From positions 671,040 to 735,039 of the forward strand of contig CP129472.1 of NCBI GenBank assembly GCA_030583725.1: a stretch of DNA of 64,000 bases, given 5' to 3'. Positions within the stretch are counted from its first letter, which is position 1, and each line of letters begins with the position of its first letter. Shown piece after piece: positions 1 to 64,000 of this stretch. This stretch comes from a bacterium. Its GTDB lineage: Bacteria > Patescibacteriota > Microgenomatia > UBA8517. The notes under the pieces were generated by a model that did not search any database, was not told the DNA's origin, and saw only the letters and a list, made by a program, of their open reading frames with translations. The translations under genes and the position numbers were made by a program.

Positions 1-89
1 TGGGTAGAAATTTGATAAGGTAGTTATATTGATGTTTTTTAACACAAATCAAACTCAAACGGGGAGAGTGTGTTATAAACTAGATTATG

Positions 90-296
90 CTATCTTCCAA
101 AAACTTTATGTCTGGCATCAGCCTCTGCTTTTTGTTTCTCCTCTTCTGTCATTTGGAAACCCCCACTAACTGATTTTACTGGCGTTATTAGTACGGGAGC
201 CTCTTTTACTGCCGTACTTCTATCTGCGTGAGCTAGTGGTAATGCATCTTCTGCGTCAGAAATTAGCTTATCTGTGGTTTTAACTTCAGTTGTCAT
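90..296 (-). CDS. hypothetical small protein (68 aa)
   Basis: ORF with a strong SD (AAGGAGGTGA on the minus strand at 301-311) 5-6 nt upstream of the ATG. No recognisable motifs. Confidence 0.4.
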   Translation of the reverse strand: MTTEVKTTDKLISDAEDALPLAHADRSTAVKEAPVLITPVKSVSGGFQMTEEEKQKAEADARHKVFGR

Positions 297-311
297 ATTT
301 TCACCTCCTTT

Positions 312-346
312 CTTTGAAAAATAAAAAATAGGAGCCCTTGGGCTCC
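312..346 (-). terminator. rho-independent terminator-like hairpin (minus strand)
   Basis: GGAGCCC-TTG-GGCTCC perfect hairpin followed on the minus strand by a T-rich run (plus-strand A-run 312-329). Confidence 0.35.
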
Positions 347-453
347 GATGGAGTGTTTAGTTGAAAAACCGACGTGATTGGTTTCCCCATACCTTTTTTG
401 TGTGGTAATTTCTATTATATACCCATAGTCAAGTATTTGGTTGTAAGCAAGGC

Positions 454-481
454 TTGCATCATGCATTTCGTATGGTATAAT
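454..481 (+). promoter_or_regulatory. sigma70-like promoter upstream of 16S rRNA
   Basis: TTGCAT, 16-nt spacer, TATAAT (476-481), located ~380 nt upstream of the 16S 5' end. Confidence 0.4.
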
Positions 482-1595
482 TCTTCTACAAGTTTAAAGG
501 TTGACTCGTCTCTCGAGCTCGCTCAGGATTGATAACCTCCAAAAGAACCTTTACTTTACAAATTAAATAGTTACTAATAAATAAGTTTTAAATAAGAAAG
601 AGCCCAAGTTAATTTTTATTCGTTCGCTTTGTTCGTGTTTACTGCTTATTTATTGTTAATTATGATTTGTATTGTTCTTTGAAATTGAAATGTAATATGA
701 CAGTACAATAAATTAATTTGCCACATTACGTGGTAAATATGATTTCCACTAAATGTGGTAATCAAGATACAGAATATCGATATATTCTGGTTCAAGTTGT
801 GACTAGGAGTGTGTAGAGATGTTTCTAAAACATTAAAAAAATTTAGAACCGTCACTTTTTGAGGATTTGATCCTGGTCCAGGATGAACGCTAGCGACGTG
901 CTTTAGGCATGCAAGTGGAGCGAGGCATAGCAATATGCCTAGCCGCGAACGGCTGAGTATAAAATAGGAATCTACCCCTTGGTGTGGAATACCTCATCGA
1001 AAGATGAGCTAATACCGCATAAGACCGCAAGGTGAAAGCGCTTAACCGCGCGCCGATGGATGAGCCTATTTCCCATCAGCTAGTTGGTAAGGTAAAAGCT
1101 TACCAAGGCTATGACGGGTAGGGGATTTGAGAGGATGACCCCCCAGAATAGGACTGAGACACGGCCTATACACCTACGGGTGGCAGCAACCGGGAATCGT
1201 GCGCAATGGACGAAAGTCTGACGCCGCGACGTCGCGTGAAGGATGAAGGCGTTTTCGTCGTAAACTTCTTTTGCCATATGTGTGAACATATGGAGAATAA
1301 GCACCTGCTAACTCTGTGCCAGCAGCCGCGGTAATACAGAGGGTGCAAGCGTTATCCGGATTTATTGGGCGTAAAGCGTTTCGTAGGCGGTTTGGTAAGT
1401 TAGACTTCAAAGACCACGGCTTAACCGGGGGAAGGGGTTTAATACTGCCAGACTTGAGAATTTTAGGGGCAATCGGAACTGTTGGTGTAGGGGTGAAATC
1501 CGTTGATATCAACAGGAACGTCAAGGGCGTAGGCAGATTGCTGGGAAATTTCTGACGCTGAGGAACGAAAGCTAGAGTAGCGAAAGGGATGGGGT

Positions 1596-2636
1596 AATAA
1601 ACTCTAGTTCCTCCTTTAAGTAATTAAAGGTTTAAAAATTCGACTATATGCTGGAATAACTGAGAATCTTAAGCTAGTTGTTGACTTAGGTTTTAATTCG
1701 GATAATACTTAATTAATGCCCAAATTGATAACTGAAAATGCTTTAAGTGCAGTCAATCAGCAGGGAAGATCTCGTAAGAGAAACCCTCAGAGACTATATG
1801 TCGAATATCCTACTAGTAGTAAGAATGAAATGTCTGACATAGAAGCAACTTTATTGGGTATTTTATACACCGATGGTTGTCTATCTAAAAGGAGTAAGAA
1901 TGCATGGAGATTTTATCTAAGCAACACTTCTTACATAATTATACAAGTATTTAAAAATTGTATGATCAATCTTTTTAAATTAGATGCCAAAAGAGTACGA
2001 ATATCTAAAAAACAAGTTAATGGAAAACCTTTTTACAGAGCAGTTGTAGATAGTGCATCATCTGGAGAATTTTTAAATTCAAAATATGGTACATTTCGAA
2101 CACTAGTTTTTAAAAGTGAAGATGGTAAAGAAATTTATCCTTCGACAAAATTACCGTTTAACAAAAATTCTAATCTCAAAATAATGAGCAAGTTCTTAAA
2201 AGTTGCCTTTAGTTGTGATGGTGGCATAAATTTATACGTAGCGAAATCAAAGTTTGGATACAAATTTTTGATTAGGAATGTATATTTAGCTTGCAAGCAT
2301 CCACAATTACAGATTGATTATCACGAACTTTTGAAAGTTCTTGGTATCGAATCTAAAATTATTAAGGGAGATGGAAAAATACTTATTCAAGGCAGAAATG
2401 AGTTGAATAAGTTTAGAGAAAAAGTTGGTTTTATAGAAGGTGTAAAAATAACACAAAATTCTAAATTTTGGCAAGGTGTCGAAAAGCGGAATGTGTTAAA
2501 TATCGCAATTGGTTCTTACAAAAATCCGAAAAAGATAATCAATCTTTCGAGGTTTAGAGGATAAAGATATAGTCCGATCTCATAAGCGATTATGAGACTA
2601 CGTGTTGAATCGTAGTAAACAAACACTTAGTTTGTT
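1596..2636 (+). mobile_element. group I-like intron in 16S (E. coli ~pos 790 region) carrying a LAGLIDADG ORF
   Basis: 16S sequence breaks after GCGAAAGGGATGGGGT and resumes at ATAACAAGGTCTGTAGAGACCCCTGTAGTTC. 3' part contains GATAAAGATATAGTCCGA (S-element-like AAGATATAGTCC). Boundaries approximate (+/-10 nt). Confidence 0.7.
1716..2564 (+). CDS. LAGLIDADG homing endonuclease (two-motif) encoded within 16S intron 1
   Basis: Motif 1 LLGILYTDGCLSK and motif 2 KVAFSCDGGINLY. Lies entirely inside the intron. Confidence 0.7.
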   Translation: MPKLITENALSAVNQQGRSRKRNPQRLYVEYPTSSKNEMSDIEATLLGILYTDGCLSKRSKNAWRFYLSNTSYIIIQVFKNCMINLFKLDAKRVRISKKQVNGKPFYRAVVDSASSGEFLNSKYGTFRTLVFKSEDGKEIYPSTKLPFNKNSNLKIMSKFLKVAFSCDGGINLYVAKSKFGYKFLIRNVYLACKHPQLQIDYHELLKVLGIESKIIKGDGKILIQGRNELNKFREKVGFIEGVKITQNSKFWQGVEKRNVLNIAIGSYKNPKKIINLSRFRG

Positions 2637-2915
2637 GATAACAAGGTCTGTAGAGACCCCTGTAGTTCTAGCCGTAAACTTTGCCTGCTAGCGATGGGCT
2701 CGTAAGAGTCCGTTGCGTAAGCTAACGCGTTAAGCGGGCCGCCTGGGGAGTACGAACGCAAGTTTAAAACTCAAAGGAATTGACGGGAAGGCGCACAACC
2801 AGTGGAGCATGTGGTTTAATTCGAAACAAAACGAAGAACCTTACCCAGTCTTGACATACAACCGTACATTTCTCTGGAAACAGAGAGAAATTCTTTAGAA
2901 ATATTGAATGGTTGA

Positions 2916-2950
<35 letters not shown>

Positions 2951-2951
2951 A

Positions 2952-3835
2952 AGATAACACTTTGCGACCCACCAAAGTAATTTGGTGTGAGAAATCTGAC
3001 TCATATCGGGGGAACTATTGACTACGGATTATATTAGGTATAATCTAAAATCATACAATCCCGAGGGAAGTCGAGAATTTTACATGCTGGAATTTACTGC
3101 TCGTAAGAATTTAAAATTAAAAGTTTCCAATCTTCAAATGGAGATACTTTTAGGTTGTTTGCTTGGAGATGCTTGTATAACTAAACTTGGAAAAGTTCAG
3201 TTTGAACAAAGTATCAAACAACTTCCATATTTAATGTGGAAGTATAAAAAGTTAAACAATCTCGCTTACGGCATACCAACTTTTGTTAGTAGGTATGACG
3301 CAAGATATGGAAAAGAATATAAAAGTGCCAGATTCTGGCTCAGACAATATTTCAGACCATTAAGAGAAGAATTTTACCCTGAAGGAAGTAAAATTTTCCC
3401 TATTAAGTTTTCAAAATACTTTACTAAACTCGCTTTAGCAGTTTGGTATATGGATGATGGAAATATATATAAAGGTAGAAATATTAAAATTTCTGCTGAC
3501 AATTTTGATTCAAAGAGTAGGGAGGTACTTAAAAACTTACTTTTAACTAAGTTTGGTTTGGAAAGTACAATTCAGAATAGTGGGAAAATAAGAATTTCAG
3601 CGAAATCTGTCAATAGATTTCTAGGAATTGTTAAACCATATATTCATTCCAACATGTTATACAAGATTCTTTGACCCCGTAACGACTGATCCCCATAAAT
3701 ATTATTTATTTAAGAGGGAGAGATACATGATAATACGCTTGTATCAAACGTCAGCTCCTACATAGGTTTAAAACTTAAGTAGGATGAAGGTATAGTCTAA
3801 ATTATAATTATTTTTTAAATAAAATAATTGGAGGT
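2952..3835 (+). mobile_element. group I-like intron in 16S (E. coli ~pos 1070-1080) carrying a LAGLIDADG ORF
   Basis: 16S breaks after CAGCTCGTGTCGTAAGAT and resumes at GTTCCCTTCAGTGGGGTAACGAGCGCAACCC. 3' part contains AGGATGAAGGTATAGTC (S-element-like). Confidence 0.7.
3018..3674 (+). CDS. LAGLIDADG homing endonuclease (two-motif)
   Basis: LLGCLLGDACI and LALAVWYMDDGN motifs. Inside 16S intron 2. Confidence 0.75.
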   Translation: MTTDYIRYNLKSYNPEGSREFYMLEFTARKNLKLKVSNLQMEILLGCLLGDACITKLGKVQFEQSIKQLPYLMWKYKKLNNLAYGIPTFVSRYDARYGKEYKSARFWLRQYFRPLREEFYPEGSKIFPIKFSKYFTKLALAVWYMDDGNIYKGRNIKISADNFDSKSREVLKNLLLTKFGLESTIQNSGKIRISAKSVNRFLGIVKPYIHSNMLYKIL

Positions 3836-4143
3836 GTTCCCTTCAGTGGGGTAACGAGCGCAACCCCTGCCCTGAGTTAAATATTCTCAGGGGACTTCCC
3901 TCATTTATTGCGGGAGGAAGCGGGGACGATGTCAGGTCAGCATGGCCCTTATGACTGGGGCAACACACATACTACAATGGAGCCAACAATGGGTTGCCAA
4001 GCCGCAAGGCGGAGCTAATCCCATCAAATGGCTTCTCAGTTGGGATTGAGGGCTGCAACTCGCCCTCATGAACGTGGAATTGGTAGTAATCGCAGGTCAG
4101 CTATACTGCGGTGAATACGTTCTCGCCTTTTGTACACACCGCC

Positions 4144-5126
4144 AAGGAAGGTATTTATTCGTATATAAATATCAAATGGTAATTTCGCGCGAGGCAGTTA
4201 TAACAAGATTCAAGACGCCTGCAATTTTATTGCATGGTTGAATTGAACCTTGATATATGATTTTTCATAAAATCATATAATTTCTACCGAGTTCAAATCT
4301 CGGCCTCCAATACAACAATTGGAGCGTAGCCAAAAAAAATCGGCAGGTTGAGTCGGGTAACTGATCAACTGGAGGGCCTGAGGCAAATTGCAGGGATTTA
4401 AAGTAAATGGAGCTTAACAGCTTCAAACTAAAAAAAGCTATGACGACTTCTGTTGGGCGGTCAGAAGGAAGTTGTCCACGATAAAGCTTAAAGTTCATGC
4501 AAAGAACAGAATTTATAATGACCCTTGGAGATCCTAAAAAGATTAGAAAACAAACGCTTTTTAGGAAGTCAGCTTGTTCGTAGTAGTCGTTTTATGGTAA
4601 TATTTTAATATATCACCGTAGCGGTGAAGGGACAAACCGATTATGTCACCTGATTATATTACCGGATTAACTGATGGAGAAGGATGTTTTTACATTGGAA
4701 TTAGACTTCCAAAAGGTCCATTCAAAACAGTAAGAGTTGAGCCTCATTTTTATATCAAGCTAAGGGGAGATAATCTTCCATTACTTGAAGAAGTTCGAAA
4801 GACATTAAAATGTGGAGCAATTTATTACCAAAATGAAAAAAGAATTAATCATTCAGCCTGTTACAGGTATGAGGTTAATAATATAAAAGATCTTAAAGAA
4901 ATTTTAGTTCCATTCTTTGAAAAGTTCCCTTTATTGGGAGTTAAACAAAAAGATTTTCTTATTTTTAAGGAAGTTGTAAGTTTAGTTTTTCAAAATAAAC
5001 ATAAAGATCCAAAAGTAATTAGTAAAATAATCAAATTAAAATCGACAATGAATAATCGGACTCGCTGGATGCGGTAACACCGCTTGTCCAGTGGAAACGC
5101 ACTAAAGTTTTCAGTAAAGTGCAATC
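4144..5126 (+). mobile_element. intron-like insertion in 16S at E. coli ~pos 1400 (after GTACACACCGCC), class unresolved
   Basis: 16S breaks after GTACACACCGCC (4143) and resumes at CGTCAAGGCAG... leading to AAGTCGTAACAAGG. Carries a single-motif LAGLIDADG ORF at its 3' end. No AAGATATAGTCC element seen, unlike the other five introns. Confidence 0.6.
4643..5077 (+). CDS. LAGLIDADG homing endonuclease (single-motif, I-CreI-like type)
   Basis: ITGLTDGEGCF motif near the N-terminus. 144 aa. Inside 16S intron 3. Confidence 0.7.
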   Translation: MSPDYITGLTDGEGCFYIGIRLPKGPFKTVRVEPHFYIKLRGDNLPLLEEVRKTLKCGAIYYQNEKRINHSACYRYEVNNIKDLKEILVPFFEKFPLLGVKQKDFLIFKEVVSLVFQNKHKDPKVISKIIKLKSTMNNRTRWMR

Positions 5127-5387
5127 CGTCAAGGCAGTAAAGTTAAAGGTACCCGAACTTCGGTTTTACCGGAGGAAGGTAAATTTAGCGATAAGGCTTA
5201 AGTCGTAACAAGGTATCCCTACTGGAAGGTGGGGATGGATCACCTCCTTTCTAAGGAGTTGTAATATACACCCCTTTTTTAAGATGCAATGTTTAAAGGA
5301 CAAGAAAAAACGGCATTAAAAATCATGTTCCTAGTCGCAACTTGGATAATAAGATTGTACTGAAATAAAACAGAGAGTAGAACTAAC

Positions 5388-5410
5388 CTCGCAGAAATGC
5401 GGGGTTTTTT
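5388..5410 (+). terminator. rho-independent terminator after 16S
   Basis: CTCGCA-GAAA-TGCGGGG hairpin followed by TTTTTT. Confidence 0.5.
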
Positions 5411-5420
5411 AGTGTATTGA

Positions 5421-5447
5421 ACCGACTGAAAGGCCGGTTTTTTATTG
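5421..5447 (+). terminator. second terminator-like hairpin
   Basis: AACCG-actgaaaggc-CGGTT followed by TTTTATT. Confidence 0.35.
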
Positions 5448-5462
5448 GAGAAAATAGGCAAT

Positions 5463-5500
5463 AAAAAACCACCTAGTCAAATTGCCCTAGGCGGTTTTTA
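5463..5500. terminator. bidirectional terminator (serves the + strand and the minus-strand operon ending at 5512)
   Basis: A-run, then CCACCTAG...CTAGGCGG hairpin (7/8 bp), then TTTTTA. A/T runs on both sides. Confidence 0.45.
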
Positions 5501-5511
5501 TGATGTCAAAG

Positions 5512-5868
5512 CTATTTCAATATCGCAAATGCGATAATTGCCAAAATAACAATGACTCCAGCCACAAACATAATGATACGTCGATAACTTACATTCGCCG
5601 GCCAAAGATTGTCTGGATCGATTCCACCTTTTTCCAATTCACTGCGTTGGACAAAGACTGGCTTCATTCCGTAGACTTCTTTTCCGTTGATATCGTACGC
5701 GACATTACCTTTGCGTTTTGTTTTCCAACCAATGTGCAGATAATCGTCCTCATCGAAAAAACGAAATTCGGGATCACGATCACCTACATTAGTCAGAAAA
5801 ACCTCTCCATCACCCGTTTCTGGGTGATTCTTGTTAAACGACCACGTCTTGAACATTTTAGCCTCCAA
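5512..5868 (-). CDS. hypothetical protein with C-terminal TM helix (118 aa)
   Basis: GGAGG SD 7 nt upstream of the ATG on the minus strand. Hydrophobic C-terminus VAGVIVILAIIAFAIL. Downstream of the ATPase gene in the same orientation. The overlapping + strand ORF 5500..5886 is less protein-like. Confidence 0.55.
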   Translation of the reverse strand: MEAKMFKTWSFNKNHPETGDGEVFLTNVGDRDPEFRFFDEDDYLHIGWKTKRKGNVAYDINGKEVYGMKPVFVQRSELEKGGIDPDNLWPANVSYRRIIMFVAGVIVILAIIAFAILK

Positions 5869-5969
5869 TGTGCTATAGGATTATGATATTCAACGCAAAT
5901 GTTGAAATCTGAGGCTAATGGTACCACCACCACCACCACACATTGTCAAGTTATAGGGTATTTTTGCAG

Positions 5970-8090
5970 TTAAACCTTTGTTGCCCAGCGGGATCTGGAG
6001 ACATCAATTACTTTTTGTCTGTTTTGATTTTTGGATATAGGTAGTGGGAGGGTGTTGGCTACAAATGGCCTACTTGTTTGTCCATCAATCATCATTTTTA
6101 TAGCAATCTGATATTTTGAAAGATTAACAAGATCATTTTGTGAGAAAACCTCCGCAAATTCTTTATGTAATATGTCAGCGTCAGACGCACCTAAGGCAAA
6201 ACAAGTTACAGTTCCTGCGTTACCTAAAATTGCTTTTTGTACATCTTCTGGAATTTGGGCCATATATTGGTTTGCAAGCATAACGGAAAGCCTGTATTTT
6301 CTGGCTTCTGAAAGAATTTTAATAAATGATGTTGTTGCAAAGTTTTGGAATTCATCAACATACATAAAGAAGTCTCGTCTTTGTTCTTCTTCAATTTTGA
6401 CTCTTCTCATTGCAACCAACTGAAGTTTGGTTATAAGCATGGCACCGAGTAGGGCAGAGTTATCTTCACCCAATCTTCCCTGAGAAAGATTAGCAAGTAT
6501 TATTTTCCCTTCGTTCATCGCATCATCTAGGGCAATAGTTGATTTTGGACTACCTATAACTCGTCTAATCATGGGAGAAGTGACAAATTGACCTACTTTA
6601 TTTTGAATAGGGGCAATGGCCTCTTTTTGTAAATTGGGTGGCATTTTGTCAAACTCATCTCTCCAAAAGTTAACTAACGCCTTATCCTGTAATTTTTCTA
6701 CAACTCTTGCCCTGTACCCTTGATTTGAAATTAAGGAAAGTACATCAGCAAGTGTGGAACCTGGAACTTCCGCTAACGTTAAAAAAGCATTTCTTAAAAT
6801 ATATTCCATTCTGGCAGACCAGACGTTTGCCCAAACCTTTGTAAATATTGCCATTAAGCCTGAAACAACAAGCTCTGCTTCTTCCTTGTTCCTAACCTCT
6901 AGGGGATTAATAGTTATTGGATACTCAGTATCTGCGGGGTTAAAGTAGATAACATCATTAATTCTTCTTTTGGGTATGTAATCTAAAAGTATTTCACAAG
7001 CATCTCCATGGGGGTCAATGTAGCATATACCCCTGTCTTTTTTCATGTCATCTATGGCCATGTTTTCAAGCATGGTTGATTTTCCAGTTCCAGTTTTTCC
7101 AATTGCCCAAATATGTCTTCTTCTGTCTATGTCTTTAACTCCAAATATTGTGTCCCTGTTCTTAAATATTGTTTTACCAAAAAAGTTAATATGTTGTTTC
7201 TCTTCTTCTGTCGCAGTAATTGCGTTTGGCAAGTTTTCTGGAGGTTCAGATAGGACTGATGTGCCCCAAGCAATTGTTGCCGTTTTAATTTTGTCTGATG
7301 GTAGGTGCCAAAGTGTGGCAATTTCTAAAATATTTAAAATGTCATTTCCAATAACTTTTCTGTCAAGTAGATCATCGACAACCGAGGCCTTACCCCAAAG
7401 ACTAACCTTTTTTGATGTAAACGTATTTCCATCTGATCTTGTAAATACCCCCAAAGATGATGATAGCTCGTTCAGGGTTTTATTGGAGGTTGAAGCAACC
7501 CTTATTGATGCTTTAAATCCTGGGTAAGAAACTTTTTCAACTATTACACTTTTGTCCGTTCTTGGTGTATAAGTCCCATCTTCTTTTTTAGTGCCAAAAT
7601 CAGCATAGTTACTGCCTTTACTTTGCCAAGAGGAACTAGTCGCTTCAAGTGCAATTTGAACCATGGACACTTCGTTACTCTCTGCTTTTGAGAGAACAGA
7701 AAGGACTGAAGCCATTGGGTCAATGTCTGCAAACTTGTCATATGTAGCTATTGGATAATATGAACCATTCTTAAGTTTGAAATTTTTAACAAACAACGAT
7801 TGACTTTGTAGTGGGTCATTAATTTTTTGCATTATTACTAATGGGTAGTTACTTTGAAGTTGTGTTTGCACAAATCTTTCTAATTCTTCATCAACAGTAA
7901 TTAAAAATAATATTTGTTGATTTACGGTAACTAGTTCTAAAGATAATACTTGTGGTTTGGTTCCAAAGAGTTTTTGAAATGAAGAAACAGAACTAATTGA
8001 AGTCAAGGTAGAAAGAAATGTTTTTGCAGCCTCAGGAGTAACCTCTTGCAGGCGGGGTAGTTTGACAGAAATTGTAACTAAACGGGACAT
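5970..8090 (-). CDS. VirB4/TraG(VirD4)-superfamily P-loop ATPase (type IV secretion / conjugal-transfer type ATPase). ORF is open to 8285, but the probable start is the ATG at 8088-8090.
   Basis: Walker A IGKTGTGKST followed by a DPHGD motif. Walker B-like VDEFQNF. C-terminal ARKYRLSVMLANQ...GASDADIL resembles the VirB4/TrbE 'RKYN...ATQ' region. The first 65 codons of the long ORF are Cys/Ile-rich and not protein-like. A TATAAT -10 box sits just upstream of the 8090 ATG. Confidence 0.65.
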   Translation of the reverse strand: MSRLVTISVKLPRLQEVTPEAAKTFLSTLTSISSVSSFQKLFGTKPQVLSLELVTVNQQILFLITVDEELERFVQTQLQSNYPLVIMQKINDPLQSQSLFVKNFKLKNGSYYPIATYDKFADIDPMASVLSVLSKAESNEVSMVQIALEATSSSWQSKGSNYADFGTKKEDGTYTPRTDKSVIVEKVSYPGFKASIRVASTSNKTLNELSSSLGVFTRSDGNTFTSKKVSLWGKASVVDDLLDRKVIGNDILNILEIATLWHLPSDKIKTATIAWGTSVLSEPPENLPNAITATEEEKQHINFFGKTIFKNRDTIFGVKDIDRRRHIWAIGKTGTGKSTMLENMAIDDMKKDRGICYIDPHGDACEILLDYIPKRRINDVIYFNPADTEYPITINPLEVRNKEEAELVVSGLMAIFTKVWANVWSARMEYILRNAFLTLAEVPGSTLADVLSLISNQGYRARVVEKLQDKALVNFWRDEFDKMPPNLQKEAIAPIQNKVGQFVTSPMIRRVIGSPKSTIALDDAMNEGKIILANLSQGRLGEDNSALLGAMLITKLQLVAMRRVKIEEEQRRDFFMYVDEFQNFATTSFIKILSEARKYRLSVMLANQYMAQIPEDVQKAILGNAGTVTCFALGASDADILHKEFAEVFSQNDLVNLSKYQIAIKMMIDGQTSRPFVANTLPLPISKNQNRQKVIDVSRSRWATKV

Positions 8091-8160
8091 ATTTTTATTA
8101 TACAACCAACGGTCATCTATGAATAGTATATTGACAATCACATAAAGTTGTGTAATAGTA

Positions 8161-8421
8161 TTGTGTATGTTAGTACGAAGACAAATATTAATTGAGGAAA
8201 AACAAGCTTTGGATCTTGCTGATTTGGCAATGTTGCAAGGGATTTCTATGTCTGAAATGCATCGAAAAATACTTGAAACCGGCATTGAAATTCAGAAGAA
8301 ATCCGTAAAAGGTAAACATGTTAAAAAGGTATCTGGTGCAGATTTTATGATACAACAAGCAAAAAAGGCAGTTGCGGGTCCTGGAAATTCCGAATATGAT
8401 AAATATGCATATGATCTCTGA
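8161..8421 (+). CDS. putative antitoxin (VapB-like) of a VapBC pair; start uncertain (alternative ATGs at 8230/8248 with an AGGGA RBS)
   Basis: Small ORF ending 8421 and overlapping the start of the PIN-domain gene, a typical TA arrangement. No strong family motif recognised. Confidence 0.4.
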   Translation: MCMLVRRQILIEEKQALDLADLAMLQGISMSEMHRKILETGIEIQKKSVKGKHVKKVSGADFMIQQAKKAVAGPGNSEYDKYAYDL

Positions 8422-8827
8422 AGTTTTTGTTGACACAAATGTTTTTGTTACAATCCGCGATAATACAGACTCCACTCATAAAAAAGCATTAAAAATCTCT
8501 GAATATATATCCAAAAACAAAATTAAATGGGCCACATCTTCAGATGTAATAGGAGAGACATTAACTGTTATATCCAAAAAACTTGGTAAAGAAATAGCCA
8601 TAGATTGGTATAAAGATTTTAAAAACAGTAGCATAAGAGAAATTTTTATCGATGAGGCTACTCATCGAGAAACAAGGAAATTTTTCACAAAAGTTAAATC
8701 TAAAAATATTTCTTTTATAGATTGCTCAAACGTGATTGCAATGAAAAGAAATAAAATTAAACATATTTTTTCATTTGATGAATATTTTAGGAAGATGGGA
8801 GTAGAACTTCTTTCTGATGCGATTTAG
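8405..8827 (+). CDS. vapC: PIN-domain ribonuclease, VapC-like toxin
   Basis: N-terminal VFVDTNVFV (PIN first Asp), conserved acidic positions and SFDEYF near the C-terminus. ~140 aa. Confidence 0.7.
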   Translation: MHMISEVFVDTNVFVTIRDNTDSTHKKALKISEYISKNKIKWATSSDVIGETLTVISKKLGKEIAIDWYKDFKNSSIREIFIDEATHRETRKFFTKVKSKNISFIDCSNVIAMKRNKIKHIFSFDEYFRKMGVELLSDAI

Positions 8828-8858
8828 AACTTCGTATGTTAAAATAGTCAAGCTAGAA

Positions 8859-8930
8859 GGGTGATTGGCTCAGTGGTAGAGCGCGTTCCTGATAAGAACG
8901 AGGTCAATGGTTCGATCCCATTATCACCCA
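8859..8930 (+). tRNA. tRNA-Ile (anticodon GAT)
   Basis: Cloverleaf folded by hand. Acceptor GGGTGAT/ATCACCC, anticodon loop CTGATAA, T-loop TTCGATC. No encoded CCA. Confidence 0.85.
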
Positions 8931-8933
8931 CCT

Positions 8934-9173
8934 ATGGAAATAATTAGACAAGGCTTTCGTGTTGAAGTTGTTAATCAGTTTGGAAAACTATTTAGTGCCT
9001 TTTCAAATACCAAAGATGGTATAAATAATATGGTGGGAGACAAACTATCTGAATTGACAATGGAAGAGGGAATAGAACTTTCCAAGGGAACACAAGTCAA
9101 CACATACTCTGCTAAAAAAGTTGGTTGCCTTGTCCTTAAGGGCGATTTGATTGAATCAAAAAGAATTGCCTAA
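8934..9173 (+). CDS. hypothetical small ORF (80 aa); the track ORF start at 8907 overlaps the tRNA, so a later ATG is used
   Basis: ORF only. No motif. May be spurious spacer sequence. Confidence 0.25.
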   Translation: MEIIRQGFRVEVVNQFGKLFSAFSNTKDGINNMVGDKLSELTMEEGIELSKGTQVNTYSAKKVGCLVLKGDLIESKRIA

Positions 9174-9180
9174 GTTGCTC

Positions 9181-9215
9181 TTGACCAAAGCCCAAACTTA
9201 CCATATAATACACAC
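9181..9215 (+). promoter_or_regulatory. near-consensus sigma70 promoter
   Basis: TTGACC, 17-nt spacer, TATAAT. Confidence 0.5.
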
Positions 9216-9350
9216 TAGTCTTTAAGAGTTCGGAATACTTAATGAAAAAAATTAATTTAAATCAAAACCAAGACGCATTTTTGCGTGGGTGTAGATAACA
9301 AATAAGTTTTTATACGCGAAGCTTTCAAACTTCGTTTATACTTTAGAATT

Positions 9351-9385
9351 ACCCGACTCTTGTTAAAGAGCCGGTTTTTTTTGAC
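9351..9385 (+). terminator. rho-independent terminator-like hairpin
   Basis: CCGACTCTT-gtta-AAGAGCCGG (8/9 bp) followed by TTTTTTTT. Confidence 0.45.
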
Positions 9386-9430
9386 ATATTAATGTTTTGC
9401 CCAAGGTGAAGCGCAAGATGTTTACAACCT

Positions 9431-9478
9431 GGGCCGTTGGCTCAGTTGGTAAGCAAGCTTGGCCAACTGATTATTTTA
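9431..9478 (+). repeat. partial duplicate of the tRNA-Ala 5' half forming a hairpin
   Basis: First 21 nt (GGGCCGTTGGCTCAGTTGGTA) identical to the start of the tRNA-Ala that begins at 9479. Followed by an inverted complement (TCAGTTGG...CCAACTGA). Confidence 0.6.
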
Positions 9479-9551
9479 GGGCCGTTGGCTCAGTTGGTAG
9501 AGCGCTTCATTTGCAATGAAGAGGTCGGGAGTTCGAATCTCCCACGGTCCA
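9479..9551 (+). tRNA. tRNA-Ala (anticodon TGC)
   Basis: Cloverleaf folded by hand. G3:U70 Ala identity pair (GGGCCGT/ACGGTCC), anticodon loop TTTGCAA, T-arm GGGAG-TTCGAAT-CTCCC. Confidence 0.85.
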
Positions 9552-10335
9552 CAGCGATTGGATGTTAACTATTGGTTAATTAGTAATTTTGTTTACTAGT
9601 GATTAACAGTTAACAACTAATTGAACACTTTAGTACTTTGACAACTGAAGGATAAGAAACTTGCCACACGAAAGCGTGTGGTAAAAAAATTGCTACGTAG
9701 CTAATCGCTATGTAGTAATACGCACAACATTAGTAAAATGTTGTGCAAGTAAAGTGTCTACATAACCCTTTGTCCGGTTATGTAGAATGATTAGAAATAA
9801 GGCCGTTAATTAAAACACTACTAGTATGTAGTGTTGTAAGGTTTTTACATTAACGCAGATAGTGGATGCCTTGGTCGTATTTTCCGAAGAAGGACGTACA
9901 TAGCCACGATAGTCGACGGGGAACTGCTACGAAGTTTTGATCCGTCGGTGTCCGAATGGAGCAATCCCACCAATTTTATTGGTGACTTCACAGAAAAATT
10001 ATTAAATTTATTTAATTTATATCTGTGTTTGAGGGAACCAGCTGAACTGAAACATCTAAGTAAGCTGAGGAATAGAAATCAAAGAGATTACGTTAGTAGC
10101 GGCGAGCGAAAGCGTAACAGACTAAACCTAGTCCATACTTGTATGGTACTGGGGGTTGCGGGAGCCCAATGTGGGACTATTTTTAATAGTAGAACAATCT
10201 GGAATGGTTGATCAAAGAGAGTGAAAATCTCGTATACGAAATTAAAAATAGCTCTAGGGATTTCCCAAGTAGCATGAGACAAATATCTTGTGCGAATCCG
10301 GGGGAACCATCCTCCAAGTCTAAATAAAAATACGA

Positions 10336-10374
<39 letters not shown>

Positions 10375-11838
10375 AAGGGTGAGACACCCAATGAAATAGA
10401 AACTGAAACTATCTGCGGACAAACCGAGAGAGCATTGAAGCAATTCTTTGTGATCTCGTGCCTATTGAAGAATGAGCCTGCGAGTTCTCGCTTACTATTT
10501 AGTCTAAGACAGTAATACTGTCGAGGCGAAGCGAAAGCAAGTATGAAAGTGCGAAAAAAATAGTAACCGGGAGACCCGAAACCGAGTGATCTAACCTTGA
10601 GCAGGGTGAGTCCTTGAGAAATCAAGGAGGAGGCCCGAACCCGTTATCGTTGCAATGATATGGGATGACTTGTGGTTAGCGGCAAAATACCAACCGAACT
10701 CGGAGATAGCTGGTTCTCCCCGAAAGGTCTTTAGGGACCGCGCCATGGATGTTATTAAGGGGTAAAGCTACTGGATGAGTCATCGAGGGAAACTGAGTTG
10801 ATCCAACCAAACTAAGAATACTTAATAAATAAAGCATGGTAGACAGTCATATCGGGCTAAGCTGATATGGCAAAAGGGAAACATCCCAGATTTTCAGCTA
10901 AGGCCTCTAAATCCATTTTAAGTTTGTAAGGAAGTTTTCTCTCTTAGACAGCTAGGAGGTTGGCTTAGAAGCAGCCATCCTTTAAAGATAGCGTAACAGC
11001 TCACTAGTCGATTTGGAGAGGGAGCGCCTAAGATTTATCGAGGATTAAAAATGGTGCCGAAGCTAGAGATTTGATTTTAGATTCGTCTAGGATCAAGTGG
11101 TAGGGGAGCGTTCCATATGCAGTGAAGATGAACTGTAAGGTTTGTTGGAGCGTATGGAAGTGAGAATGCAGGCATGAGTAGCGTACAAGACGGGTGAGAA
11201 TCCCGTCCGCCGAATACCCGAGGTTTCCGTCGCTAGGTTCGTCCACGACGGGTTAATCGGTACCTAAGGTGAGGTCAGTTTACTGGCGTAGCCGAAGGAC
11301 AAGTTGTTAAAATTCAACTATTTTTTATGGATCGTTATTAACTAGGGATAACCGAACAGGAATATTGTAGCCCCTTATTGATTGGGGTATAAGTTGTAAA
11401 GCAGTTCTGACTAGAAAATCTACCAGAGCGTTTTAACCTGAGCAACGATGTAAATTCCGCCGCGAGGTGGGAGATTATAAACATTTCAGTTTGCAAGAAA
11501 AAATTCGTAGTGAGAGCCATAATTAGCCGTACCGCAAACCGACACAGGTGGGTTGGTAGAGAATACTAAGGCGATCGAGAGAAGGATCCTTAAGGAACTC
11601 GGCAAAAAAACTACCCGTAACTTCGGGAGATGGGTTTCCTATTCGTAATAGGATGGGAGGCACCTAAAGTTTGCTGACCGACTGTTTATCAAAAACACAG
11701 GTCTGTGCAAAATCGAAAGATTAAGTATACAGGCTGACGCCTGTCCAGTGCCGGTAGGTTAAAGGGAGGGGTGGTGCAAATTTATTTGTACTTGCTCTGA
11801 ACCAAAGCTCCGGTGAAACGACAGCAGTAACTATGAAC

Positions 11839-12607
11839 AACATTGTAGTTACGTAGGTATCGAATCCTACCGTCTATAATGACGCAAAACTTGGCTATAT
11901 GCTGGAATATCCGTGAAACCGTAACTTACGTTGATTTAGAATCAATGAACGGTTGAAGTATCTGACGCTACCGTGTATTATTTATATATGGTGACAATGC
12001 GATCAGTGCGGACAATCAGCAGGAAAGGCCTAAATGAGGACAACATAGGATATTTCATCTCTGGATTTACTGAAGGAGAAGGAAGTTTCAATATATCATT
12101 ACGAAAGAAACCTGATTACAAATTGGGTTGGCAAGTAGTATTGAGTTTTAATATCTCACAAAAAGATGTTTCTCTTTTGAATTTGATTCAAGAAATATTA
12201 AATTGTGGAATTATTAAAACAAGAAAAATTGATAATCTTCATTCTTTTGATGTTACCAACGTAGATGACATAACTGAAAAAGTTATACCATTTTTTCAAA
12301 AATATCCATTACTTTCAGAATCAAAGAAAAGAAATTTTTCTATTTTCTGTGAAGTTTCTAACCTTGTAAAAAGAGGAGAACACAGAAACGAATCAGGACT
12401 TAAAGAGATTTTAAATCTTCGAGAAAAAATAAATGAAGGTAAAGGTAGAACTAGAAAATACAGTATAAATGATGTTTTTCCAATTTAGGAATCCCCAGAG
12501 ACTACACGCCGAGACTCAGTTTTTATCGAATTGAGTATGATATAGTCCGACCTCATTAAGCGATTATGAGAATTTGATCTAACGAATCAAAATTAACATT
12601 AGTGAAC
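11839..12607 (+). mobile_element. group I-like intron in 23S (E. coli ~pos 1917 region, between GTAACTATGAAC and TGTTCTAAGGTAGCG)
   Basis: Interrupts the conserved GTAACTATAACGGTCCTAAGG region. 3' part has GTATGATATAGTCCGACC (S element). Confidence 0.7.
11973..12488 (+). CDS. LAGLIDADG homing endonuclease (single-motif)
   Basis: FISGFTEGEGSF motif. 171 aa. Inside 23S intron 1. Confidence 0.7.
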   Translation: MYYLYMVTMRSVRTISRKGLNEDNIGYFISGFTEGEGSFNISLRKKPDYKLGWQVVLSFNISQKDVSLLNLIQEILNCGIIKTRKIDNLHSFDVTNVDDITEKVIPFFQKYPLLSESKKRNFSIFCEVSNLVKRGEHRNESGLKEILNLREKINEGKGRTRKYSINDVFPI

Positions 12608-12738
12608 TGTTCTAAGGTAGCGAAGTTCCTTGCCAGGTAAGTTCTGGCCCGCACGAAAGGCGTCACGAGTTAGCAACTGTCTTGAGGATTCACTCGGCGA
12701 AATTGCGTTGGCTGTGAAGACGCGGCCTAATCCCACTT

Positions 12739-12770
<32 letters not shown>

Positions 12771-13170
12771 TTTGGCATTGTCTTAATAATTTTTGATCGT
12801 CTAGTATAGGAGGGAGCCGTTAAAAGCATCAGTGTAATACCTCCCGTTAGAAATTATTGGACTTACTCATTTCCCCTGAAGACGGGGAAGGGAAAAGTGC
12901 TAGATGGGCAGTTTTACTGGGGCGGTACCCTGCCAAAGTGTAACGCAGGGGCACAAAGGTTGGCTTGCTACGGATGGAAATCGTAGTGTAACTGCAAAGA
13001 GATAAGCCAGCTTGACTGCAACACCGAAGGGTGAAGCAGGTACGAAAGTAGGTCTTAGTGATCCCCCGATCCTTCATGGGAGGGACGGGGCTTAACTGAT
13101 AAAAGCTACCCCGGGGATAACAGAGTAGTCGCGCCCGAGAGTCCATATCGACGGCGCGGTTCGCTACCTC

Positions 13171-13997
13171 AACATATCGGGGTCTTCTGAAAGTGATTTC
13201 AGAATGCTGTGTTTAAATTCAACCAGTAATTTAAACAAAAATTCAACTCATAACGGTGAAACCTTATTTCATTTCGTATTATTTTCGGATAATATTAATA
13301 TGAAAGGGTAATACCGTGGGAAGTTTATCGAGAGTTCAGAAACAAGTAATTTTAGGTTCAATTTTGGGTGATGGTTACATGAGAAAGAAAACCAACGCTC
13401 ATTTGCAAATAACACATTCTTATAAACAAAAAGAATATGTTGATTGGAAATACGAAATTTTAACAGATTTAGTATTAACAAAACCCTCTAGTTATAGAGG
13501 AAATGCAGATCGGATAGGTTATAGATTTTTCACCAAATCAATACCAGAATTAACTAAATTTTACGATATTTTTTACAAAGGAAAGGAAAAGATAGTTCCG
13601 AAAGGAATTGTTTTAACTCCAATTACTTTAGCTATTTGGTATATGGATGATGGCAACAAAAGTTATAGAAGCTGTTATTTTAATACCCAAAAGTTTAGTA
13701 GCAAAAGCCAAGAAAACTTAATGGATTCATTAAGTTTAATTGGAATCAACTCTAGGCTAAATAGAGATAAAAAGTATTTTAGAATAAGAATTACCACAGA
13801 AAGTACAAAAATACTTTTTGGAATGATAAAGAAATTTATTATTCCTAGTATGTTGTACAAAATCTCGATATAACCCCGTATCGACTTGTTCCGCTTGAAG
13901 GAACAGATGGAAGTATTCCATAACACGTTGACATCCAAGATGTTTTAATTGGATGAAGGTATAGTCAAGCTATTATGTAAATAATATGGTTTTTTGC
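13171..13997 (+). mobile_element. group I-like intron in 23S (between ...GCTACCTC and GATGTCGGCTC; E. coli ~pos 2449 region)
   Basis: Interrupts CACCTCGATGTCGGCTC. 3' part has GGATGAAGGTATAGTC (S element). Confidence 0.7.
13316..13873 (+). CDS. LAGLIDADG homing endonuclease (two-motif)
   Basis: ILGSILGDGYM and LAIWYMDDGN motifs. 185 aa. Confidence 0.75.
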   Translation: MGSLSRVQKQVILGSILGDGYMRKKTNAHLQITHSYKQKEYVDWKYEILTDLVLTKPSSYRGNADRIGYRFFTKSIPELTKFYDIFYKGKEKIVPKGIVLTPITLAIWYMDDGNKSYRSCYFNTQKFSSKSQENLMDSLSLIGINSRLNRDKKYFRIRITTESTKILFGMIKKFIIPSMLYKISI

Positions 13998-14089
13998 GAT
14001 GTCGGCTCATCACATCCTAGGGCTGGAGAAGGTCCTAAGGGTTGGTCTGTTCGCCCATTAAAGTGATACGCGAGCTGGGTTCAGAACGT

Positions 14090-14387
14090 AAATAACATTG
14101 CGTTACACATTAGTAATAATGTGAGTAAATATCGACTAAAATCGGTGAAACCCTAGATTAGATTCGTCCGAGTCTAATTGGGTAATACCGAGGGTAAGAC
14201 AAAATCTTTTTAGATTTTGTATCCCGTAGAGACTGATTCGAAAGAAGAGGCATCAAATTAATTGGTGCAATACGTCGACGCCTATTAGAAAGACCTAGGA
14301 ATATGGTTAAAGTAACCTAAATTTCAGGAATAGGATGAAGATATAGTCCATGCAACTAGTAATAGTTGAATAACATGCGTGAGACAG
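14090..14387 (+). mobile_element. ORF-less group I-like intron in 23S at the E. coli ~2593 site (between GGGTTCAGAACGT and CGTGAGACAGTTCGG)
   Basis: 298-nt insertion exactly between the conserved AGAACGT and CGTGAGACAG. Contains GGATGAAGATATAGTCC (S element). Ends in G. No ORF of 60 aa or longer. Confidence 0.65.
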
Positions 14388-14516
14388 TTCGGACTCTATC
14401 CAGTGGGATCGTTCGAGTTTTGATGGGAGTTGTCCACAGTACGAGAGGACCTGGATGAAGGAATCCCTAGTGTGCCGGTTGTGTCATCAGATGCAGCGCC
14501 GGGTAGCTACATTCCT

Positions 14517-14555
<39 letters not shown>

Positions 14556-14810
14556 CCAAAGATTAGAACTCGTAGTCCGAAAGGACGAGAGACCCCCGAA
14601 AGAATATCGGGTATAACCGGAAGTAGGTGGAAGCGCCGTAAGGCGTTAAGCTTAACTTTACGGATTGGTCGAAGAAAACCTTACAACATTGTATACAAGG
14701 TATATGGTGTTAACGATTAACAAATGTTTATTCAAACTTTGCGTAGCAAAGTAGTGGATAAACCTATTATTTCTAGTATAAAATTATCCTTCAGTTGTCA
14801 GGGTATTTAA

Positions 14811-14930
14811 GTCTTGGTGATTTGAGCGTGGTGGAACTACCTGAATCCATTCCGAACTCAGAAGTAAAACGCCATAGCGCGGACGATAGTTGTGGGGCAA
14901 CCTACCGCGAAAATACGTCATCGCCAAGAC
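14811..14930 (+). rRNA. rrf: 5S rRNA
   Basis: GTCTTGGTGA...CCGAACTCAGAAGTAAAACGCCATAGCGC...GCCAAGAC. Terminal helix complementary (GTCTTGGTG/CGCCAAGAC). 120 nt. Confidence 0.8.
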
Positions 14931-14976
14931 TTAGGTACTCTGATAGAATACAAAAAAGAAAGGTAGGACATGAATT

Positions 14977-16098
14977 TTGGCAACAAAAACAAAAAATAAG
15001 CAAAGCTTGGCCAGCAAGACTGGCAATTCGACATCTAAATCAGTCACAATGGCTGATTTGTTGGTTAAACATAACTCTTCTATTAAAAATCTTTCACTTG
15101 GACAAAGGGTAAAAGGTATTGTTATTCAGAAACTTTCAAAATCGCTAATTCTAGATATTAAAGGAAAGGCAGAAGGTGTGGTTGCTGAAAAGGCATTTGT
15201 TGAAGCTCGCGAGTATATTTCAAAGTTAAAGGTGGGGGATGAAGTAACAGCAGTAGTTTTGGTTCCAGAAATGAGAGATGGTTCAACCTTACTATCTTTA
15301 CGTGACGCTGTTTCCCAAGCCTCATGGAAAGGTGTTGAAGAAGCCTTTAAAAATGGTACGGAAGTTGCAGTATTGGCAAAATCCTCAACCTCTTCAGGTG
15401 TTTCAGTTGATGTCAATGGAATTAGTGGTTTTGTTCCAACCTCACAACTTTCAAAAGAATTAACCGCTGATATTGATAAACTAGTTGGTAAATATTTTAA
15501 GGCTAAAGTTATCGAAGTAGATAGACAAAAAAATAAGTTAGTTCTTTCTGAAAGAGAAGTAACGAATGCAAAAGATATTGCAGAAGCCAAGAAAATATTA
15601 TCTTCCATCAAAGACGGAGATTTGTTCGATGCAGTGGTTACCACGGTTGCAAATTTTGGAGTGTTTGCAAAAATCAATTTTAGTAAATCAGAGATAGAGG
15701 GTTTGGTTCACGTTTCAGAAATATCTTGGGGCAAAGTAGCCCATCCTTCAGATGTGTTAAAAATTGGAGACAAAATAAAAGTAAAGGTAATTGGTACCAA
15801 AGATGGAAAACTTGCACTTTCTATTAAAAATGCAACCAAAGATCCATGGATGGAAGCTGATAAAAAGTTTAAAACAGAAGATAGACTTTCTGGAAAAGTA
15901 ACAAAAGTTACAGACTTTGGTATTTTTGTTGAGTTAGAGCCTGGCATTGAAGGCCTTGTTCATATGACAAAAATTGCCCCAGGAAGAAAGTTTTCAGTGG
16001 GTGATGAAGTAAAAGTTTATATAGAAGAAATTGATACAAAGTCAAGAAAAATTGCGCTAGGTTTGGTCTTAACTTCAATTCCTGTAGGCTACAAGTAA
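14977..16098 (+). CDS. rpsA: 30S ribosomal protein S1 (four S1 domains); start may be the ATG at ~15049
   Basis: Repeated S1-domain signatures: GQRVKGIVI, GDEVTAVVL, GISGFVPTSQLS, GKYFKAKVIEVD, GDLFDAVVTTVANFGVFAKI, GLVHVSEISWGKV, GKVTKVTDFGIFVEL...GLVHMTKI. Confidence 0.8.
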   Translation: MATKTKNKQSLASKTGNSTSKSVTMADLLVKHNSSIKNLSLGQRVKGIVIQKLSKSLILDIKGKAEGVVAEKAFVEAREYISKLKVGDEVTAVVLVPEMRDGSTLLSLRDAVSQASWKGVEEAFKNGTEVAVLAKSSTSSGVSVDVNGISGFVPTSQLSKELTADIDKLVGKYFKAKVIEVDRQKNKLVLSEREVTNAKDIAEAKKILSSIKDGDLFDAVVTTVANFGVFAKINFSKSEIEGLVHVSEISWGKVAHPSDVLKIGDKIKVKVIGTKDGKLALSIKNATKDPWMEADKKFKTEDRLSGKVTKVTDFGIFVELEPGIEGLVHMTKIAPGRKFSVGDEVKVYIEEIDTKSRKIALGLVLTSIPVGYK

Positions 16099-16103
16099 AA
16101 TAT

Positions 16104-16132
16104 TGTAAATAAAATTTTGCGTGATATAATCG
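16104..16132 (+). promoter_or_regulatory. sigma70-like promoter; -10 box ends 7 nt before the ATG at 16137 (leaderless-type)
   Basis: TTGTAA, 16-nt spacer, TATAAT, then CGCTGT, then ATG. Confidence 0.35.
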
Positions 16133-16136
16133 CTGT

Positions 16137-16400
16137 ATGGCAAAAAGAAAAGAAGTTCCTTGTTTAGTATTAGATCCAGATGGTAAGATATCGATAAATT
16201 TAAAAAAAGGAAAAGAATCTTTTTATGGTCATCCAAAATGGAAATGTACAAAAATAGAGTGTAATATTAGAACTCAAAATATTTTTGGCGAAATAGGTGC
16301 TGCCTATAGACCCTTGAATGTAGGTCTTGGGACAAGAAATGGTACACATGGTGTTATTTATTGTGAAGGTGCTGGAAAAGGTGAAAGAAGGTCTTCGTAA
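16137..16400 (+). CDS. hypothetical small protein (87 aa), Cys/Gly-containing
   Basis: ORF with its own promoter-like element. No recognisable family. Confidence 0.3.
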   Translation: MAKRKEVPCLVLDPDGKISINLKKGKESFYGHPKWKCTKIECNIRTQNIFGEIGAAYRPLNVGLGTRNGTHGVIYCEGAGKGERRSS

Positions 16401-16418
16401 TAGTATATAATCTTCATT

Positions 16419-17732
16419 ATGTCTAATACTTCTATTTTTGTTTGCCAACAATGTGGTAATGAGTTTTCAAAGTGGTTGGGAAAATGTACTGTTTGTAATT
16501 CATGGAATAGTTTGGTTGAATCTGCAAGAATTACAGGAAAATCAAAGTCAAAGAAGGCTTCCTCAAAGCTTAGTGAGCCACAAGTTATGAAACTGACTGA
16601 TATAAAAACCAGTCAGATGCAAAGAATTTCAACAAATATACCTGAACTTGATAGGGTCTTGGGTGGTGGTCTGGTTGCGGGCCAGATGGTATTGGTTGCT
16701 GGAACCCCAGGTATTGGAAAATCAACAATTTTACTTCAACTTGCAAATAATTTAAAAAAAACAATTTATGTTTCAGGAGAAGAATCTGCAACTCAGGTTG
16801 CAATTAGGGCAGAGAGATTGGGGATAAAAAACAAAAACATAGACTTTTTGGAAAACACTGATGTTGATAGTGTTATTGATCAACTTTCAAAATCAAAGGA
16901 TGGTTTGTCTGCTGTTATAATCGACTCTATTCAAACGATGTCCACGTCTGACCTTTCTGGTATGGCTGGTTCTGTGGGTCAGGTTAGGGAAAGTGCAGCA
17001 AGACTATTAAGGTTTGCCAAAGAAAACAACATTCCCATGATCATAGTTGGTCATGTAACCAAAGAGGGGACTGTTGCAGGGCCATCAACACTTGCACACA
17101 TTGTGGACACAGTATTATGGTTTGAGGGCGAAAAGACGTCAAGCTTGAGGTTACTAAGGTCTGTAAAAAATAGGTTTGGGGCCACAGACGAGGTTGGAAT
17201 ATTTCAAATGGAAGACAAGGGGCTTAAGTCTTTAAACGACCCAGAGAAATTATTCTTAGAAAGAAGTAAAACTGCTGTGGCTGGTTCAGTAGTCTCGATC
17301 CTGGCTGAGGGTTCAAGGTCTATCCTAGTAGAAATACAATCATTAGTTGTTCCCACAAAAATGGCCTTTCCAAGAAGAGTTGCACAAGGTATTGACTCAA
17401 AGCGACTTGAGATGTTGTTGGCAGTTCTTTTTAGACGTGCAAACGTTCCAACATATGATATGGATGTTTTTGTAAACATTGCAGGTGGCATAAAAGCCAA
17501 TGATACATCTATGGATCTTGCTATTTGTCTGTCAATTGCTAGTGCATTTTTTGATAAAGCACTTCCTATCAATTTTCTTGCAGTTGGTGAAGTTGGTCTC
17601 TTGGGAGAAATTAGGCCAGTACAATCACAGGATAAAAGAATAAAGGATGCAAAAAGATTAGGATTCAAAAATACAGTAACCTCAACAGACTTCAAATACC
17701 TCTTCCAAGTTATAAAATCATACTTAAAATAA
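16419..17732 (+). CDS. radA: DNA repair protein RadA/Sms
   Basis: N-terminal C4 zinc finger CQQCGNEF...CTVCNSWNS. RecA-like Walker A GTPGIGKSTILLQ. KNRFGATDEVGIF motif. Lon-like C-terminal domain. Confidence 0.9.
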   Translation: MSNTSIFVCQQCGNEFSKWLGKCTVCNSWNSLVESARITGKSKSKKASSKLSEPQVMKLTDIKTSQMQRISTNIPELDRVLGGGLVAGQMVLVAGTPGIGKSTILLQLANNLKKTIYVSGEESATQVAIRAERLGIKNKNIDFLENTDVDSVIDQLSKSKDGLSAVIIDSIQTMSTSDLSGMAGSVGQVRESAARLLRFAKENNIPMIIVGHVTKEGTVAGPSTLAHIVDTVLWFEGEKTSSLRLLRSVKNRFGATDEVGIFQMEDKGLKSLNDPEKLFLERSKTAVAGSVVSILAEGSRSILVEIQSLVVPTKMAFPRRVAQGIDSKRLEMLLAVLFRRANVPTYDMDVFVNIAGGIKANDTSMDLAICLSIASAFFDKALPINFLAVGEVGLLGEIRPVQSQDKRIKDAKRLGFKNTVTSTDFKYLFQVIKSYLK

Positions 17733-17735
17733 AAA

Positions 17736-18392
17736 CTAATGTAGGATCGGTTCGGTATATATTTTATCTAGGTTATCCAAAAATATTTGGCAATTAACAT
17801 CTGGGCTTTTTGCGATTCTTATCGCTGCATCGATATCTACAAGGTTTGCGCCTGTTGCTATTGACAATGATGCCGCAGTGTCGAGTTTTGCATTTTTAAA
17901 TGCGGATACGCTTATTATCCAATCACCAAATAGTAGTGCACCGTCTGGAATATCAATTCCAGTATCAGACAGTAAGCGTTCCCCAGGTGTTTTGTTTAAA
18001 TTTTGCCCTGAAGATATAAATCCAGGATTTAGTCTGATTACCCTTGCTTTTTTTTGAGCAAACTCAACATACTTGGCCCTTTTGCCGTCTGTTCCAAAAT
18101 TAAAATCCTTAGCCCAAACATGTCCAACTTCAATAAAAACCATTGGAAAAGAGACTATATTTTTGGTTATACCAAGCATAAAACCTCTTTTTTCGGGTGA
18201 TTTATCCAGCTGACAGACAGCCGGGGCAATCTTTTTAGCAGCAGTAACTATTGGAGCCACAACATCTCTCATTTCTTCTTCGGTGATAACCGAGTAAAAA
18301 CGTAATCCTTCTTTAAAAGTTTCGTTTCCACGAAATTTATCAACTAGTAATTGTTCAGTTCTTTTCACTGCAAAATCTTTCATAATTTGCAT
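17736..18392 (-). CDS. hypothetical protein (218 aa)
   Basis: Protein-like ORF convergent with radA. Family not recognised. Confidence 0.45.
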   Translation of the reverse strand: MQIMKDFAVKRTEQLLVDKFRGNETFKEGLRFYSVITEEEMRDVVAPIVTAAKKIAPAVCQLDKSPEKRGFMLGITKNIVSFPMVFIEVGHVWAKDFNFGTDGKRAKYVEFAQKKARVIRLNPGFISSGQNLNKTPGERLLSDTGIDIPDGALLFGDWIISVSAFKNAKLDTAASLSIATGANLVDIDAAIRIAKSPDVNCQIFLDNLDKIYTEPILH

Positions 18393-18537
18393 ATGTTACA
18401 CCATTTGTAATTAATACACAACTTATCCACAATTTATTTCCCCAAATATATAATTATATAAAGTCCCGAAAATGCGGGACATTATATATCAAAGATACTA
18501 TAAGCTTACATAAACTCAGCACACATCTTTATTATGG

Positions 18538-18566
18538 GGTTTGACAAATGAAATAAATAAGTATTA
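18538..18566 (+). promoter_or_regulatory. sigma70-like promoter
   Basis: TTGACA, 15-17 nt spacer, TATTAT/TTATAC. Confidence 0.4.
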
Positions 18567-18808
18567 TACTGTCACTAGTTTAGTTTTAATCGCACGATAA
18601 AAGCAAAAAGAGCATCGTTACCGCTGGGTTTTGTCCCTGCTAAGCAGGGGGACTCGCCACGAGTAGAGATGCTCTTTAAGTTAATAATTTATCTTAAGGA
18701 CAGGATAAAACCTAATAATGTAAGACAAATCATAATTAGACTAGTGTCTAATTAAAATCTTGTCAATAGTCTTTTGGTCCCAATAGGCTCGGGACAGACT
18801 TTGTTGGT

Positions 18809-18855
18809 CTTAGGGAAGGGTGGTGTGCAGGGCAGGTATACTACCCTTTCCTAAG
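18809..18855 (+). promoter_or_regulatory. perfect 13-bp stem-loop in the 5' leader of the LPXTG-protein gene
   Basis: CTTAGGGAAGGGT, 21-nt loop, ACCCTTTCCTAAG. No U-run follows. Lies ~55 nt upstream of the ATG at 18909. Confidence 0.35.
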
Positions 18856-18908
18856 GTTAATAAAATCTTCTGCCCACATTATTTTACGTGTCATCAATTA
18901 TACATTAA

Positions 18909-20042
18909 ATGGATAAGGCAGATAGAGCATTTATAACAGCATTCAAGAAAACCGCGGTCTACAGACCTATGGATGAATTGAACGCTGATATGCCATGCTC
19001 ATTTAAACAGATGTTCCGTCAGTATGGCGAGAAGGGTGTCATAGGATTAAACATAGCTATCATTTTAGCCTCACTTCTTCTTGGAACAGGGCTAGCAATA
19101 AAATACAAATCATTAAACATCACCGCATCAACTGGAAATGCCTGTTATGATGACTGCCGAGGTGAAATGGGTAAGGGTAGAGTTTATTGCAACAACCTCT
19201 GTGGTACAAATTATAATTATTTAGGTGGGAACAATAATAATCCAGGACAGGCTGGATGTGCTTTGAATGAAGTAAGATGTAGTGTAACTAATCAACAAGG
19301 TCAATCAGTTTCAATTTGTGCTCCAAACACTGCAGCGAGTTGTATAGAGGCAGCAATTGAACAGGGAATATCTGTTAAAGTTGGTGGTGGTGGAAGTGGA
19401 AGCGGTGGTTATAGATGTGTTGTGGGCCAAAATGGATATAGTACTGGCCAGTCTTGTGTGGGATATAACTCTGTTCAGGATCTTGGTCAAGGTAGACCAC
19501 CTGCTTGTTTCTGCGGAACAATCCAAATTGATGGGGGAGATTATGCTGGGACATATATGAGTACTTGTGGTTGCAATAATGAAACAGACACTCCTGCTCC
19601 AGTGTCTACACCAACGATAACACCTACACCTAGCCCAACACCTAGCCCTACGCCCTCTCCAACACCAACTACGACCCCTACAATCACACCAACCGTTACA
19701 CCTACTCCAACACCAACTACGACCCCTACAATCACACCAACAAGTACTCCAACTGTTACGCCAACTGGAGTGCCAAATTCTTGTAATGGAACATGTGGCA
19801 GTAACTTAAATTGTCAAGGAAATCTATTTTGCTATATTGATAACGGTCAATCCTCAGGTTTTTGTAGAAACCCATCGTGCCCTAGTGCAGCTAGTTGTGA
19901 ATGTGATAGCCCAACTTCACCACCAGTGCTTGGAGTGACTGCACCTCCAGTTTTACCAAAAACAGGCTTTAATCATCTCTTTGCTCTGTTAGGCCTTGGT
20001 GGACTTGGATATTATTTGATAAAGTTAAGGCGTTTTAAATGA
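18909..20042 (+). CDS. LPXTG-motif cell-wall-anchored surface protein with N-terminal TM/signal anchor, Cys-rich domains and a Pro/Thr-rich linker
   Basis: C-terminus LPKTG + hydrophobic LFALLGLGGLGYYLI + KLRRFK, a classic sortase sorting signal. (PTxTPT)n linker at ~19600-19790. N-terminal CYDDCRGEMGKGRVYCNNLCG module. Confidence 0.7.
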   Translation: MDKADRAFITAFKKTAVYRPMDELNADMPCSFKQMFRQYGEKGVIGLNIAIILASLLLGTGLAIKYKSLNITASTGNACYDDCRGEMGKGRVYCNNLCGTNYNYLGGNNNNPGQAGCALNEVRCSVTNQQGQSVSICAPNTAASCIEAAIEQGISVKVGGGGSGSGGYRCVVGQNGYSTGQSCVGYNSVQDLGQGRPPACFCGTIQIDGGDYAGTYMSTCGCNNETDTPAPVSTPTITPTPSPTPSPTPSPTPTTTPTITPTVTPTPTPTTTPTITPTSTPTVTPTGVPNSCNGTCGSNLNCQGNLFCYIDNGQSSGFCRNPSCPSAASCECDSPTSPPVLGVTAPPVLPKTGFNHLFALLGLGGLGYYLIKLRRFK

Positions 20043-20764
20043 GATCAAACGGTTTAATTTACAGTAGTGAGTGGGGCAAAAATTCAGGCCAAGTTTATAT
20101 ATCCATAAGTAAGTTTGGTAGGTTCTTGTATCGTGCCACAAACGTTATAGGAGGAGGATTGCTCGGATTTGCAGTTATTGGAATTACTTTTAGTTTTTAC
20201 CCTGTAATTAAAGAGGAGTTTTCATATAGATTTAAAACAGATACAGAATCAAGCAGGTTTGGTAACATGCTTTCACAAATAACAGCAGAAAACAGCGCAA
20301 TAATAAAAGAAGAAGCTAACAATTTAGGTATTGACCCATATTTTTCAGTTCATATTCCAAAAATTAATGCTAAGGCAAATGTTATTTCAAATGTTGACCC
20401 TGGTAAAAAGGAAGAATACATGGAAGCTCTACAAGATGGAATAGCCCACGCTAAGGGAACGTATTTCCCAGGTCAAGATAAAAGTATTTATTTATTTTCT
20501 CACTCAACAGATTCATTTTTAAATTTTGCTAGATATAATGCAGTCTTTTATCTTCTAGGTAAGCTTGAAAAGGGAGATATTATAGAAATTTACTTTTTAG
20601 ATAAAAAATATGAATATGAAGTTACAGAAAAAGTAATTACTAAACCAGAAGATATTTCGTGGCTACAAAGAGAGGGGAGAGGTGAGGAATTGATTTTACA
20701 AACTTGTGACCCCCCTGGGACAACATGGAATAGATTGGTAGTAGTAGCCGTGCCAGTAAAGTAA
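20039..20764 (+). CDS. srt: sortase family transpeptidase
   Basis: N-terminal TM anchor. Conserved active-site TLxTC-type motif (LILQTCDPPG) with downstream RLVVVA. Overlaps the LPXTG-protein stop by 4 nt (ATGA), consistent with an operon. Confidence 0.65.
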   Translation: MRSNGLIYSSEWGKNSGQVYISISKFGRFLYRATNVIGGGLLGFAVIGITFSFYPVIKEEFSYRFKTDTESSRFGNMLSQITAENSAIIKEEANNLGIDPYFSVHIPKINAKANVISNVDPGKKEEYMEALQDGIAHAKGTYFPGQDKSIYLFSHSTDSFLNFARYNAVFYLLGKLEKGDIIEIYFLDKKYEYEVTEKVITKPEDISWLQREGRGEELILQTCDPPGTTWNRLVVVAVPVK

Positions 20765-20842
20765 ACATCCTGTAGTTAAAATAAATTAAGACTCATAGTT
20801 TCGAAAATTGATTATCAACATGTTTCGGAATAATATTTATAC

Positions 20843-21256
20843 ATGATTGCTTATCAATCAAAAATTTCTAGGATAACAGGATCAAATGATCGTGATATAC
20901 ATAAGAAAGTAAGGAGACTGTTTAATACAATTGAAAAACAGACGAAAAGAAAGCCATATCTTAGATCTCCTTATTTTAAGAAACAAAAAGTATTTTTTGA
21001 TTATTTTTGGGTTCATTTAAATCAAAAAGGAAATACGGAAAGGATATCAAGACTAAAATATTTTGAGTGCGCGCTTGATTTAATTGCCAATTCAAGAAAC
21101 AAACCTTCATCAAGAGTAAATCCAAACAAGAAAAACGAGATTTTATATAGATTTGGAGGATTGACAAAGCAAAAAGAATTATTTTTTGTACAAATTAAAG
21201 AAGATAAAAAGAAAAAGAAGCTTTACTTCATGTCAGTATTTTCAACAGGCGATTAA
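20843..21256 (+). CDS. hypothetical basic protein (137 aa)
   Basis: ORF only. Lys-rich. No confident family. Confidence 0.35.
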   Translation: MIAYQSKISRITGSNDRDIHKKVRRLFNTIEKQTKRKPYLRSPYFKKQKVFFDYFWVHLNQKGNTERISRLKYFECALDLIANSRNKPSSRVNPNKKNEILYRFGGLTKQKELFFVQIKEDKKKKKLYFMSVFSTGD

Positions 21257-21565
21257 TCAAAAAAAGGCCTCCGCTATAGTGGAGTGTATAAACTCCTCGC
21301 CGAGGTCCTTTCTTAATTGTTATTATATCACATTTTGTCAATTGGAGTTTGAGGCTGGTGAAACAAAAACGGACACGTGCTAATTTGATGATATTGCTAT
21401 CAAATTAACTTAACGTGTCCGTTCATAAAAAATAATTCAACAAGAGAATTTCCCCCAAACAATTTGAATTCGATATAGAGCATCAACCATTAGGTTGATT
21501 TTTTCAATGGATTGTAAATAAACAATCAATTGGATCCATCCGAATTCCTTTCAATAATTTCTTCA

Positions 21566-21615
21566 AGACCCTCGCGAGGTCTTATCGTTCCCGCGAGGGT
21601 CTTTGTTTTGTTGCC
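21566..21615 (+). terminator. strong rho-independent terminator
   Basis: AGACCCTCGCG, 15-nt loop, CGCGAGGGTCT (11-bp perfect stem) followed by TTGTTTTGTTG. Confidence 0.55.
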
Positions 21616-21622
21616 GAAACGT

Positions 21623-22582
21623 TTACGGGATTCGAACGCTATATGTTCCAACACGTCCGGCATACCAGTTGGCGACTGTGTAGTCGTAGGAGTCAAGGAA
21701 GTTTCCAAAATATCCTTGTTCCCAGAAATACACTGACATATCGGTCGCTGTCATTCCGGGGACGGTGATGATGCTTCCGTCCTTGACCGCCCAGCTGCCG
21801 ACCGAAACCGAACAAACGGAATAGTGAACAAATTCGCTGAATTCCGTTTGAGTTTCAATCTGTAGTTTGCCATAATACTCGGCGGGAAAAACGTAGACAG
21901 TCCCTTCATCTGTATTGGTTTTCGTGGCACCGGTAATATCTTCAAGCGGTGTTTCATCAACTTTGAGACCAAAACTTTGAAGAGCCACAGCAACGATGAA
22001 GCGATCGCAGTCGCTGAAGCAGTCTTTTGTGTTGCCGTGGAAAAAGACCAGCTGGCCTGCTTCGACTACTTCGGTTTGTCCTTGCCCGCAGTTTGCGCAG
22101 GTTTTTGGCTCGCGCGGGACCCAGCGGCAAGCGGGGTCGTTGGCGTCGAGGAATTCCAAGCCCTTGACTGTGCAGAACACTGGTTCTTCAGGTGGAGTGC
22201 AGGTTGGGTAATCATCCGCGCCATTCTCACACACTGGTTCTTCAGGTGGAGTGCAGGTTGGGTAATCATCCGCGCCATTCTCACACACCGGTTCTTCAGG
22301 TGGAATGTAATAGCTCCAATGACTCAAACCGCATGTTCCTGCAGGCTGTGGCCACGAGTCAAACAGTCCGCCAGTGCAACCCCGACTATTATCACTTCCG
22401 GCTTTGAAGCAGTAATCCGTCGCACCACTGACAGGGTATTGGGACAGGTCACTTGAATCGACCTTGGTCCACCCACCCCCATTAGGGCAAGTTTCTTGTC
22501 CAGCGGCGGCAACAATGCCGACCACTGAAGTCGAAAGGATGACGATCGTCAGGATCGCCAAAAAAACATGAATCTTTTTCAT
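21623..22582 (-). CDS. secreted Cys-rich protein with tandem 18-aa repeats, in a GC-rich (~50%) island. The track ORF extends to 22627, but the likely start is MKKIH at 22582 with an AGAGGT RBS.
   Basis: Signal peptide MKKIHVFLAILTIVILSTSVVGIVAAA. PPEEPVCENGADDYPTCT repeated 2.3 times. Many paired Cys. Base composition clearly differs from flanking DNA. Confidence 0.6.
   Translation of the reverse strand: MKKIHVFLAILTIVILSTSVVGIVAAAGQETCPNGGGWTKVDSSDLSQYPVSGATDYCFKAGSDNSRGCTGGLFDSWPQPAGTCGLSHWSYYIPPEEPVCENGADDYPTCTPPEEPVCENGADDYPTCTPPEEPVFCTVKGLEFLDANDPACRWVPREPKTCANCGQGQTEVVEAGQLVFFHGNTKDCFSDCDRFIVAVALQSFGLKVDETPLEDITGATKTNTDEGTVYVFPAEYYGKLQIETQTEFSEFVHYSVCSVSVGSWAVKDGSIITVPGMTATDMSVYFWEQGYFGNFLDSYDYTVANWYAGRVGTYSVRIP
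22181..22304. repeat. 54-bp perfect tandem repeat, 2.3 copies, inside a CDS
   Basis: TGGTTCTTCAGGTGGAGTGCAGGTTGGGTAATCATCCGCGCCATTCTCACACAC at 22181-22234 and again at 22235-22288. Partial third copy to 22304. Confidence 0.85.
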
Positions 22583-22926
22583 TTTCTTTACCTCTTTTGT
22601 TTGAATTTTGTTTTTTCGCGAAAACACAAACTTTCTGACTAGCCCGAACGGGGTTCCTTAGTTCCCATTTTTGATTTAGGTTAGCCTAGCTGGGCTCGAA
22701 ATAATTTAATAATCAAGCACAATTTGGCTAACCCAAATTTTTAATTTTCTCTTGTTAAATTTTCAAAGTACTAAATTACAAACAAAAAACAAGGGTCTTG
22801 GTCAAAGCAAAAAGATTGACTAAACCTCTGCTAATGTATGAGGAAATATTATAGCATTTATACTCAAATGTCAATTACTATGAGGTATAACGATTTTGAC
22901 AAAGGTGGGTGAAATTTATTTCATTC

Positions 22927-22954
22927 TTGACATTAGTTCAAAAGTCCATATAAT
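22927..22954 (+). promoter_or_regulatory. sigma70-like promoter upstream of rho
   Basis: TTGACA, 16-nt spacer, TATAAT. Confidence 0.4.
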
Positions 22955-22996
22955 CAAAATAGTTAAGTTAGCTTCGTCCAAATTAATTTTTAATTC

Positions 22997-24208
22997 ATGC
23001 AAAACGACGAGCCAGTACGAACATCCGATTCAGTCGGGAAGACATACGAAAGACGTATTCCTGATGCAGATCTCCCAACAGAGTATGTTGAGGGCGTTTT
23101 AGATATAGCCCATGAGGGTAGTGGTTTATTGCGTCCAAAAAACTTCACAGGCAGTAATAATGATATTTACATTTCAAGCTCACAAATTAGAAGATTTAAT
23201 CTTCGTGTGGGGGATAAAGTGGGTGGCCAGGCCAGAAGACCAAAGGAAAATGAAAGATATTGGGGACTACTTAAAGTTGAAAAAGTCAATGATATAGAAA
23301 CTGAGGAATTTTTGAAAAAAACTAGGGCCAACTTTGATGAGTTGATGGTTATTTACCCAGATGAACAGCTTAAAATGTCAACATCTGAAGATATTTTAAC
23401 AACTCGTATGGTTGATTTGGTGGCCCCTGTAGGTTTTGGCCAAAGAGCTTTAGTTGTTTCTCCTCCAAAAGCTGGAAAAACTTGGCTTGTTAAGGATTTG
23501 ATTACAGGAATTGCTGAGAATTATAAAGAGAGAGTTCACTTAATGGCAGTTTTAATAGGTGAGAGACCAGAAGAAGTAACTGATATACTACGTCATTTGC
23601 AAAAAGTGACAGATGGTAAAGGAGAAATAGCCGCAAGTAATTTTGACGAGGCTCCAGCTGACCAAACAAGAGTAGGAGAACTAGCTTTAGAAAGAGCAAA
23701 GAGACTGGTTGAAGAAGGCCGTGATGTAGTAATTCTTCTCGATTCTATTACAAGAATGGCTAGAGCATATAACTTGGCACTTCCTACGTCGGGTAGGACA
23801 TTAACAGGTGGTTTTGACCCAGTGGCGCTATACCCAGCCAAAAAATTCTTTGGGGCTGCCAGAAAGATTGAAGGTGCTGGAAGTCTGACAATTATCGGAA
23901 CTTGCTTGATTGAAACAGGTTCTAGGATGGATGACTTAGTCTATGAGGAGTTTAAGGGTACAGGAAATATGGAGCTTCACTTGACCAGAAAATTAGCAGA
24001 AAAGAGGGTCTACCCTGCAATTGATGTTAGTAAGTCAGGCACGAGACAGGATGAACTTCTCTTTGGGAAAGACAAGTTGGTCAAGGTAAATACACTTCGC
24101 AGAATGATTGATATGTTAAATGAAGATGAGAGAACAGAAACACTTCTAGGCAAACTTGCAAAATCAAAAGACAACGATAAATTTTTAGACTCCTTAAAGA
24201 CTGCATAA
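22997..24208 (+). CDS. rho: transcription termination factor Rho
   Basis: RNA-binding domain GVLDIAHEGSGLLR. Walker A GQRALVVSPPKAGKT. LLDSITRMARAYN motif. Q/R-loop regions. Confidence 0.9.
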   Translation: MQNDEPVRTSDSVGKTYERRIPDADLPTEYVEGVLDIAHEGSGLLRPKNFTGSNNDIYISSSQIRRFNLRVGDKVGGQARRPKENERYWGLLKVEKVNDIETEEFLKKTRANFDELMVIYPDEQLKMSTSEDILTTRMVDLVAPVGFGQRALVVSPPKAGKTWLVKDLITGIAENYKERVHLMAVLIGERPEEVTDILRHLQKVTDGKGEIAASNFDEAPADQTRVGELALERAKRLVEEGRDVVILLDSITRMARAYNLALPTSGRTLTGGFDPVALYPAKKFFGAARKIEGAGSLTIIGTCLIETGSRMDDLVYEEFKGTGNMELHLTRKLAEKRVYPAIDVSKSGTRQDELLFGKDKLVKVNTLRRMIDMLNEDERTETLLGKLAKSKDNDKFLDSLKTA

Positions 24209-24217
24209 TTTGGTACA

Positions 24218-25312
24218 ATGTCTTTTACCATGGAAGAAATACTTGCGTTTGTTGATGAGTTAAAGCTTTTTTTTGCCGACCTTGGTAACTATCTAGGCAA
24301 AAAACTTCATATATCATTTTTACGGTTTGAAGAAAGCAAGTCATCTTTTGTTACAGCCCTTTATAAGCAAAGGGGTAAAATGGCAAGACAACTGATACAT
24401 ACGGGAATGGCTGGTCTAGCTGGAGTTGGTATGATGATTGCTCCAGTTATTGCACAAGAGTTCCCTGGAACTTCTGTTAATCCTTGGGAAGTTGAGTCAA
24501 CACCTCAAGTATTGTCTGCTACCACAGAGACGGGAGCTATTGAAACATTAGTTTCTGAGAAGGTAAGAGATGGAATTAAGGAATATAAAGTTGAAGAGGG
24601 TGATACCGTTGCATCAATATCTAAGAAGTTTGGTGTTGATGCAGAAACTATTAGGTGGCAGAATAATATATCGGGAGATAAAATAAAAATAGGACAAATC
24701 ATCCAAATTCTTCCAGTTTCAGGGATTGCCCACAAAGTTAATAAGGGTGACACTGTTTATTCAATTGCTAAAAAATATGACTCTGCAGCTCAGGCCATTG
24801 TAGATTTTCCATTTAATACATTTAGTAACGACGAAACATTTGAATTAGCCATTGGACAGACTGTAATAGTTCCAGATGGAGTTAAACCACAGGAGATAAT
24901 AACAAATCCAAGGATAAGACAATTAACTCCTGATGCGGGATCGGTTGTTGCCTCTGGAAGCTTTGTATGGCCAACAAACGGAACAATCTCTCAAAACTAT
25001 GCTTGGTACCATCCAGCAATTGATATCGCCAATAGAGCATCACCAAACATTTTAGCTGCAGATTCAGGAAGGGTTACCTATGCAGGATGTTTGGCCTATG
25101 GTTATGGTTGTCACGTCAAAATTGACCATGGCAATGGATTTACCACACTCTATGCCCACTTCTCACAATTATTTGTATCTGTCGGCCAGTCTGTTTCAAG
25201 GGGTAGTGCAATTGGTAAGATGGGTTCAACTGGAAGATCAACAGGAATACATCTTCATTTTGAGGTTATGAAAAATGGAGTTAAACTAAACCCATTGACA
25301 GTCTTAAGATAA
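24218..25312 (+). CDS. LysM-domain M23 family metallopeptidase; functional start possibly the ATG at ~24380 (AGGGG RBS, TM anchor follows)
   Basis: Two LysM repeats (EGDTVASISKKFGVD, KGDTVYSIAKKYDS). M23 catalytic HVKIDHGNGFTTLYAH and GSTGRSTGIHLHFEV. Confidence 0.8.
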   Translation: MSFTMEEILAFVDELKLFFADLGNYLGKKLHISFLRFEESKSSFVTALYKQRGKMARQLIHTGMAGLAGVGMMIAPVIAQEFPGTSVNPWEVESTPQVLSATTETGAIETLVSEKVRDGIKEYKVEEGDTVASISKKFGVDAETIRWQNNISGDKIKIGQIIQILPVSGIAHKVNKGDTVYSIAKKYDSAAQAIVDFPFNTFSNDETFELAIGQTVIVPDGVKPQEIITNPRIRQLTPDAGSVVASGSFVWPTNGTISQNYAWYHPAIDIANRASPNILAADSGRVTYAGCLAYGYGCHVKIDHGNGFTTLYAHFSQLFVSVGQSVSRGSAIGKMGSTGRSTGIHLHFEVMKNGVKLNPLTVLR

Positions 25313-25333
25313 CTCAATACAATTTAAATATAT

Positions 25334-26032
25334 ATGGAATCTGCCTTTTTTCCTTGGAAAAAGTATTTAGGTTATACTTTAGCAGTTTTACTTCTTATTT
25401 TTGTATATTCCTGGATTACTTCACCTATGATTGTGTCTGTTACAGGTTCTGGAGAAGTTACAGCTGTTGCTGAAACTGCAACAATGACTTTTACTCTTTC
25501 AGTAAACTCCGATAGCCCTCAAAACGCATTAGCATTAGTCAAAAATTTGGCAACATCCATTAAACAGAATCTGGCAACTAGTGGAATACCAGAAAGCAGT
25601 TTGTATGAGTCGCAAGCCACCGTAGTTCCAGCCTCTGCGGTGACAGTTGGGGCTACGGGTTTTCAGGCAGTTATATCAATGGGATTAAAAACAAACCAGA
25701 TAAATAATCTTGATGCAATCACAAATAGTTTGTATTCTCAAGGTGCTTCAATTGTGTCGCAGCCAATATTAACAGTAGGGAACATTGAAGAGTTGGAAAA
25801 AGATGCATACAATTTGGCAATTAAAAATGCCAAGAAAAAAGCTGGTTCAATTGCATTATCCAACCTAAAACCTATTAGAAAGATTGTTTTAATAGAACAA
25901 TCCCAGACCCAGCCATCTTCAACTGTTACAACTAAAGCAGATATTGCATCTCAAGTTGAAATGAATATCTCTCCAGATGACGGTCTTATCAAAATCTCCA
26001 AGGTTGTTTCAGTTAGTTATAAAATGTGGTGA
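25334..26032 (+). CDS. SIMPL/DUF541-like membrane-anchored protein
   Basis: N-terminal TM, then VTGSGEV... pattern and overall composition typical of 26-kDa periplasmic immunogenic protein/SIMPL family. Pattern-level call only. Confidence 0.45.
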   Translation: MESAFFPWKKYLGYTLAVLLLIFVYSWITSPMIVSVTGSGEVTAVAETATMTFTLSVNSDSPQNALALVKNLATSIKQNLATSGIPESSLYESQATVVPASAVTVGATGFQAVISMGLKTNQINNLDAITNSLYSQGASIVSQPILTVGNIEELEKDAYNLAIKNAKKKAGSIALSNLKPIRKIVLIEQSQTQPSSTVTTKADIASQVEMNISPDDGLIKISKVVSVSYKMW

Positions 26033-26179
26033 TTTCAACTTCGTTGAAAGCTCTGGCTATTGAAACAAGCAAGCTGGGACCTTACCAAGTTTGCAACTTT
26101 GTCAACAAAGTTAGGTGGTTAGTTGCAAACTTTGTATATTTTAGTATTTATCTAGCCACTAAAGGGGGTTGATTATCGG

Positions 26180-29100
26180 TCAGGGTGCTGAAACATATTT
26201 GTTACATTTTGATTGAAGCTTCAAGAGCTCATCATTTAATTGATCGATATAGGTCTGTCTAACTGATTGTTGCTGTACAAAAGGAAGTATGGCGGGACTT
26301 GCTGCAACTGCTACAAAGTAATGAGGTTGATCCCACTCATACGGGTGCGCAATTCCTAACTCTTGTGCTTTAATTTGTGCATCAGTATTGATTTTACACT
26401 CAGGTCTATTTGGATCGTAGCACAACTCGTGCAACACCCCTGTCTTATTATCGATAAAGTAGTGCACATCAAAACACAATCCACTTTGGTGACAAGAACC
26501 TCCTGCTGTTGCGGCTTCGTTTCCATAAGAACTGCTGTATGCATCTTGGGTTTCGTAAGATCTATAAGCAGAACTTATAAACGGAGAATATCCTTGTTCG
26601 TTTATCCATGACACCCACTGTTGAACGGGGTCGACAGCTTCTTTAACCATCCAAGTATCGGTCCATAGAGAAAATCTTGCACCTTCGATTTTGTCATTTA
26701 CAGCAACAACATCGGGTACAAAAGATTCGTCATATCTAATTCCCGTATTTGCTCCTACTACAGATGTATTTAAAAGTTCTAAATTCGAACATTCGCTAGG
26801 TACAGATTTTTTTGAAGGGTATACTATCGCAGGATTATTTTTTATAATTACTTCGTTGGTTGATTTGTAAGAACTTCTCTCTATCTGGTCTGGGGCGCCA
26901 GCATTTTCATCTACTTTTTGATCATTAAGCAAATCAAAAATGGGTGAGGTAATATTTTGCCAGAAGTCGGATAATGCTTGTTTTGTTTCATCTGAAACAT
27001 AATTTTCCCAATATTGATATCCTCCATATGTTGCACCAATAATAAAAAATACTGGAGAATATCTATTTGTAAATTGCGTTAATCTACTTACATTTGGGCT
27101 TGTGATGAAATCATCTACATTCTTACTTGGGATATTTATTTCGATTGTTTTTGGCAATCCTTCATCTCCAACATCAAGAACTCTTGGGGCAGTTGGGGTC
27201 ATATCATCAAAATTATTTATATAAGGATTCGCTTGGTTTCTAGCATCAAAAAGTATAGTTCTTATTTCAAAACCTAGCTGATCTAATACAATTCCTATTG
27301 GACCCTTACTTAATATCTTATTATCAATTTCGTCCATTATTGTTGGATCTAGACCATACTCTAAGAATCTCACTCTTGTATTCTCTAAGTTTGATCCTGC
27401 AATGTAAGTATCACCGCTATAGAAATTGAGTGTGTCACGAACAGATAATTCATATTTTTGTTTTAAGGTTGGATTTGTTAGCCCATCAAACCAGTCTTTA
27501 AGTTTTGAGTTGAAACTAAGTTCAGTAGATAGATTTGTTGGTGTGCTAATAACATTGTCGTCTGCGACGGCTTTTACCTGTTTTACTTTTCCGGCCGCTT
27601 CTGTTCCGTCAAATAATACAAAATTGTGATTTGCATTTGCGGCATTTACACCGCCTTTTGTTATAACACCATCATATCCCGAACTGTAAAGATCGCTATA
27701 AAATTCTTGACTATTTGTAATATCAACATTCCTTGCATCATATATCTTGTATTTTTTTTGTACGTTCAAGTTAACAAAAATATCCGCTTCTGTAACTGTA
27801 TTTGGTGGGACTAGGGTAAAATAAGCAACTCTTGGATTTTTTCCGTCAGGTGTGAGGATTTGATAGTTGCCTTGTATGCCATTCTTAGAAACTCCGTCTA
27901 TGTCTGATTCACTAGCTAGCCTGTGAAATATCAAGACAGGTTCTTCTTTAATGATTTTATCTACTATATGATTTTCTATTTGTAAATTTTGTTGACCTGC
28001 CCTTACTTTTTGTAAGTAATCTGATTCATTATATTTAGTTGCCAACTGGTCATTATAGAGATTTATAGCTTGACTTGATGGTAGTTCTGAATTGTTTGCA
28101 GGGCTGACACTGCCAAGAAGTCTGCCAAAAGTATCATCAAACCAATTTCTAACTACAGGTAAAAACCCATCAGTTGGGGAGTAGATTTTTTGTTGAAACC
28201 AATTTGTTGGTTCTATTATAACTTTGCTTTTACTCTCCATCTCTTTTAAAAACGAATCCACTTCCCTGTATTGTTGACTAAACATAGGATTTTGATTTAA
28301 CCCCAATTCTTCAATAAATCGTTGATCGAAGTTTCTTGCTCTGTATTCAGATGCCCATGCATCCAAAGGTGTGTCCCTAATAATACTATCGTATGCTTCG
28401 CCAAATTCGTGTCCTAGTGTTTGGAGTTGTATTAAAACAGCTTCGTCATACGTAAGGCCGTGTATCTTTGATACTTCGGATGGGTCTAGTAAAAATATTT
28501 TGGCGGTTCCATTCTTGTAATTAATTCCAGTTGTTCCAAGATCTGCAGTAGGGCTATATTTTTTTAGTTCTTCAAGAGACACAAATTTATATGTAACATT
28601 ATCACCAAAGAAGTTAAAAATGGTTACATCAAGTTCTTGTCTACTTATTTTACCAAGCGAATAATCAATAATTGCCCGTTGGGGTGGAGAAAAGTCTCTA
28701 GGGCGAGCGTTTGATAAATCGATTACCGTTGGCGGTGGTCCGCCATTTGCAATGGTATATTTTTCCAACGTTGGTTTACTGGGATTTATACTGAAGCTTT
28801 CGTTGCCAATGGATCGCTTTACACTTTCTAGGTTTGGGACATTGGGGACGTTTCCGTCGTTGATACTAATTTCCAAATTAGATATGCCTATGTTTGGAGC
28901 ATTGTCAATAATAACACCATCTATTATATTTGGAGCATCAATATTAGTAGATGGCGTGTTATTTCCTCCAATCATATTTTCTAACCAGTTTCCAATTCCA
29001 CCCCGTGAGTTATTTGGAGTGTCTGGGGTGAGGGCTGTAGGTGGGGTATTTGCAGCTTGGGCCATGACATTGTTAAGATTAGTTGGTGAGCCATTAGGTA

Positions 29101-29869
29101 ATATTACAGTATCAAGTGTTGTGATTGAGACATCCCCTGTAAGGGGGCTACGAGCAATAGTATTGGTCAAATTATTTATGGTTACATCTGGAAAACTTAA
29201 ATTAACTCCAGCATTATCTAGGAGTTTTGCTAAGTGAACACTTGTTGGGTTTGGGGCTGGTAAAACAGTTCCTGGACCAAAACCTAAGGCTCCAATACCG
29301 TCACTTGGGATGGTAATTTGTTGTGTTGAAGTATTTTTTGCTAGATCACTCATACTCGGTACTGTGGAAGAAGGTAAATATTGACCTATGTTGTTTTCAT
29401 CAAAATTGACAAATCTTTTTCCGTCTAAGTCAACCTTGTCAATAGCACCACCTGGTATATTATCTGGTAACGCACCAAGGCTTGGACCATCCAATTGCAT
29501 AACAGATCCGGCGAAATTTGACCCCGGTAGGTTTGAAATTGCTCTTGCAATATCAACCCCACCTTGTCCAACATCAAAAACTAAACCTCCCCACGCAGCT
29601 ACACATCCAAAATCTGATGCAAACTGTCCATCACCACATGATTGAGTTATATCCCACGCATCTACTCCAATATTAGCTAGATTTACACCAGTATTTACTA
29701 TGGTGGCTGCTTGAATCCCTCTCCCTGTTTGAATTGCTCTCGTTAACATTGCAGAGGTACCAATATTTGTCCATCCAACACCTGTCCATATAGCATTATA
29801 TGTGCACTCGTCAGACCCTGGATTTGTTATACAGACATCGGCTGTAGTTCCGGTTTGCATTGTTGTCAT
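26180..29869 (-). CDS. large (1229 aa) secreted protein with a C-terminal peptidase M15 (VanY/LAS, D-Ala-D-Ala carboxypeptidase-like) domain
   Basis: C-terminal SCHQSGLCFDVHY (SxHxxGxAxD Zn-binding signature) and a downstream EWDQPHYF His motif. No signal peptide at the annotated Met. Reading frame stays open 27 codons upstream to 29983 (see finding on a possible fusion with the upstream gene). Confidence 0.7.
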   Translation of the reverse strand: MTTMQTGTTADVCITNPGSDECTYNAIWTGVGWTNIGTSAMLTRAIQTGRGIQAATIVNTGVNLANIGVDAWDITQSCGDGQFASDFGCVAAWGGLVFDVGQGGVDIARAISNLPGSNFAGSVMQLDGPSLGALPDNIPGGAIDKVDLDGKRFVNFDENNIGQYLPSSTVPSMSDLAKNTSTQQITIPSDGIGALGFGPGTVLPAPNPTSVHLAKLLDNAGVNLSFPDVTINNLTNTIARSPLTGDVSITTLDTVILPNGSPTNLNNVMAQAANTPPTALTPDTPNNSRGGIGNWLENMIGGNNTPSTNIDAPNIIDGVIIDNAPNIGISNLEISINDGNVPNVPNLESVKRSIGNESFSINPSKPTLEKYTIANGGPPPTVIDLSNARPRDFSPPQRAIIDYSLGKISRQELDVTIFNFFGDNVTYKFVSLEELKKYSPTADLGTTGINYKNGTAKIFLLDPSEVSKIHGLTYDEAVLIQLQTLGHEFGEAYDSIIRDTPLDAWASEYRARNFDQRFIEELGLNQNPMFSQQYREVDSFLKEMESKSKVIIEPTNWFQQKIYSPTDGFLPVVRNWFDDTFGRLLGSVSPANNSELPSSQAINLYNDQLATKYNESDYLQKVRAGQQNLQIENHIVDKIIKEEPVLIFHRLASESDIDGVSKNGIQGNYQILTPDGKNPRVAYFTLVPPNTVTEADIFVNLNVQKKYKIYDARNVDITNSQEFYSDLYSSGYDGVITKGGVNAANANHNFVLFDGTEAAGKVKQVKAVADDNVISTPTNLSTELSFNSKLKDWFDGLTNPTLKQKYELSVRDTLNFYSGDTYIAGSNLENTRVRFLEYGLDPTIMDEIDNKILSKGPIGIVLDQLGFEIRTILFDARNQANPYINNFDDMTPTAPRVLDVGDEGLPKTIEINIPSKNVDDFITSPNVSRLTQFTNRYSPVFFIIGATYGGYQYWENYVSDETKQALSDFWQNITSPIFDLLNDQKVDENAGAPDQIERSSYKSTNEVIIKNNPAIVYPSKKSVPSECSNLELLNTSVVGANTGIRYDESFVPDVVAVNDKIEGARFSLWTDTWMVKEAVDPVQQWVSWINEQGYSPFISSAYRSYETQDAYSSSYGNEAATAGGSCHQSGLCFDVHYFIDNKTGVLHELCYDPNRPECKINTDAQIKAQELGIAHPYEWDQPHYFVAVAASPAILPFVQQQSVRQTYIDQLNDELLKLQSKCNKYVSAP

Positions 29870-29952
29870 ACTTGCAAAACCTAATGATATCGCCTGAGCT
29901 CCAGTTAAGGCCCCTGTACCCCAACCAAATGGGCTTGCAATTATGCCGGCTA

Positions 29953-31365
29953 AAGCAGTACCAGTTTTCCAAGTTGTACAGAGCTAGCTACCTGTTCTGC
30001 TCCGTATCCCGTCATTTGCCTCATACATCCATAGCTTGCACTTATTCCATTCTGATCAACGCAAGCTTGGACTGCTTCTTCTGAGCTACTATATCCAAGC
30101 TGTTGCCATTGAAAAATATTGCCTGAATCAGAAAACGCTTGCAAATATCTCCCTATGATTGGTGCATTATATACTTGGTTCAACTTTTTATTACATTCTG
30201 CTGTCTGATCGTGGGTTAGTCCTTCACGGTTACAATCAGCAAAGTTGTTTGTCTGTTGCATATTTACAGTTGGTTTGGCCAACTGTGCCACGTCTTTTGT
30301 GTGCAAACTTTGTGTTATGGCATACAGTATTTCGGTGGTGTCTGCATTATTAATTGTAGATGTAACAGTTCTTAAAAATCCATCGCCTAGTTTTTCTACA
30401 GTTGGCCTGTAAGTTTGGTAGGCAACTGGTATGGTAACAGCATCAATTACTTTTTGATCTTGGTCTTTTGCAATTGTTGTTAAGTCACGTGTTGTTCCTG
30501 AATCATCACGGTTAACTTCAATGCTAACAGATGTACTTGCTATGCAAGCTCCGTTTGTACAACCATTCTGGCAATTTTGACTTACCCAGATTCCATTTTG
30601 AGAACAAGTTCTTAATGTGTTTCCACTACATTCTTTTTCTCCGCTGCTACATTCTTTGGTGCTAACTGTTACAGAACCAGTAGATGAAGTTGAACAGGAC
30701 GTTGATGTGACAACTACCTCCTCACTACAAGTTGTTGTTTTCCATATTTGACAATAGACATTGCTTGGGCAGTTACTACCATCACCACAAAAAGAGGAAA
30801 CTAGTGAGACATTACAAAAACTACCTTCAGTGTTATTGCTCTGTTGACTTATCTGATTTTGGGCTTGTTGTTGAACCTCTTGTTTGTACGTTTCCTGTGC
30901 GTATGATGGTACATTTTCAGGTTTGACTTGGCTTAAGGATCCTTCTCCTACTTTCCATCTACCGTCTGATCCACAAGTTGCATAACTTCCGATTCCTCCA
31001 TAGAGAACAACATCACCAGCAGAATATTGTTTTCCGTTGGCATCACAGGTGGTACCGGTTGAGGATGTTGTGCTGTTCGTGGTGACTGCAACCTCCTCGC
31101 CCTTGTAGTTTATATTTACACCACACTGGTTGTTACAATAAACTCTACCTTTTTCTTTTCTACATTCGTCAAAACAACTGTTACCTGAAGCCTTTTCTGA
31201 GATATTTAGGGAAAAATTCTTGTTTGTAGTAACTGCAGTACCCACAATTAAAGTAACAACCAAAAACAAGACACTAATAATACTCAAAGGGTCAATAACA
31301 CCCTTAATATATTTTTGAGATTTAGGCATTAATTCATTATATAATAGAATATGGGCTGTTATCAC
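29953..31365 (-). CDS. membrane-anchored Cys-rich extracellular protein (471 aa)
   Basis: N-terminal TM VLFLVVTLIVGTAV. CFDECRKEKGRVYCNNQCGVNINY module, paralogous to the N-terminus of the LPXTG protein at 18909. Numerous Cys pairs and Ser/Thr-rich stretches. Confidence 0.6.
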
Positions 31366-31471
31366 AATAAAATTGTGTTGACAGCTATGTTTGGGCTGTT
31401 AGTACAGTGGTAGTACACATCATTCGCATTGATGAAACGCCAGTCCGATTCTGGCACAGTCCACTTAATGT

Positions 31472-33343
31472 TTACTCTTGTGGGGGTAACTCAACTTGAG
31501 GCTCTATAATTGGTTCAGGTAGAGATTCAGGTTGTGTCAAAGACTCTATTTTTTCCAGTTCTTTTAGTGCTGTTTCGTAGTTTAGATCATCTTTGCCCAA
31601 TAGATTTAAGACTATTTGTATATTTTCCCTTGCTTTTTCTGTTTGCCCTGCCTCTTTATATGAAATTGCCAAGTTGTAATATGAATTAGCATAATCTGGT
31701 TTTGCAAGAACTGCCAACTTAAAAACTTCAATAGCTCTTTCGTAGTCACCAAGAGAGTGGTAAAGTCCGCCCAATCTAATTCTTAATATTGGGTTAGTTG
31801 GGTCAAGTGAAATTGCTTGTGTAAGAGTTTGGATTGCAAAAGTGTCAGCACCTTGTGCAAACGAAATTATTGTCTGATAGATATTTGAGAGAGCATCCCA
31901 GTTTGAGGATTTATTAGGACCAATAGAAACAGCAGCCTTACCTTCAACAATTGATTGTTGAATTAATTGTGATATTGTTTCTTTGTCTTGGTCTGTTAAA
32001 TCTTCTTTTCTAGCTATATTTTCAGCTAAAGCCAAGTTAATTCCTGCTGACAGCTGGTGATATTTGTCTGAATATGGGTTTATCTTAACAGCCTTGTTAA
32101 TCAATTCAAAGGCCATAACTCCTTGGCTGTTACCAATTTCTTTAATAGTCTTGTTAAATAATAGTTCTGCATAATATGCACGTCCAAATAGATAACTAGC
32201 CCCAATTAAAATGAAAATAATAGGGGTAACCAATAAAACAATTGCATATCTTTTTACAAAGAAAGCAACTTTACCATCTTTAACCTCTGCACTTAATGCA
32301 AGAAATAAAAATAAAAGAGGTAAGATTGACATAGATAGGGGAAGACTAATAAAACCAAGTGAAAGAATTGCAAGTGATACAAATAATGAATTTTCAAACT
32401 CAGGTTTTCTAAATGCAAGATACATTAAGGTTAAAAGAGTAACAAAACCTAAAATACCTGTTTCAGTAAATAAAGTTAGTAATGAACTTGTACTCTGGGT
32501 ATATTTTAAATTCCAGTTTGGACTCAAGTTAAACGCAACGGGTCTAAATTGATTAAATGCTTGTAAGTAGTTTCCTGGCCCAGAACCTAAGAGGGGACTT
32601 ATTTTTAATGAATCGATTGCTACTGACCAACCAGTTTTAAAATCTAGTATTTTAGGAGTAGTTTGTCTATTTGGCAAAATTAAATAAATTGAAGTAGAAA
32701 TACTAATCAAAAAGACAACAGATACAATTAGTGAAAGAATCTTTTCTGAAATGTCAGTTTTGTTAAAAGCTTTCTTGATCAATATAGGAAGTAAAGCTAT
32801 TAAAAAGACAATTAAGTTCAAGGTACTACCTAGGGGGTTAAAAAATTGTAATTTAATAACCTCTGGTAGTTGTGGAATTAGGTTGGTTATACCTAAAAAT
32901 GAGGCAATTTGAATTGTTGATACCGTCAAACCAGATGCCAAAATAACATTTACTAAATTGTTTTTATCCTTTTTACTAATTTGGTTTATCAAAAAGTAGT
33001 AGATACCTGCAATTAATACAAAACTTGCAGTACCGGGCAAAAGAAATGCATCAACTTTATTTGCGCTAGAGAATAGACCTGAAAGTAGGATAGCTACCAT
33101 AAAAACTATAACTGCAAAATCAAGCTTGCTGGAGTTAAATTCAACACTTCCCTTGATAATTGACTTAGTAATTTTTAAAAGCACTAAAATTACTACAGAC
33201 AACACTCCTAATAATAATTTAGGTAGTTCAAACGCATTTTCAAAAAATGGAAAGAACAATAGGGGAAACAAAAACAAACTTATATATATAGTGTATTTTT
33301 CAATAGCTGTTAAGCTGGATTTAATATTGTCTAAATATTTCAT
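31472..33343 (-). CDS. polytopic membrane protein with C-terminal TPR repeats (O-antigen ligase/Wzy-like + TPR architecture)
   Basis: ~10 predicted TM segments in the N-terminal 400 aa. C-terminal TPR-like repeats (YERAIEVFKLAVLAKPDYANSYYNLAISYKEAGQTEKA). Confidence 0.5.
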   Translation of the reverse strand: MKYLDNIKSSLTAIEKYTIYISLFLFPLLFFPFFENAFELPKLLLGVLSVVILVLLKITKSIIKGSVEFNSSKLDFAVIVFMVAILLSGLFSSANKVDAFLLPGTASFVLIAGIYYFLINQISKKDKNNLVNVILASGLTVSTIQIASFLGITNLIPQLPEVIKLQFFNPLGSTLNLIVFLIALLPILIKKAFNKTDISEKILSLIVSVVFLISISTSIYLILPNRQTTPKILDFKTGWSVAIDSLKISPLLGSGPGNYLQAFNQFRPVAFNLSPNWNLKYTQSTSSLLTLFTETGILGFVTLLTLMYLAFRKPEFENSLFVSLAILSLGFISLPLSMSILPLLFLFLALSAEVKDGKVAFFVKRYAIVLLVTPIIFILIGASYLFGRAYYAELLFNKTIKEIGNSQGVMAFELINKAVKINPYSDKYHQLSAGINLALAENIARKEDLTDQDKETISQLIQQSIVEGKAAVSIGPNKSSNWDALSNIYQTIISFAQGADTFAIQTLTQAISLDPTNPILRIRLGGLYHSLGDYERAIEVFKLAVLAKPDYANSYYNLAISYKEAGQTEKARENIQIVLNLLGKDDLNYETALKELEKIESLTQPESLPEPIIEPQVELPPQE

Positions 33344-33454
33344 ATTTTATAAGTGTAACAAGATTTTTTTAATTTGTCTTGTTTAAAACTGCCTCAAGTT
33401 CATGATCATATCACTGCAGCTCGATTATCCACCCCGTAAAACGGGGCAGGCTGG

Positions 33455-34687
33455 TTAAAAACTTTTCAAAAGTAAAAAATCAGAGATGCTTAAATGCTTA
33501 ATTCCATCTGTGTTTCCACTTGCCATACTATCCATTGATACTACAAATTTAGGATAATTATCCTTGATGCTCAGTAAATTACCAAATTCTCTTGCCCTGA
33601 CTTTTTGAGAGGACAATAAATATGTCACTTGAACATAAACCCTTTTTCCTGAATGCTCTCCGACAAAATCAACTTCTGTTTTTCCTAATTGACCAACGTA
33701 AACAACATATCCTAATTCGATAAGTTTTGAATAGACCAAATTTTCAAGAATCTTGTTAATATCGGTTTGCTTAAAATTTGAGACAACATGTTTTAAACCT
33801 AAGTCTTCAAAATAATATTTTTCGCCAATCTCAAATATTTTTTTGCCTACAATATCGATTCGCTGTGTTTTATTTATAAAATAGCTTCCTGTTATAGACG
33901 ATAGATAATTTAATACAGTATTTGGCGATAGATTGATATTTTGAGATTTTAAAAAGTCGCTAATCTTTTTGGCAGATACAATAGAGCCTAAATTATCTGA
34001 CAAGTATTCAATTAATCTATTTAAGAAATTGATATTTCGAATTGCATACCTTTTAACAACATCTTTTAAGATTACAGTGTCATAAACACCCTTTAAGTAG
34101 CCATAAACTTGGTCGTCATTTAGCTCCAAATTAATTAGATAGGGGAGTCCGCCATATTTTATATATTTTTCCAAAGATGGGTTGTCATTTTCCAGCTTAT
34201 GAAACTTCAAAAATTCACTGTAAGACAAGGGATGGACTCGAAATTCAATAAATCTCCCTGAAAGTTTGCCTGCGATATCAGATGATAACATTTGGCTGTT
34301 ACTGCCTGTTAAAAATATGTCAAACTTTTTGCTTGAAAAAAAGCTTCTAATCGCTTTTTCAAAATTTTCTATTTCTTGTACCTCATCAATAAACAGATAA
34401 TTCATACCTATCTTTTTTAGAGGGGTAATATATTTAATAAGATCGTGATAATTTTTAATCTTGTCAAATTCATAGCTTTCTTTGTTTATATAGATGATAT
34501 TTGCCTTTTTGTTATTATTTTTAATAACATCAATTATTTCAAGCATTAAATAACTTTTCCCAACCCTTCTTTGGCCAGTAATAACTTTGACGATATTTTT
34601 ACCAATAAACGGCCTTATTAAGTCAATATACCTATCTCTAGTCATATATATTTTATTTGTATCTAAAACTTCTGTATTTTTTATCAT
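33455..34687 (-). CDS. AAA+ ATPase of the AAA_14/DUF4143 family
   Basis: Walker A ITGQRRVGKSYLM. Walker B LFIDEVQ. Characteristic DUF4143-type C-terminal half. Confidence 0.7.
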   Translation of the reverse strand: MIKNTEVLDTNKIYMTRDRYIDLIRPFIGKNIVKVITGQRRVGKSYLMLEIIDVIKNNNKKANIIYINKESYEFDKIKNYHDLIKYITPLKKIGMNYLFIDEVQEIENFEKAIRSFFSSKKFDIFLTGSNSQMLSSDIAGKLSGRFIEFRVHPLSYSEFLKFHKLENDNPSLEKYIKYGGLPYLINLELNDDQVYGYLKGVYDTVILKDVVKRYAIRNINFLNRLIEYLSDNLGSIVSAKKISDFLKSQNINLSPNTVLNYLSSITGSYFINKTQRIDIVGKKIFEIGEKYYFEDLGLKHVVSNFKQTDINKILENLVYSKLIELGYVVYVGQLGKTEVDFVGEHSGKRVYVQVTYLLSSQKVRAREFGNLLSIKDNYPKFVVSMDSMASGNTDGIKHLSISDFLLLKSF

Positions 34688-34712
34688 TTCTTTTAAGTAT
34701 AACTATAACTTT

Positions 34713-34943
34713 TTAGTTAGTCAAGACGGGTTCACTTTCTATTGATTCCAGTTCAATAATCCACCAGTTAAACTCAACGTCTGATTCGAGTGTTTCAGAA
34801 AAACCAACCTCAAAGTAACCAGTATCTTTAGATTTTACATATAGCACTTTGTTTTGTGTAGAAGCTATTGGTGTTATATAGATTAGAGTATTAAGAGATA
34901 CTTTGTTATTGTTTATTCTAACCTTCCTTGTGTTTGCAGGCAA
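34713..34943 (-). pseudogene. orphan copy of the C-terminal ~70 aa of the giant surface protein (no ATG; TTG at most)
   Basis: Translation ...ATAGKAVLPANTRKVRINNNKVSLNTLIYITPIASTQNKVLYVKSKDTGYFEVGFSETLESDVEFNWWIIELE is ~95% identical to the end of the 37082..44188 product. In-frame sequence upstream runs into a stop with no ATG. Confidence 0.55.
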
Positions 34944-34968
34944 AACTGCTTTTCCTGCTGTTGCATGG
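34752..34968. repeat. direct repeat copy A (~215 bp; 146-bp core identical to 37140-37285)
   Basis: Manual alignment with 37097-37313. Core CAGAAAAACCAACCTCAAAG...GTGTTTGCAGG identical. Flanks have a few mismatches. Confidence 0.85.
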
Positions 34969-34977
34969 TGGTGATTA

Positions 34978-35802
34978 TTAACTTTTTATAATTAAGCGAT
35001 TAGGATTAAATATATCTTTCCAAGTCATGAATCTGCCGTTTTTTTTCAAATCACTATCCAATTTTCTATCAACTGAGTAATTTGAACCAATGTCATAATC
35101 TGGGACAGTAAGTGAACCAAACCTCTTTGCTAATGTAAGTTTGTTATTTTCTGTATAGATCATTAAGTACGATGGAATTGGATTGAATTTGTTTAAAGCT
35201 AATAAAGCATACATAAATTTACTATTAGTTTCTCTTGCTTGTGATGATCCGCCTCCACCTCGGTGAGCGTATTTTTTATTACCATCTTGCCAAATGAAAA
35301 GATTATCAAATAGTGTACGCCAATCAACCCAATTCAAAGGTTCAGGAAGATTGTAATATCTTTCCCTTTTATATTCACACCGATTTTTAAATAATTTAGT
35401 ATGATTCTTATTTTTTAAAAGAATCTCATCTTTATATTTTGGTTCAATTTCTTTTTTAAAAATTAAATCATCGTTTCGATCGTACTTATCTAACCAGCTT
35501 CTATATACTTCATTAACTTCATCTTCTCCATATTCTTCATATAGTTTTTTAAAAAGTAGTTCATGATAAAGGGTTTGTATAGGAATTTTAGTTAATTTGA
35601 CATATTTCTTTTTATGTCTAAGTTCCCATTTTAATCTTTCGATAAATATCGAAACAACATAAGGATTTTTATTTTTTATTTCTTTGATAATTTCCCCGTG
35701 GTTATTAAAATTTTCAGGAGACCAAAGAACATCCTTCAATAAATTATGATCAAAATTAGAAGAAAGTACAGTCTTTTTATTATTTATATAAATATGATTC
35801 AC
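34978..35802 (-). CDS. hypothetical protein (274 aa), Lys/Tyr-rich, with a GGGG stretch
   Basis: ORF immediately downstream (4 nt) of the DUF4143 ATPase at 35807..37018. No family recognised. Confidence 0.5.
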   Translation of the reverse strand: MNHIYINNKKTVLSSNFDHNLLKDVLWSPENFNNHGEIIKEIKNKNPYVVSIFIERLKWELRHKKKYVKLTKIPIQTLYHELLFKKLYEEYGEDEVNEVYRSWLDKYDRNDDLIFKKEIEPKYKDEILLKNKNHTKLFKNRCEYKRERYYNLPEPLNWVDWRTLFDNLFIWQDGNKKYAHRGGGGSSQARETNSKFMYALLALNKFNPIPSYLMIYTENNKLTLAKRFGSLTVPDYDIGSNYSVDRKLDSDLKKNGRFMTWKDIFNPNRLIIKS

Positions 35803-35806
35803 GGTT

Positions 35807-37018
35807 TTAAAGATATGTCCAAGGAATTACAGTAATACGATCACTTAATTTGTATGGTTTTTGATCCGTTGTAATAACATATCCTTTTTCTAGTTTGTTA
35901 TCATCTAAAAAAGTATTAAGACCAGATAAATCTTTTAATCCGATGTTTTTACCTGACTTAATTTCTATAGGAATAACTTTGTTATTAGTCTCAATGATTA
36001 AATCTACCTCAAGACCACTTTGTGTTCTCCAATAATATAATTTAAAATCACCTTTTAAATTTTGCCTTCTAAACATTTCTAAAATTACAAAATGTTCAAA
36101 TAATGAACCTCTGTCAATATTGGTTAAATTTGCTTCAAGTGGAATATCGGCAACTGCATTTTTTACACCTATGTCAAAGAAATAATATTTCGGCGTTTTG
36201 ACAATTCTTTTTCTTGCATTTTTAATAAATGGAGGTAATTGATGAATTATGAGAGTATCTAATAATATTTGATAATATTCTTTAACAGTAATTACTGATA
36301 TCCCTGTTTGGTTTGAAAGTGAAGTAAAATTAGGGTTACCTCCTGATTCATATGCTGCAAGTTGTAAAAATGAGCTAAATAAACCTAGATTTCTACTTAT
36401 GGCTTCAGCTCTAATTTCTTCTTCTAAGTAAATTGTTGAATAACTATGGAGTAATTGTTTTCTTTGAGGAGCGGGGATAGAAACAACCTCAGGAAGAGAA
36501 CCATAAACCATGCAGTCATTAAGGCTGAAATTATTATCTTTCGTAATAATATTTGGCAATCCTATTTCTGGAATATAATTTTTGATAGTTATGCCAAGCT
36601 CTCCCCACATAAGTGGGTCAAGATGTTGAAGGATTAACCTTCCCGGCAGAAGGTTTGCATGCGACCTTCTCAATTTTCGTGCAGAGGATCCAGTTAATAT
36701 AAATTTTTTATGATGTTCATCAATTAGATATTGGATACTATCAAAAAGTGCAGGAACTTTTTGAATCTCATCAATATAAATAATATCAGCAGTGTTAGCT
36801 AATTCATATTCCTGAATAAGTCTGGCTGGTTCCTTTTCGTAAATGATTCTTAAGGCCGGATTTTGGAGGAGGATTGAGTCGAAATGATGTTTTTTGGACA
36901 AGACTTCTCTTATTAATGTCGATTTTCCAACCTGACGGGGTCCAAGCAACAAAATAGATTTGTTGTTTTTTAGTGTCTGATTTAGATTCCTTGAAATATG
37001 CCTAGTATATAAATACAT
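35807..37018 (-). CDS. AAA+ ATPase of the AAA_14/DUF4143 family (second copy)
   Basis: Walker A LLGPRQVGKSTLI. Walker B IYIDEIQ. DUF4143-like C-terminal half. Confidence 0.7.
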   Translation of the reverse strand: MYLYTRHISRNLNQTLKNNKSILLLGPRQVGKSTLIREVLSKKHHFDSILLQNPALRIIYEKEPARLIQEYELANTADIIYIDEIQKVPALFDSIQYLIDEHHKKFILTGSSARKLRRSHANLLPGRLILQHLDPLMWGELGITIKNYIPEIGLPNIITKDNNFSLNDCMVYGSLPEVVSIPAPQRKQLLHSYSTIYLEEEIRAEAISRNLGLFSSFLQLAAYESGGNPNFTSLSNQTGISVITVKEYYQILLDTLIIHQLPPFIKNARKRIVKTPKYYFFDIGVKNAVADIPLEANLTNIDRGSLFEHFVILEMFRRQNLKGDFKLYYWRTQSGLEVDLIIETNNKVIPIEIKSGKNIGLKDLSGLNTFLDDNKLEKGYVITTDQKPYKLSDRITVIPWTYL

Positions 37019-37081
37019 GTGTAAATCATATACCTACCTATATGATTTGTCAAGAAAAACATATCTCATTCATTAACAGCA

Positions 37082-40000
37082 CTAAATACCTTCTAATTCA
37101 ATAATCCACCAGTTAAATTCAACGTCTGTTTCTAGTGTATCAGAAAAACCAACCTCAAAGTAACCAGTATCTTTAGATTTTACATATAGCACTTTGTTTT
37201 GTGTAGAAGCTATTGGTGTTATATAGATTAGAGTATTAAGAGATACTTTGTTATTGTTTATTCTAACCTTCCTTGTGTTTGCAGGTAAAACTGCTTTTCC
37301 AGCTGTAGCATTTGAGTTTATTTCTCCTTCTACGATTGTTGCAGATTCTGTAGCAGTAGTATCAATATTATTTGCAACAATTATATTATTAATAGTTAGG
37401 TTACCTGCAACTTCAACATTACCCAAAAATTTAGTGTTTCCATCAATATCAACTGTTATTTTTCCTGCCATTATTTCAAGTGGGGTAGCTGCAAGAGATT
37501 GAATTTGTAGTGGCATATCAAGTGACTCTATTTTGTTGACAGTTAATAGGTCAGAGACAAAAAGTGATGATATTGCAGCTTGACCTGTAACATATAAGTT
37601 GTTTGCTTGTATACTTTCTGCAATCAAGTTAGTAAATGTACCATCTTCAAAAGAAGTATCAGTGCTCCAATTTTGACTTTCTGCCAATAAACTTTGGTTT
37701 GTTTCAACCTCACGCAATAATTCTTCAATTTCTGAAAGTCTGGTTGACTCAATATCATCTGCATATAATGTTCCTGAAATTGTTGCATCACCATTTACCG
37801 CTAATTGATTGGATTCAACAGTACCTTCAAAGTTTGCATTACCCAAAGAGTCAATTGATGCTACTTCTTGATTATCTTGTCCATTAATAACTAATCTTGC
37901 AGATTCAGAAGCTGAGAGATCAATGATTAAACTAGAATCTGCAATTGGGGAGATGATATTAGTTTTAATCTCTGGAGTAATTATGCCTGCAAAAATACCA
38001 ATCTGGGTAACTACTCTTTCTGTAACCACATCAATTAGTTCTCTGGTACTATATAGATAACGGTAAACTCGACTCTCCATGGACGTTGGATTTGGAGCGT
38101 AAGAATTATCAATAATTATAGTAATTGTGTCTTTTCCAGTGTTTGGTTCCCAGTTTTCAGTTGCTTTACCAATTGTACGGTCTCCAGCCATAGCTAGGGT
38201 GGCCAAACCCGGTGTTTGGGATGAGGTTAGTTCTGCTCCTGCAAAAATAGCAGGGGAGTTAGGGTCAATTTTGACCGGAATTCGACCAGCCAAACCCAAA
38301 AGCCTTCTATTTTCGGCTTCAATGCCTAAAGTTTTGCCTGCCTTGGTAGAAATAGCTCCAATTAGATTTGGGTCGTTAATTGATTTTGCCTTAGTAAGTA
38401 TAGGAACACTAAACTCATCCATTTTTCCGGTTATGGAAACTAAGTCTCCTGCACCAATTGAGTCATCATCAACTGTGTACCATTCTGCCAAATCAGCGCC
38501 AAAAACTACGGCATCAAGACGTAATTCCTGCTCTTCACCGGTGTAGTTATAAAGGCGGACGGTGTTGGTGTCAACTTGCTCAATTTTGTAGCCATCGTTG
38601 TAAGTAAGATATACATTTTCCACTTGAGGCTGATAGGAGTTGTTGGTGGTGGAGAGTATGATCCTATACTGTAAATACTCGTTCGGGGTAGAAGTTATTT
38701 TGGAAAAGTTATTATCAGTTAACAACTTTTCAGCTCTAACATTATCAATATATATAGTATTTGAGGATGCAATTAAGTTTGTAAACCTTAATTTTGTAAT
38801 AGCATCTCTTGCACCCGATTGTATGTCAGACAAATCCCAATATACCTTTTGCCAAACGTCAGCTGCGTCAATTTTTACAAACTCTTCCTGTTCCGTGCCG
38901 GCACTTTCTCCCATACCCACTTTTACAGTACTGCCAGTTTGCGAAGCTCTGATCCAAAAAGTGAGATAGTCGTAGCCGGAAAGATTAGCTGAAGTGATGG
39001 TGTCTTCAGCGTAACCACCATTGGTAGAAGAAGTAAGCTTGGTGAGATTACCGGCAGTTGCCTCATCTTCATCTTCAAACTGATCAACGTTTCTGGTGAC
39101 GTCACCATCGGCCACAGTCAAGTTAGTACCTGTCCACTCGGTATGGGTATTACCATCACTTAAATCAAGGTAGTTGGAGGTAGCAGTAAACGGTTTCCAA
39201 GCTTCCCAAGTTCCGTCAGTTGGGGACAGGGTAGAACCACTTCTGGTTTGGAAGGAAACTTTACTATATGGCACAATTGGAGTTTCCCACCTGATTGACT
39301 CAAGACTGGCTGAATTTGGGGTGCTTATTACTTTACTGTGATACAAACCATAGGTATGGTAGCCAGAGAGTGATGTGTTGGAAGCAGGGGAACTAGTTCC
39401 AGAAATCGATGACGAGTATTCAATTGCGATTCTGCCACTTCCCCCCGCTCCTCCGTGACTACCGGCGTAGCCACTACCAGCACTTCCACCCGTAGCGCTT
39501 ACCAGGGAAGATCCCAGTGTTAGGTTCTTGCCCATTATTTTGACGGAACCACCACTTGCCCCACCTCCACCTGTTCCGTGTGTAACACCGTTTGAACCCG
39601 CATTGCCGTTGGCCCTGATAGAACCGGTGACAGTAATATTTTCTGCGCTGACAGTTACTATTCCCCCAGCAGTACCGCCCGCACCACCACTCCCGGACCC
39701 CGTACCGTCTGAGTAACTTGCCCCACCTCCACCGCCAGAACCTAAATAAAGTTTTGCTAAGGTGGTGGAACCGTAGGTAGTACCAGCCAGTGTGCCGTAG
39801 GTACTTGTGTTACCAGCTGTGCCATATGATCCTCCTCCACCGCCCTGTCCTCCATTGTAAACGCCTCCGGCGCCACCGCCGATATTATTATTACCCGAAC
39901 CTATGGAATTCAAATTTGTACCAACACCATTTGAACCATTAGTCCTGTTTGGTGAAGGTCCGCCAGCTCCACCGGCGTAACCTAAACCGGTAGCGTGGAT

Positions 40001-43000
40001 ATTCCCGGCTACGGAAACTGTGCCAGTGGCTCTGAAAAACATCACACCGCCCTTGGCACCACTAAAAGCCGACGGAGTAAAGTTCATGGAGGCGTTGACG
40101 GTGACATTGTTGTAATTGGGAACTCTTTGGATCATAACTAATTGGTTGGTTCCACTGGTAGTGCCGATATTTGAATCACTACCGGCAATGTCACCGTAAT
40201 AATTAAGCTTTGAGGTTTTGAAGGTAATAATGTTTGATGAAACACTTAAAATTCGAAGAGTTTCAAAGTTTCCGACATTGTCATAGGCACTCACAATTCC
40301 TTTTAAGTTGATAAGTAATATCTCATCTCCGGCAGCAAGACAACCGCTGGCAGGGGTAGTGCTTAAAGTAGCAGTGGTTGCAGTAAGGGTAGTTACCGAG
40401 TAATTCACCGCATCGCCACCGTCGGCACAACTTCGGCCGGAAATCAGGCTGGTTGTATTTATATTTGTGTTACCTGAAACCGTAATATTCCCATCTCCAC
40501 CTGTGCCGGTATCGATAGCTGGAGTAATCTCAATATTTGTCAGTTTAGTTTGAGTGCGGGTGAGATTGCCTGTGGTAGTATATGAGTTACCATTGCCGGA
40601 ATTGTATAAGTCTGTAATTTCAGCAGCAGATAATTTTTTCTTCCAAAAACCTACTTCGTCTATTATGCCATCAAAAAAGAGTTCTTCGGTTGTATATCGA
40701 GCTCCAATTCTAAAGTTGGCTACAGTGTCAGATACAACACCAGTTTCTGAGGCTGAATCAACTGTGCCATTGTTGGCTTGGATACTGCAGGTGTCGGCTG
40801 TGGCATCATGCCAAGCGGTTAAAAAATACCAAGTCGCGGTGGAAGGAGCCCCGAGGTTATTAGCGGTGGCAGTACAAACGGTAGTGCCAGACGAATTGGC
40901 AAGAATAAACTCAAACCGGCTTGAGGTGTTGTTGTAATAGAGCTCATATTCTTTGACGGATGAACTCTCTGACTTGCTGACGATAGTTCGGTTAGCTCCT
41001 GTGCTTTCTAGGTTCACCCAAGCGCTGATGGTGAAATCAATGTCTCCTGTTGAAAGTGAGGTGTTGTCAGTAATTTCAAAAAATTCACTATTAGTGCTTT
41101 CCAAGTCTGCTCCATTATTAACTTTACCCGTACCTGAAGCGGTGGTGTTGTTGTCTGTCAGGTTGTTACTTCCATAACTATCATTACGAGTGGTAGCGCT
41201 AGATCCAGCACTGGCTTCATTCATTGTCCAGAAGCTGATTAAGTTATTAATAAGGGTACCTTGGGAATCAACCAAGAAAGTTTTTGCAGAAGCATCATCA
41301 AATTCGTTTTGAAGTGCATGTTTTACGGTTTGGGTGGAATTGGTGATAGTTTTCCAAAGACCTGTTATTTTATCCTTAATCCAAGCCGTTAAAGATAGGT
41401 CGTTGGTATTTTGGTTGTGGGCAATTTCAATATAGTTTTGATTAGCGACAGCGGCGTTGGTTTGGGAATACTTGGTCATATCCAGGGCAATACGATGCCA
41501 CGCACTATCAGATCCATATAAAAAGAGGTGGTCAGTAGAAGAACTTCCTGCTGAGTTATTATCATAAAAAATTGTTCCTTCAATAGTATTAGTAGTTGAA
41601 GAAATATTACTTGCTAGAGTTATGGCGCCATCGTTGTGAATTGTAAATTTAGTAGTTCCAGACGCACTTGCTGTAAAAATATCTCCACCTTTGTCATTAT
41701 TAACCATTAAGGCTGCCATTCCGTTATTAACTGTGTTGTTTACCCACCAGACACCATTGTCTAGGATGTTGGGACTATTAACTGCTGAAGCATCATCTGC
41801 AAATATAATAGTTGCAGTACCATCTGGGTTTGAAATTATTCTTCCATCTAAATATAAAACTCCATCAACTTCCAAATCTCCACTGATTAAAACGTCATCT
41901 GATGTAGTAAAACCATGTCCTGTTGTCGCTGTTCCAAATCTGGAGTAGGCAACAGGAGAGGTACTACCGACTTGTAATGATCCGTCAAGAGCAATTCTTG
42001 CACCAGTTGGATCAACTAATAAATATCCATTTGAATCTAATGTAAAACCAGAATAAACAGTTCCGTCAGTGTAAGTTAATCTTAATTGTTCACCTGATGT
42101 TGCCAGAGAATCAAGTTTTGCATCTGGTCCAGTTGTCCCAATACCGACGTTGCCGGCAGAGGTGTCAACATAGAGTTGGTTGGTGTTAACAGCAAAATCA
42201 CCGGTTGTGGCAAGGGAGACATTGAGGTTTTGACCTGCAGTTGGGGTCAGAGTTAATGACCCACCTGTTCCGGTGCCAGTTAAAGTCATTCCGCCTGTCG
42301 ATCCAATTGTACCTGACCAGTAGTTACTGGCGTCATATCCAAGTCTAAGTTGTTCCGTCGTTTCGTTTATGGTGAGTTTCGCCGTAGGCGATGTCGTCCC
42401 AATACCGACGTTGCCATTTTCTACAATCAGCCCATAATTATTAGTAGCTCCTGAAGCAGAGAAGTAACCACCGATATTAATTGATGTTGTTCCTGTGTTG
42501 GTGACATTTGAGTAAAGTCCATATGCAGTGTGTGATGCATTGGCGTTAGTTCCACTTCTTATAATGTCTAGTATTTTAGATGAACCACTTGCTCCACCTG
42601 CTGTAGAAGTAGAGGAGAGGTCAAATAATGTCCCTGTGGTTAATGAAGATGAAGCAAGAGAAAAAGCATCTGCTGCTGTGACTGAGTTAAAAGTAAATGC
42701 AGTGGTGTAACCTGCATGGGCTAGGGATAGATTTGCAGTTGGGGTTAGTAAGTCTGACCAAACACTACTTCCACCCCCACCACCTAAACTACTAAAATCA
42801 GTCACACAGTTTGTTTCTCCATCACCTGTACAAAACTTGGTAGCTTCAATTGTCCCATCTGAGACTGGTGTTCCAAAAGTAGAAATTCCAGAAGTCACAT
42901 ATAAATCAGCCCCAATAGTAGTTAATCCTGTTGAGTCGACAGAAAATTTTGAAGTTGGTGTTGCTCCTGATAGAAAATTAATAAAATAGTAACCAGTGGC

Positions 43001-44188
43001 ATTACTGGCAATTGTTCCTGCATATAGTGATCCAGAAGTTATGTTTGCATTTGTTGCATTTACAAAACCATTTGCACCACCACCTGGTGCTGCTCCTTCA
43101 AAAATTAGGTCAAGAGTTCCAGTGCCATCTGGATTGATGGTTATGATACCGTTTGATGTATTTGGAGTGGTTAAGGTTAGTGCTTGTCCTTCTACTGCAA
43201 AGGTGCCTGAAGTAGATTGTATTTTAGGTGATGCGGAAGCTAAAACAACTGTTCCTGTTGAATCAATGTATGGAATTGTAGATGTTCCTGTCCCCGCGGG
43301 AAAGCCTTGTAGCGTTTCTGAGTTAATAGCATATGCAACTGTTGCAATTTGTATTCTTGGTGTTGCTTCAGCGTCTGTTCCAACGGTTACACCTAACCAA
43401 ATGTCTGCATTTTCACTAAAAACACTTGAAGCAATTTCTGCTCCACAAGATGAACCAAGTAGGGTTGAAAATATACCATCTTGATCGGGTGTAATTGAAC
43501 AAGTTCCAGAATCCCAAAGTTCAGTTCCCCCGGTTGAAACTGCGTATAACTTAAAAACCATATTTGTTGCTACAGTTTCCGGGTTTCCTAGGTCATCAGT
43601 TAACCTTCCTTGAAAGGATAAAAATCTGTTTGGTCGTTCAAGAGCGGTAGGGAAGGCAAGTGACCTGTCTGTTGAGTAGAAAACCTGATCATATACCGCA
43701 TAACCTGAAAGTGATGAAAATAAAATTAAAATTGCGATATGAATATAACTTGCAAGTGGATATGAATGATACTTTCTGTACCAGTTTGGTCGGTTGAAAA
43801 ACAAACTTGTTAAAACATTCTTTAACTTAGGTTTATTAATAAACTTTGAAATTATTCTTTCTTGCCAAGACTTTGAAATTGTTCTAAAACTAGACACATT
43901 TTCAACACCACTCATAAAGTTACTACCAGTGAAGTTTGAGTAACTTCTAAGTGTTGAAAGACGCCTATTTAAAGTTGAAAGTGGGGTAGTAAGTCTTTGT
44001 GAGTTAATATACTCCCTAATTAAATTTGAGCTAACCTTGCGATCACCAGCCCAAGTTAAAAAATTAACAATATCTGATTTGTAGTATTTTAAAGATTTAA
44101 GGGAAACTCCGTGTAATTTTAAATATCTTAAAAAATTTTCAATAACTTTGGTTTTGTTTACAACTTCTGAATTATTCATTTTCCGCAA
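37082..44188 (-). CDS. giant (2368 aa) membrane-anchored surface protein with an N-terminal integrase-SAM-like segment, TM anchor, repeated NVGIGTT(S/G)P motifs, a LamG/ConA-like lectin domain and a Gly-rich region
   Basis: Residues ~15-90 (IENFLRYLKLHGVSLKSLKYYKSDIVNFLTWAG...LSTLRSYSNF) follow the tyrosine-recombinase N-terminal SAM-like pattern. TM YIHIAILILFSSLSGYAVY. NVGIGTTSPTAKL and NVGIGTTGPDAKL. FDGIIDEVGFWKKKLSAAEI (Laminin_G_3-type). Long GGxGG tracts. Confidence 0.8.
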   Translation of the reverse strand: MRKMNNSEVVNKTKVIENFLRYLKLHGVSLKSLKYYKSDIVNFLTWAGDRKVSSNLIREYINSQRLTTPLSTLNRRLSTLRSYSNFTGSNFMSGVENVSSFRTISKSWQERIISKFINKPKLKNVLTSLFFNRPNWYRKYHSYPLASYIHIAILILFSSLSGYAVYDQVFYSTDRSLAFPTALERPNRFLSFQGRLTDDLGNPETVATNMVFKLYAVSTGGTELWDSGTCSITPDQDGIFSTLLGSSCGAEIASSVFSENADIWLGVTVGTDAEATPRIQIATVAYAINSETLQGFPAGTGTSTIPYIDSTGTVVLASASPKIQSTSGTFAVEGQALTLTTPNTSNGIITINPDGTGTLDLIFEGAAPGGGANGFVNATNANITSGSLYAGTIASNATGYYFINFLSGATPTSKFSVDSTGLTTIGADLYVTSGISTFGTPVSDGTIEATKFCTGDGETNCVTDFSSLGGGGGSSVWSDLLTPTANLSLAHAGYTTAFTFNSVTAADAFSLASSSLTTGTLFDLSSTSTAGGASGSSKILDIIRSGTNANASHTAYGLYSNVTNTGTTSINIGGYFSASGATNNYGLIVENGNVGIGTTSPTAKLTINETTEQLRLGYDASNYWSGTIGSTGGMTLTGTGTGGSLTLTPTAGQNLNVSLATTGDFAVNTNQLYVDTSAGNVGIGTTGPDAKLDSLATSGEQLRLTYTDGTVYSGFTLDSNGYLLVDPTGARIALDGSLQVGSTSPVAYSRFGTATTGHGFTTSDDVLISGDLEVDGVLYLDGRIISNPDGTATIIFADDASAVNSPNILDNGVWWVNNTVNNGMAALMVNNDKGGDIFTASASGTTKFTIHNDGAITLASNISSTTNTIEGTIFYDNNSAGSSSTDHLFLYGSDSAWHRIALDMTKYSQTNAAVANQNYIEIAHNQNTNDLSLTAWIKDKITGLWKTITNSTQTVKHALQNEFDDASAKTFLVDSQGTLINNLISFWTMNEASAGSSATTRNDSYGSNNLTDNNTTASGTGKVNNGADLESTNSEFFEITDNTSLSTGDIDFTISAWVNLESTGANRTIVSKSESSSVKEYELYYNNTSSRFEFILANSSGTTVCTATANNLGAPSTATWYFLTAWHDATADTCSIQANNGTVDSASETGVVSDTVANFRIGARYTTEELFFDGIIDEVGFWKKKLSAAEITDLYNSGNGNSYTTTGNLTRTQTKLTNIEITPAIDTGTGGDGNITVSGNTNINTTSLISGRSCADGGDAVNYSVTTLTATTATLSTTPASGCLAAGDEILLINLKGIVSAYDNVGNFETLRILSVSSNIITFKTSKLNYYGDIAGSDSNIGTTSGTNQLVMIQRVPNYNNVTVNASMNFTPSAFSGAKGGVMFFRATGTVSVAGNIHATGLGYAGGAGGPSPNRTNGSNGVGTNLNSIGSGNNNIGGGAGGVYNGGQGGGGGSYGTAGNTSTYGTLAGTTYGSTTLAKLYLGSGGGGGASYSDGTGSGSGGAGGTAGGIVTVSAENITVTGSIRANGNAGSNGVTHGTGGGGASGGSVKIMGKNLTLGSSLVSATGGSAGSGYAGSHGGAGGSGRIAIEYSSSISGTSSPASNTSLSGYHTYGLYHSKVISTPNSASLESIRWETPIVPYSKVSFQTRSGSTLSPTDGTWEAWKPFTATSNYLDLSDGNTHTEWTGTNLTVADGDVTRNVDQFEDEDEATAGNLTKLTSSTNGGYAEDTITSANLSGYDYLTFWIRASQTGSTVKVGMGESAGTEQEEFVKIDAADVWQKVYWDLSDIQSGARDAITKLRFTNLIASSNTIYIDNVRAEKLLTDNNFSKITSTPNEYLQYRIILSTTNNSYQPQVENVYLTYNDGYKIEQVDTNTVRLYNYTGEEQELRLDAVVFGADLAEWYTVDDDSIGAGDLVSITGKMDEFSVPILTKAKSINDPNLIGAISTKAGKTLGIEAENRRLLGLAGRIPVKIDPNSPAIFAGAELTSSQTPGLATLAMAGDRTIGKATENWEPNTGKDTITIIIDNSYAPNPTSMESRVYRYLYSTRELIDVVTERVVTQIGIFAGIITPEIKTNIISPIADSSLIIDLSASESARLVINGQDNQEVASIDSLGNANFEGTVESNQLAVNGDATISGTLYADDIESTRLSEIEELLREVETNQSLLAESQNWSTDTSFEDGTFTNLIAESIQANNLYVTGQAAISSLFVSDLLTVNKIESLDMPLQIQSLAATPLEIMAGKITVDIDGNTKFLGNVEVAGNLTINNIIVANNIDTTATESATIVEGEINSNATAGKAVLPANTRKVRINNNKVSLNTLIYITPIASTQNKVLYVKSKDTGYFEVGFSDTLETDVEFNWWIIELEGI
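37097..37313. repeat. direct repeat copy B (3' end of the giant gene)
   Basis: See copy A. Confidence 0.85.
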
Positions 44189-44657
44189 TTTATATAATAG
44201 GTTCAGATTATACTGATTATACCGACCTGTACTAATATTATTATATACCCACAGCCTGTCAAGAGGCTAAATGTTAATGAAAATAGTATATTATTAAATA
44301 TATGTTTCACAGATAAAATAGTTTAATTTCCGCACAGTAATTCTACTACCAAATATATCAAAGCATCTTATATTTATGTATATAGTTTACAATATTACTA
44401 TTATCGGGTTGAATTATTTGTGCCTAATAATGCCATTATGGTTATTTTGCGGAAATATGCGGTAAATTATTATTGCGTTTTTTAATTTATTTTAGCTATC
44501 GGTAATTATTCAATTTCTGTAAGATTTGCAGGAATTAGATCAAGTTTGGTCTTTTATTTTTTGTGCTGTTTTGTATTTGACTTTGGCATTTTAAGTACTT
44601 GACTGCTACGACTAATTTGCAGTTGTTTCGTCCCAATTTTATGAGTATATTTAAAGA

Positions 44658-45107
44658 ATGAATGAAGAATCTAACTTTTCCAGTAACAAGTCTAATTTTT
44701 TAATTGTAGTAGTCTTACTTGTTTTTTTACTTACTTTAGGGATTCTAGTTTATTATATTCGTTTCCAAACTACAATAGCTCCTCGTGCGGATAATTATAA
44801 TTCTATTCAAAGTGTTTCAATTGTTAACTCATATGTCTTTGCATCTCCAGTTAGAGCTAAAGCCTCTGGTGACTTAATACGGGTTACAACATTTGCTTTA
44901 GATGATAATGGGTCAGGTTTATATGACAAAAGGGTTGAACTGAAGTCTGATAATTCAGGCCTTGCGATAAAAGAGATACAAAGCTTAACAGATGAAACAG
45001 GTAAAGCCCTATTTGATTTAAGCTCTGATATTATTGGGACATATACTGTTGATGTTTATGTTGATGGTGTTAAATTGCCACAAAGTTTACGGGTAGTTTT
45101 TGACTAA
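44658..45107 (+). CDS. hypothetical membrane-anchored protein (149 aa)
   Basis: N-terminal TM LIVVVLLVFLLTLGILVYYI, then a beta-rich region. Confidence 0.45.
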   Translation: MNEESNFSSNKSNFLIVVVLLVFLLTLGILVYYIRFQTTIAPRADNYNSIQSVSIVNSYVFASPVRAKASGDLIRVTTFALDDNGSGLYDKRVELKSDNSGLAIKEIQSLTDETGKALFDLSSDIIGTYTVDVYVDGVKLPQSLRVVFD

Positions 45108-45110
45108 TAT

Positions 45111-46010
45111 ATGTTTACCACTGCTCCAGAAATAATAAATGATGCAACAATAGGGCAGGTTGTTACCCAACCAACAGCTACACCAACATCATCACCAAGT
45201 ACTACAACTGATTCAACTCCCACCGCTACACCTGTTTACACTTTCCCTTCATTTAAAAGGTATAGTGATAATTCGTTAATAATCTATGGGTTTGGACCAA
45301 TTAAATCTAAGGTGTTTTTAAAAGGTTTTGGTGTTTCTGAAGAAACAGTTTCTGATGAGACTGGTTTATTTGTATTTAATAGAATATACAGTCTGACTTT
45401 GACTTATCCAGAGCTTTGTGTACAAGCAACTGATGATTTGGGTAGGGTTACGCAACCTACTTGTATCCCAAGCCTACCAGGGAATAGTTCGATACCCTTA
45501 GAGGTGGGTCCGATATTGTTGTCTCCTACCGTTTCTTTGAGTAAAAATAGGGTAGTAGAGGGCCAAGACGCAATTATTACTGGTAAAACTACCCCAAACA
45601 CATTAGTTAATCTTTTTGTCTCCAAAAGTAATGACTTGTCAAAGTTAAGTTTTGTGTCTGAGGTCAATGCATACAGTTTGCCAGTTGTGAACACTACGTC
45701 GGATGATGAAGGTAAATTTGAAATAAGCTTGCCAACTGGGACAAAAGCAGAATACAGGATGTTTGCTTCTACTAAATATGGTGAAAATCTATCTGCAAAA
45801 AGTAATACACTAACATTTGCAGTAATAACTGATATTAAGTCCCTGTTGGAGAGGTTTGTTAATTACTTAATAACAAACAAAATAATAGTTGTTTTAATTG
45901 TAGAGGCAATCCTCATCGTTTTATTACTTATTCTGGCTTTAAAATCGAATAGGAGAGTCCAGAAGCGTCATAATGAAAAGGATTATCTAAAGTTTGTGGA
46001 GTCTTTTTAA
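45111..46010 (+). CDS. hypothetical surface protein with Thr/Pro-rich N-terminal region and C-terminal TM anchor
   Basis: TQPTATPTSSPSTTTDSTPTATP. C-terminal IIVVLIVEAILIVLLLILAL + KSNRRVQKRH. Confidence 0.45.
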   Translation: MFTTAPEIINDATIGQVVTQPTATPTSSPSTTTDSTPTATPVYTFPSFKRYSDNSLIIYGFGPIKSKVFLKGFGVSEETVSDETGLFVFNRIYSLTLTYPELCVQATDDLGRVTQPTCIPSLPGNSSIPLEVGPILLSPTVSLSKNRVVEGQDAIITGKTTPNTLVNLFVSKSNDLSKLSFVSEVNAYSLPVVNTTSDDEGKFEISLPTGTKAEYRMFASTKYGENLSAKSNTLTFAVITDIKSLLERFVNYLITNKIIVVLIVEAILIVLLLILALKSNRRVQKRHNEKDYLKFVESF

Positions 46011-46348
46011 GAAGCGTTGGAGTATCTACTAGAGTATTCCTTTTTAATTCTTTGAGACAAAAAAATCTTCATTAGTGATTGGTATGGAACATCCTGTTCG
46101 TTTGCAAGCATTCTTAAATCTTCTAACATCATTTGGGGAAGCCTTAATGTTACCTTTGCAGTTGATGGTTTGAGCTTTGAAAAATCAAGTTTGACTGGTT
46201 TAAAAATGTGAAGATAATCAGTTACACTGTGATTTGCCCAAAAGTCTCTCTCTTCATCCTCGTTTTTAAAAAGGGGGATTGTTGGTAATATTTTTTTACT
46301 ACGTAGTAGCAAACTCTGTTTACCCTGATTCTTTTTTTGTATCTTCAT
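46007..46348 (-). CDS. BrnA-like (CopG/RHH-type) antitoxin family protein, apparently without an adjacent BrnT toxin. The track ORF extends to 46408; likely start MKIQKK.
   Basis: KNEDEERDFWANHSVTDYL...KVTLRLPQMMLEDLRMLANEQDVPYQSLMKIFLSQRIKKE matches the BrnA pattern (EEExxFWxxHDxxDY...RLP...L...A...GVPYQSLIK). Confidence 0.5.
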   Translation of the reverse strand: MKIQKKNQGKQSLLLRSKKILPTIPLFKNEDEERDFWANHSVTDYLHIFKPVKLDFSKLKPSTAKVTLRLPQMMLEDLRMLANEQDVPYQSLMKIFLSQRIKKEYSSRYSNAS

Positions 46349-46434
46349 ATATTTTTCTTTCTTTGTTGTATCTAATATTTTATTGAAATGATAAAGTAAC
46401 TTCATCATTTTTGTACGATATTGTCAACTTGAAG

Positions 46435-47436
46435 TTATGATTTAGGTAATTTGTCCTTGAATTTATTTTTTAACATTTCTACCTCGTGTATTTCTTCTTC
46501 TAGTCTTTTTTCTAATTCCTCCTGTTTGTTTTTTGACTTCCTGCTCATTAGGTAGGAGAGTAGTATTATAATTATGATTGAGAAAATAATCATAACAATA
46601 ACTGTTACGGGTATGACCCAAACATAGTTGGTTGCAGTCAAAGTCTTGCCTTGCTCTCCATAGCTTGCCACTAAGTCAATTTTGTATCTTCCAAACATCC
46701 AAGTCTGACCCAATTCCACTTCATAATTTCTTTTGGCACTTGGAAATATATTTTTATCTTCCAATGTGACCCTTTCAGTTTCTTGTCCCATCCAATTAGT
46801 CAATGTTACTTGTCCTTTAGGGTTTATATGGTAGCCACCTTTGTTGCTAATCTCAAAATAAACAGGAATTTTGCCAAACTCAGAAAATATTGGAGATTTA
46901 AATATGTCTACAAATGCAGATTCTGTAATTGGGCCATTAATTCTTGTGTTGACTAAACCTACAATTCTTGGTGAGACCAACGATGCTGCTTCTGAATTTG
47001 AAGTTTGGGTTAGTTGTCCAGTCTGCTCGAAAATAATTGCACTATATCTTCCTCCTGGAAGGGTCTCTTGGGGTACGTTGATTCTAAAATTAACCCTTAA
47101 TACCTCACCTGAAGGTATTACTGCTTTAGTAAAAGGTAGTTCGATCCAATCATTAATTTGATCTTCAAGTAAAATGGGGGACCCATCTGTACCAGTAACT
47201 ATGAAGTCAACAGCCTTAATGTTTCCCGATATTGGTTGATCTGTTTCATTAAAAAACTTAATTTGTAAGTTTTCAGACTTACCTGGGTCAATAGCTACTG
47301 TTTGTCTAGAGGGGGCAACGGTCAAGGGTATTTTTGTCTGAGCGTTAGCTGTACTAAATACAAAGTACATAGAACAAAGAAAAGTAATTAGTGATAGAGC
47401 AGTTATAATCTTTAGATTGAATCTCATTTTTTTCAT
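46435..47436 (-). CDS. DUF916/DUF3324-like cell-surface protein (signal peptide, C-terminal TM + charged coiled-coil tail)
   Basis: Signal peptide. TVAPSRQTVAIDPGKSENLQIKFFNETDQPISG... C-terminal TM VIPVTVIVMIIFSIIIIILLSYL. Pattern-level family call. Confidence 0.45.
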   Translation of the reverse strand: MKKMRFNLKIITALSLITFLCSMYFVFSTANAQTKIPLTVAPSRQTVAIDPGKSENLQIKFFNETDQPISGNIKAVDFIVTGTDGSPILLEDQINDWIELPFTKAVIPSGEVLRVNFRINVPQETLPGGRYSAIIFEQTGQLTQTSNSEAASLVSPRIVGLVNTRINGPITESAFVDIFKSPIFSEFGKIPVYFEISNKGGYHINPKGQVTLTNWMGQETERVTLEDKNIFPSAKRNYEVELGQTWMFGRYKIDLVASYGEQGKTLTATNYVWVIPVTVIVMIIFSIIIIILLSYLMSRKSKNKQEELEKRLEEEIHEVEMLKNKFKDKLPKS

Positions 47437-47441
47437 ATTTT

Positions 47442-48938
47442 TTAAAATGTTGGCACAGCTGTATATTGTATTTTATTATAGTAATATCCAGCAGGCTGTG
47501 TACCTGTAATATCAATCCTGTAACAAACGTAAACACTTGACCCATCTACCGGCCCTCCATTTTCCATTATGTGTGCAGTTGAAGCACTTCTCGATTCTAG
47601 TGCTTCCTGATCTGCAAATTGTTTGGCATTAAAAGTATCACCACCAGCACCATCCCAGTCAAATATTGCGTCGGTTCCTGAGGAATTTTGTAAAGAATAT
47701 CCTAGTCCTGGGTATGAAGTAGGGTCAGAACCCCAGTCCCTATATGTTTGATGTGTACAACCCGTACCGTCACAAACAGTGTCTTGTATACAGTCATCTG
47801 CCTCTCCGGCAGCTGCGCCCGTACAAACTTTACCGTCTTTGCCCATTTGATCATTTTGTTCAACATAGACTTTATAACCAGAACCAGCATTTGTTGAAAC
47901 TGTTATTTGATGGTTGGTGTTGTGTGTAGCTGCTAAATATGTAGGAGACAAAGTTCCCCAACCAACAGAAGTTGCTGTTGTATCGGGTGAACTTGCTGTC
48001 CTAGTTATTCCACAATAGGAACCAGAGTCGGCAGTGATACCAGTAATTGTCAAGGAGAGCGACTCATCAACTGTCGCAGAAACAAGGATTCCCTCGACTG
48101 GGGCAACTGCAACATCTGAACTATCCAGTGTTGCATCAGTACCATCTCTTGACTTTATGTTTATTTGATATGAATCAGCTTGACCTTGGGTATGCGTGGT
48201 TAACGGTGCAGGGTTAATTATTCCTGGAGTTGAGTCAATTGTTACGGTAATTGCACTTAATGCTGCACAAGCTGAAGTTGCACGATTAATTAATATTCTA
48301 TGATCATTTGTAGCATCGCCTGCAGTGATTGAGGCAACTGTCCAGTTTACATCAGTGCATCCTGTAACTGCTATATCGGTTGTGGCGATGGTGCTGATAT
48401 CAAATCCATTGGCTGTTGTGCTTGCACCAGTATCAGGTATACCATCATTTGTTTTACCTGTTGAGTCAACTGCTGGGATTGTAATATAAAGATCTCCATT
48501 TGCAGGTATTTCTGTTACTGTAGTAAAAGCTAGAGTCAAACTACCGGATTGAGATGCAACTACATATGCAGTTGATTCAAGTGTTGTTGTTAGGGCCGAA
48601 GTTAAATTAAAAGTTGTGCTATCTATTATGTTTGCAACACTATAATTAACATCACCTAAACAACCTGTTTCTTCACTTCCTGCAAAACAAACAGTATCTC
48701 CAGGGAATAAGTGATTAGTGTTATTATCAGCGTTTCCGGAAGCATCAATTGTCACAGTTGATGATCCTGAAGTGCCTGTTGCAACACCAGCTTTATATGA
48801 AAACCTTGCATTAGATAATGTTGCAGAGGCTGATGTAAAGTTTGCTGAGTGTGTTTTGGTTCTTGGTGAAATTAAAATATAACCAAGGCTAAAACCTAAC
48901 AATAAAACAACAAAAATTATTAATTTCTTCTTCTCCAT
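47442..48938 (-). CDS. secreted Thr/Ser-rich surface protein with a divergent WxL-like C-terminal motif
   Basis: Signal peptide. C-terminal ...GTQPAGYYYNKIQYTAVPTF resembles the WxL C-terminal motif (AGTYxGxLTWTLxxAP) with W replaced by Y. Paralogous to the C-terminus of the 49818..50540 product. Confidence 0.45.
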   Translation of the reverse strand: MEKKKLIIFVVLLLGFSLGYILISPRTKTHSANFTSASATLSNARFSYKAGVATGTSGSSTVTIDASGNADNNTNHLFPGDTVCFAGSEETGCLGDVNYSVANIIDSTTFNLTSALTTTLESTAYVVASQSGSLTLAFTTVTEIPANGDLYITIPAVDSTGKTNDGIPDTGASTTANGFDISTIATTDIAVTGCTDVNWTVASITAGDATNDHRILINRATSACAALSAITVTIDSTPGIINPAPLTTHTQGQADSYQINIKSRDGTDATLDSSDVAVAPVEGILVSATVDESLSLTITGITADSGSYCGITRTASSPDTTATSVGWGTLSPTYLAATHNTNHQITVSTNAGSGYKVYVEQNDQMGKDGKVCTGAAAGEADDCIQDTVCDGTGCTHQTYRDWGSDPTSYPGLGYSLQNSSGTDAIFDWDGAGGDTFNAKQFADQEALESRSASTAHIMENGGPVDGSSVYVCYRIDITGTQPAGYYYNKIQYTAVPTF

Positions 48939-49816
48939 ACTTTAAATATGACTTTATATCTAATCAAAGTCAATAGTAACAGAATTATAATTGCATATAT
49001 GAATGGAAAGACATAAGTTGTAGTTTCTGACTTATATATTTTTGCCTCATCATCAATTGAAAACTCTAATTTGGTTATCATTTTTCCAATAATAAGTTTT
49101 TGTTTAGGTGTACAGTCAACTAAAGACTCTCCATCAAGACAATTTATACTTCTTGAATATCCAGAAAGAATATTTTGGGGGGCAAGCTTTAACATTTCCT
49201 CATCATTTATTATTATTTTTCCATTTGGTTTCCAGAAAGAGTTGCCATTGTTCATAATTAAAACTTCGAAACTAAATGGTATGAGTGGGTCAGAAACAAG
49301 AGGTGCCTTAAACTTAACAACCTCTGCAGATTTTTTTGGGTTACCATCTTTTGATATGGTAACTAAGATGTTTGATCCTATTTCTGTCTTGTATAAACTT
49401 AAGTTATCATCAGTAATACTATTTGGTTCTTGGGATTCAAAAATTAAGGTTATAAAATGATCAGTTTCGGGTGTTGTTTCTGGAGGAGACAAACTTATAT
49501 TAAATATCTTTTGTTCTTGGTTTTTGATTGTAAATTGATCAGGATTATATCTAATCCAATCGGGTGCAGGAATATCTGTAGTTGTTACATTTCCCATTAT
49601 GTCTGATGGAATAAAATAAATTAGCTTAGGTTTCAATATTATGTCAGAACCATTATTAGTTAGTGCATATGTTTGTTTAACCTCTTTACCTGGCTGAATA
49701 GTCACTTCAAGTAATGGTGGGGTAATTGAAAGTGAAATATTACCTTGGGCAATTGTCTTTTGGTCAAACACAAAGAACAAACTAAAAAAGAAAAATGTAA
49801 ATACTATATATTTCAT
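48920..49816 (-). CDS. DUF916/DUF3324-like cell-surface protein (second copy)
   Basis: Signal peptide. SLSITPPLLEVTIQPGKEVKQTYALTNNG. C-terminal TM FIYAIIILLLLTLI + RYKVIFKVWRRRN. Confidence 0.45.
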   Translation of the reverse strand: MKYIVFTFFFFSLFFVFDQKTIAQGNISLSITPPLLEVTIQPGKEVKQTYALTNNGSDIILKPKLIYFIPSDIMGNVTTTDIPAPDWIRYNPDQFTIKNQEQKIFNISLSPPETTPETDHFITLIFESQEPNSITDDNLSLYKTEIGSNILVTISKDGNPKKSAEVVKFKAPLVSDPLIPFSFEVLIMNNGNSFWKPNGKIIINDEEMLKLAPQNILSGYSRSINCLDGESLVDCTPKQKLIIGKMITKLEFSIDDEAKIYKSETTTYVFPFIYAIIILLLLTLIRYKVIFKVWRRRN

Positions 49817-49817
49817 A

Positions 49818-50540
49818 TTAATATCCTGGTATAGCTGTAAATGTAATTATATTCTGATATGTTCCTGCGGGTTGAACCCCGCTGACATTAACTTTATAAG
49901 TAATTGTAGCTGTTCTCTCACGACCGACATTTATTGAACTCATTATTATGGCTGGATTTTCTGCACTGTTTCTATCAGAAAACTGTCTGAAGTAGTCTGA
50001 ATTTACAAAATCGGCTGGTATGTCATCACCACTCATATTAAACCCAAAGCCATACCTTGAGTTAGACGTCCAAGTACCCGCAGACGTTTCACTACAAGTT
50101 GAGTCACAAAGAGTGTCTATGATAGTGTTTGAACCATCTGATGTTTTTAAAGGATTATTTTCAGAAGCTTTGACTGTATATCCTCCTGCCCCTCCAGCTG
50201 AAACAGTTAAGATTGATGTATCTGTTGATGGTGTGCCTGGTGTTAGAACACCAAAATTAATTTGTATATCACTCACGGAAAAAGAAAAAGGAATTATTGA
50301 GTTTATGTATTGAAAACCAGATTTGACTCTAAAGCCTGTTGATGAAAAAAGTCCAGGTGCAGTTTGACCTATTGTTGTGTTTAAATAATAGTTGTCAGAA
50401 GAGGGTATTCCTGCCCCTGAATTGAAATTTGGAAAAATTATTCGATAATTTTCTGACTGTACTCTTTCTTGTGCGTAAACGAGACTCAAATTAGAAATTA
50501 TCAGAAAAAAAAATATGCAACAAAACATAAACTTTTTCAT
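49818..50540 (-). CDS. small secreted WxL-like surface protein (240 aa)
   Basis: Signal peptide. C-terminal GVQPAGTYQNIITFTAIPGY (WxL-like with F in place of W). Internal SAGGAGGYTVKA analogous to the first WxL motif. Confidence 0.45.
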   Translation of the reverse strand: MKKFMFCCIFFFLIISNLSLVYAQERVQSENYRIIFPNFNSGAGIPSSDNYYLNTTIGQTAPGLFSSTGFRVKSGFQYINSIIPFSFSVSDIQINFGVLTPGTPSTDTSILTVSAGGAGGYTVKASENNPLKTSDGSNTIIDTLCDSTCSETSAGTWTSNSRYGFGFNMSGDDIPADFVNSDYFRQFSDRNSAENPAIIMSSINVGRERTATITYKVNVSGVQPAGTYQNIITFTAIPGY

Positions 50541-50893
50541 TTTTTCTTTGTTTCTAAATTTTGAATTTCGTGGTCTTTAGCTTCAATTTCGTTTTCCAAA
50601 ACTTTTTCTTCTATCTTTAGTTCTTTGATTATTTCTTCAGCCTTTTCTTTTTTAGTTGTAAGTATTCTTAATGTTGAAACGAGATATATGATCACTGTCA
50701 TAGAGATCAGGAAGTAAACTATAAATATGAATGAGTAGTGGAAGATGTTAACCCAAGCTATAACTAAAATTGTGGTAACTACGATTGTGGCAATATCAAT
50801 ATACTTCCTAACTCTTAAGTAAACTTCATTTTTCTTAAATAGAAAATGTGAAGCAGTGTATAGAATGATAATAAAGGCAAGTATGTAGAGCAT
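50537..50893 (-). CDS. small membrane protein with C-terminal coiled-coil (first gene of the surface-protein operon)
   Basis: Three TM segments, then EEIIKELKIEEKVLENEIEAKDHEIQNLE. Confidence 0.4.
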   Translation of the reverse strand: MLYILAFIIILYTASHFLFKKNEVYLRVRKYIDIATIVVTTILVIAWVNIFHYSFIFIVYFLISMTVIIYLVSTLRILTTKKEKAEEIIKELKIEEKVLENEIEAKDHEIQNLETKKK

Positions 50894-50932
50894 TATTTTT
50901 AAGTTTAGTTAAAAAGTAGTAGAATATCAAAT

Positions 50933-53281
50933 ATGACTAATGTATATAATCATCGTGAAGTAAGCAAAGCTTCGCCATTTTACGATCATAAAATGGTTGA
51001 AAAAAAGTGGCAAGGGGTTTGGGAAAGAGAGAGGTTGTATTCTCCTGATATTAAAAAATTAAAGAAGAAAGATAAATTCTACGACGGTAAGACGAAAACT
51101 TCGAAGAAGTTTTACAACCTTTGGATGTTTCCATATCCATCAGCAGAAGGTCTTCATGCGGGTCATGCCTTCGCTTCAACTGGAAGTGATGTAATTGGTA
51201 GGTTTATGAGAATGAATGGTAGGACTGTTTTTCAACCAATTGGCTATGACAGTTTTGGAATACATTCTGAAAACTATGCAATTAAAATAAACGAGAATCC
51301 CAAAGAAGTTGTAAAAAGAACCACTAAAAACTATGAAAAACAAATGAGATCTTTAGGTCATGGATATGATTGGTCTAGGACAGTGACCACTTCTGATGTT
51401 GATTACTATAGATGGACACAGTGGCTGTTTATCAAAATGTGGGAAAAGGGTTTGGCTTACAGAAAAAAGGCAGAAGTAAATTTTTGCCCATCTTGCAAAA
51501 CTGTTTTGGCTGATGAGCAGGTAATGACTCCAAAACAGGCAGGCAAAGAACCAAAAGATGGCCAAGGTAACATTGTTACTGAAACTGAGGATATGAAAGT
51601 CTGTGAGAGATGTGGAACAGTTGCAGAAAAGAAAAGCTTGGATCAATGGTTTTTCAAAATTACTGACTATGCAGATAGATTACTTGAAGGATTAGACAAA
51701 ATAGATTGGAGTAGTAGGGTAAAAGTTGCACAAAAGGAATGGATAGGAAAGTCTCAAGGGAGGTTGATTGAATTTGAAGTAGTCGGCTCAAAAGATAAAC
51801 TAAAGGTATTTACCACAAGACCAGATACTTTAAATGCTGTTACTTTTTTGGCAACTTCCAAGTTATATAAAGAGGGTAGTAAAGAAAAAATTGGTCAATT
51901 CTCAGGTCAATACGCTGTTAGCCCACTTGATGGTAGAAAAATTCCAATTTGGGATACTAACTATGTGGCTCCAAACTACGGGACAGGGGTAGTAATGGGC
52001 GTACCTGCACACGACGAACGTGATATGGATTTTGCTACTAAGTATTCTATTGATATATTAAACAAAGAACCGGAAGAAAACAAAATTGGCCAAAGAAATA
52101 CAAGTTATCATTTAAGAGATTGGCTGGTAAGTCGTCAAAGATATTGGGGAGCTCCTATACCAATGGTTGATTGTCCTAAGTGTGGTTGGGTTAGCGTTCC
52201 AGAAAAAGAATTGCCTGTAGAGCTACCAAATATTACTGATTTTAAACCAGAAGGAAATGGTAGGGGACCTTTGGCAAATCATAGCGAATTTTTTGAGGTT
52301 AAATGTCCAAAGTGTGGTGGTGAAGCAAAACGAGAAACTGATGTTATGGACACCTTTGTTGATAGTAGTTGGTATTTTTTGAGATATCCTTCTATTGGGC
52401 TAGAAAATGATAGTAAGATTCCTTTTGATAGTGTTATTTCAAAGAAAATGTTGCCCGTTGACCTATATTTTGGTGGAGCAGAACATTCTGTACTTCATTT
52501 AATGTATGCAAGATTTGTGAATATGGTTATGTATGATTTGGGTCTAATTGATCATGAAGAGCCATTTCCTAAATTTTTTGCTCATGGATTAATGATTAAA
52601 GATGGAGCCAAGATGAGTAAATCTAGGGGGAATGTGGTCAACCCTGATATCTATGTAGAAAAGTACGGTGCAGATGTTTTAAGGCTATATGTTATGTTTT
52701 TAGGTCAAATGGATGGTTATCCTGACTTTAGAGATAGTGGTATTGAAGGTATGAACAGATTCATTAAAAGAGTTGTTGGTCTTTTTGAAAGTGATAAAAA
52801 ACCAAGTAAGGATGATTTGGAGAAGGTTTGTTTCAAAACACACCAAGTAATCAAAAAAGTAACAGATGATATAAGCGAATTTAAATATAATACATCCATT
52901 GCAGCTATTATGGAGCTTGTAAACACAATCTCAGAATTAGGTGCAGACAGAAAAATATTAAAAAATTTAGTTTTGCTTTTAGCTCCATTTGCCCCGCACG
53001 TTACTGAGGAATTATGGCAGACTGAGTTAAAACAAAAAGGCTCTATTCACACATCAAGCTGGCCTAAATATGATGAGAAGTATTTGAAACTTAAAGAAGT
53101 TGTAATTGCTGTGCAAATCAACGGTAAATTAAGATCGACAATTGAAGTTGAAGCTAGTTTAGAGCAAAGTAAAATTATAGGGCTTGCAAAAAAAGACCCG
53201 AAAGTAGCAAAATGGTTAAAGAGTGGAACAATTAAGAAAGAGATATATATACCTGAAAGACTTGTTAACTTCGTTATTTGA
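50933..53281 (+). CDS. leuS: leucyl-tRNA synthetase
   Basis: HIGH-region PYPSAEGLHAGHA. VNFCPSCKTVLADEQV. KMSKSRGN. 782 aa. Confidence 0.9.
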   Translation: MTNVYNHREVSKASPFYDHKMVEKKWQGVWERERLYSPDIKKLKKKDKFYDGKTKTSKKFYNLWMFPYPSAEGLHAGHAFASTGSDVIGRFMRMNGRTVFQPIGYDSFGIHSENYAIKINENPKEVVKRTTKNYEKQMRSLGHGYDWSRTVTTSDVDYYRWTQWLFIKMWEKGLAYRKKAEVNFCPSCKTVLADEQVMTPKQAGKEPKDGQGNIVTETEDMKVCERCGTVAEKKSLDQWFFKITDYADRLLEGLDKIDWSSRVKVAQKEWIGKSQGRLIEFEVVGSKDKLKVFTTRPDTLNAVTFLATSKLYKEGSKEKIGQFSGQYAVSPLDGRKIPIWDTNYVAPNYGTGVVMGVPAHDERDMDFATKYSIDILNKEPEENKIGQRNTSYHLRDWLVSRQRYWGAPIPMVDCPKCGWVSVPEKELPVELPNITDFKPEGNGRGPLANHSEFFEVKCPKCGGEAKRETDVMDTFVDSSWYFLRYPSIGLENDSKIPFDSVISKKMLPVDLYFGGAEHSVLHLMYARFVNMVMYDLGLIDHEEPFPKFFAHGLMIKDGAKMSKSRGNVVNPDIYVEKYGADVLRLYVMFLGQMDGYPDFRDSGIEGMNRFIKRVVGLFESDKKPSKDDLEKVCFKTHQVIKKVTDDISEFKYNTSIAAIMELVNTISELGADRKILKNLVLLLAPFAPHVTEELWQTELKQKGSIHTSSWPKYDEKYLKLKEVVIAVQINGKLRSTIEVEASLEQSKIIGLAKKDPKVAKWLKSGTIKKEIYIPERLVNFVI

Positions 53282-53861
53282 TCAAAATTCATTAGTATTA
53301 CTACTAATTGGACTTATCTTAATCGGTTTTGGGGTGCTTCTATTTAAAACTAACATACTCACTCAATCTGACAAGGTTGAGGTCTTAAATAGTGTTACAG
53401 AGAACCAAGAGGGCAATCAAGAAATAGTTGTGGAAATTTCTGGAAGTGTAGAAAAACCAGGTGTTTATAAAATGAAAGTTGGGGATAGGGTTGATGACTT
53501 ACTAATAATTTCTGGTGGACTTTCAGTAAATGCTGACAGAGATTGGGTCGTCAAAAAAATTAACAGGGCATCTAAACTAATTGATGGGCAAAAGATTTAC
53601 ATATATCAGTTAGGAGAGGTGAGTGCCAAAGAAACTGAGGGTGTCAAAGTAGATCAGGGGGTTTTAGGTGATAGCAATGGTAACTTGGTAAACATTAACA
53701 CTGCAAGTCAAAAAGAGCTGGATAGTCTTAGTGGAATTGGCCCTGTTTACGCCCAAAACATCATTGAACACAGACCTTACTCAACCTTGGAAGAGTTGGT
53801 GTCAAAAGGTGCAATTGGTAAATCAGTTTTTGAAAAAATCAAAAATAGTATTAGTTTATAA
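53223..53861 (+). CDS. comEA: competence protein ComEA (DNA receptor, helix-hairpin-helix)
   Basis: N-terminal TM LVLLLIGLILIGFGVLLF. SLBB-like middle. C-terminal INTASQKELDSLSGIGPVYAQNIIEHRPYSTLEEL (HhH). Start overlaps the leuS 3' end by 59 nt in another frame, so the start is uncertain. Confidence 0.7.
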   Translation: MEQLRKRYIYLKDLLTSLFDQNSLVLLLIGLILIGFGVLLFKTNILTQSDKVEVLNSVTENQEGNQEIVVEISGSVEKPGVYKMKVGDRVDDLLIISGGLSVNADRDWVVKKINRASKLIDGQKIYIYQLGEVSAKETEGVKVDQGVLGDSNGNLVNINTASQKELDSLSGIGPVYAQNIIEHRPYSTLEELVSKGAIGKSVFEKIKNSISL

Positions 53862-53890
53862 TTTTTGTTTTTTTGCTATAAAAATCAAAA

Positions 53891-54952
53891 ATGATATTTC
53901 ATTATATTAGTTTTTTAGTTGTTGTTTTTCTGATATTTATTCGCTATCACTCAACGCTTCCTAATTTTAAAAATGGAGACGAAGTTAGAATAACCACTAA
54001 GGTTTTGACAGAACCAATCCAGTATTCAACAGCTCAGTATCTTAAACTGTCAGATCTTAAAACTTACTTGCCCAAATATCCAGTAGTTACCTATGGTGAC
54101 ACTGTTGTTGTCGTTGGGACAGTTGATGGGGACAAGCTAAGTAACCCAATAATTGAAAAACTAGAAACACAAAACAGGGGTTTTTTATTAGATTTTAGAT
54201 TTAAACTAATTTCTTTTTACAAATCTTCATTACCAGAGCCTTTAAGTAGTTTGGTAGCAGGAACTGTAATAGGTTCAAAAAATATGCCAGAAAGTTTTTG
54301 GCAGAAACTAAAAGACACGGGAACTGCCCATGTAGTTGTTGCTTCAGGCACAAATGTCACCATGACGGCAAGTTTTTTGATTGGACTACTAACCATTTTC
54401 TTTGTTAGAAGGACCGCAATTTGGCTTACATTAGTTGGAATTTTTGGTTATGTTGTCATTTCTGGCTTTGATGCCCCGATTGTTAGGGCAGGAATAATGG
54501 GATCAATACTATTGTTGGGTCAAGGTGGGGGAAGATTAGTAAATACTTGGAGGATTTTAATATACTCAGCTCTCATAATGTTACTGTTTAAGCCATCTTG
54601 GCTAACTGATCTTGGTTTCATACTGTCATTTGTGGCTACTATGTCTTTAATGCTCTTTCAAAAAACAATTGACCTAAAGTTAAGATCAATTCCCGCGTTC
54701 TTTCGTGAAGGATTATCAACCTCACTTGCGGCTCAGATTGGTGTTGCGCCAATAATTTTTGTTACTTTTGGTCAATTTAATATTCTTTCACCAATTATTA
54801 ATGCTTTGATACTGTGGACTATTCCCTATATTATGGTTGGAGGAGCAATAGCAGGGGTATTGGGTTTAGTTATACCATTAGTTGGTAGACTGATACTCTT
54901 TGTTATATTCCCATTATTATGGTATTTCGAAAAAGTAGTTTCTATGTTTTAG
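53891..54952 (+). CDS. comEC: ComEC/Rec2 N-terminal part (DUF4131 + Competence domain)
   Basis: Polytopic. GTAHVVVASGTNV (Competence-domain AISGLH-type motif). Ends in a TM helix. Confidence 0.7.
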   Translation: MIFHYISFLVVVFLIFIRYHSTLPNFKNGDEVRITTKVLTEPIQYSTAQYLKLSDLKTYLPKYPVVTYGDTVVVVGTVDGDKLSNPIIEKLETQNRGFLLDFRFKLISFYKSSLPEPLSSLVAGTVIGSKNMPESFWQKLKDTGTAHVVVASGTNVTMTASFLIGLLTIFFVRRTAIWLTLVGIFGYVVISGFDAPIVRAGIMGSILLLGQGGGRLVNTWRILIYSALIMLLFKPSWLTDLGFILSFVATMSLMLFQKTIDLKLRSIPAFFREGLSTSLAAQIGVAPIIFVTFGQFNILSPIINALILWTIPYIMVGGAIAGVLGLVIPLVGRLILFVIFPLLWYFEKVVSMF

Positions 54953-55782
54953 TTTTGATCCTTCTTTCTATTTGGATTTTTGCCTTTAGTGTGTCTGACA
55001 ACCTGCAAATAGTTGCTTGTGATGTAGGTCAGGGTGATGCAATTCTAATACAGCACAAGAATAACCAAGTTCTAATTGATGGTGGGCAAGATAAAAAAGT
55101 ATTAGATTGTCTTGGACGCCATATGCCCTTTTTTGATAGACAAATAGAGATGGTAGTTCTAACCCATCCTGACCTAGATCACTTTGGGGGTTTAATTGAT
55201 GTCTTTAGTAACTACAAAGTTTTAAAGTTTGGGACAAATGGTAAGGATGTTAGCAAAGAGGAGTATAGAGTGCTAGTAAATTGGGTGGGGGGTATGGATG
55301 TAGAGCAGGTTACCTTGACTAGTGGTATGGTTGTCAGGTTAGGTCTGATATATTTAGATATAGTTCATCCAGCTGCAACACTGGAAATTAATAAAGAACA
55401 AAATATAGAAGGTGATTCAAACAACCAAAGTATAGTTATGGTCTTAAATTACGCTCAATTTAAGGCTTTATTTACTGGTGATGTTGAGAATGATGTAAGC
55501 GATCAGTTGTCAAACAATATAAAAGTCAACAACCTTGACTATATCAAAGTAAATCATCACGGAAGTCGTAATGGTTTGTCTGAAAACCTACTAAAAGCAG
55601 TTAATCCTAGGTTCGCGGTAATTAGTTCTGGTTTTAAGAACAGATATGGTCATCCTCATGCGGAGATACTTGAAATCTTAAAAAAGTATGATGTTAATGT
55701 TTTGAGGACTGATGAGATAGGTGATATTGTAATTGAAACTGATGGACAAACTTTCTGGCAAAAAAATAACTCACTTTTTTAA
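54919..55782 (+). CDS. comEC: ComEC/Rec2 C-terminal metallo-beta-lactamase domain, encoded as a separate overlapping ORF
   Basis: ACDVGQGDAILIQ...LIDGG. VLTHPDLDHFGG (HxHxDH). VNHHGSRNG. Confidence 0.7.
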   Translation: MVFRKSSFYVLVLILLSIWIFAFSVSDNLQIVACDVGQGDAILIQHKNNQVLIDGGQDKKVLDCLGRHMPFFDRQIEMVVLTHPDLDHFGGLIDVFSNYKVLKFGTNGKDVSKEEYRVLVNWVGGMDVEQVTLTSGMVVRLGLIYLDIVHPAATLEINKEQNIEGDSNNQSIVMVLNYAQFKALFTGDVENDVSDQLSNNIKVNNLDYIKVNHHGSRNGLSENLLKAVNPRFAVISSGFKNRYGHPHAEILEILKKYDVNVLRTDEIGDIVIETDGQTFWQKNNSLF

Positions 55783-55981
55783 ACGTTTTTATGTTTAATA
55801 GGGTGAGTTATTGAAAAACAAGTTGGCTATATAGCATATAACTATTAAGAACCCAACCAGGGTCCAAAATGCTATCTTGATCAACTTCTCAAAAAATTTC
55901 ATTTCATCCTCCTTTTTGGAATTTAAAATTTTTTGGTAAGGGTATTATAGCTTATAATTTACTAACTTAAAACTTTTTATT

Positions 55982-57637
55982 TTGATACAATATATTTGTA
56001 TGGATTATATGAAAAGTATTAGACAAGTTCTTGAAGAAATTAGTGGAATTAAAAACCCTGATATTGAGTTCTCATCAATAGATAGTTTTGGTGATTATTC
56101 AACCAACATTGCTTTAAAAAATAAAGATATAGATCCTAACGACATAGCTTTAAAAGTTAACAATCTAAACTTAGATTATACGGCAGAAGTTAAAGGAAAG
56201 TTTGTTAACTTCTGGTTGAAAAACGATGCCCTAGTTGATAATTTGATACAGATTGATAAAGATAAGGATAGTTATGGAAAAAGTAATATTGGTAAAAATA
56301 AGACAGTTATTATTGACTATTCATCTCCAAATATAGCCAAGCCTTTTAGTATAGGACACTTAAGGTCAACTGTCATAGGTCAGGCAATTTACAATCTTTT
56401 TAAAAGTTTGGGTTATCAAGTAATTGGTGATAACCACCTAGGTGATTGGGGGACACAATTTGGAAAACTTCTATATATGATCGATTTTAAGAAAACAAAA
56501 GATTTTTCTATTGAAAACCTAGAAGAACTTTATGTTGAATTTCATAAACTTGAAAAAACAGATGAAACATTGGGGGAAAGAGCTCGTGAGTGGTTTAAAA
56601 AGTTGGAAGATGGTGATAGTACAGCAAGAACTGTGTGGAAACAGTGTGTAAACGTGTCTTTAAATGAATTTAAACGGATATATGATCTTTTAGATATTAA
56701 GGTAGACAACACCTACGGAGAAAGTTTTTACGAGGAAGAGATGAAAGAGATGTTAAAGGATCCAAGTATAAATAAACATATAGTAGATGGGGAAGATGGG
56801 GACTCAAAGGTTATTAACTTGGAGTCAGTTGGAATTAAAACCCCACTAATGTTTTTAAAGGGAGATGGTGCAACTACCTACGCAACCAGAGATTTGGCAA
56901 CACTTAGATTCAGACAGAAAAAATACAAACCAGACATTATTGTCTATGAGGTTGGCGCAGAACAAAAATTGCACTTTAAGCAGGTTTTTGAAGCTGCAAA
57001 AATGCTCGACCTAATAGACAAAGACGTTGAGTTGGTCCACACCGCACATGGTTTATACCTTGCTGAGGACGGAAAAAAGTTTTCAACTAGAAAAGGTAAA
57101 ACAATTAAATTAGAAGAGGTCTTAGACGAAGCTATTGAAAGAGCAAAAGAGCTAGGAAACAATAAAGAAGTAGCAAAACAAGTTGGTATTGGAGCAATTA
57201 AGTATTTTGACCTGATGCATTCTGTACAAAGCGATGTAGTGTTTGATTGGAACAAAATTTTAAATATGAATGGCAATAGTGGGCCTTATATTCAATACAC
57301 TGTAGCTCGAATAAACTCAGTGGTTTCAAAATCTGACAAGAATAATTTAAATCTTAAGGATTTGCAAACAAAGAACTTAGAAGTTGAGGAAATATTATTA
57401 CTGCGTAAATTATCCCAATTCCAAGAGGTTATGGTGACTGCGGGGAAAACTTACTCACCTAACATACTTTGCAATTATTTATATGAATTGTCCAGTAAAT
57501 TCAATACTTTTTACAATGCTCATAAAATTGTAGGTGGGAAGAATGAATATTTTAAGATTTTACTGACCTCTGGTGTTTGTGTTGTTCTTAAAAATGGTCT
57601 AGAAATTCTAGGAATAGACACTCCAGAGAAGATGTAA
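55982..57637 (+). CDS. argS: arginyl-tRNA synthetase
   Basis: SSPNIAKPFSIGHLRSTVIGQA (class I HIGH-type region of ArgRS). C-terminal DALYS-type anticodon-binding domain (YTVARINSV). Confidence 0.9.
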   Translation: MIQYICMDYMKSIRQVLEEISGIKNPDIEFSSIDSFGDYSTNIALKNKDIDPNDIALKVNNLNLDYTAEVKGKFVNFWLKNDALVDNLIQIDKDKDSYGKSNIGKNKTVIIDYSSPNIAKPFSIGHLRSTVIGQAIYNLFKSLGYQVIGDNHLGDWGTQFGKLLYMIDFKKTKDFSIENLEELYVEFHKLEKTDETLGERAREWFKKLEDGDSTARTVWKQCVNVSLNEFKRIYDLLDIKVDNTYGESFYEEEMKEMLKDPSINKHIVDGEDGDSKVINLESVGIKTPLMFLKGDGATTYATRDLATLRFRQKKYKPDIIVYEVGAEQKLHFKQVFEAAKMLDLIDKDVELVHTAHGLYLAEDGKKFSTRKGKTIKLEEVLDEAIERAKELGNNKEVAKQVGIGAIKYFDLMHSVQSDVVFDWNKILNMNGNSGPYIQYTVARINSVVSKSDKNNLNLKDLQTKNLEVEEILLLRKLSQFQEVMVTAGKTYSPNILCNYLYELSSKFNTFYNAHKIVGGKNEYFKILLTSGVCVVLKNGLEILGIDTPEKM

Positions 57638-57639
57638 AA

Positions 57640-58095
57640 CTACTTCTTTTCTATAATTCCAAAAAACTTATCAAACAATTTTCTCAATTCTGACACATGT
57701 GTTTCTTCTTTGTTTTTCTCTTTAAATTTAGATATATATTTGACTTGCAAATCTCTAAATTCATTATGTAGTTCATCTAGTATATCATCTGACAACTCTT
57801 CTACATTTATAACCTCATCTCTTGCACCTTTTATACCCTTTAATAATTCATCAAGTTTTAAGTGTATAGCTTTAGAGTCTCTGTTTTGCGTATTTTGAAT
57901 CAAAAAGACCATTAGAAAGGTTATGATCGTGGTTAAGGTATTAATTGCCAATTGCCAAGTGTCTGAGTAGTTAAATAGAGGACCGGTTGTTACCCAAAGA
58001 ACAATTAGAAGTATTGCAATTACAAAAGTATAGGCACTTCCTGCCACATTAGAAACTGTAGTTGCTATTTTCCTAAAAATTGAGTTAACATTCAT
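57640..58095 (-). CDS. low-affinity iron permease family (PF04120-like) membrane protein
   Basis: SDTWQLAINTLTTIITFLMVFLIQNTQNRDSKAIHLKLDELL matches the family core. Confidence 0.55.
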   Translation of the reverse strand: MNVNSIFRKIATTVSNVAGSAYTFVIAILLIVLWVTTGPLFNYSDTWQLAINTLTTIITFLMVFLIQNTQNRDSKAIHLKLDELLKGIKGARDEVINVEELSDDILDELHNEFRDLQVKYISKFKEKNKEETHVSELRKLFDKFFGIIEKK

Positions 58096-58110
58096 ATTGT
58101 CTATATTACT

Positions 58111-59388
58111 ATGAACTATTTTTTAGAAAAACTCAACAACAATATTAAGGTCGTTTCTATCCCAATGCCAACCCTAGAATCTGTTACTGTAACAGTTTGG
58201 TTTAAAACAGGATCAAGGAATGAAAATAAAAAAAATAATGGAGTTAGTCACTTTCTGGAACATATGTTTTTTAAAGGTACAACAAATAGGCCAACAGCCA
58301 AAGAAATAGCAGAGGAGATAGACTCAATTGGTGGTATTCAAAATGCGGGAACATCTAAAGAATATACACAGTATTACATTAAATGTAGGGCAGATAAGGC
58401 AGAAATTGCTTTTGATCTTCTTTCTGATATGGTTATGAACTCACTTTTGGCAAGTGAAGAGATTGAGCGCGAAAAAGGAACAATTATTGAAGAGATTAGG
58501 ATGTATGAAGATACTCCAATGATTAACATCGGAGAAGTCTTTGAGAGTCTTATTTACGAGAGTCATCCTCTCGGAATGGGTATTGCTGGTACAGAAAAAA
58601 CGGTTTCAGAAATGAAAAGGGGGGATTTTTTGGATTATAAAGACAGTTTCTATGGGGTCGATAATATTTTAATAACTGTGGCTGGTGGATTGAGTCAAGA
58701 AATTGCCACTAACCTTGGTCAAAAATACTTTTCAAAGATAAGTACCAAAAACAGTGAATTAAAAATTGAAAATAAATTCAAAACAATTCAAAGTAAACCA
58801 AAAATAAAACTACACAATAAAAAGAAAGAGCAAGCACATATTATTTTGGGTTATATGGCAGACGGCAGAAACTATGAACACAAATATGCACAAAGCGTTT
58901 TATCAGTTATCTTGGGGGGTGGGATGTCTTCAAGAATGTTTACAGAGGTAAGAGAAAGAAGGGGTCTGGCATATTCAGTCAGAACATCAATGGATAGGTA
59001 TACAGACTGTGGTTATATAGGTACATATGCAGGACTTGATACTAAAAGAGCAGTGGAGGCAGTTGGGGTAATATTAAATGAACATTTAAAGATAACTAAC
59101 GGCCAAAATCCAATAACAAAACAAGAACTGATAAAGGCAAAGGAGTTTTTAAAGGGTCACCTAGCCTTGGCATTGGAAGACACAAGTGACGTCTCAGGTT
59201 TTTTTGGAAACCAAGTGTTGTTTGAGAAAAAAGTTTTATCACCGGAGGGTGTCTTTAAAAAAATAGACAAAGTAACAATGGATGAAGTCAACGCTGAAGC
59301 TATACGATTGTTTGTACCTGAAAAACTAAACCTTGCCATAATTGGACCATATGGAAGTGATAGGGAGTTTAAAAAAATATTAAATTAG
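58111..59388 (+). CDS. M16 family zinc peptidase (insulinase-like)
   Basis: Inverted zinc motif GVSHFLEHMFFKGT (HxxEH), with a downstream E. Confidence 0.8.
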   Translation: MNYFLEKLNNNIKVVSIPMPTLESVTVTVWFKTGSRNENKKNNGVSHFLEHMFFKGTTNRPTAKEIAEEIDSIGGIQNAGTSKEYTQYYIKCRADKAEIAFDLLSDMVMNSLLASEEIEREKGTIIEEIRMYEDTPMINIGEVFESLIYESHPLGMGIAGTEKTVSEMKRGDFLDYKDSFYGVDNILITVAGGLSQEIATNLGQKYFSKISTKNSELKIENKFKTIQSKPKIKLHNKKKEQAHIILGYMADGRNYEHKYAQSVLSVILGGGMSSRMFTEVRERRGLAYSVRTSMDRYTDCGYIGTYAGLDTKRAVEAVGVILNEHLKITNGQNPITKQELIKAKEFLKGHLALALEDTSDVSGFFGNQVLFEKKVLSPEGVFKKIDKVTMDEVNAEAIRLFVPEKLNLAIIGPYGSDREFKKILN

Positions 59389-59407
59389 TATAGAATAGTA
59401 CAATAAT

Positions 59408-59878
59408 ATGATGCAAAGAACTGTAGTTTTAATTAAACCAGATGGACTTCAAAGAGGTCTGGTTGGTGAAATAATGCATAGGTTTGAAAGAAAGGGTTTA
59501 AAACTAATTGGTGTCAAAATGATAAGGCTTACAGATGAAATACTTGAAAACTGGTATATTCACCACAAAGATAAAGCATTTTTTAAGGATTTGAAAAGTT
59601 TTATGGAGTGGACCCCGGTTGTTGCCATGGTCTGGGAAGGTCTTGATGCCATTGCTGCGGTTCGTAAGATTGTGGGAATTACTAAAGCAAGAGAGGCAGA
59701 AGCAGGGTCAATTAGAGGCGACTTTGGTATGAGTGGATCACAAAACATTATTCATGCCTCAGATTCAGAAGAATCAGCACAAAAAGAAATGGGACTTATT
59801 TTTAATGGTGATGAAATTTTTGAATATCAAAGTGCCACAGAATGTTTAATTTATGGCGCGGATGAAATGAGTAAGTAA
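59408..59878 (+). CDS. ndk: nucleoside diphosphate kinase
   Basis: TVVLIKPDG...GEIMHRFERKG. Active-site NIIHASDS. 156 aa (longer C-terminus than typical). Confidence 0.85.
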   Translation: MMQRTVVLIKPDGLQRGLVGEIMHRFERKGLKLIGVKMIRLTDEILENWYIHHKDKAFFKDLKSFMEWTPVVAMVWEGLDAIAAVRKIVGITKAREAEAGSIRGDFGMSGSQNIIHASDSEESAQKEMGLIFNGDEIFEYQSATECLIYGADEMSK

Positions 59879-59921
59879 CTTCATTTGACAACATGCCTTT
59901 GTTCTGTTATCCTGTACATAA

Positions 59922-60419
59922 TTGTACAAGATGGACAAACTAAATATATTACTTAAGTCCAAAGAAAAGCTATTTCATACACAAGATCTGGCCCTCTTGT
60001 GGGGAATTGAAAACAGAAACACTCTCTACACAACCATAAAAAGATATGTCAAAAAAGGAATATTAATCCCAGTTGTTAAAGGGCTTTATTCAACTGTTCC
60101 AATTAACGAGATCGACAAGTTTGAACTAGGTACAAGTTTAATTCATAAATATTGCTACGTCTCCTGTGAGACGGTATTGTTTTTAGAAGGTGTCATAAAT
60201 CAAGTTGTTTATCCCATTACCTATGTTTCATCCATTTCTTCTAAAATAGAAATAAACGGAGTAATGTATATTTATAGACAAGCAAAGCCTGAAATATTGT
60301 TTGATCTAAACGGGATAGAACAAAAAGATGGATATTTTATGGCAACAAAAGAAAGGGCAACATCAGACATGAATTATTTTAACCCAAAATATTATATGGA
60401 TAATTTAGAAAAAGAATAA
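59922..60419 (+). CDS. abiEi: AbiEi-like antitoxin/transcriptional regulator (type IV TA, abortive infection)
   Basis: LFHTQDLALLWGIENRNTLYTTIKRYVKKGILIPVVKGLYS fits the AbiEi N-terminal domain pattern (...RLVKKGxLxRVxRGLY). Precedes the AbiEii-like gene. Confidence 0.55.
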   Translation: MYKMDKLNILLKSKEKLFHTQDLALLWGIENRNTLYTTIKRYVKKGILIPVVKGLYSTVPINEIDKFELGTSLIHKYCYVSCETVLFLEGVINQVVYPITYVSSISSKIEINGVMYIYRQAKPEILFDLNGIEQKDGYFMATKERATSDMNYFNPKYYMDNLEKE

Positions 60420-60425
60420 TTAAAT

Positions 60426-61160
60426 ATGGTCGATTTAAAAATACAAAATGCTATTCATAGGAATAAAATGCAAAAACTTTTGATTGCAATTGCAGATAAT
60501 CCATTTCTCTCAAAGAGAATTTATTTTAGAGGAGGAACATGCGCTGCGATGCTTGGATATTTAGATAGATTTTCTGTTGATTTAGATTTTGATCCTTATA
60601 AGTCAATTGCCACATCTGATATGTTGAATTTTCGAAAGGAACTGTTGCCAATTTTTGATAAATTGGATTTTAAAATTGACAGAGAAAATTACGAATCACT
60701 GTTTTTTACTCTAAAATACAAGGCAAAAGTTAATTTTAGGAATACTCTGATGCTTAGCGTATTTAATGAAGTTATAAAAAATAATGACTATCAAAAGGTT
60801 AAAATTACAGAAATTGATAGATTTATGACTTGTCAGACAGTTGAATCAATGTTTGCAAATAAACTCGTTAGTGTAATGGATAGATACAATAGGCATAAAA
60901 AAATTGCAGGTAGGGATATTTATGATGTTAAATATTTTTTTGAACAAGGGTATGAGTTTAAGAATGAGATAATTAAGGAAAGAACAGGGATGGAAACAAA
61001 AGATTATATTAAAAAATTAATTGTGTTTATTGAAAAAGAAGTAACAGAAGATTTGATAAATAGGGATTTAAATATGCTTTTGGCACCCGATACATTTAGT
61101 AAAATTAGAAAAACATTAAAACAAGATACATTACTTTTTTTAAAGAATTTAATAAATTAA
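60426..61160 (+). CDS. abiEii: AbiEii/AbiGii-family nucleotidyltransferase toxin (DUF1814)
   Basis: IYFRGGTCAAMLGYLDRFSVDLDFD matches the family signature (GGTAL...RFSEDIDF). Confidence 0.65.
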   Translation: MVDLKIQNAIHRNKMQKLLIAIADNPFLSKRIYFRGGTCAAMLGYLDRFSVDLDFDPYKSIATSDMLNFRKELLPIFDKLDFKIDRENYESLFFTLKYKAKVNFRNTLMLSVFNEVIKNNDYQKVKITEIDRFMTCQTVESMFANKLVSVMDRYNRHKKIAGRDIYDVKYFFEQGYEFKNEIIKERTGMETKDYIKKLIVFIEKEVTEDLINRDLNMLLAPDTFSKIRKTLKQDTLLFLKNLIN

Positions 61161-61206
61161 GTTACTACAATTTGAGTTTTTAAACTCTTGGTATTAGACT
61201 ACGACC

Positions 61207-61692
61207 ATGATAGATAGAAAATGGCTGTATGGAGGTGGAATCGCAACAGTGATAAGTGGAGCATTTCTTGGTATTCGAAGCATTGTGTCAAACAATGATG
61301 GGGCAGAAGAGGCAAAAAGAACTTTACAACCAACACCGACATTGAGCTCTGAACATGAGCAGGGTAATTTCGGGGCTGAAACACAAGTAAACACAGCTGG
61401 TTATAAAAAATACACACTTATTCCAGGAAAAACTGTTTTATATGAATCCGTGCCAGATCCTGAAGGAAATGGAAGAGATTGTGTTAAGGTTGGCAGTTAC
61501 TCGACTGGTAATACCTTATTTGGAGCTACGGTAGTGGTTGGACATGATAGCAGTTTATATATTGATGTGCCAAGTGGAACAATACATGCATCGGATGGCA
61601 CTGTAATTGGTTATTTTGAACGATCTAAGATAGTAGGGTGGGAAGATGCACCGGGAGCTGATCCTGACAGTATAGTTTGTGCAAACAACTAA
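61207..61692 (+). CDS. hypothetical exported/membrane-anchored protein (161 aa)
   Basis: N-terminal TM YGGGIATVISGAFLGI. No family recognised. Confidence 0.4.
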   Translation: MIDRKWLYGGGIATVISGAFLGIRSIVSNNDGAEEAKRTLQPTPTLSSEHEQGNFGAETQVNTAGYKKYTLIPGKTVLYESVPDPEGNGRDCVKVGSYSTGNTLFGATVVVGHDSSLYIDVPSGTIHASDGTVIGYFERSKIVGWEDAPGADPDSIVCANN

Positions 61693-61843
61693 ATTTATTA
61701 CCAATTATAATTTTAATTTTTACTCTAGTATCTACTTTTTAAGGTCCATCTTTACACTTTCGGTGTTTTTCGCATCTAGGTGAGGTCAGAACACACTAAA
61801 ACCCCATTGCTACTGTATTTTTAATCTGTTACCTTAAAATATA

Positions 61844-64000
61844 GTGTCAAAATATAGAAAGCATTTAGTATTCAGTTTTATTGTTTTTATCCTCGTCTCT
61901 CTCTGGCTGTTGGTTTCTTTAAGGCACGAAAAACTTGTTTACAATTTTTCAGGTAATGGATACACAGTACATTTTGGTGACAATCCTACAAAGTCAGGTA
62001 GTATAGTCTTTAGAAATGAACTAGCTGAGCTTTCTTTCTATACTCCCAAAAAACAATCCTTTGGAGTTCTAAACAGCCCTAAGGCAGAATTAGGAAATAA
62101 TACACTAGTTTATAAAGATATATATTCTGATATAGACTTAAAGTATTCAATTACTCCATCAAGACTTTTGGAAGAATTTATTGTATACAACCTAGATACT
62201 GCATCAAAAATAGAAAAAATAGATCAAGAAGTAAAGACATTAGGTATAGATAGCTATCGAGAAAACGGAGGTGGAATATATTTTTATCAGGATCAAAAAT
62301 TAGCCTTCTCTCTTCCTGCTCCTGTAATGTATGAATTAAACAACAAAGATGAAAAGTCTTTTGGAATTGTCTATGAAATAAGTCAAAAAGATGATGATAG
62401 TTATTTAATAGTTAAAAAACTAACTAAAGAAGGTCAAGATTGGATAAACGATAGTCAAAGGAATTACCCAATTGCAATAGATATTGTCATTGATAATGGT
62501 GACATTGCTTTGGGATGGGAAAGTTCTGATGCCACCTATACAACTGTTACCCAAGAAACTAGTGTCGTATATGAAGGATCTGGATCAGTTAAAATACAAA
62601 CAACGGCAGAAGCTGGAACAAGTGTTGAGTTGATGGAGTATTCATCAGACGAAATAGCTCAATCAGCGTATGGTTCAAATTATATAACTTCAAATGCTAC
62701 CGGTGGAACAATCACTAGTTCTGGTGGGTATACTATCCATAAATTTACAACAAGTGGTACGTTTGTGTTGGCCAGAGTTGCAGATGTAGACTATTTGGTT
62801 GTGGGTGGAGGAGGCGGTGGTGTCTCTGGCACCTGGGGCTATCCACATGGTGGTGGCGGTGGTGGCGGTCAGGCTTTACAAAATTCTTCAACATTAAATG
62901 CTAATTCATATGCAATTAGTGTGGGCAATGGCGGAGCTATTGCTTCATCTGGTTCCGTAAGTTCAATAGCTGGGGTTACGAGTGCGGTTGGGGGCGGGGG
63001 CGGTAACCTCTATAGCGGTGGAACTTCGGGTAATGGATATGCCGGTGGTACAGGTGATGCGAATGTTTCTGGTGGTGGGGGTGGTGCAAGTGCCAATGGT
63101 TCTAGGGGTGGAGGGACCGGTGGTACCGGTGGAGCTGGTATTACAAGTTCTATTAGTGGCTCTAGTGTTCAATACGCTGGCGGTGGAGGTGGTTCTGGCG
63201 GTGGTGGCACCGGATCTAGGGGGATTGGGGTGTATGGTGGTGGTAATGGTGGTGAAAGTAGCGGACCAGGTTATGCTGGAGCTGGAAACACCGGCGGTGG
63301 TGGAGGTGGTGGACATTGGAATTCGGGAGGAACAGGGGGTTCTGGAATTGTTATCGTTAGGTATTTAACACCTCCATATTTACAATCATATTCAGAATCT
63401 ACAATTAAAACAGAAGGTAGTTACTCATTAAAAGGTGTTGCTAACCAGACAACTAGTTTAAATAAGACAATCACTAAAACATTTGAAACTCCACTTGATA
63501 TGTCAACTAGTCCATCAATGAGTTTTGATATTCGTGCCAGTAGAACAGGGAGCAACATTAAGATTGGTCTTAGGGATACGGGCGGTACTACTACAGAAGT
63601 TACACCTAACATTACCAGTGCTAATGAGTTCCAAACGGTTACTATGGATCTTTCAGGTGTAAGTTCGTCTGACAAAGATTCGATTGATCAACTTGTTATT
63701 ACTGTTGTCAATGCAGATAGTGAAAATACTTTCTATGTAGACAACTTCCAAGCTGGATATGGCTCAAAAGATGACACTGTAACTTTGACAAAAACTGCCA
63801 CAGATTTGTCAGGGTACAATGCAATTATATTTTGGGTAAGATCAAATATTGCTGGTAGTTTTGCCAGATTTCAATTTGGCGAGAGTGCAAGCAATGAGCA
63901 GTCTTTTGATTTTACTATAAACAATGTAGACACTTGGGAACAAAAGGTTTGGAATATATCAGGAATTAACGCTAGTAGTCGTGATGAGGTAACAAAAATT
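61844..64000 (+). CDS. partial (runs off window end) Gly-rich surface protein with N-terminal signal anchor; not in the ORF track because it has no stop in the window
   Basis: Manual translation from the GTG at 61844: KYRKH + LVFSFIVFILVSLWLLVSL anchor. Continuous ORF to position 64000 containing long GGxGGxG tracts (62800-63340) similar to the Gly-rich region of the giant protein. Start codon uncertain. Confidence 0.5.
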   Translation, partial: MSKYRKHLVFSFIVFILVSLWLLVSLRHEKLVYNFSGNGYTVHFGDNPTKSGSIVFRNELAELSFYTPKKQSFGVLNSPKAELGNNTLVYKDIYSDIDLKYSITPSRLLEEFIVYNLDTASKIEKIDQEVKTLGIDSYRENGGGIYFYQDQKLAFSLPAPVMYELNNKDEKSFGIVYEISQKDDDSYLIVKKLTKEGQDWINDSQRNYPIAIDIVIDNGDIALGWESSDATYTTVTQETSVVYEGSGSVKIQTTAEAGTSVELMEYSSDEIAQSAYGSNYITSNATGGTITSSGGYTIHKFTTSGTFVLARVADVDYLVVGGGGGGVSGTWGYPHGGGGGGGQALQNSSTLNANSYAISVGNGGAIASSGSVSSIAGVTSAVGGGGGNLYSGGTSGNGYAGGTGDANVSGGGGGASANGSRGGGTGGTGGAGITSSISGSSVQYAGGGGGSGGGGTGSRGIGVYGGGNGGESSGPGYAGAGNTGGGGGGGHWNSGGTGGSGIVIVRYLTPPYLQSYSESTIKTEGSYSLKGVANQTTSLNKTITKTFETPLDMSTSPSMSFDIRASRTGSNIKIGLRDTGGTTTEVTPNITSANEFQTVTMDLSGVSSSDKDSIDQLVITVVNADSENTFYVDNFQAGYGSKDDTVTLTKTATDLSGYNAIIFWVRSNIAGSFARFQFGESASNEQSFDFTINNVDTWEQKVWNISGINASSRDEVTKI

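Follow-up and report, generated by a model that had tools for sequence, protein, structure and literature searches.

The window, that is, the whole stretch of 64,000 nt of DNA that was analysed, contains an rRNA locus in which the 16S gene is followed by a small ORF and an ATPase gene on the minus strand and then by a VapB-like/VapC pair, tRNA-Ile, a promoter, a leader, tRNA-Ala, the 23S, the 5S, and rpsA. These features are given below, with every promoter and terminator, as well as the uORF of the leader, being a sequence prediction.

5085–5251, plus strand: 3'-terminal segment of the 16S rRNA gene, from the Rfam SSU pieces, the anti-SD end, and blastn to the 16S 3' ends of relatives
5382–5413, plus strand: intrinsic terminator T1, with an 8-pair stem (12 pairs with the outer extension in the MFE fold) and then U6
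5464–5500, both strands: bidirectional terminator consisting of an A-run, a hairpin, and a U-run
5512–5856, minus strand: small tail-anchored membrane protein of 114 aa, with ATG 5856 behind GGAGG as the likely start
5970–8090, minus strand: ATPase, an intact ORF of 706 aa encoding an orphan, soluble VirB4/VirD4-like protein
8091–8166: short region between the divergent genes, its promoter matches being consensus-level only
8167–8421, plus strand: VapB-like antitoxin candidate of 84 aa from ATG 8167, overlapping the start of vapC
8411–8827, plus strand: VapC PIN-domain toxin, in an ORF open from 8372, with ATG 8411 as the likely start
8859–8932, plus strand: tRNA-Ile(GAU), from ARAGORN and Rfam, 31 nt past the vapC stop
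9181–9209, plus strand: near-consensus sigma-70-type promoter TTGACC-17-TATAAT, with 11/12 consensus matches
9216–9382, plus strand: conserved leader RNA (candidate attenuator), fed by a promoter and lying between tRNA-Ile and tRNA-Ala
9479–9552, plus strand: tRNA-Ala(UGC), with which the tRNA-Ala-23S-5S unit begins (ARAGORN, Rfam)
9840–13222, plus strand: 23S rRNA gene (Rfam), with an insertion containing a LAGLIDADG ORF at 11973–12488 (Pfam)
14813–14929: 5S rRNA gene (Rfam), downstream of the 23S and followed by rpsA at 14977

The whole 16S gene extends from 855 to 5251, is split by three insertions with LAGLIDADG ORFs, and bears the anti-SD 3' end GGATCACCTCCTT at 5237–5249. Because the 16S ends at 5251 and the Rfam 23S starts at 9840, the gap between them amounts to 4,588 bp; and the ATPase, the small ORF, and the VapB-like/VapC genes were all found at 5252–9839, as stated in the preliminary description, according to which protein-coding genes occupy the 16S–23S spacer. 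Unlinked rRNA genes are common in the CPR, including a type D with opposite-strand genes in between (PMC8172020; bioRxiv 10.1101/705046), so that the unlinking in itself is already known from the literature. By the definitions of Brewer and of Lui et al. (type D) in those same two papers, with a gap of >1,500 bp, the present locus belongs to that category on account of its 4,588-bp gap and the minus-strand ATPase and small ORF within it. Published 16S–23S distances in the Microgenomatia are of 2,872–8,985 bp (PMC8172020). Rfam searches of five related loci (L004, L021, L026, L031, L034) returned the same split layout, and the minimal spacers, containing only the ATPase and the two tRNAs, measured 2,906 bp (L021) and about 2.8 kb (L034).

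The ATPase possesses a Walker A motif, GKTGTGKS, at residues 331–338 and a Walker B motif, FMYVDE, at residues 575–580, the catalytic motifs being invariant; and its architecture comprises a VirB4-type N-terminal domain (aa 1–300) plus a motor of the FtsK/HerA fold with a TrwB-like all-alpha insertion. The Pfam matches over the cut-off were TraG-D_C (35.3 bits, cut-off 22) and TrwB_AAD_bind (33.1 bits, cut-off 20.5), along with a marginal DUF87 (27.2 bits, cut-off 23.2); by sequence, then, the protein is a member of the nucleotide-binding and all-alpha domain families of the T4CPs (VirD4/TraD/TrwB). The N-terminal transmembrane anchor of a T4CP is nevertheless missing, the top 19-residue hydropathy window reaching only 1.65 (residues 48–66) and corresponding to a beta-hairpin in the model, and the NCBIfam TraD models scored far under their cut-offs. 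The two-domain architecture of VirB4—a VirB4 N-terminal domain and a C-terminal RecA-like ATPase in a soluble or peripheral protein—is present, and no VirB4-type match was found in either Pfam or NCBIfam. Pfam detected no VirB3-, VirB6-, or VirB8-type gene near the ATPase in the 64-kb window, and no relaxase or mating-pair-formation (T4SS) association either in that window or beside the orthologues of the ATPase; nor was a conserved partner gene found, the downstream genes varying between lineages. We rejected a HerA-type defence helicase because the DUF87 match is marginal, the HerA models of PADLOC give 1e-6 over short stretches (the top PADLOC match being mad8 at 3e-17), and no NurA, Sir2, or other effector partner accompanies the gene. 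The HMM classification that had been called for thus upheld the assignment to the VirB4/TraG superfamily, placing the protein in the VirB4/VirD4 (TraG) branch and not with an unrelated HerA defence helicase. Its predicted function would most likely be that of a hexameric NTP-driven translocase tied to the dispersed type IV secretion or DNA-transfer machinery of the Patescibacteria.

In about 30 independent assemblies of Woesebacteria/Microgenomatia, an orthologue of this ATPase occupies the corresponding slot, antisense, between the 16S and tRNA-Ile/23S. tRNA-Ile(GAU) adjoins the gene in 28/28 full-length homologues with an identity of 60% or more, and place and orientation are the same in all 28 wherever the contig extends far enough: the 16S 3' end is convergent downstream in 18, the 23S is upstream in 17, and both are present in 10, a missing rRNA gene being due to the end of the contig except in L018, with no 16S within 10 kb downstream of the ATPase, and in L013 and L016, with no 23S within 10 kb upstream. 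A further four, of 49–55% identity (L034, L035, L036, L054), are also linked to rRNA, a linkage seen in none of the roughly 50 homologues below 49%; and since some homologues of 50–53% identity (L022, L032, L033, L085) have no such linkage, the arrangement is clade-specific. The ATPase gene and the rRNA genes on either side of it have diverged in step, the identity of the former correlating with that of the adjacent 16S (rho 0.89, n=15, with 16S identity down to about 76%) and of the adjacent 23S (rho 0.83, n=16); and the 5S-rpsA-radA flank is syntenic across the related loci. The marks of an integrated mobile element, for their part, were lacking: the ORF list and Pfam disclosed no integrase or recombinase ORF in 5252–9839, no direct repeats (att) flank the spacer of the window, the GC content gives no compositional break (0.33–0.40 in the spacer against 0.32–0.44 around it), and the ATPase is universal in the clade. 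The check on T4SS parts elsewhere that the preliminary description had proposed gave none by Pfam in the remaining 56 kb of the window.

We consider it likely that the locus represents the normal, vertically inherited rRNA layout of a large clade of Woesebacteria-like Microgenomatia (CPR/Patescibacteria), and not a recent insertion. The ATPase had previously been viewed as the remnant or cargo of an inserted conjugative or mobile element, which view the constant slot in about 30 assemblies, the co-divergence with the rRNA, and the lack of mobility marks contradict; and when related genomes were checked for a contiguous 16S-ITS-23S, the ATPase was found in that slot as an ancestral, non-mobile arrangement, which is the first half of what the preliminary description itself had named as speaking against its proposal. 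In its strongest form, that view would have a conjugative or integrative element, with its T4SS ATPase and a toxin–antitoxin addiction module, entering the 16S–23S spacer fairly recently and leaving the 4.4 kb as a decayed remnant: the ATPase is indeed of the conjugation-type VirB4/VirD4 branch, toxin–antitoxin pairs are typical MGE cargo and VapC occurs in just 3 related loci, the closest relative (L001) has a large serine recombinase adjoining tRNA-Ile, and distant motor-domain relatives are found on IMG/VR contigs. We nonetheless hold it to be highly improbable, and for the ATPase already largely refuted, in view of a site and orientation that stay constant down to about 50% identity, an intact and co-diverging ORF with invariant catalytic motifs, a spacer devoid of recombinase, repeats, and compositional shift, the lack of other T4SS parts within 56 kb, and a VapC identity (68% to L014, 59% to L005) that scales with that of the ATPase (84% and 75%, respectively), as vertical descent predicts. 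Given their patchy occurrence, vapBC and the gene for the small membrane protein are the only ones that could have arrived later. That the ATPase came from a mobile element in the distant past may be contemplated, more distant relatives of its motor half being present on viral or MGE-like contigs.

If, alternatively, the position of the ATPase were functionally tied to the rRNA, either convergent 16S transcription or read-through would yield an antisense RNA setting the ATPase levels inversely to growth, or else the ATPase itself would have a role in the biology of the ribosome or of the rRNA introns. The retention of the antisense position by the 16S over very deep divergence would agree with such a tie, as would the most compact loci (L004, L005, L021, L034, L035), where no more than 94–200 bp lie between the stop codon of the ATPase and the end of the 16S, an interval in which a crude scan found no terminator; but since synteny extends to the entire neighbourhood, 5S-rpsA-radA among it, the retention of the ATPase needs no special force, and that homologues of <50% identity function away from rRNA, that strong predicted terminators insulate the 16S and the ATPase in the window, and that the protein gives no hint of RNA or ribosome binding make the proposal very doubtful. 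Were the locus a product of faulty assembly or binning, a chimeric contig would have joined a 16S fragment to an unrelated region. Metagenome assemblies do notoriously break at rRNA regions, and many related contigs stop at or near rRNA genes; yet the junctions of the 16S end with the ATPase and of the ATPase with tRNA-Ile-23S recur in dozens of independent assemblies, which include a single-cell genome and contigs of 0.7–1.1 Mb (L004, L016, L021), and the source contig measures 841,695 bp, so that the probability of an artefact is negligible.

Within the layout of the locus, vapBC and the small membrane protein gene are accessory, lineage-specific genes, which occupy two variable slots—between the ATPase and tRNA-Ile, and between the ATPase and the 16S, respectively—that hold other cargo in other genomes. 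Both ORFs of the minus-strand unit that had been described as an operon are real, but the small protein, with its hydrophobic C-terminal TM segment, is by its distribution a lineage-specific addition and not a partner of the ATPase: it is absent from all the related rRNA loci, and its homologues, in a family of 26 proteins, elsewhere adjoin IleRS/FtsZ or L19/RuvC and neither an ATPase nor rRNA. For the toxin–antitoxin pair, the VapC half was confirmed by the Pfam PIN domain (1.3e-11, 45.6 bits, cut-off 23.6), with VapC20 (1.9e-6) and AF_1683 as the best solved relatives, the NCBIfam VapC score being far under the cut-off. The VapB-like half has no family match, no meaningful Pfam, NCBIfam, or PDB match having been obtained for its fold; its N-terminus would seem to be RHH-like, and what supports the assignment is only that the ORF is antitoxin-sized, overlaps vapC, and accompanies VapC in L005 and L014. 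The layout is that of a VapBC pair, with a PIN-domain toxin behind a small overlapping ORF. The placement of a vapBC pair inside an rRNA locus, with a tRNA-Ile 31 nt downstream, is unusual.

On the 3' side of the 16S, T1 folds with a dG of −14.2 kcal/mol (z −4.8; equal folding in 0/200 shuffles), while the site at 5464–5500, where the plus strand folds with a dG of −13.3 (z −3.9) and the minus strand with one of −17.8 (z −4.8), is predicted to end both the 16S and, from the other side, the small-protein/ATPase unit; the terminators announced for 5388–5500 accordingly comprise two strong sites, the middle one at 5419–5446 being weak (z −1.5). A terminator-like hairpin with a U-run occurs 3' of the 16S in 19/26 loci containing the 16S 3' end, and in about half of those a hairpin and U-run lie 150–200 nt past the 16S. 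The divergent promoter region placed at about 8090–8160 does contain consensus matches, of 10/12 with a TG for vapBC (8131–8159) and of 9/12 for the ATPase (8154–8125), but promoter-like sites across that region are no more frequent than in shuffled sequence. The near-consensus promoter at 9181, in contrast, is kept at the equivalent place in 15 loci, the window and 14 related ones; it does not, however, stand directly before tRNA-Ala as had been supposed, since the conserved terminator hairpin and U8 of the leader (9353–9382) intervene. The antisense gene between the 16S and the 23S, the hairpin after the former in 19/26 loci, and the promoter before tRNA-Ala in 15 strongly imply the separate transcription of the two that had been expected. 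tRNA-Ile, whose orientation flips among the related loci and which has the conserved promoter downstream of it, lies outside the 23S transcription unit; the 16S, tRNA-Ile, and tRNA-Ala-23S-5S would constitute three separate units.

The leader fed by that promoter contains the following elements:

After the start site, plus strand: UCUUUAAGAG, a boxA-like sequence
9226–9233, plus strand: 5' strand of the antiterminator, GAGUUCGG
9242–9298, plus strand: uORF of 18 codons, MKKINLNQNQDAFLRGCR
9273–9286, plus strand: hairpin H2
9353–9374, plus strand: terminator CCGACUCUU-GUUA-AAGAGCCGG, then U8 at 9375–9382

Leaders of this kind, of 130–165 nt, were found in 21 loci, the covariance model R1 identifying 21 copies, each in an rRNA-linked locus and none elsewhere, and always between tRNA-Ile and tRNA-Ala; a terminator-like hairpin with a U-run is present in 13/15 leaders. 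The terminator is 95% paired, with a compensatory change on both sides in 4/5 pairs, and the antiterminator is 86% paired as against 25–51% in slid controls, which covariation of the 5' motif with the terminator 5' arm is based on 13–21 related sequences and, for the compensatory cases in L019, L020, L029, and L034, on a shifted register judged by eye. An upstream segment thus pairs alternatively with the terminator 5' arm, with the support of covariation, and the two states are near iso-energetic: the antiterminator appeared in 10/20 leaders upon unconstrained MFE folding, and the terminator formed in 19/20 when the 5' region was blocked. The AUG of the uORF is invariant, is preceded 7–14 nt upstream by a purine-rich GGA/GAG, and opens 15–18 codons in 20/20 full copies (frame 0), compared with 2–26 in frame 2; since the uORF has no third-position (codon-position) signal, conservation does not extend to the peptide, and the AUG could instead serve as a motif of the RNA. 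Rfam gave no leader match at E ≤ 0.01 in 1–16000, and at E ≤ 10 only terminator-driven matches far under gathering, with none in six related loci, the weak L10_leader match (E 0.93) covering the terminator alone. A 21-nt copy of the tRNA-Ala 5' end is situated at 9431–9451. From the U-run to tRNA-Ala the distance is only 6 nt in L034, 15 nt in L014, and 37 nt in L029, and no promoter of at least 10/12 is present in any of the terminator-to-tRNA-Ala gaps; any transcription of the 23S would therefore cross the leader terminator, from which necessity we infer that the leader acts as an attenuator, probably that of the tRNA-Ala-23S-5S unit. Against this, one would not expect an intrinsic terminator ahead of the genes that a cell expresses most highly; and a boxA-type antitermination complex could simply override it.

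In the mechanism that we propose, the free GAGUUCGG strand would pair with the terminator 5' arm, and the RNA polymerase would read through. The strand overlaps the weak Shine–Dalgarno region of the uORF; were it occupied, in the simplest case by a ribosome that loads there, the terminator would form, with transcription stopping at the U-run. We advance only tentatively that the leader might be a cis-regulator of a new class, in which a uORF-coupled attenuator gates the unlinked tRNA-Ala-23S-5S(-rpsA) unit, read-through being the default and ribosome loading on the uORF blocking the antiterminator; were that so, free translational capacity would feed back directly on the synthesis of the large-subunit rRNA, and the attenuator could also balance the 23S against the separately transcribed 16S. 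The leader could instead be an independent, strongly expressed small gene for a microprotein of 15–18 aa or an sRNA, with tRNA-Ala-23S-5S being expressed through another, non-consensus promoter, constitutive leakage, or Nus-factor antitermination, and with no switch at all. A promoter, a short ORF, and a terminator do make up a complete gene-like unit, the leader peptides are basic and amphipathic—in which respect they presumably resemble very small ribosome-associated proteins—a further ORF of about 70 aa lies between the terminator and tRNA-Ala in eight loci, and a boxA-like sequence is located past the start site. Still, this alternative appears unlikely: the short gaps just cited hold no promoter of at least 10/12, a plain terminator has no need of a 5' motif that covaries with its 5' arm, and the peptide sequence is not conserved. 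The leader, with its uORF, terminator, and covarying antiterminator, looks new.

Among the known systems, the type II VapBC pairs, especially the M. tuberculosis VapC20 (PDB 5WZF), likewise combine a PIN domain with a small, overlapping, antitoxin-sized upstream ORF, but the antitoxin candidate here belongs to no recognisable family. The ATPase shares with TrwB (the VirD4-type T4CP of R388, PDB 1E9R/1GKI) and with TrwK (VirB4, PDB 7O42/8RTD) the FtsK/HerA-fold motor, the Walker A and B motifs, and the all-alpha insertion, Foldseek aligning it with TrwB at an E of about 1e-9 and a target-normalised TM of about 0.6, at a sequence identity to the two of just 10–17%; it differs from them in having no VirB4 sequence-family match, no TM segment—the VirB4-like N-terminal domain standing in place of the N-terminal TM anchor of the canonical T4CPs—and no VirB3/6/8, relaxase, or pilin genes nearby. 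In the Patescibacteria, 5,713 VirD4-like T4CP homologues have been reported from 2,918 genomes, just 148 of them near virB4, and the authors suggest that these homologues may be exapted; in the Microgenomatia, true virB4 clusters lie near dnaA/dnaN (PMC12102498). Like our ATPase, those homologues were found via T4CP-type profiles, are mostly far from virB4, have no relaxases, and are suspected of a role other than conjugation, although that survey does not mention a linkage to rRNA (PMC12102498). The published unlinked rRNA loci of the CPR resemble the present one in the gap of >1,500 bp, the opposite-strand protein gene in between, and the homing endonucleases within and between the rRNA genes, and the spacings published for the Microgenomatia match the 2.8–8.7 kb measured here in the loci with both genes, L031, at about 12 kb, being the sole exception; those papers, however, give distances and categories and not the gene identities, and describe neither the one orthologous ATPase and how deeply it is conserved nor a leader element or free-standing tRNA-Ile.

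The leader, finally, has in common with the uORF attenuators of the trp, his, and erm/cat type and with the B. subtilis L10 (rplJL) leader (PMC4538822) a promoter, a short leader, and mutually exclusive antiterminator and terminator structures, together with—as among those attenuators, the L10 leader included—a short ORF in the leader and a link to an operon for ribosome components. The element here nevertheless has no Rfam match, precedes a tRNA-rRNA unit instead of an mRNA, and carries neither a regulatory codon run nor a conserved arrest peptide; and, unlike in the leader-peptide attenuators, the 5' strand of its antiterminator is situated upstream of the uORF and over the SD, which position suggests a sensing of ribosome loading and not of stalling at particular codons.

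The features listed for this locus in the preliminary description (the 16S end, the terminators, the ATPase, the small ORF, VapBC, the tRNAs, the promoter, the 23S, and the 5S) were all recovered at the positions assigned to them, with 4,588 bp separating the 16S from the 23S. The elements on which our analysis draws, including those of the leader RNA (9216-9382) and of its short upstream ORF (uORF, 9242-9298), are as follows:

1716-2564: LAGLIDADG homing-endonuclease ORF in a 16S insertion
3018-3674: LAGLIDADG homing-endonuclease ORF in a 16S insertion
4643-5077: LAGLIDADG homing-endonuclease ORF in a 16S insertion
5512-5856, minus strand: small ORF, 114 aa, with a hydrophobic C-terminal tail
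5970-8090, minus strand: ATPase ORF, 706 aa, intact
upstream of the PIN-domain gene and overlapping it, plus strand: 84-aa ORF
8411-8827, plus strand: PIN-domain protein (VapC; Pfam, 1.3e-11)
8859-8932: tRNA-Ile(GAU) (ARAGORN)
9181-9209: promoter, TTGACC-17-TATAAT
9226-9233: antiterminator 5' motif GAGUUCGG, complementary to the terminator 5' arm
9242: uORF start AUG, 8 nt behind the GAGUUCGG motif
9273-9286: hairpin over the last uORF codons, which covaries as well
9353-9382: leader terminator, CCGACUCUU-GUUA-AAGAGCCGG-U8
9479-9552: tRNA-Ala(UGC) (ARAGORN)
9840-13222: 23S (Rfam)
11973-12488: LAGLIDADG homing-endonuclease ORF inside the 23S
13316-13873: LAGLIDADG homing-endonuclease ORF between 23S and 5S
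14813-14929: 5S (Rfam)

The 16S gene, whose 3' end (GGATCACCTCCTT) lies at 5237-5249, is interrupted by three LAGLIDADG-bearing insertions that draw it out to 4.4 kb; the LAGLIDADG ORFs total five, and since the fifth lies between 23S and 5S, which stand 1.6 kb apart, the distance of the 5S from the 23S likewise exceeds 1.5 kb. A perfect 21-nt copy of the tRNA-Ala 5' end (GGGCCGTTGGCTCAGTTGGTA; 9431-9451 versus 9479-9499), situated 48 nt upstream of the gene, looks like the scar of a duplication or recombination. Beyond the 5S, rpsA (encoding ribosomal protein S1) starts after 48 nt (14929-14977), in which gap no terminator-like site was found; the order 5S-rpsA-radA is syntenic across the clade (L004, L017, L021, L031, and L034 included), and S1 may be co-transcribed with 23S-5S.

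A conjugation-type ATPase accompanied by a toxin-antitoxin pair in an rRNA operon tempts one to see mobile debris, and the preliminary description had indeed suggested for both the remnant or cargo of a mobile element in the 16S-23S spacer, which misreading we here correct for the ATPase. Upon mapping the rRNAs, the tRNAs, and the window proteins onto the fetched loci that hold ATPase homologues (species-representative genomes supplied 25, metagenomes 80, and viral contigs 10), we found that every full-length homologue at 60% identity or more, 28 in number, adjoined tRNA-Ile(GAU), the 16S 3' end being convergent downstream in 18 of these, the 23S upstream in 17, and both present in 10. Where the 16S or the 23S was missing the contig ended, the exceptions being L018, which lacks a 16S in the 10 kb downstream, and L013 and L016, which lack a 23S in the 10 kb upstream. 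The linkage to rRNA extended to four homologues at 49-55% identity (L034, L035, L036, and L054), and to none of the approximately 50 homologues below 49%. Rfam confirmed the layout in L004, L021, L026, L031, and L034, and the tightest spacers contained the ATPase and two tRNAs alone (2,906 bp in L021, about 2.8 kb in L034). Furthermore, ATPase identity to the window rose and fell with that of the neighbouring 16S (rho 0.89, n = 15, down to 76% 16S identity) and of the neighbouring 23S (rho 0.83, n = 16), and the window spacer contained no recombinase, no compositional break, and only short chance-level matches as flanking repeats or att sites. The shared synteny, the co-divergence with the rRNA, and the lack of recombinase, repeats, or compositional break therefore argue that, in a Woesebacteria-like clade, the ATPase has long resided at the rRNA locus and been passed on vertically, and that it is not the remnant of a mobile element; the synteny supplies the ancestral, non-mobile arrangement in related genomes that formed the first half of what the preliminary description had itself named as evidence against its reading.

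In a 50%-identical relative (L022, 10001-12103), the ATPase is flanked by rpsA and radA, on the downstream side of 23S-5S, and not by 16S and 23S; there, and likewise in L021, it is split into two ORFs by a frameshift or a sequencing error.

As to its identity, the C-terminal half of the ATPase scored above the Pfam cut-offs for the coupling-protein families TraG-D_C and TrwB_AAD_bind, and also, but marginally, for DUF87/HerA, the N-terminal part having no Pfam match. TrwB was the closest solved sequence relative, an AlphaFold model (pLDDT 77) resembled TrwK/VirB4, TrwB, Cag-beta, DotL, and HerA, and neither the Walker A nor the Walker B motif is disrupted; a transmembrane segment was sought and was absent. 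The families and the model matches, together with this absence, thus uphold the VirB4/TraG-superfamily label originally given. A reading as VirD4-type and not VirB4, taken from Pfam and NCBIfam, was revised when the N-terminal domain proved to match VirB4 in fold: the ATPase is a soluble hybrid of a VirB4-like N-terminal domain and a VirD4/TrwB-like motor. The precomputed family of that domain is PF26449, which no paper found in our literature search names, and the whole family is very large, with 5,935 clusters at 50% identity matching below 1e-30. We discarded the alternative of a HerA-type defence system, for which PADLOC gave partial HerA matches and one mad8, no partner gene being conserved; a universally conserved neighbour, as a possible clue to function, was absent across the 115 loci. 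The preliminary description had suggested that further T4SS components be sought elsewhere in the genome; the other 56 kb of the window contained none by Pfam and encodes rpsA, radA, rho, a sortase, LeuRS, ArgRS, comEA/comEC, and similar genes. On the basis of fold and family only, we take the ATPase to be most likely an NTP-driven hexameric translocase tied to a dispersed type IV or DNA-transfer apparatus of the Patescibacteria.

Elsewhere in the window, two AAA_14/DUF4143 ATPases, a 2,368-aa Laminin_G_3 protein, a CopG-type antitoxin, and an AbiEii toxin appear accessory or defence-like (33455-37018, 37082-44188, 46007-46408, 60426-61160), and five consecutive minus-strand ORFs (46435-50893) gave no convincing Pfam match.

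The slots flanking the ATPase carry a cargo that differs by genome, such as secreted or anchored proteins, an AAA/Trans_reg_C protein, and many small ORFs; in L001, the inverted tRNA-Ile is abutted, and on paper overlapped, by an ORF (L001:77-1726) for a large serine recombinase of 549 aa. Among the related loci the vapBC pair is confined to L005 and L014, where it occupies the spot that it has in the window. The best solved relative of VapC is VapC20 of M. tuberculosis (1.9e-6), which endonuclease cuts the 23S sarcin-ricin loop, and VapC26 is among the relatives too; a PDB sequence search for the VapB fold returned only spurious matches to designed repeat proteins. We rejected the idea that the ATPase has an operon partner in the small membrane protein (5512-5856), the latter being absent from every related rRNA locus and having homologues in unrelated neighbourhoods, next to IleRS/FtsZ or L19/RuvC. 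A 79-codon ORF directly after tRNA-Ile (8934-9173) may be a small real gene, since a 32%-identical counterpart occupies the same place in L004 only.

The separate transcription of 16S and 23S, as originally proposed, is supported by the terminators and by a conserved promoter. Of the three terminators claimed after the 16S, two have folds much more stable than those of shuffled sequence, namely 5382-5413 (dG -14.2, z -4.8) and the bidirectional 5464-5500 (z -3.9 and -4.8 on the two strands), whereas the middle one is weak; of the 26 loci having a 16S 3' end, 19 show a hairpin with a U-run no more than 330 nt past the 16S, and it lies 150-200 nt downstream in about half of those loci. The near-consensus promoter at 9181-9209 is present, although a terminator hairpin intervenes before tRNA-Ala, and the window shares with 14 related loci an 11/12 promoter between the two tRNAs. 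The conservation of that promoter places tRNA-Ile outside the 23S unit, which position fits the inversion of this tRNA with respect to tRNA-Ala/23S in ten loci (L001, L007-L012, L014, L015, and L028), two close relatives of the window included. Because tRNA-Ile lies 31 nt past the vapC stop and no promoter-like site specific to it was found, it may be co-transcribed with the toxin-antitoxin pair. We infer three separate units: the 16S; tRNA-Ile, in the window perhaps with vapBC; and leader-tRNA-Ala-23S-5S. About 370 nt before the 16S there is an extended -10 (TGGTATAAT, ~473-481), and putatively boxA-like sequences precede the 16S (TTGTTCTTTGAAA, ~690-710) and the 23S (GTACTTTGACAACT, ~9625-9640).

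The architecture of the leader is conserved, and its two alternative helices covary. Of the 15 leaders in the first collection, 13 had a hairpin plus U5-8 ~110-175 nt downstream of the -35 box of the promoter, and a covariance model made from 13 leaders and searched over 1.14 Mb matched 21 leaders, all in rRNA-linked loci, on the rRNA strand, and between tRNA-Ile and tRNA-Ala, with no match in non-linked loci or elsewhere in the window; no Rfam family matched the leader. Since RNAalifold on a MAFFT alignment recovered only 3 terminator pairs, the named structures were tested individually. The terminator was 95% paired, with compensatory changes at 4 of 5 pairs, and GAGUUCGG paired with the terminator 5' arm in 86% of cells in fixed register versus 25-51% with a slid partner; the L015 variant alters both antiterminator strands together, as do the variants of L019, L020, L029, and L034 once the register is moved slightly, a shift that was judged by eye. 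The antiterminator appeared in the unconstrained MFE of 10 of 20 leaders, and blocking the first ~40 nt caused the terminator to form in 19 of 20. All 20 complete copies have a uORF of 15-18 codons with an invariant AUG (frame 2 ranging from 2 to 26 codons), whose peptide lacks conservation beyond M-K/R and whose codon positions gave no third-position or coding signal. The gap from the U-run to tRNA-Ala is as short as 6 nt (L034), 15 nt (L014), or 37 nt (L029), and no second promoter of at least 10/12 occurs in between in any locus, so that the transcription of tRNA-Ala-23S-5S must cross the leader terminator.

Between that terminator and tRNA-Ala, eight loci (L007, L008, L009, L011, L012, L015, L021, and L027) have a conserved ORF for a coiled-coil protein of ~70 aa (MKQLSDKEKLVALLKKLEEYEAK...), to which no Pfam family corresponds, and in L009 the terminator is apparently lost; a structured-looking insert of ~110 nt at this place in L003, L026, and L031, with the common motif GTGAACGAATAGTTC within a long hairpin, had no Rfam match.

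The leader would accordingly seem to be an attenuator. The default state would be the antiterminator, and occupation of its 5' strand would let the terminator form; this strand is predicted to overlap the weak GGA/GAG Shine-Dalgarno of the uORF, and the simplest occupant would be a ribosome loading on the uORF, which arrangement would make 23S synthesis responsive to free translational capacity. Such a gating by ribosome loading, with the antiterminator as default, is the model that we favour, though we put it forward tentatively, as a possibility. The main rival, which we consider improbable, has the leader as an independent micro-gene whose terminator is leaky or overridden by a boxA/Nus complex; in its favour, a presumably boxA-like UCUUU(U/A)AGAG follows the leader start site. 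With 16S and 23S uncoupled, these organisms need other means of balancing the two subunits, for which control the leader with its short ORF is a concrete, testable candidate; gating by the uORF, if true, would be an unprecedented mode of regulating rRNA synthesis.

As far as Rfam and the literature searched indicate, a uORF/terminator/antiterminator leader before tRNA-Ala-23S-5S is undescribed, and that search gave no precedent for an rRNA-leader peptide or attenuator or for a T4CP-rRNA linkage, an absence which is thereby unproven. Unlinked 16S and 23S are in themselves a published general phenomenon, common in the CPR (bioRxiv 10.1101/705046): the category of Lui et al., a gap of more than 2 kb with opposite-strand genes between, is the same as here, and those authors noted homing endonucleases between rRNA genes and gave Microgenomatia 16S-23S distances of 2,872, 8,467, 8,974, and 8,985 bp, leaving the intervening gene unidentified (PMC8172020). 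The gene behind those tabulated distances of 2.9-9 kb is now identified, and this identity, with the depth of its conservation, is a modest addition to the published picture. A 2025 survey counted 5,713 VirD4-like homologues across 2,918 Patescibacteria genomes, only 148 of them near virB4, and proposed exaptation as possible, with no mention of rRNA linkage (PMC12102498); within these many orphan "coupling protein" homologues, a subgroup of orthologues is now defined whose place in the genome is fixed and whose architecture is unusual, the N-terminal domain being like that of VirB4 and a membrane anchor being absent, and this rRNA-linked subgroup offers a practical handle for functional work.

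Follow-up and report, generated by a model that had tools for sequence, protein, structure and literature searches.

A probable one-base deletion divides the gene for a giant membrane-anchored protein with a C-terminal M15/VanY-type peptidase module in a Microgenomates bacterium

Several described systems offer a basis for interpreting a bacterial gene that is divided between two reading frames. In Escherichia coli dnaX (A_AAA_AAG) and in the IS3-family transposases, overlapping ORFs are joined by a shift in the -1 direction in which a lysine tRNA slips on an A run, and the locus described here is alike in direction, in the tRNA concerned and in the overlap of its frames. It differs from both in presenting a tetranucleotide, A_AAA, with neither a slippery heptamer nor stimulators, in an arrangement that occurs in no orthologue. 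For a -1 shift the sequence Z_ZZN suffices as a minimal site, and it is comparatively shift-prone when a C follows (Atkins et al. 2016, PMC5009743). Spontaneous -1 slippage in E. coli was found to suppress deletions of one base at 1-10% in aggregate (Springstein et al. 2024, PMC10861913). Ordinary split genes with such leaky suppression resemble ours in that a conserved coding region has lost one base, in an upstream frame that ends a few codons later and a downstream -1 frame that lacks a start, and in requiring -1 slippage over a short distance for suppression; the host of our locus is an uncultured bacterium of the CPR, to which slippage rates from E. coli may not transfer.

At the level of the protein, polymorphic toxins and polyvalent proteins provide the nearest comparison. 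They share with the family described below a conserved N-terminus (here of ~600 aa) followed by differing C-terminal modules, and a mosaic distribution in which a single module may be common to two otherwise different proteins, as with an ADP-ribosyltransferase (ART)-like module that is 71% identical between our protein and its relative P0001. The family differs from polymorphic toxins in that no immunity gene lies downstream, the neighbour in our sequence being a convergent SIMPL gene; in that no recognised secretion or trafficking domain (T5SS, T6SS, T7SS, RHS or filamentous haemagglutinin) was found beyond the signal anchor; and in its conserved chromosomal neighbourhood with no evident phage or conjugative element. 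As judged from sequence, the architecture is like that of a polymorphic or polyvalent effector, but nothing demonstrates that the protein belongs to either kind of system. A third comparison is with the M15B zinc peptidases VanY, LdcB (DacB) and YodJ and the L-Ala-D-Glu peptidases of the phage Ply500 type, with which the most C-terminal module shares the motifs SxHxxGxAxD and [E/D]xxH; it differs from these enzymes in forming the C-terminal end of a giant anchored protein and in having Asp, not the usual Glu, in D-x-x-H. Literature searches with the run and protein accessions found nothing, and the same was true of a search combining Microgenomates with polymorphic toxin.

The window, by which we mean the whole 64,000-nucleotide stretch of DNA analysed, carries the divided gene on its minus strand as two consecutive reading frames. 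Both are annotated at NCBI as hypothetical proteins, ORF A as WKZ25529.1 / QY322_04070 and ORF B as WKZ25528.1 / QY322_04065. The reading frames at the locus are as follows.

29950..31329, minus strand: ORF A, 459 aa and a TAG stop; 5' portion of the divided gene
29953..29983, minus strand: overlap in which both frames are open, limited by TAG 29986-29984 in frame B and by TAG 29952-29950 in frame A
29870..29983, minus strand: start-free stretch 5' of the ORF B ATG, 38 codons, of which the last 32 encode conserved protein TGTALAGIIASPFGWGTGALTGAQAISLGFAS
26180..29869, minus strand: ORF B, 1229 aa and a stop codon; 3' portion of the divided gene

ORF A terminates at TAG 29952-29950 (C-terminal end ...GAEQVASSVQLGKLVLL / ...GYGAEQVASSVQLGKLVLL, then the stop). 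ORF B begins at ATG 29869-29867, 80 nt past that stop, in the -1 frame relative to ORF A, and the two open frames overlap by 11 codons. The first-pass annotation, made from the letters of the sequence, had correctly described the overlap at 29953-29983 and an extension of frame B that is open to 29983 with no start codon; it gave the length of this extension as 27 codons, where there are 38 (114 nt), the number of residues in the peptide that it quoted. No in-frame ATG, GTG or TTG occurs in the 38-codon stretch. The peptides encoded by frame B in this trans-frame region include TGTALAGIIASPFGWG... and TGTALAGIIASPFGWGTGALTGAQAISLGFASMTTMQTGTTADVCITNPGSDECTYNAIWTGVGWTNIGTSAMLTR, the latter of which could be produced only if -1 frame codons 5' of ATG 29869 were translated. 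With one A inserted into the A4 of CTTGGAAAACTGG, the frame is open without interruption for 1728 codons when counted from the GTG and for 1716 when counted from the probable ATG, with a full-length protein of ~185 kDa. Reassignment of the stop codon was considered and rejected: past its TAG, frame A meets TAA and TGA within 15 codons.

The beginning of ORF A can be located with reference to two features.

31336..31365, minus strand: promoter-like site GTGATA-18-TATAAT, ending 6 nt before ATG 31329; a consensus match only, 10/12
31219..31287, minus strand: predicted transmembrane or signal-anchor helix LSIISVLFLVVTLIVGTAVTT, residues 15-37 counted from the ATG; Kyte-Doolittle peak 2.68

Translation almost certainly starts at ATG 31329, the position at which every homologue in the alignment starts, so that the upstream product has 459 aa; of the 471-aa ORF first proposed, the TAG was correctly placed and the start almost certainly was not. 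The GTG at 31365 lies within the promoter-like GTGATA hexamer, which explains the spurious GTG start in the mechanical ORF list. Upstream regions of genes in the window are AT-rich and free of Shine-Dalgarno motifs. A Kyte-Doolittle scan of the whole 1716-aa protein gave one clear hydrophobic helix, which spans residues 15-37 in ORF A, and this anchor segment is kept in all homologues as invariant alignment columns; the earlier expectation of a fused protein of ~1730 aa with an N-terminal anchor is thus in agreement with the 1728-codon frame. ORF A contains 22 cysteines in a Cys-rich ectodomain, and the block that is best conserved across the family begins in ORF A, which holds its first half.

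To define this family, the conceptual fusion of A and B was used as the search query and eight relatives were found. Six proteins (P0002 to P0007) align across the junction as single chains (BLASTP, MAFFT). Scans of GTDB genomes and JGI metagenomes returned two family loci each, adding four, and the named loci from these scans belong to Microgenomates (CPR) metagenome-assembled genomes (MAGs). All seven loci with available DNA have one open frame, of 997 to 3014 codons, that spans the point of the break. Altogether, the distinct relatives that cover the site are uninterrupted in nine of nine cases and split in none (0/9). The relatives therefore carry single ORFs and not a pair of genes of which the second has a signal for secretion, and these colinear orthologues bear out the earlier proposal that a -1 shift near GGAAAAC splits one gene.

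The two sides of the junction are each well matched in the relatives. Immediately before the break, 40 of 49 residues are identical to P0004 (counted on the alignment). Beyond it, the 32 residues encoded 5' of the ORF B ATG are identical to the orthologue P0006 at 24 positions (24/32), an agreement which indicates that the upstream frame-B peptide is more than chance. Across the junction P0006 reads ...GYGAEQVASSVSLGTTGTALAAVMISPLGWGTGALTGIQAISLGMAAS..., where the window gives ...GYGAEQVASSVQLG in frame A and TGTALAGIIASPFGWGTGALTGAQAISLGFAS in frame B. The broken gene follows a giant Laminin_G_3 protein and a TPR/Wzy_C protein (~620 aa) and precedes a convergent SIMPL gene; this order is common to the window and to the contigs of P0002, P0004 and P0006, which identifies these three as positional orthologues of the window gene. 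At locus L012 the downstream neighbour is an AAA_14 gene, followed by SIMPL. The break falls in the best-conserved block of the family, with an identity of 0.53 within ±30 residues as compared with 0.38 overall, and of 0.6-0.7 just upstream of the break. An AlphaFold2 model of the conserved N-terminal 628 aa (6-sequence alignment) had a mean pLDDT of 38.8 and was unusable, so the placement of the break in a conserved block rests on sequence conservation. Relatives of 90-99% identity were absent among the GTDB and JGI family loci; the homology searches omitted the window's own proteins, and the lack of a near-identical intact allele is therefore uninformative.

Comparison of codons with the relatives resolves the lesion to a few nucleotides.

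29964..29970, minus strand: GGAAAAC, where the frame changes; compared with orthologues, the codon following Leu-Gly is one base short
Codons in L011: CTT GGA ACA ACA GGC ACA GCT TTA
Codons in L012: CTA GGA GCA ACT GGA ACT
Codons in the window: CTT GGA A-A ACT GGT ACT GCT TTA

As far as Leu-Gly the homology lies in frame A; it resumes in frame B at Thr-Gly-Thr-Ala, and a single residue separates the two. Relatives have codons such as ACA ACA, GCA ACT, ACA AAT, ACT GTA and similar at the site, and the comparison with L011 and L012 places the missing base in the third codon, within GGAAAAC. The deleted base would be either a C from ACA or an A from AAAAA. Scans for local repeats around the junction returned short matches at chance level only.

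The reading that we favour, with a probability of about 0.7, is that a genuine and recent one-base deletion split one gene of ~1716 codons, and that leaky -1 slippage at A_AAA would at most yield some of the full-length product. One base would have been lost from the codon after Leu-Gly, inside GGAAAAC at 29970-29964. Ribosomes starting at ATG 31329 would then read four wrong-frame codons (LVLL, the last four of the frame A tail QLGKLVLL), and stop at TAG 29952-29950, leaving as product an anchored N-terminal fragment of 459 aa. The other 1267 codons, which hold the second half of the conserved block and the zincin-like, ART-like fold and M15/VanY modules, have no conserved start or export signal and would be essentially untranslated, except in the rare event that the lysine tRNA spontaneously slips back by one base on A_AAA. 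Loss of function would be the probable consequence. The lesion appears recent because there is no second lesion in the 1267 codons and all invariant residues of the peptidase are kept. Against a reading as a lesion alone, this undamaged 1267-codon frame could reflect selection on the downstream part, exerted through frameshifting or internal initiation. We regard the event as an ordinary recent gene disruption and not as a new recoding mechanism. For annotation, this means that QY322_04070 and QY322_04065, now listed as hypothetical proteins, are best treated as parts of a single disrupted gene, and the naturally truncated allele could provide a natural knockout if the strain were ever cultured.

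A sequencing or assembly error in the short A run, with the real gene intact, was among the explanations first offered, and it deserves attention given that single-base indels in A runs are common on some platforms and that the MAG, a single contig of 841,695 bp, may represent a long-read assembly. The window proteins lie on this NCBI contig, in which the A4 is present. The same A4 occurs in Logan contigs of two runs, SRR24881069 and DRR859381, which agree with the window at 100% identity along 12,566 nt and 3,818 nt, respectively; the independence of these runs is inferred from their different archives and accessions only, and the identical 459-aa truncated protein is called on the Logan contigs of both. 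This reproducibility was judged on assembled contigs, where 100% identity indicates a single clone. Recurrence of the A4 in two separate runs and in the deposited MAG makes a random error unlikely; in addition, the run is only 4 bases long, and the codons of the orthologues fit equally well whether the base that went missing was the C of an ACA codon or an A of a run. We consider an error at this position highly improbable.

The same assemblies bear on phase variation, in which slipped-strand mispairing in the A run would act as a reversible switch. The indel does lie within a homopolymer, and the gene belongs to a hypervariable family with surface or effector products, a type that is often phase-variable. 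The tracts of contingency loci are usually 7 or more bases in length, and A4 is far below those known. Moreover, A4 is present in all three assemblies (SRR24881069, DRR859381 and the NCBI MAG), and orthologues have no homopolymer at the site. A switch of this kind is thus very unlikely, and of the pair of possibilities first suggested, a pseudogene or a phase-variable gene, it is a genuine frameshift mutation that is favoured.

A different interpretation holds that the gene has become two, each encoding a useful protein, with ORF B starting at ATG 29869. This would accord with the two separate proteins of the NCBI annotation, with the in-frame ATG beyond the ORF A stop and with the intact state of ORF B, in which there is no second lesion over 1267 codons and every invariant peptidase residue is retained. 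The ATG itself is not conserved, however, and is aligned to Ser/Thr in the orthologues; a start there would forfeit the 32 conserved residues upstream of it and cut the protein inside the best-conserved block. The context is also unlike that of real starts in the window, the 25 nt upstream having ~60% A+T as compared with the very AT-rich leaders of the window's real genes, and no promoter or terminator signal above chance was found between ORF A and ORF B. A Kyte-Doolittle scan of ORF B gave no export signal or N-terminal hydrophobic segment, in line with the first-pass observation that it has no signal peptide, and the lack of any signal peptide or transmembrane segment is at odds with the extracytoplasmic role suggested by an M15 peptidase and Cys pairs. 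A functional pair of genes is accordingly quite improbable.

Frameshifting that serves the cell must be weighed against the same deletion. Through the overlap, frame A reads CAA CTT GGA AAA CTG GTA CTG CTT TAG, in which there is no X_XXY_YYZ slippery heptamer. The only minimal -1 slip-prone tetranucleotide of the overlap is A_AAA (29968-29965), exactly at the lesion. The 113 nt of RNA from the site onward folded no more stably than shuffled sequences, with a minimum free energy of -29.8 kcal/mol where the shuffles averaged -28.4 (z = -0.41), and no Shine-Dalgarno-like stimulator was found upstream of A_AAA in a window whose genes use no Shine-Dalgarno motifs. With no heptamer, RNA fold, stimulator or split orthologue, a selected programmed signal is unsupported, and the programmed frameshift that had been proposed as one explanation fares poorly on the same evidence (no heptamer, fold at background, none of nine relatives split).

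There could nevertheless be compensatory or lineage-specific -1 frameshifting, by which the lysine tRNA on GGA_AAA_C would deliver a meaningful, probably low, dose of full-length protein. It is in favour of this idea that A_AAA is the sole Z_ZZN site in the overlap and coincides with the point at which homology switches frame, that such a site is the minimal one and has here the shift-prone 3' C (PMC5009743), that suppression by -1 slippage amounted to 1-10% in aggregate in E. coli (PMC10861913), and that ORF B is undamaged over 1267 codons with its catalytic residues intact. The missing in-frame heptamer, the z score of the fold, the absence of a stimulator of a type that the genome does not use, and the two-frame arrangement in 0/9 relatives, which leaves nothing conserved by selection, weigh against it, and we regard it as unlikely. 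More speculative is an indel of the 'savior' type in a CPR-specific, hypervariable effector locus, in which A_AAA slippage would maintain a small and tolerated dose of the full-length anchored effector while the C-terminal multi-toxin half (zincin-like, ART-like and M15 peptidase modules) stays intact for that reason. We hold this to be doubtful; if true, it would be a natural, lineage-specific throttling of expression by an unprogrammed frameshift in an episymbiotic bacterium. Under the favoured reading of a simple deletion, unprogrammed -1 slippage at A_AAA is possible, and some full-length protein may be made.

The frameshift is ordinary in itself, and of greater interest is the uncharacterised family of giant Microgenomates proteins, encoded at a conserved locus, to which the gene belongs. 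Its conserved N-terminal part consists of ORF A together with the first ~130 residues of ORF B and comprises the signal anchor, the Cys-rich ectodomain and a Gly/Ala-rich conserved block. Within the N-terminal 1000 aa, neither Pfam nor NCBIfam gave a match. For the C-terminal part, residues 430-1229 of ORF B were used in an exhaustive HMMER search, from which three modules emerged.

28130..28579, minus strand: module 1, ORF B aa 431-580; GHEFGEAYD...WASEYR
27563..27985, minus strand: core of module 2, ORF B aa ~629-769; invariant His (FHRL)
26183..26782, minus strand: module 3, ORF B aa ~1030-1229; predicted M15B / VanY-LdcB-type zinc peptidase domain

Module 1 may be a zincin-like metallopeptidase. 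Its distant homologues have HEAGH (HExxH); the module (ORF B aa 431-580) gave no match in Pfam and none in the PDB by profile. Module 2 is 71% identical to the module of P0001 and is the only one that P0001 shares. Its AlphaFold2 model (9-sequence alignment) has a core pLDDT of ~90 and may resemble the ADP-ribosyltransferase fold, with which Foldseek gave weak agreement. When compared at the level of sequence with the catalytic H...Y...E residues that mark the NAD site in enzymes of the diphtheria toxin, PARP and RES type, the module has the invariant His (FHRL), a conserved AYF and, as its invariant acid, Asp (IYD); a profile of module 2 found no sequence match in the PDB.

For module 3, a profile search confirms the assignment to M15/VanY-type peptidases. 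The profile matched PDB entries 4mph (2.7e-16), 4jid (3.4e-16), 4ox3 (5.4e-16), 2vo9 (5.7e-10) and 5hnm (1.8e-9), which are structures of LdcB, YodJ, VanY and Ply500. The C-terminal VanY-like peptidase named in the first-pass annotation is upheld by this profile evidence, while the window protein taken alone scores 21.1 bits against Pfam VanY, under the cut-off of 25. Four homologues (P0010, P0013, P0015 and P0016) pass Pfam VanY at 33-39.5 bits and match module 3 of the window at E values of 1e-36 to 1e-21. A direct sequence search of the PDB with ORF B returned nothing, and NCBIfam gave LdcB only, at a sub-threshold score. The signature H-x6-D ... D-x-x-H is intact (SCHQSGLCFD, WDQPH); H112, D119, D165 and H168 are invariant in the module 3 alignment, and all residues invariant in the subfamily are kept.

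The orthologues end in other modules, and the gene, as far as its sequence informs us, is a member of a small Microgenomates (CPR) family of predicted membrane-anchored proteins with interchangeable C-terminal enzyme or effector modules. The modules that appear to be swapped between species comprise a peptidoglycan peptidase, ART-like, kinase, FHA and transglutaminase-like domains. Such an architecture would be expected for effectors of host interaction or antagonism in CPR bacteria, a group with a lifestyle of which little is understood so far. Among the orthologue C-termini are a transglutaminase-like domain (P0001), a protein kinase (P0003), FHA domains (P0004 and P0006) and, also in P0006, the Pfam domain ART-PolyVal (PF18760), which is named after the polyvalent proteins.

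The 1168-aa JGI protein P0001 is a mosaic relative of the surface protein encoded in two halves by ORF A and ORF B. Identity to ORF A is 60% over the N-terminal 352 aa of P0001, and the ART-like modules of P0001 and ORF B share 71% identity. The C-terminal end of P0001 is a transglutaminase-like domain, and the QWQQLGY...LGxTGTA conserved block is absent. This mosaic is evidence for the shuffling of modules in this protein family.

Module 1 is the zincin-like candidate domain of ORF B (28130-28579, minus strand). With P0034 and P0035 considered alongside, the module in the window and the rest of its clade carry HEFGE or HELGE in place of the canonical HExxH of distant homologues, which is HEAGH. 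The metal ligand may have changed here, or the zincin-like domain may be inactivated.

A Shine-Dalgarno motif is missing from all 29 well-defined genes examined across the window. The sequence 5' of these genes is rich in A+T, and in many cases a TATAAT-like box stands just a few bases ahead of the ATG, which suggests that the mRNAs are leaderless or carry short leaders. The TPR/Wzy_C gene and ORF A are separated by 142 nt, and this gap contains a gene on the strand opposite to ORF A, directly upstream of the ORF A promoter-like site:

31393-31464, plus strand, tRNA-Ala(cgc)

Beyond the TPR/Wzy_C gene lies the giant gene of the locus:

37082-44188, minus strand, giant protein of 2368 aa; Laminin_G_3 domain, Phage_int_SAM_1-like match at the N-terminus

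Related contigs have longer orthologues in this position (one of at least 2640 aa, another of 3196 aa), and the one in orthologous locus L013 has an additional weak Peptidase_S74 match. The 3' end of the giant gene in the window is one copy of a 221-nt direct repeat (34746-34966 and 37091-37311; 96% identical, 2345 nt apart) that brackets a low-GC (28-32%) cassette containing an ORF of 274 aa and the gene for an AAA_14/DUF4143 ATPase. In the orthologous loci L011 and L013 this cassette is absent from the interval that separates the giant gene from the TPR gene.

The window also includes an rRNA operon with large insertions, in which the 3' end of the 16S gene was not found:

855-14929, plus strand, whole operon
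855-1666 and 2745-4136, plus strand, SSU, matching the model in two pieces
1716..2564 and 3018..3674, LAGLIDADG endonuclease ORFs in the SSU gaps
8859-8932, tRNA-Ile
9479-9552, tRNA-Ala
9840-13222, plus strand, LSU by model match, ~450 nt beyond model length
11973..12488, LAGLIDADG ORF inside the LSU
14813-14929, plus strand, 5S

Within the operon span, antisense to it and between the 16S fragments and tRNA-Ile, is an ORF with domain matches to type IV secretion coupling proteins:

5970-8285, minus strand, 771-aa ORF with TrwB_AAD_bind and TraG-D_C domains

Follow-up and report, generated by a model that had tools for sequence, protein, structure and literature searches.

Why is the 3' end of a giant surface-protein gene present twice in the genome of an ultra-small Microgenomates bacterium, with two further genes between the copies? 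We addressed this question in a 64-kb window (the whole stretch of DNA that was analysed), for which an earlier note, made from the sequence alone, had proposed either an integrative element that brings a replacement 3' end or an exchange of cassettes, driven by homology, beside a polymorphic surface protein. The CPR/Patescibacteria have tiny genomes; to our knowledge, cultured genetics do not exist for them, recognisable mobile elements are few, and the ways in which they acquire and swap defence genes are largely unknown.

A direct repeat duplicates the end of the giant gene

A 221-nt repeat in direct orientation (R1 and R2, Table 1), with 9 mismatches (95.9% identity), covers the final 74 codons. 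Its identical core measures exactly 146 nt, the length already counted in the earlier note, whose coordinates for the two copies (34752-34968 and 37097-37313) were off by only a few bases. Elsewhere in the 64-kb window, no comparable repeat is present. The mismatches bunch at both edges, six on the stop-codon side and three on the upstream side, and a clean run of 146 nt has a probability of P = 4e-4 for nine randomly placed mismatches. Chance is no explanation for the repeat; the pattern of a clean core with 12%-diverged edges looks like a crossover or conversion tract.

R1 serves as the functional gene end, while R2 is an orphaned C-terminal fragment of about 74 residues that lacks an ATG, as had been described; its longest ORF (34713..34943, 76 aa, NCBI annotation QY322_04090) begins with TTG. 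Together, the copies bracket one DUF4143 ATPase-nuclease gene (ATPase1) and the gene of a 274-aa protein, and a second such ATPase (ATPase2) follows behind R2. The ORFs re-derived here for the giant gene, both ATPases and the 274-aa protein match the earlier list.

The internal junctions, i.e. all but the one between the giant-gene body and R1, were recovered at 99.9-100% identity in Logan assemblies of three other sequencing runs (matching assemblies: L001, L002 and L003-L005). The unitigs end exactly 30 nt (k-1) inside the identical core, as expected of a true repeat, and all unitigs obtained by look-ups with exact proteins are interrupted there; no circular intermediate and no variant of the species without the cassette was seen. 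Such unitigs would arise equally well if the integrated form alone existed or if several forms were mixed.

Table 1. Positions of the gene ends, cassettes and flanking genes in the window.
Feature	Position	Strand	Basis or remark
Giant surface-protein gene, 2368 aa, left flank of the hotspot	37082..44188	-	ORF and domain scan
R1, functional 3' end of the giant gene, last 74 codons, repeat copy 1	37091..37311	-	core 37140-37285
Cassette X1, younger insertion	34967..37090	-	new gene tail (ELEGI and stop) to 11 nt past the stop of the 274-aa gene
ATPase1, AAA_14 + DUF4143 (PD-(D/E)XK-type) ATPase-nuclease, PDC-S01	35807..37018	-	domain and PADLOC match
274-aa protein, small CPR-restricted family	34978..35802	-	ORF
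R2, displaced (orphan) copy of the last 74 codons	34746..34966	-	core 34795-34940
Cassette X2, older insertion: tail codons SIESEPVLTN and stop, plus ATPase2	33434..34745	-	match to L012 cassette
ATPase2, AAA_14 + DUF4143 ATPase-nuclease, PDC-S01 (other sub-model)	33455..34687	-	domain and PADLOC match
R3, 35-nt remnant of an older gene end	33399..33433	-	34/35 match to L011/L013 gene end
TPR / Wzy_C-like membrane protein gene, conserved right flank	31472..33343	-	domain scan and relatives

Two cassettes with defence-type cargo are stacked behind the gene

In cassette X1, a new tail for the giant gene is followed by a promoter-like region that belongs to the cassette, then by ATPase1 and finally by the 274-aa gene. 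ATPase1 and the 274-aa gene are kept as a pair in a further genome (L066) at 83% nucleotide identity, where the homology stops at the stop codon of the 274-aa gene, and the idea that ATPase and unknown gene together form the cargo fits this finding. The HMM searches suggested earlier gave a divided result. Both ATPases match the PADLOC candidate PDC-S01 over their full length (ATPase1: PDLC04790, E 1e-77; ATPase2: PDLC04787, E 1.6e-141), whereas the 274-aa protein has no family match in Pfam, NCBIfam, PHROGs or PADLOC. Its AF2 model is confident (pLDDT 92), and structural searches of PDB and BFVD gave no significant match. PDC-S01 itself has the status of an unvalidated candidate for defence (PMC12988326), and the ATPase matches are in line with the proposal that the cargo of the window is probably defence-type.

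ATPase1 and ATPase2 share 25% identity and have their best matches in different PDC-S01 sub-models. Judged by their sequences, they are unrelated paralogues and not copies from one duplication. The second ATPase is indeed diverged from the first, as had been stated, but the contrast that was drawn between near-identical repeats and diverged ATPases is uninformative for paralogues of this kind.

Behind ATPase2 lies a third gene end, R3, which reads GGTGGATAATCGAGCTGCAG TGA followed by TATGATCATGAA and corresponds to the codons WIIELQ, the stop and the 3' UTR. For this match, 0 are expected by chance. R1, R2 and R3 are three nested gene ends on one strand and in order, and the remnant behind ATPase2 indicates that two insertion events are stacked. 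The tail of R2, which ends in ELESIESEPVLTN and the stop, is joined to ATPase2 in another genome too.

Both cargo proteins were scanned with Pfam, NCBIfam, PHROGs and PADLOC without a recombinase match, and neither the cassettes nor the other window ORFs that were scanned gave an integrase, transposase or other recombinase. Inspection by eye of the joint between X1 and R2 showed no convincing microhomology or core remnant. A viral origin was dropped after IMG/VR searches with the conserved 35-mer, a profile of the C-terminal domain and a profile of the 274-aa protein had turned up nothing relevant.

The gap behind the giant gene as a probable hotspot in a Microgenomates lineage

The giant protein carries an N-terminal Phage_int_SAM_1-like domain, LamG and a weak K1-lyase_C-like C-terminal domain and ends in EFNWWIIEL. 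This weak match is the only one in its C-terminus, and no toxin domain was detected. About 400 aa at the N-terminus and 200-300 aa at the C-terminus are conserved, while the middle is hypervariable (15-45% aa identity). With 60-89% aa identity, the last 74 codons are the best-conserved stretch of the C-terminal half and therefore the only usable homology anchor adjoining the gap. A homologue search with the C-terminal 119 aa, in a query that deviated from the protein at two N-terminal residues, returned seven proteins, the giant protein itself not being among them; no weight is placed on the lack of further matches.

The comparison with related genomes that had been proposed revealed the empty site in at least 19 related Microgenomates species: here, the stop codon of the giant gene is followed by the TPR/Wzy_C gene within 0-230 bp. 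The corresponding distance in the window is 3739 bp, from which it follows that everything between the two genes was inserted, including ATPase2. In the empty-site genes, the native C-terminal tails diverge directly after WWIIEL. With 19 empty and at least six occupied sites, and with cargo that differs, the gap is best read as a hotspot of recombination in this CPR lineage, which amounts to a small defence island. A long duplicated gene end is found at just 3 of about 52 loci; thus, such events are rare or what they produce does not persist for long.

The same architecture carries different cargo in other genomes

Three other genomes share the stacked architecture, and their cargo consists of a working DGR, AbiE or other DUF4143 ATPases. 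In L011, the gene end is followed by a DGR, an orphan of about 440 nt, a DUF4143 ATPase together with AbiE, and a short remnant, giving four terminal motifs in all. The L012 locus has the order gene end, DUF4143 ATPase, orphan of about 440 nt, AbiE, 22-nt remnant, ATPase2 and TPR gene. Both loci contain two to four gene-end remnants each, with repeats that are 72-88% identical. Within the same gap, L036 and L064 have two DUF4143 genes or AbiE. The lengths of the duplicated ends vary between events from 22 to about 440 nt, their upstream boundaries differ, and the AbiE cassette is found in both orientations.

The cassettes have been shared horizontally: they are common to several genomes at 90-99% DNA identity, while the flanking genes are 65-77% identical. 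Thus, the ATPase2 cassettes of the window and of L012 occupy the same site with 90% nucleotide identity (flanking genes: 65-76%), and those with AbiE in L064 and L011 are 99% identical (giant gene: 77%).

L013 is a contig that closes as a 4296-bp circle through a 141-nt terminal overlap inside a cargo gene. With one gene-end copy and the cargo of a DGR, it is what a cassette in circular or tandem form would look like. The DGR of L011 comprises TR, RT, an Avd-like gene and the target, and in L011 and L013 it is a genuine DGR that was taken up as cargo. In L011, this cassette is also flanked by a direct repeat of about 21 nt that contains a hairpin (GAATTACAAGGTCCGACCTTG). The right-hand remnants of the window (R3) and of L012 have a common breakpoint immediately before GGGTGGAT, which could reflect common descent or a preferred site-specific cut. 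A metagenome scan with the 35-nt gene-end motif added one further locus (L064), too few for site statistics.

A conserved gene end as the proposed recombination anchor

We consider it probable, with some reservation, that the gap is a defence-island hotspot that grows by "3'-end displacement", with the conserved gene terminus as a homologous anchor. DNA of a related cell would arrive with the final 70-150 codons of the giant gene, which are conserved, and foreign cargo behind them. The terminus would then anchor RecA-type homologous recombination and the second end would be joined illegitimately; alternatively, a circular molecule of gene end and cargo may enter by a single crossover. The incoming copy would become the working 3' end, and the resident end would be displaced downstream as an orphan and then decay. 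In the window, this would have occurred at least twice: an older event brought in ATPase2 and left the 35 nt of R3, and a younger one brought ATPase1 and the 274-aa gene, leaving the 221-nt orphan R2. This reading assumes one illegitimate joint per event. Either of the two routes, linear DNA with one-sided homology or a circular intermediate, may have been used, and the DNA presumably enters by natural transformation. The window has genes for ComEC and RadA, which makes DNA uptake and recombination plausible.

Of the two mechanisms that had been proposed at the outset, cassette exchange driven by homology fits the evidence best. The integrative element holds in one part, since insertion with a replacement end and an orphaned old end is borne out by the empty site in the related species; its self-mobility finds no support, as no recombinase is encoded in the cassette.

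Doubtful, although conceivable, is a further step in which the gene-end repeats are the working parts of a recombinase-free platform for cassette exchange. From any cassette that lies between two copies of the terminus, gene end and cargo would loop out as a circle, as suggested by the L013 contig, be taken up by competent neighbouring CPR cells and re-integrate by a single crossover at the conserved terminus. RecA and a "portable homology arm" would suffice for this integron-like sharing of defence genes, with the DUF4143 ATPase-nucleases as the commonest passengers or perhaps helpers.

Alternative explanations

An unlikely alternative to displacement by homology is site-specific recombination, in which a recombinase whose gene lies elsewhere in the genome acts in trans and, in the manner of an integron or integrase, inserts cassettes at a defined core in or just after the FNWWIIEL codons; the gene-end copies would then represent att-type sites. 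All left junctions of the cassettes lie directly after the codons for WWIIEL(E/Q), and the joint between TTTAAC(TG/CA)G and CCTGC is common to three loci. The breakpoint at GGGTGGAT that two remnants have in common, the hairpin-containing repeat around the DGR cassette of L011, the circular contig and the conservation of a 35-nt sequence between distant genomes, non-coding bases included, point in the same direction. However, no cassette or scanned ORF of the window encodes a recombinase, the duplicated lengths vary (22-35, 221 and about 440 nt) with differing upstream boundaries, and AbiE cassettes occur in both orientations. Moreover, the tails at empty sites also diverge after WWIIEL, so the common left junction may simply mark the end of gene homology, and descent of one old joint can explain the common breakpoints. 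The sequence at which a recombinase core would be expected under the site-specific reading is ...TGGTGGATHATHGA...

The remaining explanations concern the repeat itself. It would be an assembly artefact if the chromosome carried the giant gene, one repeat copy and ATPase2, and a separate 2345-bp circle of repeat, ATPase1 and 274-aa gene had been threaded in via the 146-nt core. De Bruijn graphs are identical for both situations, the Logan unitigs end exactly at the core, and the circular L013 contig provides a precedent from another genome. Nevertheless, we regard this as improbable: the sequence comes from one contig of 841,695 bp, which implies that the repeat was resolved, the local junctions were found again in three other runs, and the 2.3-kb unit has no replication gene. 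The L011 and L012 cassettes are integrated between repeats too diverged to confuse an assembler. Still less probable is a local tandem duplication of gene end and DUF4143 ATPase, after which the ATPases would have diverged while gene conversion kept the gene ends alike. Both units are alike in order, strand and spacing (2345 and 2370 nt), but the low ATPase identity and the different sub-models speak against it, as does the lack of a counterpart of the 274-aa gene in the second unit. A 90%-identical copy of ATPase2 sits at the same site in another species and a 90% aa homologue of ATPase1 elsewhere; the two therefore have separate histories. The ATPase identity, together with the lack of homology between the 274-aa protein and the N-terminus of the TPR gene, effectively refutes the duplication. 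We assign next to no weight to R1 and R2 being the template and variable repeat of a DGR that targets the C-terminus of the giant gene, although related loci have an RT and an Avd-like gene directly after the homologous gene end. This pairing is ruled out for the window by mismatches of mixed type that are not adenine-specific, by the 146 identical nucleotides and by the absence of an RT at the locus and among the other scanned ORFs; in L011 and L013, the true TR/VR pair lies elsewhere and targets a separate 401-aa gene.

Comparison with known systems

For the orphan arrays of Rhs, CDI (cdiA-CT/cdiI orphans) and T6SS effector-immunity clusters, the same displacement logic has already been proposed (Kirchberger 2017, PMC5361080; Jackson 2009, as cited there). 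As in these arrays, a conserved upstream gene region is the anchor, new DNA comes with a gene end of its own, and the old one is moved downstream as an orphan, so that an array builds up over repeated events (R2 and R3 in the window; L011 and L012). The displaced tip is a variable toxin domain in these systems, whereas here it is the most conserved part of the C-terminal half. Their cargo is a cognate immunity gene; here, it consists of stand-alone defence-type genes, namely 400-aa AAA_14+DUF4143 ATPases of PDC-S01, AbiE or a DGR, the last two being known families in the relatives. A variable toxin C-terminus with a demarcation motif and an immunity gene are both absent from the locus, and the host, unlike in the published examples, is a CPR bacterium.

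A replacement 3' end is also brought by integrative elements that insert at gene ends, such as the tRNA/tmRNA-targeting islands or, in icd of E. coli, e14 and phage 21; these elements carry the gene of a tyrosine integrase and rely on a fixed att core. In them, too, a near-identical new end keeps the target gene intact, the insert lies between direct repeats of the gene end, and the more distant copy is a pseudo-end. They differ from the locus in the integrase, which is missing here, and in the duplicated end, whose length here varies between events from 35 to about 440 nt. As to a fixed core, the left junctions lie where gene homology ends, the remnants range from 22 to 440 nt, and the two with one breakpoint may owe it to common descent.

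With defence islands, the locus shares flanks that are conserved in at least 19 species and a variable gap rich in defence-type genes and horizontally shared cassettes; ordinary hotspots, however, have no ladder of duplicated flanking-gene ends between the cassettes. In integrons, too, new cassettes enter beside a fixed anchor and push older ones back, repeated sequence separates them, and a circular form is possible, as here for L013. Neither IntI nor an attI/attC structure is present at our locus, though; its separators are protein-coding gene fragments of varying length, and its cassettes occur in both orientations with promoter-like sequences of their own.

Implications for CPR genomes

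The locus offers a concrete and recurrent route of gene gain: a conserved terminus beside a permissive gap serves as landing pad, and the order of acquisition can be read from the ladder of displaced ends. The style of evolution is known, while lineage and cargo are new, and the idea of C-terminal displacement is widened past polymorphic toxins to a conserved end with unrelated cargo. The gap is also a defined hotspot that can be mined for CPR defence genes, such as the 274-aa family without detectable relatives of known fold. For annotation, caution is advised: QY322_04090 and similar "hypothetical proteins" of 76-152 aa are displaced gene ends and not genes.

Nested gene ends behind the giant surface-protein gene

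The sequence derives from an 841,695-bp NCBI MAG contig (locus tags QY322_). An intron-containing rRNA operon and relatives among the Microgenomates and Woesebacteria assign the organism to the CPR/Patescibacteria. The earlier note had described a duplicated end of the giant surface-protein gene with a 146-bp identical core, and repeat comparison bore this out: the working 3' end (R1) and a displaced copy (R2) form a direct repeat of 221 nt with 9 mismatches (95.9 % identity). All mismatches lie at the edges, 6 on the stop-codon side and 3 on the upstream side, and the probability of such a clean 146-nt run is 4e-4 if 9 mismatches fall at random. Judged from the sequence, the clean core between diverged edges looks like a crossover or conversion tract. 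R1 codes for the giant protein's final 74 amino acids (...NATAGKAVLPANTRKV...EFNWWIIELEGI*); R2 differs by two substitutions in these residues and by its tail (...ELESIESEPVLTN*). The upstream variants A37286, T37301 and T37307 are specific to R1; R2 has downstream variants of its own and the tail ESIESEPVLTN; the upstream flank of R2 reads ...TAATAATCACCACC and the tail of R1 ...GAATTAGAAGGTATTTAG.

Features of the giant-gene locus and Logan assemblies covering it (window coordinates)
Feature	Position	Strand	Description
Giant gene	37082..44188	-	2368 aa
R1, repeat copy	37091-37311		core 37140-37285
ATPase1	35807..37018	-	AAA_14 + DUF4143
274-aa ORF	34978..35802	-	
R2, repeat copy	34746-34966		core 34795-34940
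Orphan gene end, longest ORF	34713..34943	-	76 aa, TTG start
ATPase2	33455..34687	-	AAA_14 + DUF4143
R3, gene-end remnant	33399-33433	-	
TPR/Wzy_C membrane protein	31472..33343	-	623 aa
L001	37169..34911		Logan assembly
L002	37111..34911		Logan assembly
L003-L005	from 34824		Logan assemblies, 12.5 kb as far as Rho gene

Right behind ATPase2, a further remnant (R3) reads GGTGGATAATCGAGCTGCAGTGATATGATCATGAA, i.e. ..WIIELQ*, followed by 3'-UTR bases. It agrees with the true gene end of two relatives (L011 and L013) at 34 of 35 positions, with zero such matches expected by chance, and the same ending is found in the giant gene of L064, which is among the closest relatives by TPR-gene similarity. 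The resulting order, giant gene...R1 / ATPase1 and 274-aa gene / R2 / ATPase2 / R3 / TPR gene, comprises three nested gene ends and thus implies two stacked insertion events, the one nearer to the gene being the younger. In three genomes, CCTGCC... is joined to the terminal motif's left half (TTTAACTGG / TTTAACCAG), namely at 33441-33460 (-) of the window, at ~3528-3620 of the relative L012 and at 1539-1560 of L064. Between this left half and the right-half remnant lie 74 nt in L012 and 19 nt in the window, where the hairpin CCCCGTTTTACGGGG is formed. A lost insert within the WW codons may have left its footprint in this split motif.

Comparison with orthologues revealed that the giant protein is a mosaic: its N-terminus (~400 aa) and its C-terminus are conserved, the final 74 aa being 60-89 % identical, and between them lies a hypervariable middle (15-45 % identity). 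Residues 16-86 (43900-44188, -) resemble the SAM-like (core-binding) domain that tyrosine recombinases have at their N-terminus, without the catalytic domain, and belong to the N-terminal part, the most conserved across orthologues. It is curious that a DNA-binding-type domain occurs in the very gene that has a recombination hotspot at its 3' end. Close to where the giant-gene neighbourhood begins, there is a homologue of CopG/BrnA-type antitoxins (133 aa; 46007-46408, -); no obvious toxin partner was found among the adjoining gene calls, and in the relative L065 its homologue is paired with BrnT.

Empty sites and recurrence in related genomes

With a profile of the C-terminal domain, 49 loci were retrieved from species-representative genomes. 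The close relatives examined share the order Big_1 - giant gene - TPR/Wzy_C - p471 - p1229 ... SIMPL - LysM/M23 - Rho. The distance from the giant-gene stop to the TPR-gene start is 0-230 bp in 19 species, often with an overlap, compared to 3739 bp in the window, which indicates that ATPase1, the 274-aa gene, the orphan and ATPase2 were all inserted relative to the ancestral state. The insertion that the earlier note had proposed to trace through empty sites is thereby supported.

Displaced gene ends recur in other CPR genomes as stand-alone 'proteins' of 148-152 aa that resemble the C-terminus of the giant protein. In L011 (GCA_030699075.1), the gene end is followed by TR, RT, an Avd-like gene, a 401-aa target (-), a short gene-end remnant, a ~440-nt orphan, a DUF4143 ATPase (-), AbiEii/AbiEi (-) and a further remnant, with four terminal motifs altogether. 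L012 reads gene end, DUF4143 (-), ~440-nt orphan, AbiEi/AbiEii (+), 22-nt remnant, ATPase2 homologue and TPR, while the gap holds AbiE in L064 and two DUF4143 genes in the relative L036. A long duplicated gene end is uncommon (3 of ~52 loci). In L036, one of the two DUF4143 genes is truncated, and the giant gene's final ~66 codons (4862-5218) are off-frame with respect to the remainder (328-5028), which could be due to a frameshift, to a joint left by recombination or to a sequencing error.

The RT cargo is a genuine diversity-generating retroelement (DGR), since mismatches between template (TR) and variable repeat (VR) are restricted to TR adenines on the coding strand of the target (L011: 1144-1256 and 3191-3303; L013: 2137-2248 and 4184-4295). 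The TR is identical in both genomes and the VRs are different, which suggests recent activity. The 401-aa target had no Pfam match. A direct repeat of ~21 nt with a hairpin (GAATTACAAGGTCCGACCTTG) occurs on both sides of the L011 DGR cassette (~900-950 and 4750-4790); it is readable as another alternative gene end (..ELQGPTL*), and a terminator, an old gene end and a site of recombination are all conceivable.

Mobility and nature of the cargo

Cassettes are transferred horizontally between genomes. The ATPase2 cassette shares 90 % nucleotide identity with its L012 counterpart over 1276 nt, compared to 65-76 % for the adjoining TPR gene and gene end. Similarly, identity reaches 99 % for the AbiE cassettes of L064 (1622-2934) and L011 (6507-7821), two genomes whose giant genes share 77 %. 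This indicates a recent horizontal transfer of the AbiE cassette into the same hotspot. The cassette is found in both orientations, the L012 copy being inverted relative to L064/L011. ATPase1 and the 274-aa protein are conserved as a pair in the relative L066 (90 % and 75 % amino acid identity), where a Fic gene follows and the orphan is absent. A lone 274-aa gene is present in L006 and L065, among HEPN/MNT and BrnT/BrnA toxin-antitoxin genes beside SIMPL. Compared with these two relatives, the window has a second variable region at 26033-31365, bounded by the SIMPL gene on one side and by the large p1229/p471 proteins on the other; in relatives this region carries the 274-aa family along with HEPN/MNT, BrnT/BrnA and Fic as well as a further DUF4143 ATPase.

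The idea of a defence-type cargo is in agreement with full-length matches of both ATPases to the PADLOC candidate defence family PDC-S01 (E 1e-77 and 2e-141, different sub-models). PDC-S01 is an ATPase fused to a PD-(D/E)XK domain, very common and experimentally unvalidated (PMC12988326), and DUF4143 belongs to the PD-(D/E)XK superfamily (PMC3424549).

Independent assemblies and mechanism

Internal junctions of the locus were recovered at 99.9-100 % identity in Logan assemblies of other sequencing runs. The ends of L001 and L003-L005 and the R2 end of L002 reach exactly 30 nt (k-1) into the identical core, as expected from de Bruijn graph behaviour at a true repeat. On the question of an assembly artefact, these assemblies confirm the sequence itself, and they fit a purely integrated form and a mixture with excised forms alike. 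That an assembler threaded a separate circle into the chromosome is highly improbable, and the integrated layout with clearly diverged repeats in L011 and L012 shows the phenomenon itself to be real. The L013 contig (GCA_034372665.1, JAXMKP010000053.1; 4437 bp) has a terminal overlap of 141 nt (1-141 = 4297-4437) inside a cargo gene, and hence forms an unbranched graph cycle of 4296 bp in that assembly, consisting of one giant-gene 3' fragment and the DGR and 97 % identical to the integrated L011 version. This may represent a cassette in excised or tandem form, or else a cycle of the assembly, and lends some support to a circular or tandem form.

The alternative of an integrative element, raised in the earlier note, lost ground, as neither the cassettes nor those window ORFs that were scanned yielded an integrase, transposase or resolvase. 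Between events, the gene-end duplications vary in length (22-35 nt, 221 nt, ~440 nt) and also in their upstream boundaries. All left junctions of the cassettes lie just past the WWIIEL codons, and the native tails of empty-site genes part at the same point (ELEENYE*, ELQNNNN*, ELKNDII* and others), which may simply be where homology between genomes stops. With a conserved C-terminus beside a hypervariable middle, the gene terminus is the sole good anchor of homology at the border of the gap. These features agree with a homology-anchored displacement of the 3' end, repeated at the gap, which we regard as the probable explanation. Incoming DNA composed of gene end and cargo would recombine via the conserved terminus, its other end being joined illegitimately; alternatively, a circular molecule of this composition would enter by one crossover. 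The former route amounts to homology-facilitated illegitimate recombination, which was put forward for T6SS, Rhs and CDI orphan arrays (PMC5361080). Uptake of DNA and its recombination are plausible, as the window codes for a ComEC-like gene pair (53891-55782, +; Competence and metallo-beta-lactamase domains) and RadA/Sms (16419-17732, +). That the gene-end repeats serve as portable homology arms of a RecA-only cassette-exchange system is a rather doubtful extension. Insertion by a site-specific enzyme acting in trans could account for the breakpoint |GGGTGGAT common to two remnants, the joint TTTAAC(TG/CA)G|CCTGC common to three loci and the hairpin repeat flanking the L011 DGR cassette; we consider it unlikely, and the features named may just as well be old joints that were copied by inheritance.

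The closest known process to 3'-end displacement is that of polymorphic-toxin C-termini; here, in contrast, the displaced end is conserved, a toxin/immunity pair is absent and the cargo consists of independent defence-type genes. Integrase-driven islands likewise give their target gene back its 3' end, but the present cassettes lack an integrase and appear to lack a fixed att site, and the array grows like an integron without integron components. Probably, a known kind of process is seen here with a conserved end and unrelated cargo, in a lineage with poorly known mechanisms of gene flow.

The rRNA region

The 16S rRNA gene is in pieces (855-4157), with large insertions (ORFs 1716..2564 and 3018..3674, +) coding for LAGLIDADG homing endonucleases, which are typical of CPR rRNA introns. 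Between these pieces and tRNA-Ile/tRNA-Ala/23S, on the opposite strand, lies a gene for a 771-aa VirD4/TraG/TrwB-like coupling protein (5970-8285, -); the rRNA operon is an odd location for a type IV secretion ATPase gene. The 23S rRNA match (9840-13222, +) extends over 3383 nt compared to a 2925-nt model and includes an ORF (11973..12488), so that this gene probably carries an insertion, too.

Follow-up and report, generated by a model that had tools for sequence, protein, structure and literature searches.

The window analyzed in this study, a 64,000-nucleotide stretch of contig CP129472.1 (positions 671,040 to 735,039) from an ultra-small CPR bacterium of the Microgenomates, harbored a giant open reading frame (ORF) on the minus strand (37082..44179) encoding a type-II (N-in) anchored, tail-fibre-like surface protein of 2,365 aa from an ATG. 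Read from a TTG, the same ORF occupies 37082..44188 on the minus strand and encodes 2,368 aa. The ORF was as given in the preliminary description, and the peptide quoted there agreed with the translation. The ATG (44177..44179, minus strand) belongs to a GCGGAAA-ATG string that was invariant in 9 relatives, in four of which the triplet aligned to the TTG at 44188 was ACG or TCG. Because of these substitutions and the invariance of GCGGAAA-ATG, the TTG is, on the evidence of the alignment, part of a conserved DNA motif and not a start codon. A sigma70-type promoter of the giant gene, TTGACA-N16-TAATAT (44235..44262, minus strand), was invariant in the alignment of 9 relatives and lies ~50 nt upstream of ATG 44179. 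As judged from sequence comparison, these features show that translation of the giant ORF starts at ATG 44179, behind a conserved promoter. The methionine at residue ~92 (NFMSGVENV) noted earlier is present; a shorter product from this internal ATG, which had also been proposed, is not supported, since the methionine lies in a conserved post-domain motif, (D/N)F(M/T/L)xG(I/V)EN(V/I) among the relatives, is replaced or deleted in relatives, and lacks a promoter of its own.

The N-terminal part of the giant protein contained a core-binding (CB)/SAM-like four-helix domain (aa 11-90; 43910..44149, minus strand), which is predicted to be cytoplasmic. Pfam assigned aa 13-83 to PF02899 (Phage_int_SAM_1) with 32.8 bits, above the gathering cut-off of 22.3 (E 8e-8), and a match to PF13495 was sub-threshold. 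The NCBIfam models of XerA, XerC, and XerD were matched only over their N-terminal ~117 model positions (1-117). The AF2 model of the domain consisted of four helices (3-22, 27-44, 51-61, and 67-84; pLDDT 94-98), and the best 23 matches of a Foldseek search against the PDB were all CB domains of tyrosine recombinases, including XerA, lambda Int, IntI, and Cre (probability 1.0, rmsd 2-4 Å, 80-98 columns). Additionally, the family profile retrieved bona fide XerC/XerD proteins carrying PF00589 and PF02899 (E 1e-11 to 1e-6). The signature residues of Xer-type CB domains were conserved in the alignment (A4; invariant and near-invariant columns), as were the basic residues K30, R71, R72, R77, and K/R78, which are located in helices B and D. 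The net charge of the CB domain was +9 in the window copy and +5.1 on average in the family, compared with +4.8 in genuine Xer CB domains. These results confirm that the N-terminus of the giant protein is a genuine tyrosine-recombinase CB domain, and the preliminary description had correctly recognized an integrase/Xer-type SAM-like domain fused in frame ahead of a transmembrane (TM) anchor and a giant extracellular region.

The best PDB sequence match, 9i5v_14 ('RaiA'), at first resembled a CB protein that binds ribosomes, but is an Xer-RaiA fusion of which only 34 HPF-like residues are modelled, and it was therefore dismissed as irrelevant. In databases, the giant proteins are labelled 'site-specific integrase/XerD, partial', a mis-annotation that inflates mobile-element counts in CPR genomes.

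The catalytic domain PF00589 had no Pfam match in the giant protein or in the 31 further window ORFs scanned (32 including the giant ORF), and a six-frame scan of the window with the family CB-domain HMM yielded a single CB domain and no recombinase gene. A catalytic integrase elsewhere, as had been considered earlier, was thus absent from the regions covered by these scans. The 13 remaining ORFs of the window, judged by eye, are presumably housekeeping genes. Without a catalytic domain, the tail itself would be unable to catalyse recombination.

The CB domain is followed by a cytoplasmic linker of ~50 aa (aa 91-140; 43760..43909, minus strand), which was modelled with low confidence and contains the NFMxGVENV motif and the basic juxtamembrane segment RPNWYRKYH, and then by a single TM helix (aa 141-167 in the AF2 model; 43679..43759, minus strand). 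The most hydrophobic 20-mer was aa 143-162, K and R were commoner on the N-side of the helix, and no N-terminal signal peptide was found in the giant protein. The protein is predicted to be bitopic and N-in, with one TM helix and an extracytoplasmic C-terminal part of ~2,200 residues. The first extracellular module (43430..43678, minus strand) shows the signature R-x-LSFQGRLTD...GNP...CSITPDQDGIF, with invariant columns in alignment A2, and further matches were Laminin_G_3 (Pfam, aa 1036-1188) and an AgmC_N-like Gly-rich region (NCBIfam, aa 1225-1592). Homology of the ectodomain to phage tail fibres was rejected, with no PHROGs match and no PDB sequence match.

A conserved pair of genes diverges from the giant gene (44658..46010, plus strand), encoding a 149-aa protein with a TM segment and an Ig-like domain (Pfam Big_1) and a C-terminally anchored 299-aa protein. 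Pam-type pilus genes follow (46435..50540, minus strand), encoding 333-aa and 298-aa proteins that are Ig-like and chaperone-like with a C-terminal TM, and 498-aa and 240-aa proteins that are secreted and pilin-like. These neighbours were surveyed by tblastn with the window ORFs starting at 29,000-52,000 against loci with 6-kb flanks. The divergent pair was conserved in 53 (149-aa) and 51 (299-aa) of 83 loci, and the 333-aa, 298-aa, 498-aa, and 240-aa genes in 61, 37, 57, and 54, respectively, with unchanged order. The model of the 333-aa protein comprised two Ig-like domains and a C-terminal TM helix, resembling WxLIP and the chaperones of chaperone-usher systems, and the 149-aa and 299-aa proteins are candidate PamT/PamR-like parts. 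A gene identical to that of the 333-aa protein occurred on a 74.9-kb contig of sample SRR24881069. The six conserved neighbour genes yielded no other domain of a nucleic-acid-binding type.

A Pam pilus operon with a co-localised 'tail fibre-like protein' has been described in CPR bacteria (Troman et al. 2026 preprint, 10.64898/2026.03.03.709456). The present locus, likewise from Microgenomatia, resembles it in having neighbours with signal peptides, Ig-like folds, and C-terminal-TM chaperones and an adjacent giant fibre-like gene. For the neighbouring pilin-like proteins, possible counterparts of PamA/PamB of M. amalyticus, a PDB sequence search gave no relevant match. In this conserved pam-type pilus locus, the giant gene takes the position of the 'tail-fibre-like' gene. 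The text of the preprint contains neither 'integrase' nor 'recombinase' and gives no cytoplasmic domain for the tail fibre-like protein (10.64898/2026.03.03.709456), and full-text literature searches returned no description of a CB domain, TM helix, and giant ectodomain in this arrangement.

A search of GTDB species genomes with the extracellular signature retrieved 346 related stretches. The CB domain was present in the N-termini of 76 of 78 species-level relatives, belonging to Woese-, Roizman-, Collier-, and Pacebacteria, and 66 of the 78 passed Pfam PF02899 (best E 5.6e-25); no close orthologues without the domain were found. The family comprised 656 clusters (50% identity, E<=1e-30) with N-terminal matches and proteins of 1,000-7,448 aa. 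The copy number of the CB domain was 0.5, 1, or 2, with two copies in 25 of the 76 domain-bearing N-termini. In ~23 of 78 species, the last CB domain was split exactly at the helix B/C loop. One complete copy and the first half of the next are then encoded by an upstream ORF, whereas the remaining half is joined to the TM helix in the giant ORF (in L029, for example, the two parts lie at 5971-6516 and from 6520 onward); a soluble ORF with 1.5 CB domains occurred only in these split relatives. Single, tandem, and mid-domain-split forms make up an unusual evolutionary series. The dN/dS of the CB segment was 0.28 against relative L001 and 0.14 against L003 (pN ~0.22, pS 0.53-0.79), with synonymous sites near saturation, showing that the segment is under purifying selection. 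The N-terminal domain is an old, conserved tail, predicted to be cytoplasmic, and not a recently captured scrap of an integrase. Of the counter-possibility raised in the preliminary description, a conserved cytoplasmic domain of orthologues unrelated to recombinases, the conserved and predicted cytoplasmic domain holds, whereas the domain is recombinase-derived.

The region between the giant gene and the divergent pair contained an array of TGCGGWAA sites, identified from the alignment of relatives and from motif counts. One site, TGCGGAAA, abuts the start codon (44180..44187, minus strand) and another lies ~150 nt upstream of the ATG (44327..44334, minus strand). A tandem of oppositely oriented sites with starts 10 bp apart, TGCGGAAA + TGCGGTAA (44448..44465, plus strand), is inverted relative to the 44327 site and 113 nt away from it. 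Four of the five TGCGGWAA matches in the 64-kb window fell within this 470-nt intergenic region. Across 78 species, the density was 2.25/kb upstream of the giant gene versus 0.105/kb elsewhere (~21-fold enriched), and 60 of 78 loci had at least one site, the other 18 having no exact one. Positions and orientations were fixed across loci, with a forward site at -100 to -200 in 41 loci. Among the 12 closest relatives the arm spacing was 112-115 nt, and one further relative had 124 nt. The inverted arms are 15 nt long, 87% complementary, and 101 nt apart. These results show that the array in the divergent promoter is locus-specific and positionally conserved. A riboswitch or other structured RNA between the genes was rejected, as the region had no Rfam match and RNAalifold paired only the invariant arms, without covariation. 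CB residues were only weakly associated with site presence (lowest p 3e-3 for ~80 columns), and phylogeny confounds this association.

Our leading interpretation, which we put forward tentatively, is that a domesticated CB domain without a catalytic partner forms the membrane-tethered DNA-binding tail of a giant fibre-like protein. The domain would have been domesticated anciently from a tyrosine recombinase, losing its catalytic partner, and would have kept the ancestral binding of short, often inverted DNA sites; with this activity kept, the tail would work as a membrane-tethered DNA-binding module, combining the CB fold of regulators such as FliZ and YopR with a topology of the ToxR/CadC type. 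Isolated recombinase CB domains bind DNA weakly, which counts against this reading. The likeliest targets would be the TGCGGWAA sites between the giant gene and the divergent pilus-associated genes. The tail may link the cell surface to DNA: expression of the locus could depend on the state of the giant fibre, or the locus could be tethered to the membrane. A further step, which we regard as speculative and rather unlikely, is that episymbiotic CPR bacteria use the giant fibre protein for transmembrane signalling within a single polypeptide. When the >2,000-aa fibre is engaged or loaded (e.g., by host contact), the oligomeric state or availability of the recombinase-derived CB domains would change, the domains would occupy the inverted TGCGGWAA operators, and the divergent genes for the giant fibre and the pam pilus would be switched. 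Where the domain is split, half-domain complementation at the membrane would capture or release the soluble 1.5-domain protein. A large proportion of bacterial diversity belongs to the CPR/Patescibacteria, which have a host-attached lifestyle and genomes with few recognisable regulators. The CB-tailed family is a testable candidate for a link between the cell surface and gene expression or the organisation of the nucleoid.

The CB bundle might instead have given up DNA binding and serve as a cytoplasmic adaptor for protein docking, as the HTH of RodZ does for MreB. The tail would then position or oligomerise the giant fibre and the pilus machinery, or aid their export and assembly. In the split forms, docking would occur through the half-domain of the giant protein, which the soluble upstream protein would complete. 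The exact mid-domain split in ~23 of 78 species, which implies non-covalent reassembly at the membrane, fits docking at least as well as DNA binding. The variable copy number (0.5, 1, or 2) and the long flexible linker are also in line with docking, and CB domains mediate protomer contacts in recombinase tetramers. However, the retained basic charge with the K/R residues of helices B and D and the locus-specific conserved DNA sites would be left unexplained, and the conserved locus offers no candidate cytoplasmic partner, its other products all being secreted or membrane proteins. We consider this explanation somewhat unlikely.

An improbable alternative is that the tail is a sequence-nonspecific tether to the nucleoid, to incoming DNA, or to nascent mRNA and ribosomes, in the manner of transertion-like anchoring or DNA handling, with TGCGGWAA belonging to another regulator. 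A charge as positive as +9 in the window copy (about +5 on average) suits such a tether, and isolated CB domains have low intrinsic specificity. Judged by eye from their translations, genes at a distance of ~9 kb in the window are probably comEA/comEC, but the survey of ORFs starting at 29,000-52,000 and 6-kb flanks showed no comE gene as a conserved neighbour. The conservation of the signature residues of specific Xer-type CB domains also speaks against a nonspecific tether, which would leave the conserved cis sites in 60 of 78 species unexplained. Irrespective of the tail, the TGCGGWAA sites could be targets of an unlinked soluble regulator, or an alternative promoter.

The 15-nt inverted arms upstream of surface-structure genes recall the layout of a fim-type switch, so that the arms might flank an invertible promoter segment of ~113 bp and the CB tail might modulate a chromosomal Xer-type recombinase, giving phase variation of fibre and pilus. 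The motif may also loosely resemble the XerC arm of dif. This inverton was not supported and appears very improbable, as all 11 relatives with a placeable marker block (AGGCAC) carried the inner segment in one orientation, the arm spacing was almost constant, the main promoter lies outside the arms, and neither Pfam scanning of 32 ORFs nor the six-frame CB scan revealed a recombinase gene in the window. The least credible explanation, which follows the preliminary description, is a recent capture in which an integrase 5' fragment became an accidental new start, possibly bypassed via the internal ATG, at a recombination hotspot. The domain is indeed recombinase-derived and the 221-nt duplication at the 3' end of the gene is real, but a capture of this kind is contradicted by purifying selection, by the conserved start and promoter, by a domain shared by 76 of 78 species-level relatives and by hundreds of clusters of a large, deep family, by frequent domain duplication, and by the non-conserved internal methionine. 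The 221-nt duplication brackets a 2.3-kb insert and is a separate event with no link to the N-terminus.

The membrane-tethered DNA-binding tail favoured here can be compared with several known systems. Compared with Xer-type recombinases, the giant protein has a homologous four-helix fold, the signature S..Y..D in helix B and R.L...R in helix D, and a basic charge, but the place of PF00589 is taken by a linker and a TM helix that lead into ~2,200 extracellular residues, and in relatives the CB domain may be tandem-duplicated or split over two ORFs. [quoted passage not shown] YopR and the N-terminus of P4 Int are CB-type domains that act, or have been proposed to act, as DNA-binding regulators without a catalytic domain (PMC8612738). 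The CB domain of the giant protein likewise lacks a catalytic domain; unlike the soluble FliZ and YopR, it is anchored in the membrane through the giant surface protein whose tail it forms, and its DNA binding is inferred. It would represent a further domestication of a tyrosine-recombinase CB domain after FliZ and YopR.

The predicted bitopic, N-in topology and the candidate operator sites in the adjoining divergent promoter resemble those of ToxR, TcpP, and CadC. Unlike ToxR and CadC, however, the giant protein has a CB fold instead of an OmpR-type winged helix, with no Trans_reg_C match in Pfam, and it has >2,000 aa of extracytoplasmic, fibre-like sequence where those regulators have a small sensor domain. 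RodZ consists of a cytoplasmic HTH that binds MreB, a TM helix, and a periplasmic domain, and the giant protein is similar to it in presenting a DNA-binding-type fold at the cytoplasmic N-terminus of a bitopic protein. The two differ in that the folds are not the same, RodZ is small, and no MreB-type partner is known for the giant protein.

The giant protein is encoded by a single minus-strand ORF running from 44188 (TTG) or 44179 (ATG) to 37082, and its ATG version comprises 2,365 aa. Pfam identified a Phage_int_SAM_1 domain (PF02899) at residues 13-83 (32.8 bits, E 8e-8; curated cut-off 22.3 bits), and Laminin_G_3 at residues 1036-1188 as the sole further domain. Matches to the NCBIfam models of XerA, XerC, and XerD were confined to model positions 1 to ~110-117, corresponding to the core-binding (CB) domain and the beginning of the inter-domain linker. 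An AlphaFold2 model of residues 1-186, built from a 36-sequence alignment, contained helices at 3-22, 27-44, 51-61, and 67-84 (pLDDT 94-98), followed by an ill-ordered linker and a long helix at 141-167. The top 23 Foldseek matches to this model in the PDB were exclusively tyrosine-recombinase CB domains, including XerA (4a8e/5hxy), lambda Int (1z19/5j0n), IntI (2a3v), and Cre, with probability 1.0 and rmsd of 2-4 Å across 80-98 columns; the E-values were modest (best 8.5e-3) because about half of the 186-residue query falls outside the CB domain. In addition, a profile of the family N-terminus reached bona fide XerC/XerD proteins carrying PF00589 and PF02899 (E 1e-11 to 1e-6), as well as PDB N-domains of XerD, XerA, and integrase. 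Together, these results confirm a tyrosine-recombinase CB domain. The preliminary description, whose quoted peptide is the actual translation of this ORF, had recognized an integrase SAM-like N-terminus, an observation that was correct and well above chance.

The catalytic domain PF00589 was detected by Pfam neither in the giant ORF nor among 31 other ORFs of the window, and the 13 remaining ORFs were housekeeping-like by eye. A six-frame scan with the family CB-domain HMM found this one copy only, and no second CB domain in the window. Judged from its domain content, the giant protein is not a recombinase. Residues 1-130 are devoid of hydrophobic segments, and a single TM helix (143-162 by hydropathy, 141-167 in the AlphaFold2 model) is flanked by RPNWYRKYH on its N-side and acidic residues on its C-side. 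Based on these flanks and the CB domain charge of +9, the protein is predicted to be a type II anchor with an N-in/C-out orientation.

A sigma70-type promoter (TTGACA-N16-TAATAT, 44262-44235, minus strand), kept in nine relatives, lies ~50 nt 5' of the ATG at 44179, and both the promoter and a GCGGAAA abutting the ATG are invariant across those nine. The upstream TTG is part of a conserved DNA motif and is replaced by ACG or TCG in four relatives; therefore, we take ATG 44179 as the start. The internal start suggested at Met ~92 is unsupported, because this residue is missing from one close relative and substituted in others, lies inside the post-domain motif (D/N)F(M/T/L)xG(I/V)EN(V/I), and has no promoter of its own. 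Alignments of codons 1-90 with three relatives (61-74% identical) gave pN of ~0.22-0.23 and pS of 0.53-0.79, with dN/dS of 0.28 and 0.14 in the comparisons where dS was computable. The N-terminal segment is translated and constrained.

A degenerate-pattern scan of one genome per GTDB species revealed 346 stretches encoding a relative of the giant protein, the best 80 of which came from Woesebacteria, Roizmanbacteria, Collierbacteria, Pacebacteria, and further Microgenomates-group MAGs (some relatives' MAGs bear plainly wrong placeholder taxon labels). In related loci, most giant ORFs exceed 2,000 aa, and 130-440 aa precede the extracellular signature LSFQGRLT. PF02899 was matched in 66 of 78 N-termini (best E 5.6e-25), while the family HMM found the CB domain in 76, with two tandem copies in 25. 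Additionally, when 1.84 billion cluster representatives were searched exhaustively with a profile, 656 proteins scored E<=1e-30; among the best 150, all at E <1e-89 and up to 7,448 aa long, the match was N-terminal and extra repeats were often present upstream. The architecture is old and widespread. In a syntenic relative (L001, ENA ERZ1286166 contig_2776, 559 kb), the giant gene, LeuRS, and others are fragmented into many short ORFs, most likely reflecting frameshift errors of long-read assembly rather than pseudogenes. In the NCBI and JGI databases, N-terminal pieces of giant proteins from this family (P0003, P0007, and P0163) carry the names 'site-specific integrase, partial' or 'site-specific recombinase XerD'; systematic mis-annotation of this kind would inflate integrase counts in CPR genomes.

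The gene order around the giant gene is fixed across loci, and the giant gene comes after six neighbors forming a pam-type pilus locus (44658-50540). By tblastn against 83 related loci, these encode pilin-like proteins of 240 aa (49818-50540, 54 loci) and 498 aa (47442-48938, 57 loci), chaperone-like proteins of 298 aa (48920-49816, 37 loci) and 333 aa (46435-47436, 61 loci), both with a C-terminal TM, and, divergently, a 299-aa anchored protein (45111-46010, 51 loci) and a 149-aa Big_1 protein (44658-45107, 53 loci). A CopG antitoxin gene (46007-46408) inserted in the locus is not conserved. The 333-aa protein was modeled with two Ig-like sandwiches between a signal peptide and a C-terminal TM helix, and the model resembles Enterococcus WxLIP as well as chaperones of the chaperone-usher type (CfaA, Caf1M, FimC, and CsuC). 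[quoted passage not shown] The neighborhood corresponds to this operon, and the giant protein is very likely its 'tail fibre-like' companion in Microgenomates. The words 'integrase' and 'recombinase' are absent from the text of that preprint (10.64898/2026.03.03.709456), the literature searched yielded no description of this architecture, and the CB tail of the giant fiber protein appears to be undescribed so far. An ORF at 63518-64000 (plus strand) contains an ~80-aa repeat with 36-42% identity to residues 1722-1816 of the giant protein, an indication of a second large surface protein that shares related modules.

The CB domain retains the basic character of genuine CB domains: its net charge averages +5.1 across the family, versus +4.8 for 29 Xer CB domains, and the copy in the window reaches +9. 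The family-wide basic residues (K30, R71, R72, R77, and K/R78) are located on helices B and D. In integrase-family CB domains, helix 2 has been identified as the helix that binds DNA, and it corresponds to one of two Cre helices contacting DNA (PMC3367168); FliZ, SPbeta YopR, and the P4 integrase N-terminus act, or have been proposed to act, as non-recombining CB-type regulators (PMC3367168, PMC8612738). Four of the five TGCGGWAA matches in the window (44180-44187, 44327-44334, 44448-44455, and 44458-44465) sit in the 470-nt divergent promoter region between the giant and Big_1 genes. Across 78 species, the 650 nt 5' of the first CB domain show a ~21-fold enrichment of this 8-mer (2.25/kb versus 0.105/kb), with at least one site in 60 loci. 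Its positions are sharply conserved: 41 loci have a forward site between -100 and -200, and 42 have reverse sites between -200 and -400. The arms stand 112-115 nt apart in the 12 closest relatives, and 124 nt apart in a further relative. An RNA stem formed by these arms was rejected, as the W position showed no co-variation and neither an internal consensus structure nor an Rfam match was found. The conserved locus encodes no other type of nucleic-acid-binding domain, and a test relating CB-domain residues to site presence gave a weak result. Given the charge, the precedents, the conserved sites, and the lack of another such domain, a membrane-tethered, locus-specific DNA-binding role is the most economical explanation, although we propose this putative operator mechanism tentatively, at somewhat less than even confidence.

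A protein-docking role of the CB domain, a less likely alternative, draws on ~23 of 78 species in which the loop between helices B and C of the membrane-proximal CB domain is the site of a split. Here, an upstream ORF encodes one whole CB copy and then helices A-B of the following one, and the giant ORF opens with helices C-D before the TM (e.g., L029:5971-6516 and 6520 onward). The split occurs in L018, L019, L021, L026, L029, L031, L037, L040, L042, L046, L050, L054, L057, L061, L062, L064, L065, L072, and L076, and probable in L056, L060, L078, and L083. The junction is a lone in-frame stop in L029, L031, and L050, and elsewhere a change of frame or a 600-900-nt spacer with a protein gene, encoding an NYN-domain protein (L026:2161-2877, L062:4035-4598, L065:5365-5940) or a 23S_rRNA_IVP four-helix protein (L042:5442-6011, L057:2941-3660). 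These spacer genes look like selfish inserts, reminiscent of free-standing homing endonucleases splitting phage genes. Conservation of a split within so small a domain implies that the halves reassemble, and the CB domain is therefore an assembly interface at least in addition. The split form supports docking, and is also compatible with regulated capture or release of a soluble, putative DNA-binding piece.

The earlier reading of the N-terminus as a captured integrase remnant in a recombination hotspot is highly improbable, since a one-off capture is excluded by the CB domain in 76 of 78 relatives and the 656 family proteins, and the low dN/dS and the conserved start and promoter speak against it. 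An N-terminus shared by orthologues as a conserved domain had been named beforehand as refuting the remnant reading, and this is what the relatives show, with the nuance that the domain is recombinase-derived. The 3' duplication cited for the hotspot is real: 34746-34966 duplicates 37091-37311 (221 nt, 96% identity), covering ~75 codons at the 3' end of the giant gene. The repeats enclose a 2.3-kb insert encoding an AAA_14/DUF4143 ATPase (35807-37018) and containing a 274-aa ORF without a Pfam match (34978-35802); only ~5 loci have these genes next to the giant gene. The insertion looks to have carried or regenerated the 3' end, and is an event at the opposite end of the gene, independent of the N-terminus. 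Elsewhere in the window, LAGLIDADG endonuclease ORFs heavily interrupt an rRNA operon (855-14929): three are inside or following the 16S pieces (1716-2564, 3018-3674, 4643-5077), and two are in or close to the 23S (11973-12488, 13316-13873). Between 16S and 23S, there are also two tRNAs and, on the minus strand, a gene for a TraG/VirD4-like coupling protein (5970-8285).

Taken together, the N-terminus is a recombinase CB domain that was domesticated, has been conserved, and forms the predicted cytoplasmic tail of a giant fiber protein of the Microgenomates pam-type pilus locus. This tail may be a putative membrane-tethered DNA-binding module acting on its own locus. The protein can be classed alongside FliZ, a CB-domain regulator, and alongside ToxR, a membrane-tethered DNA-binding protein, with DNA binding by the giant protein being putative.
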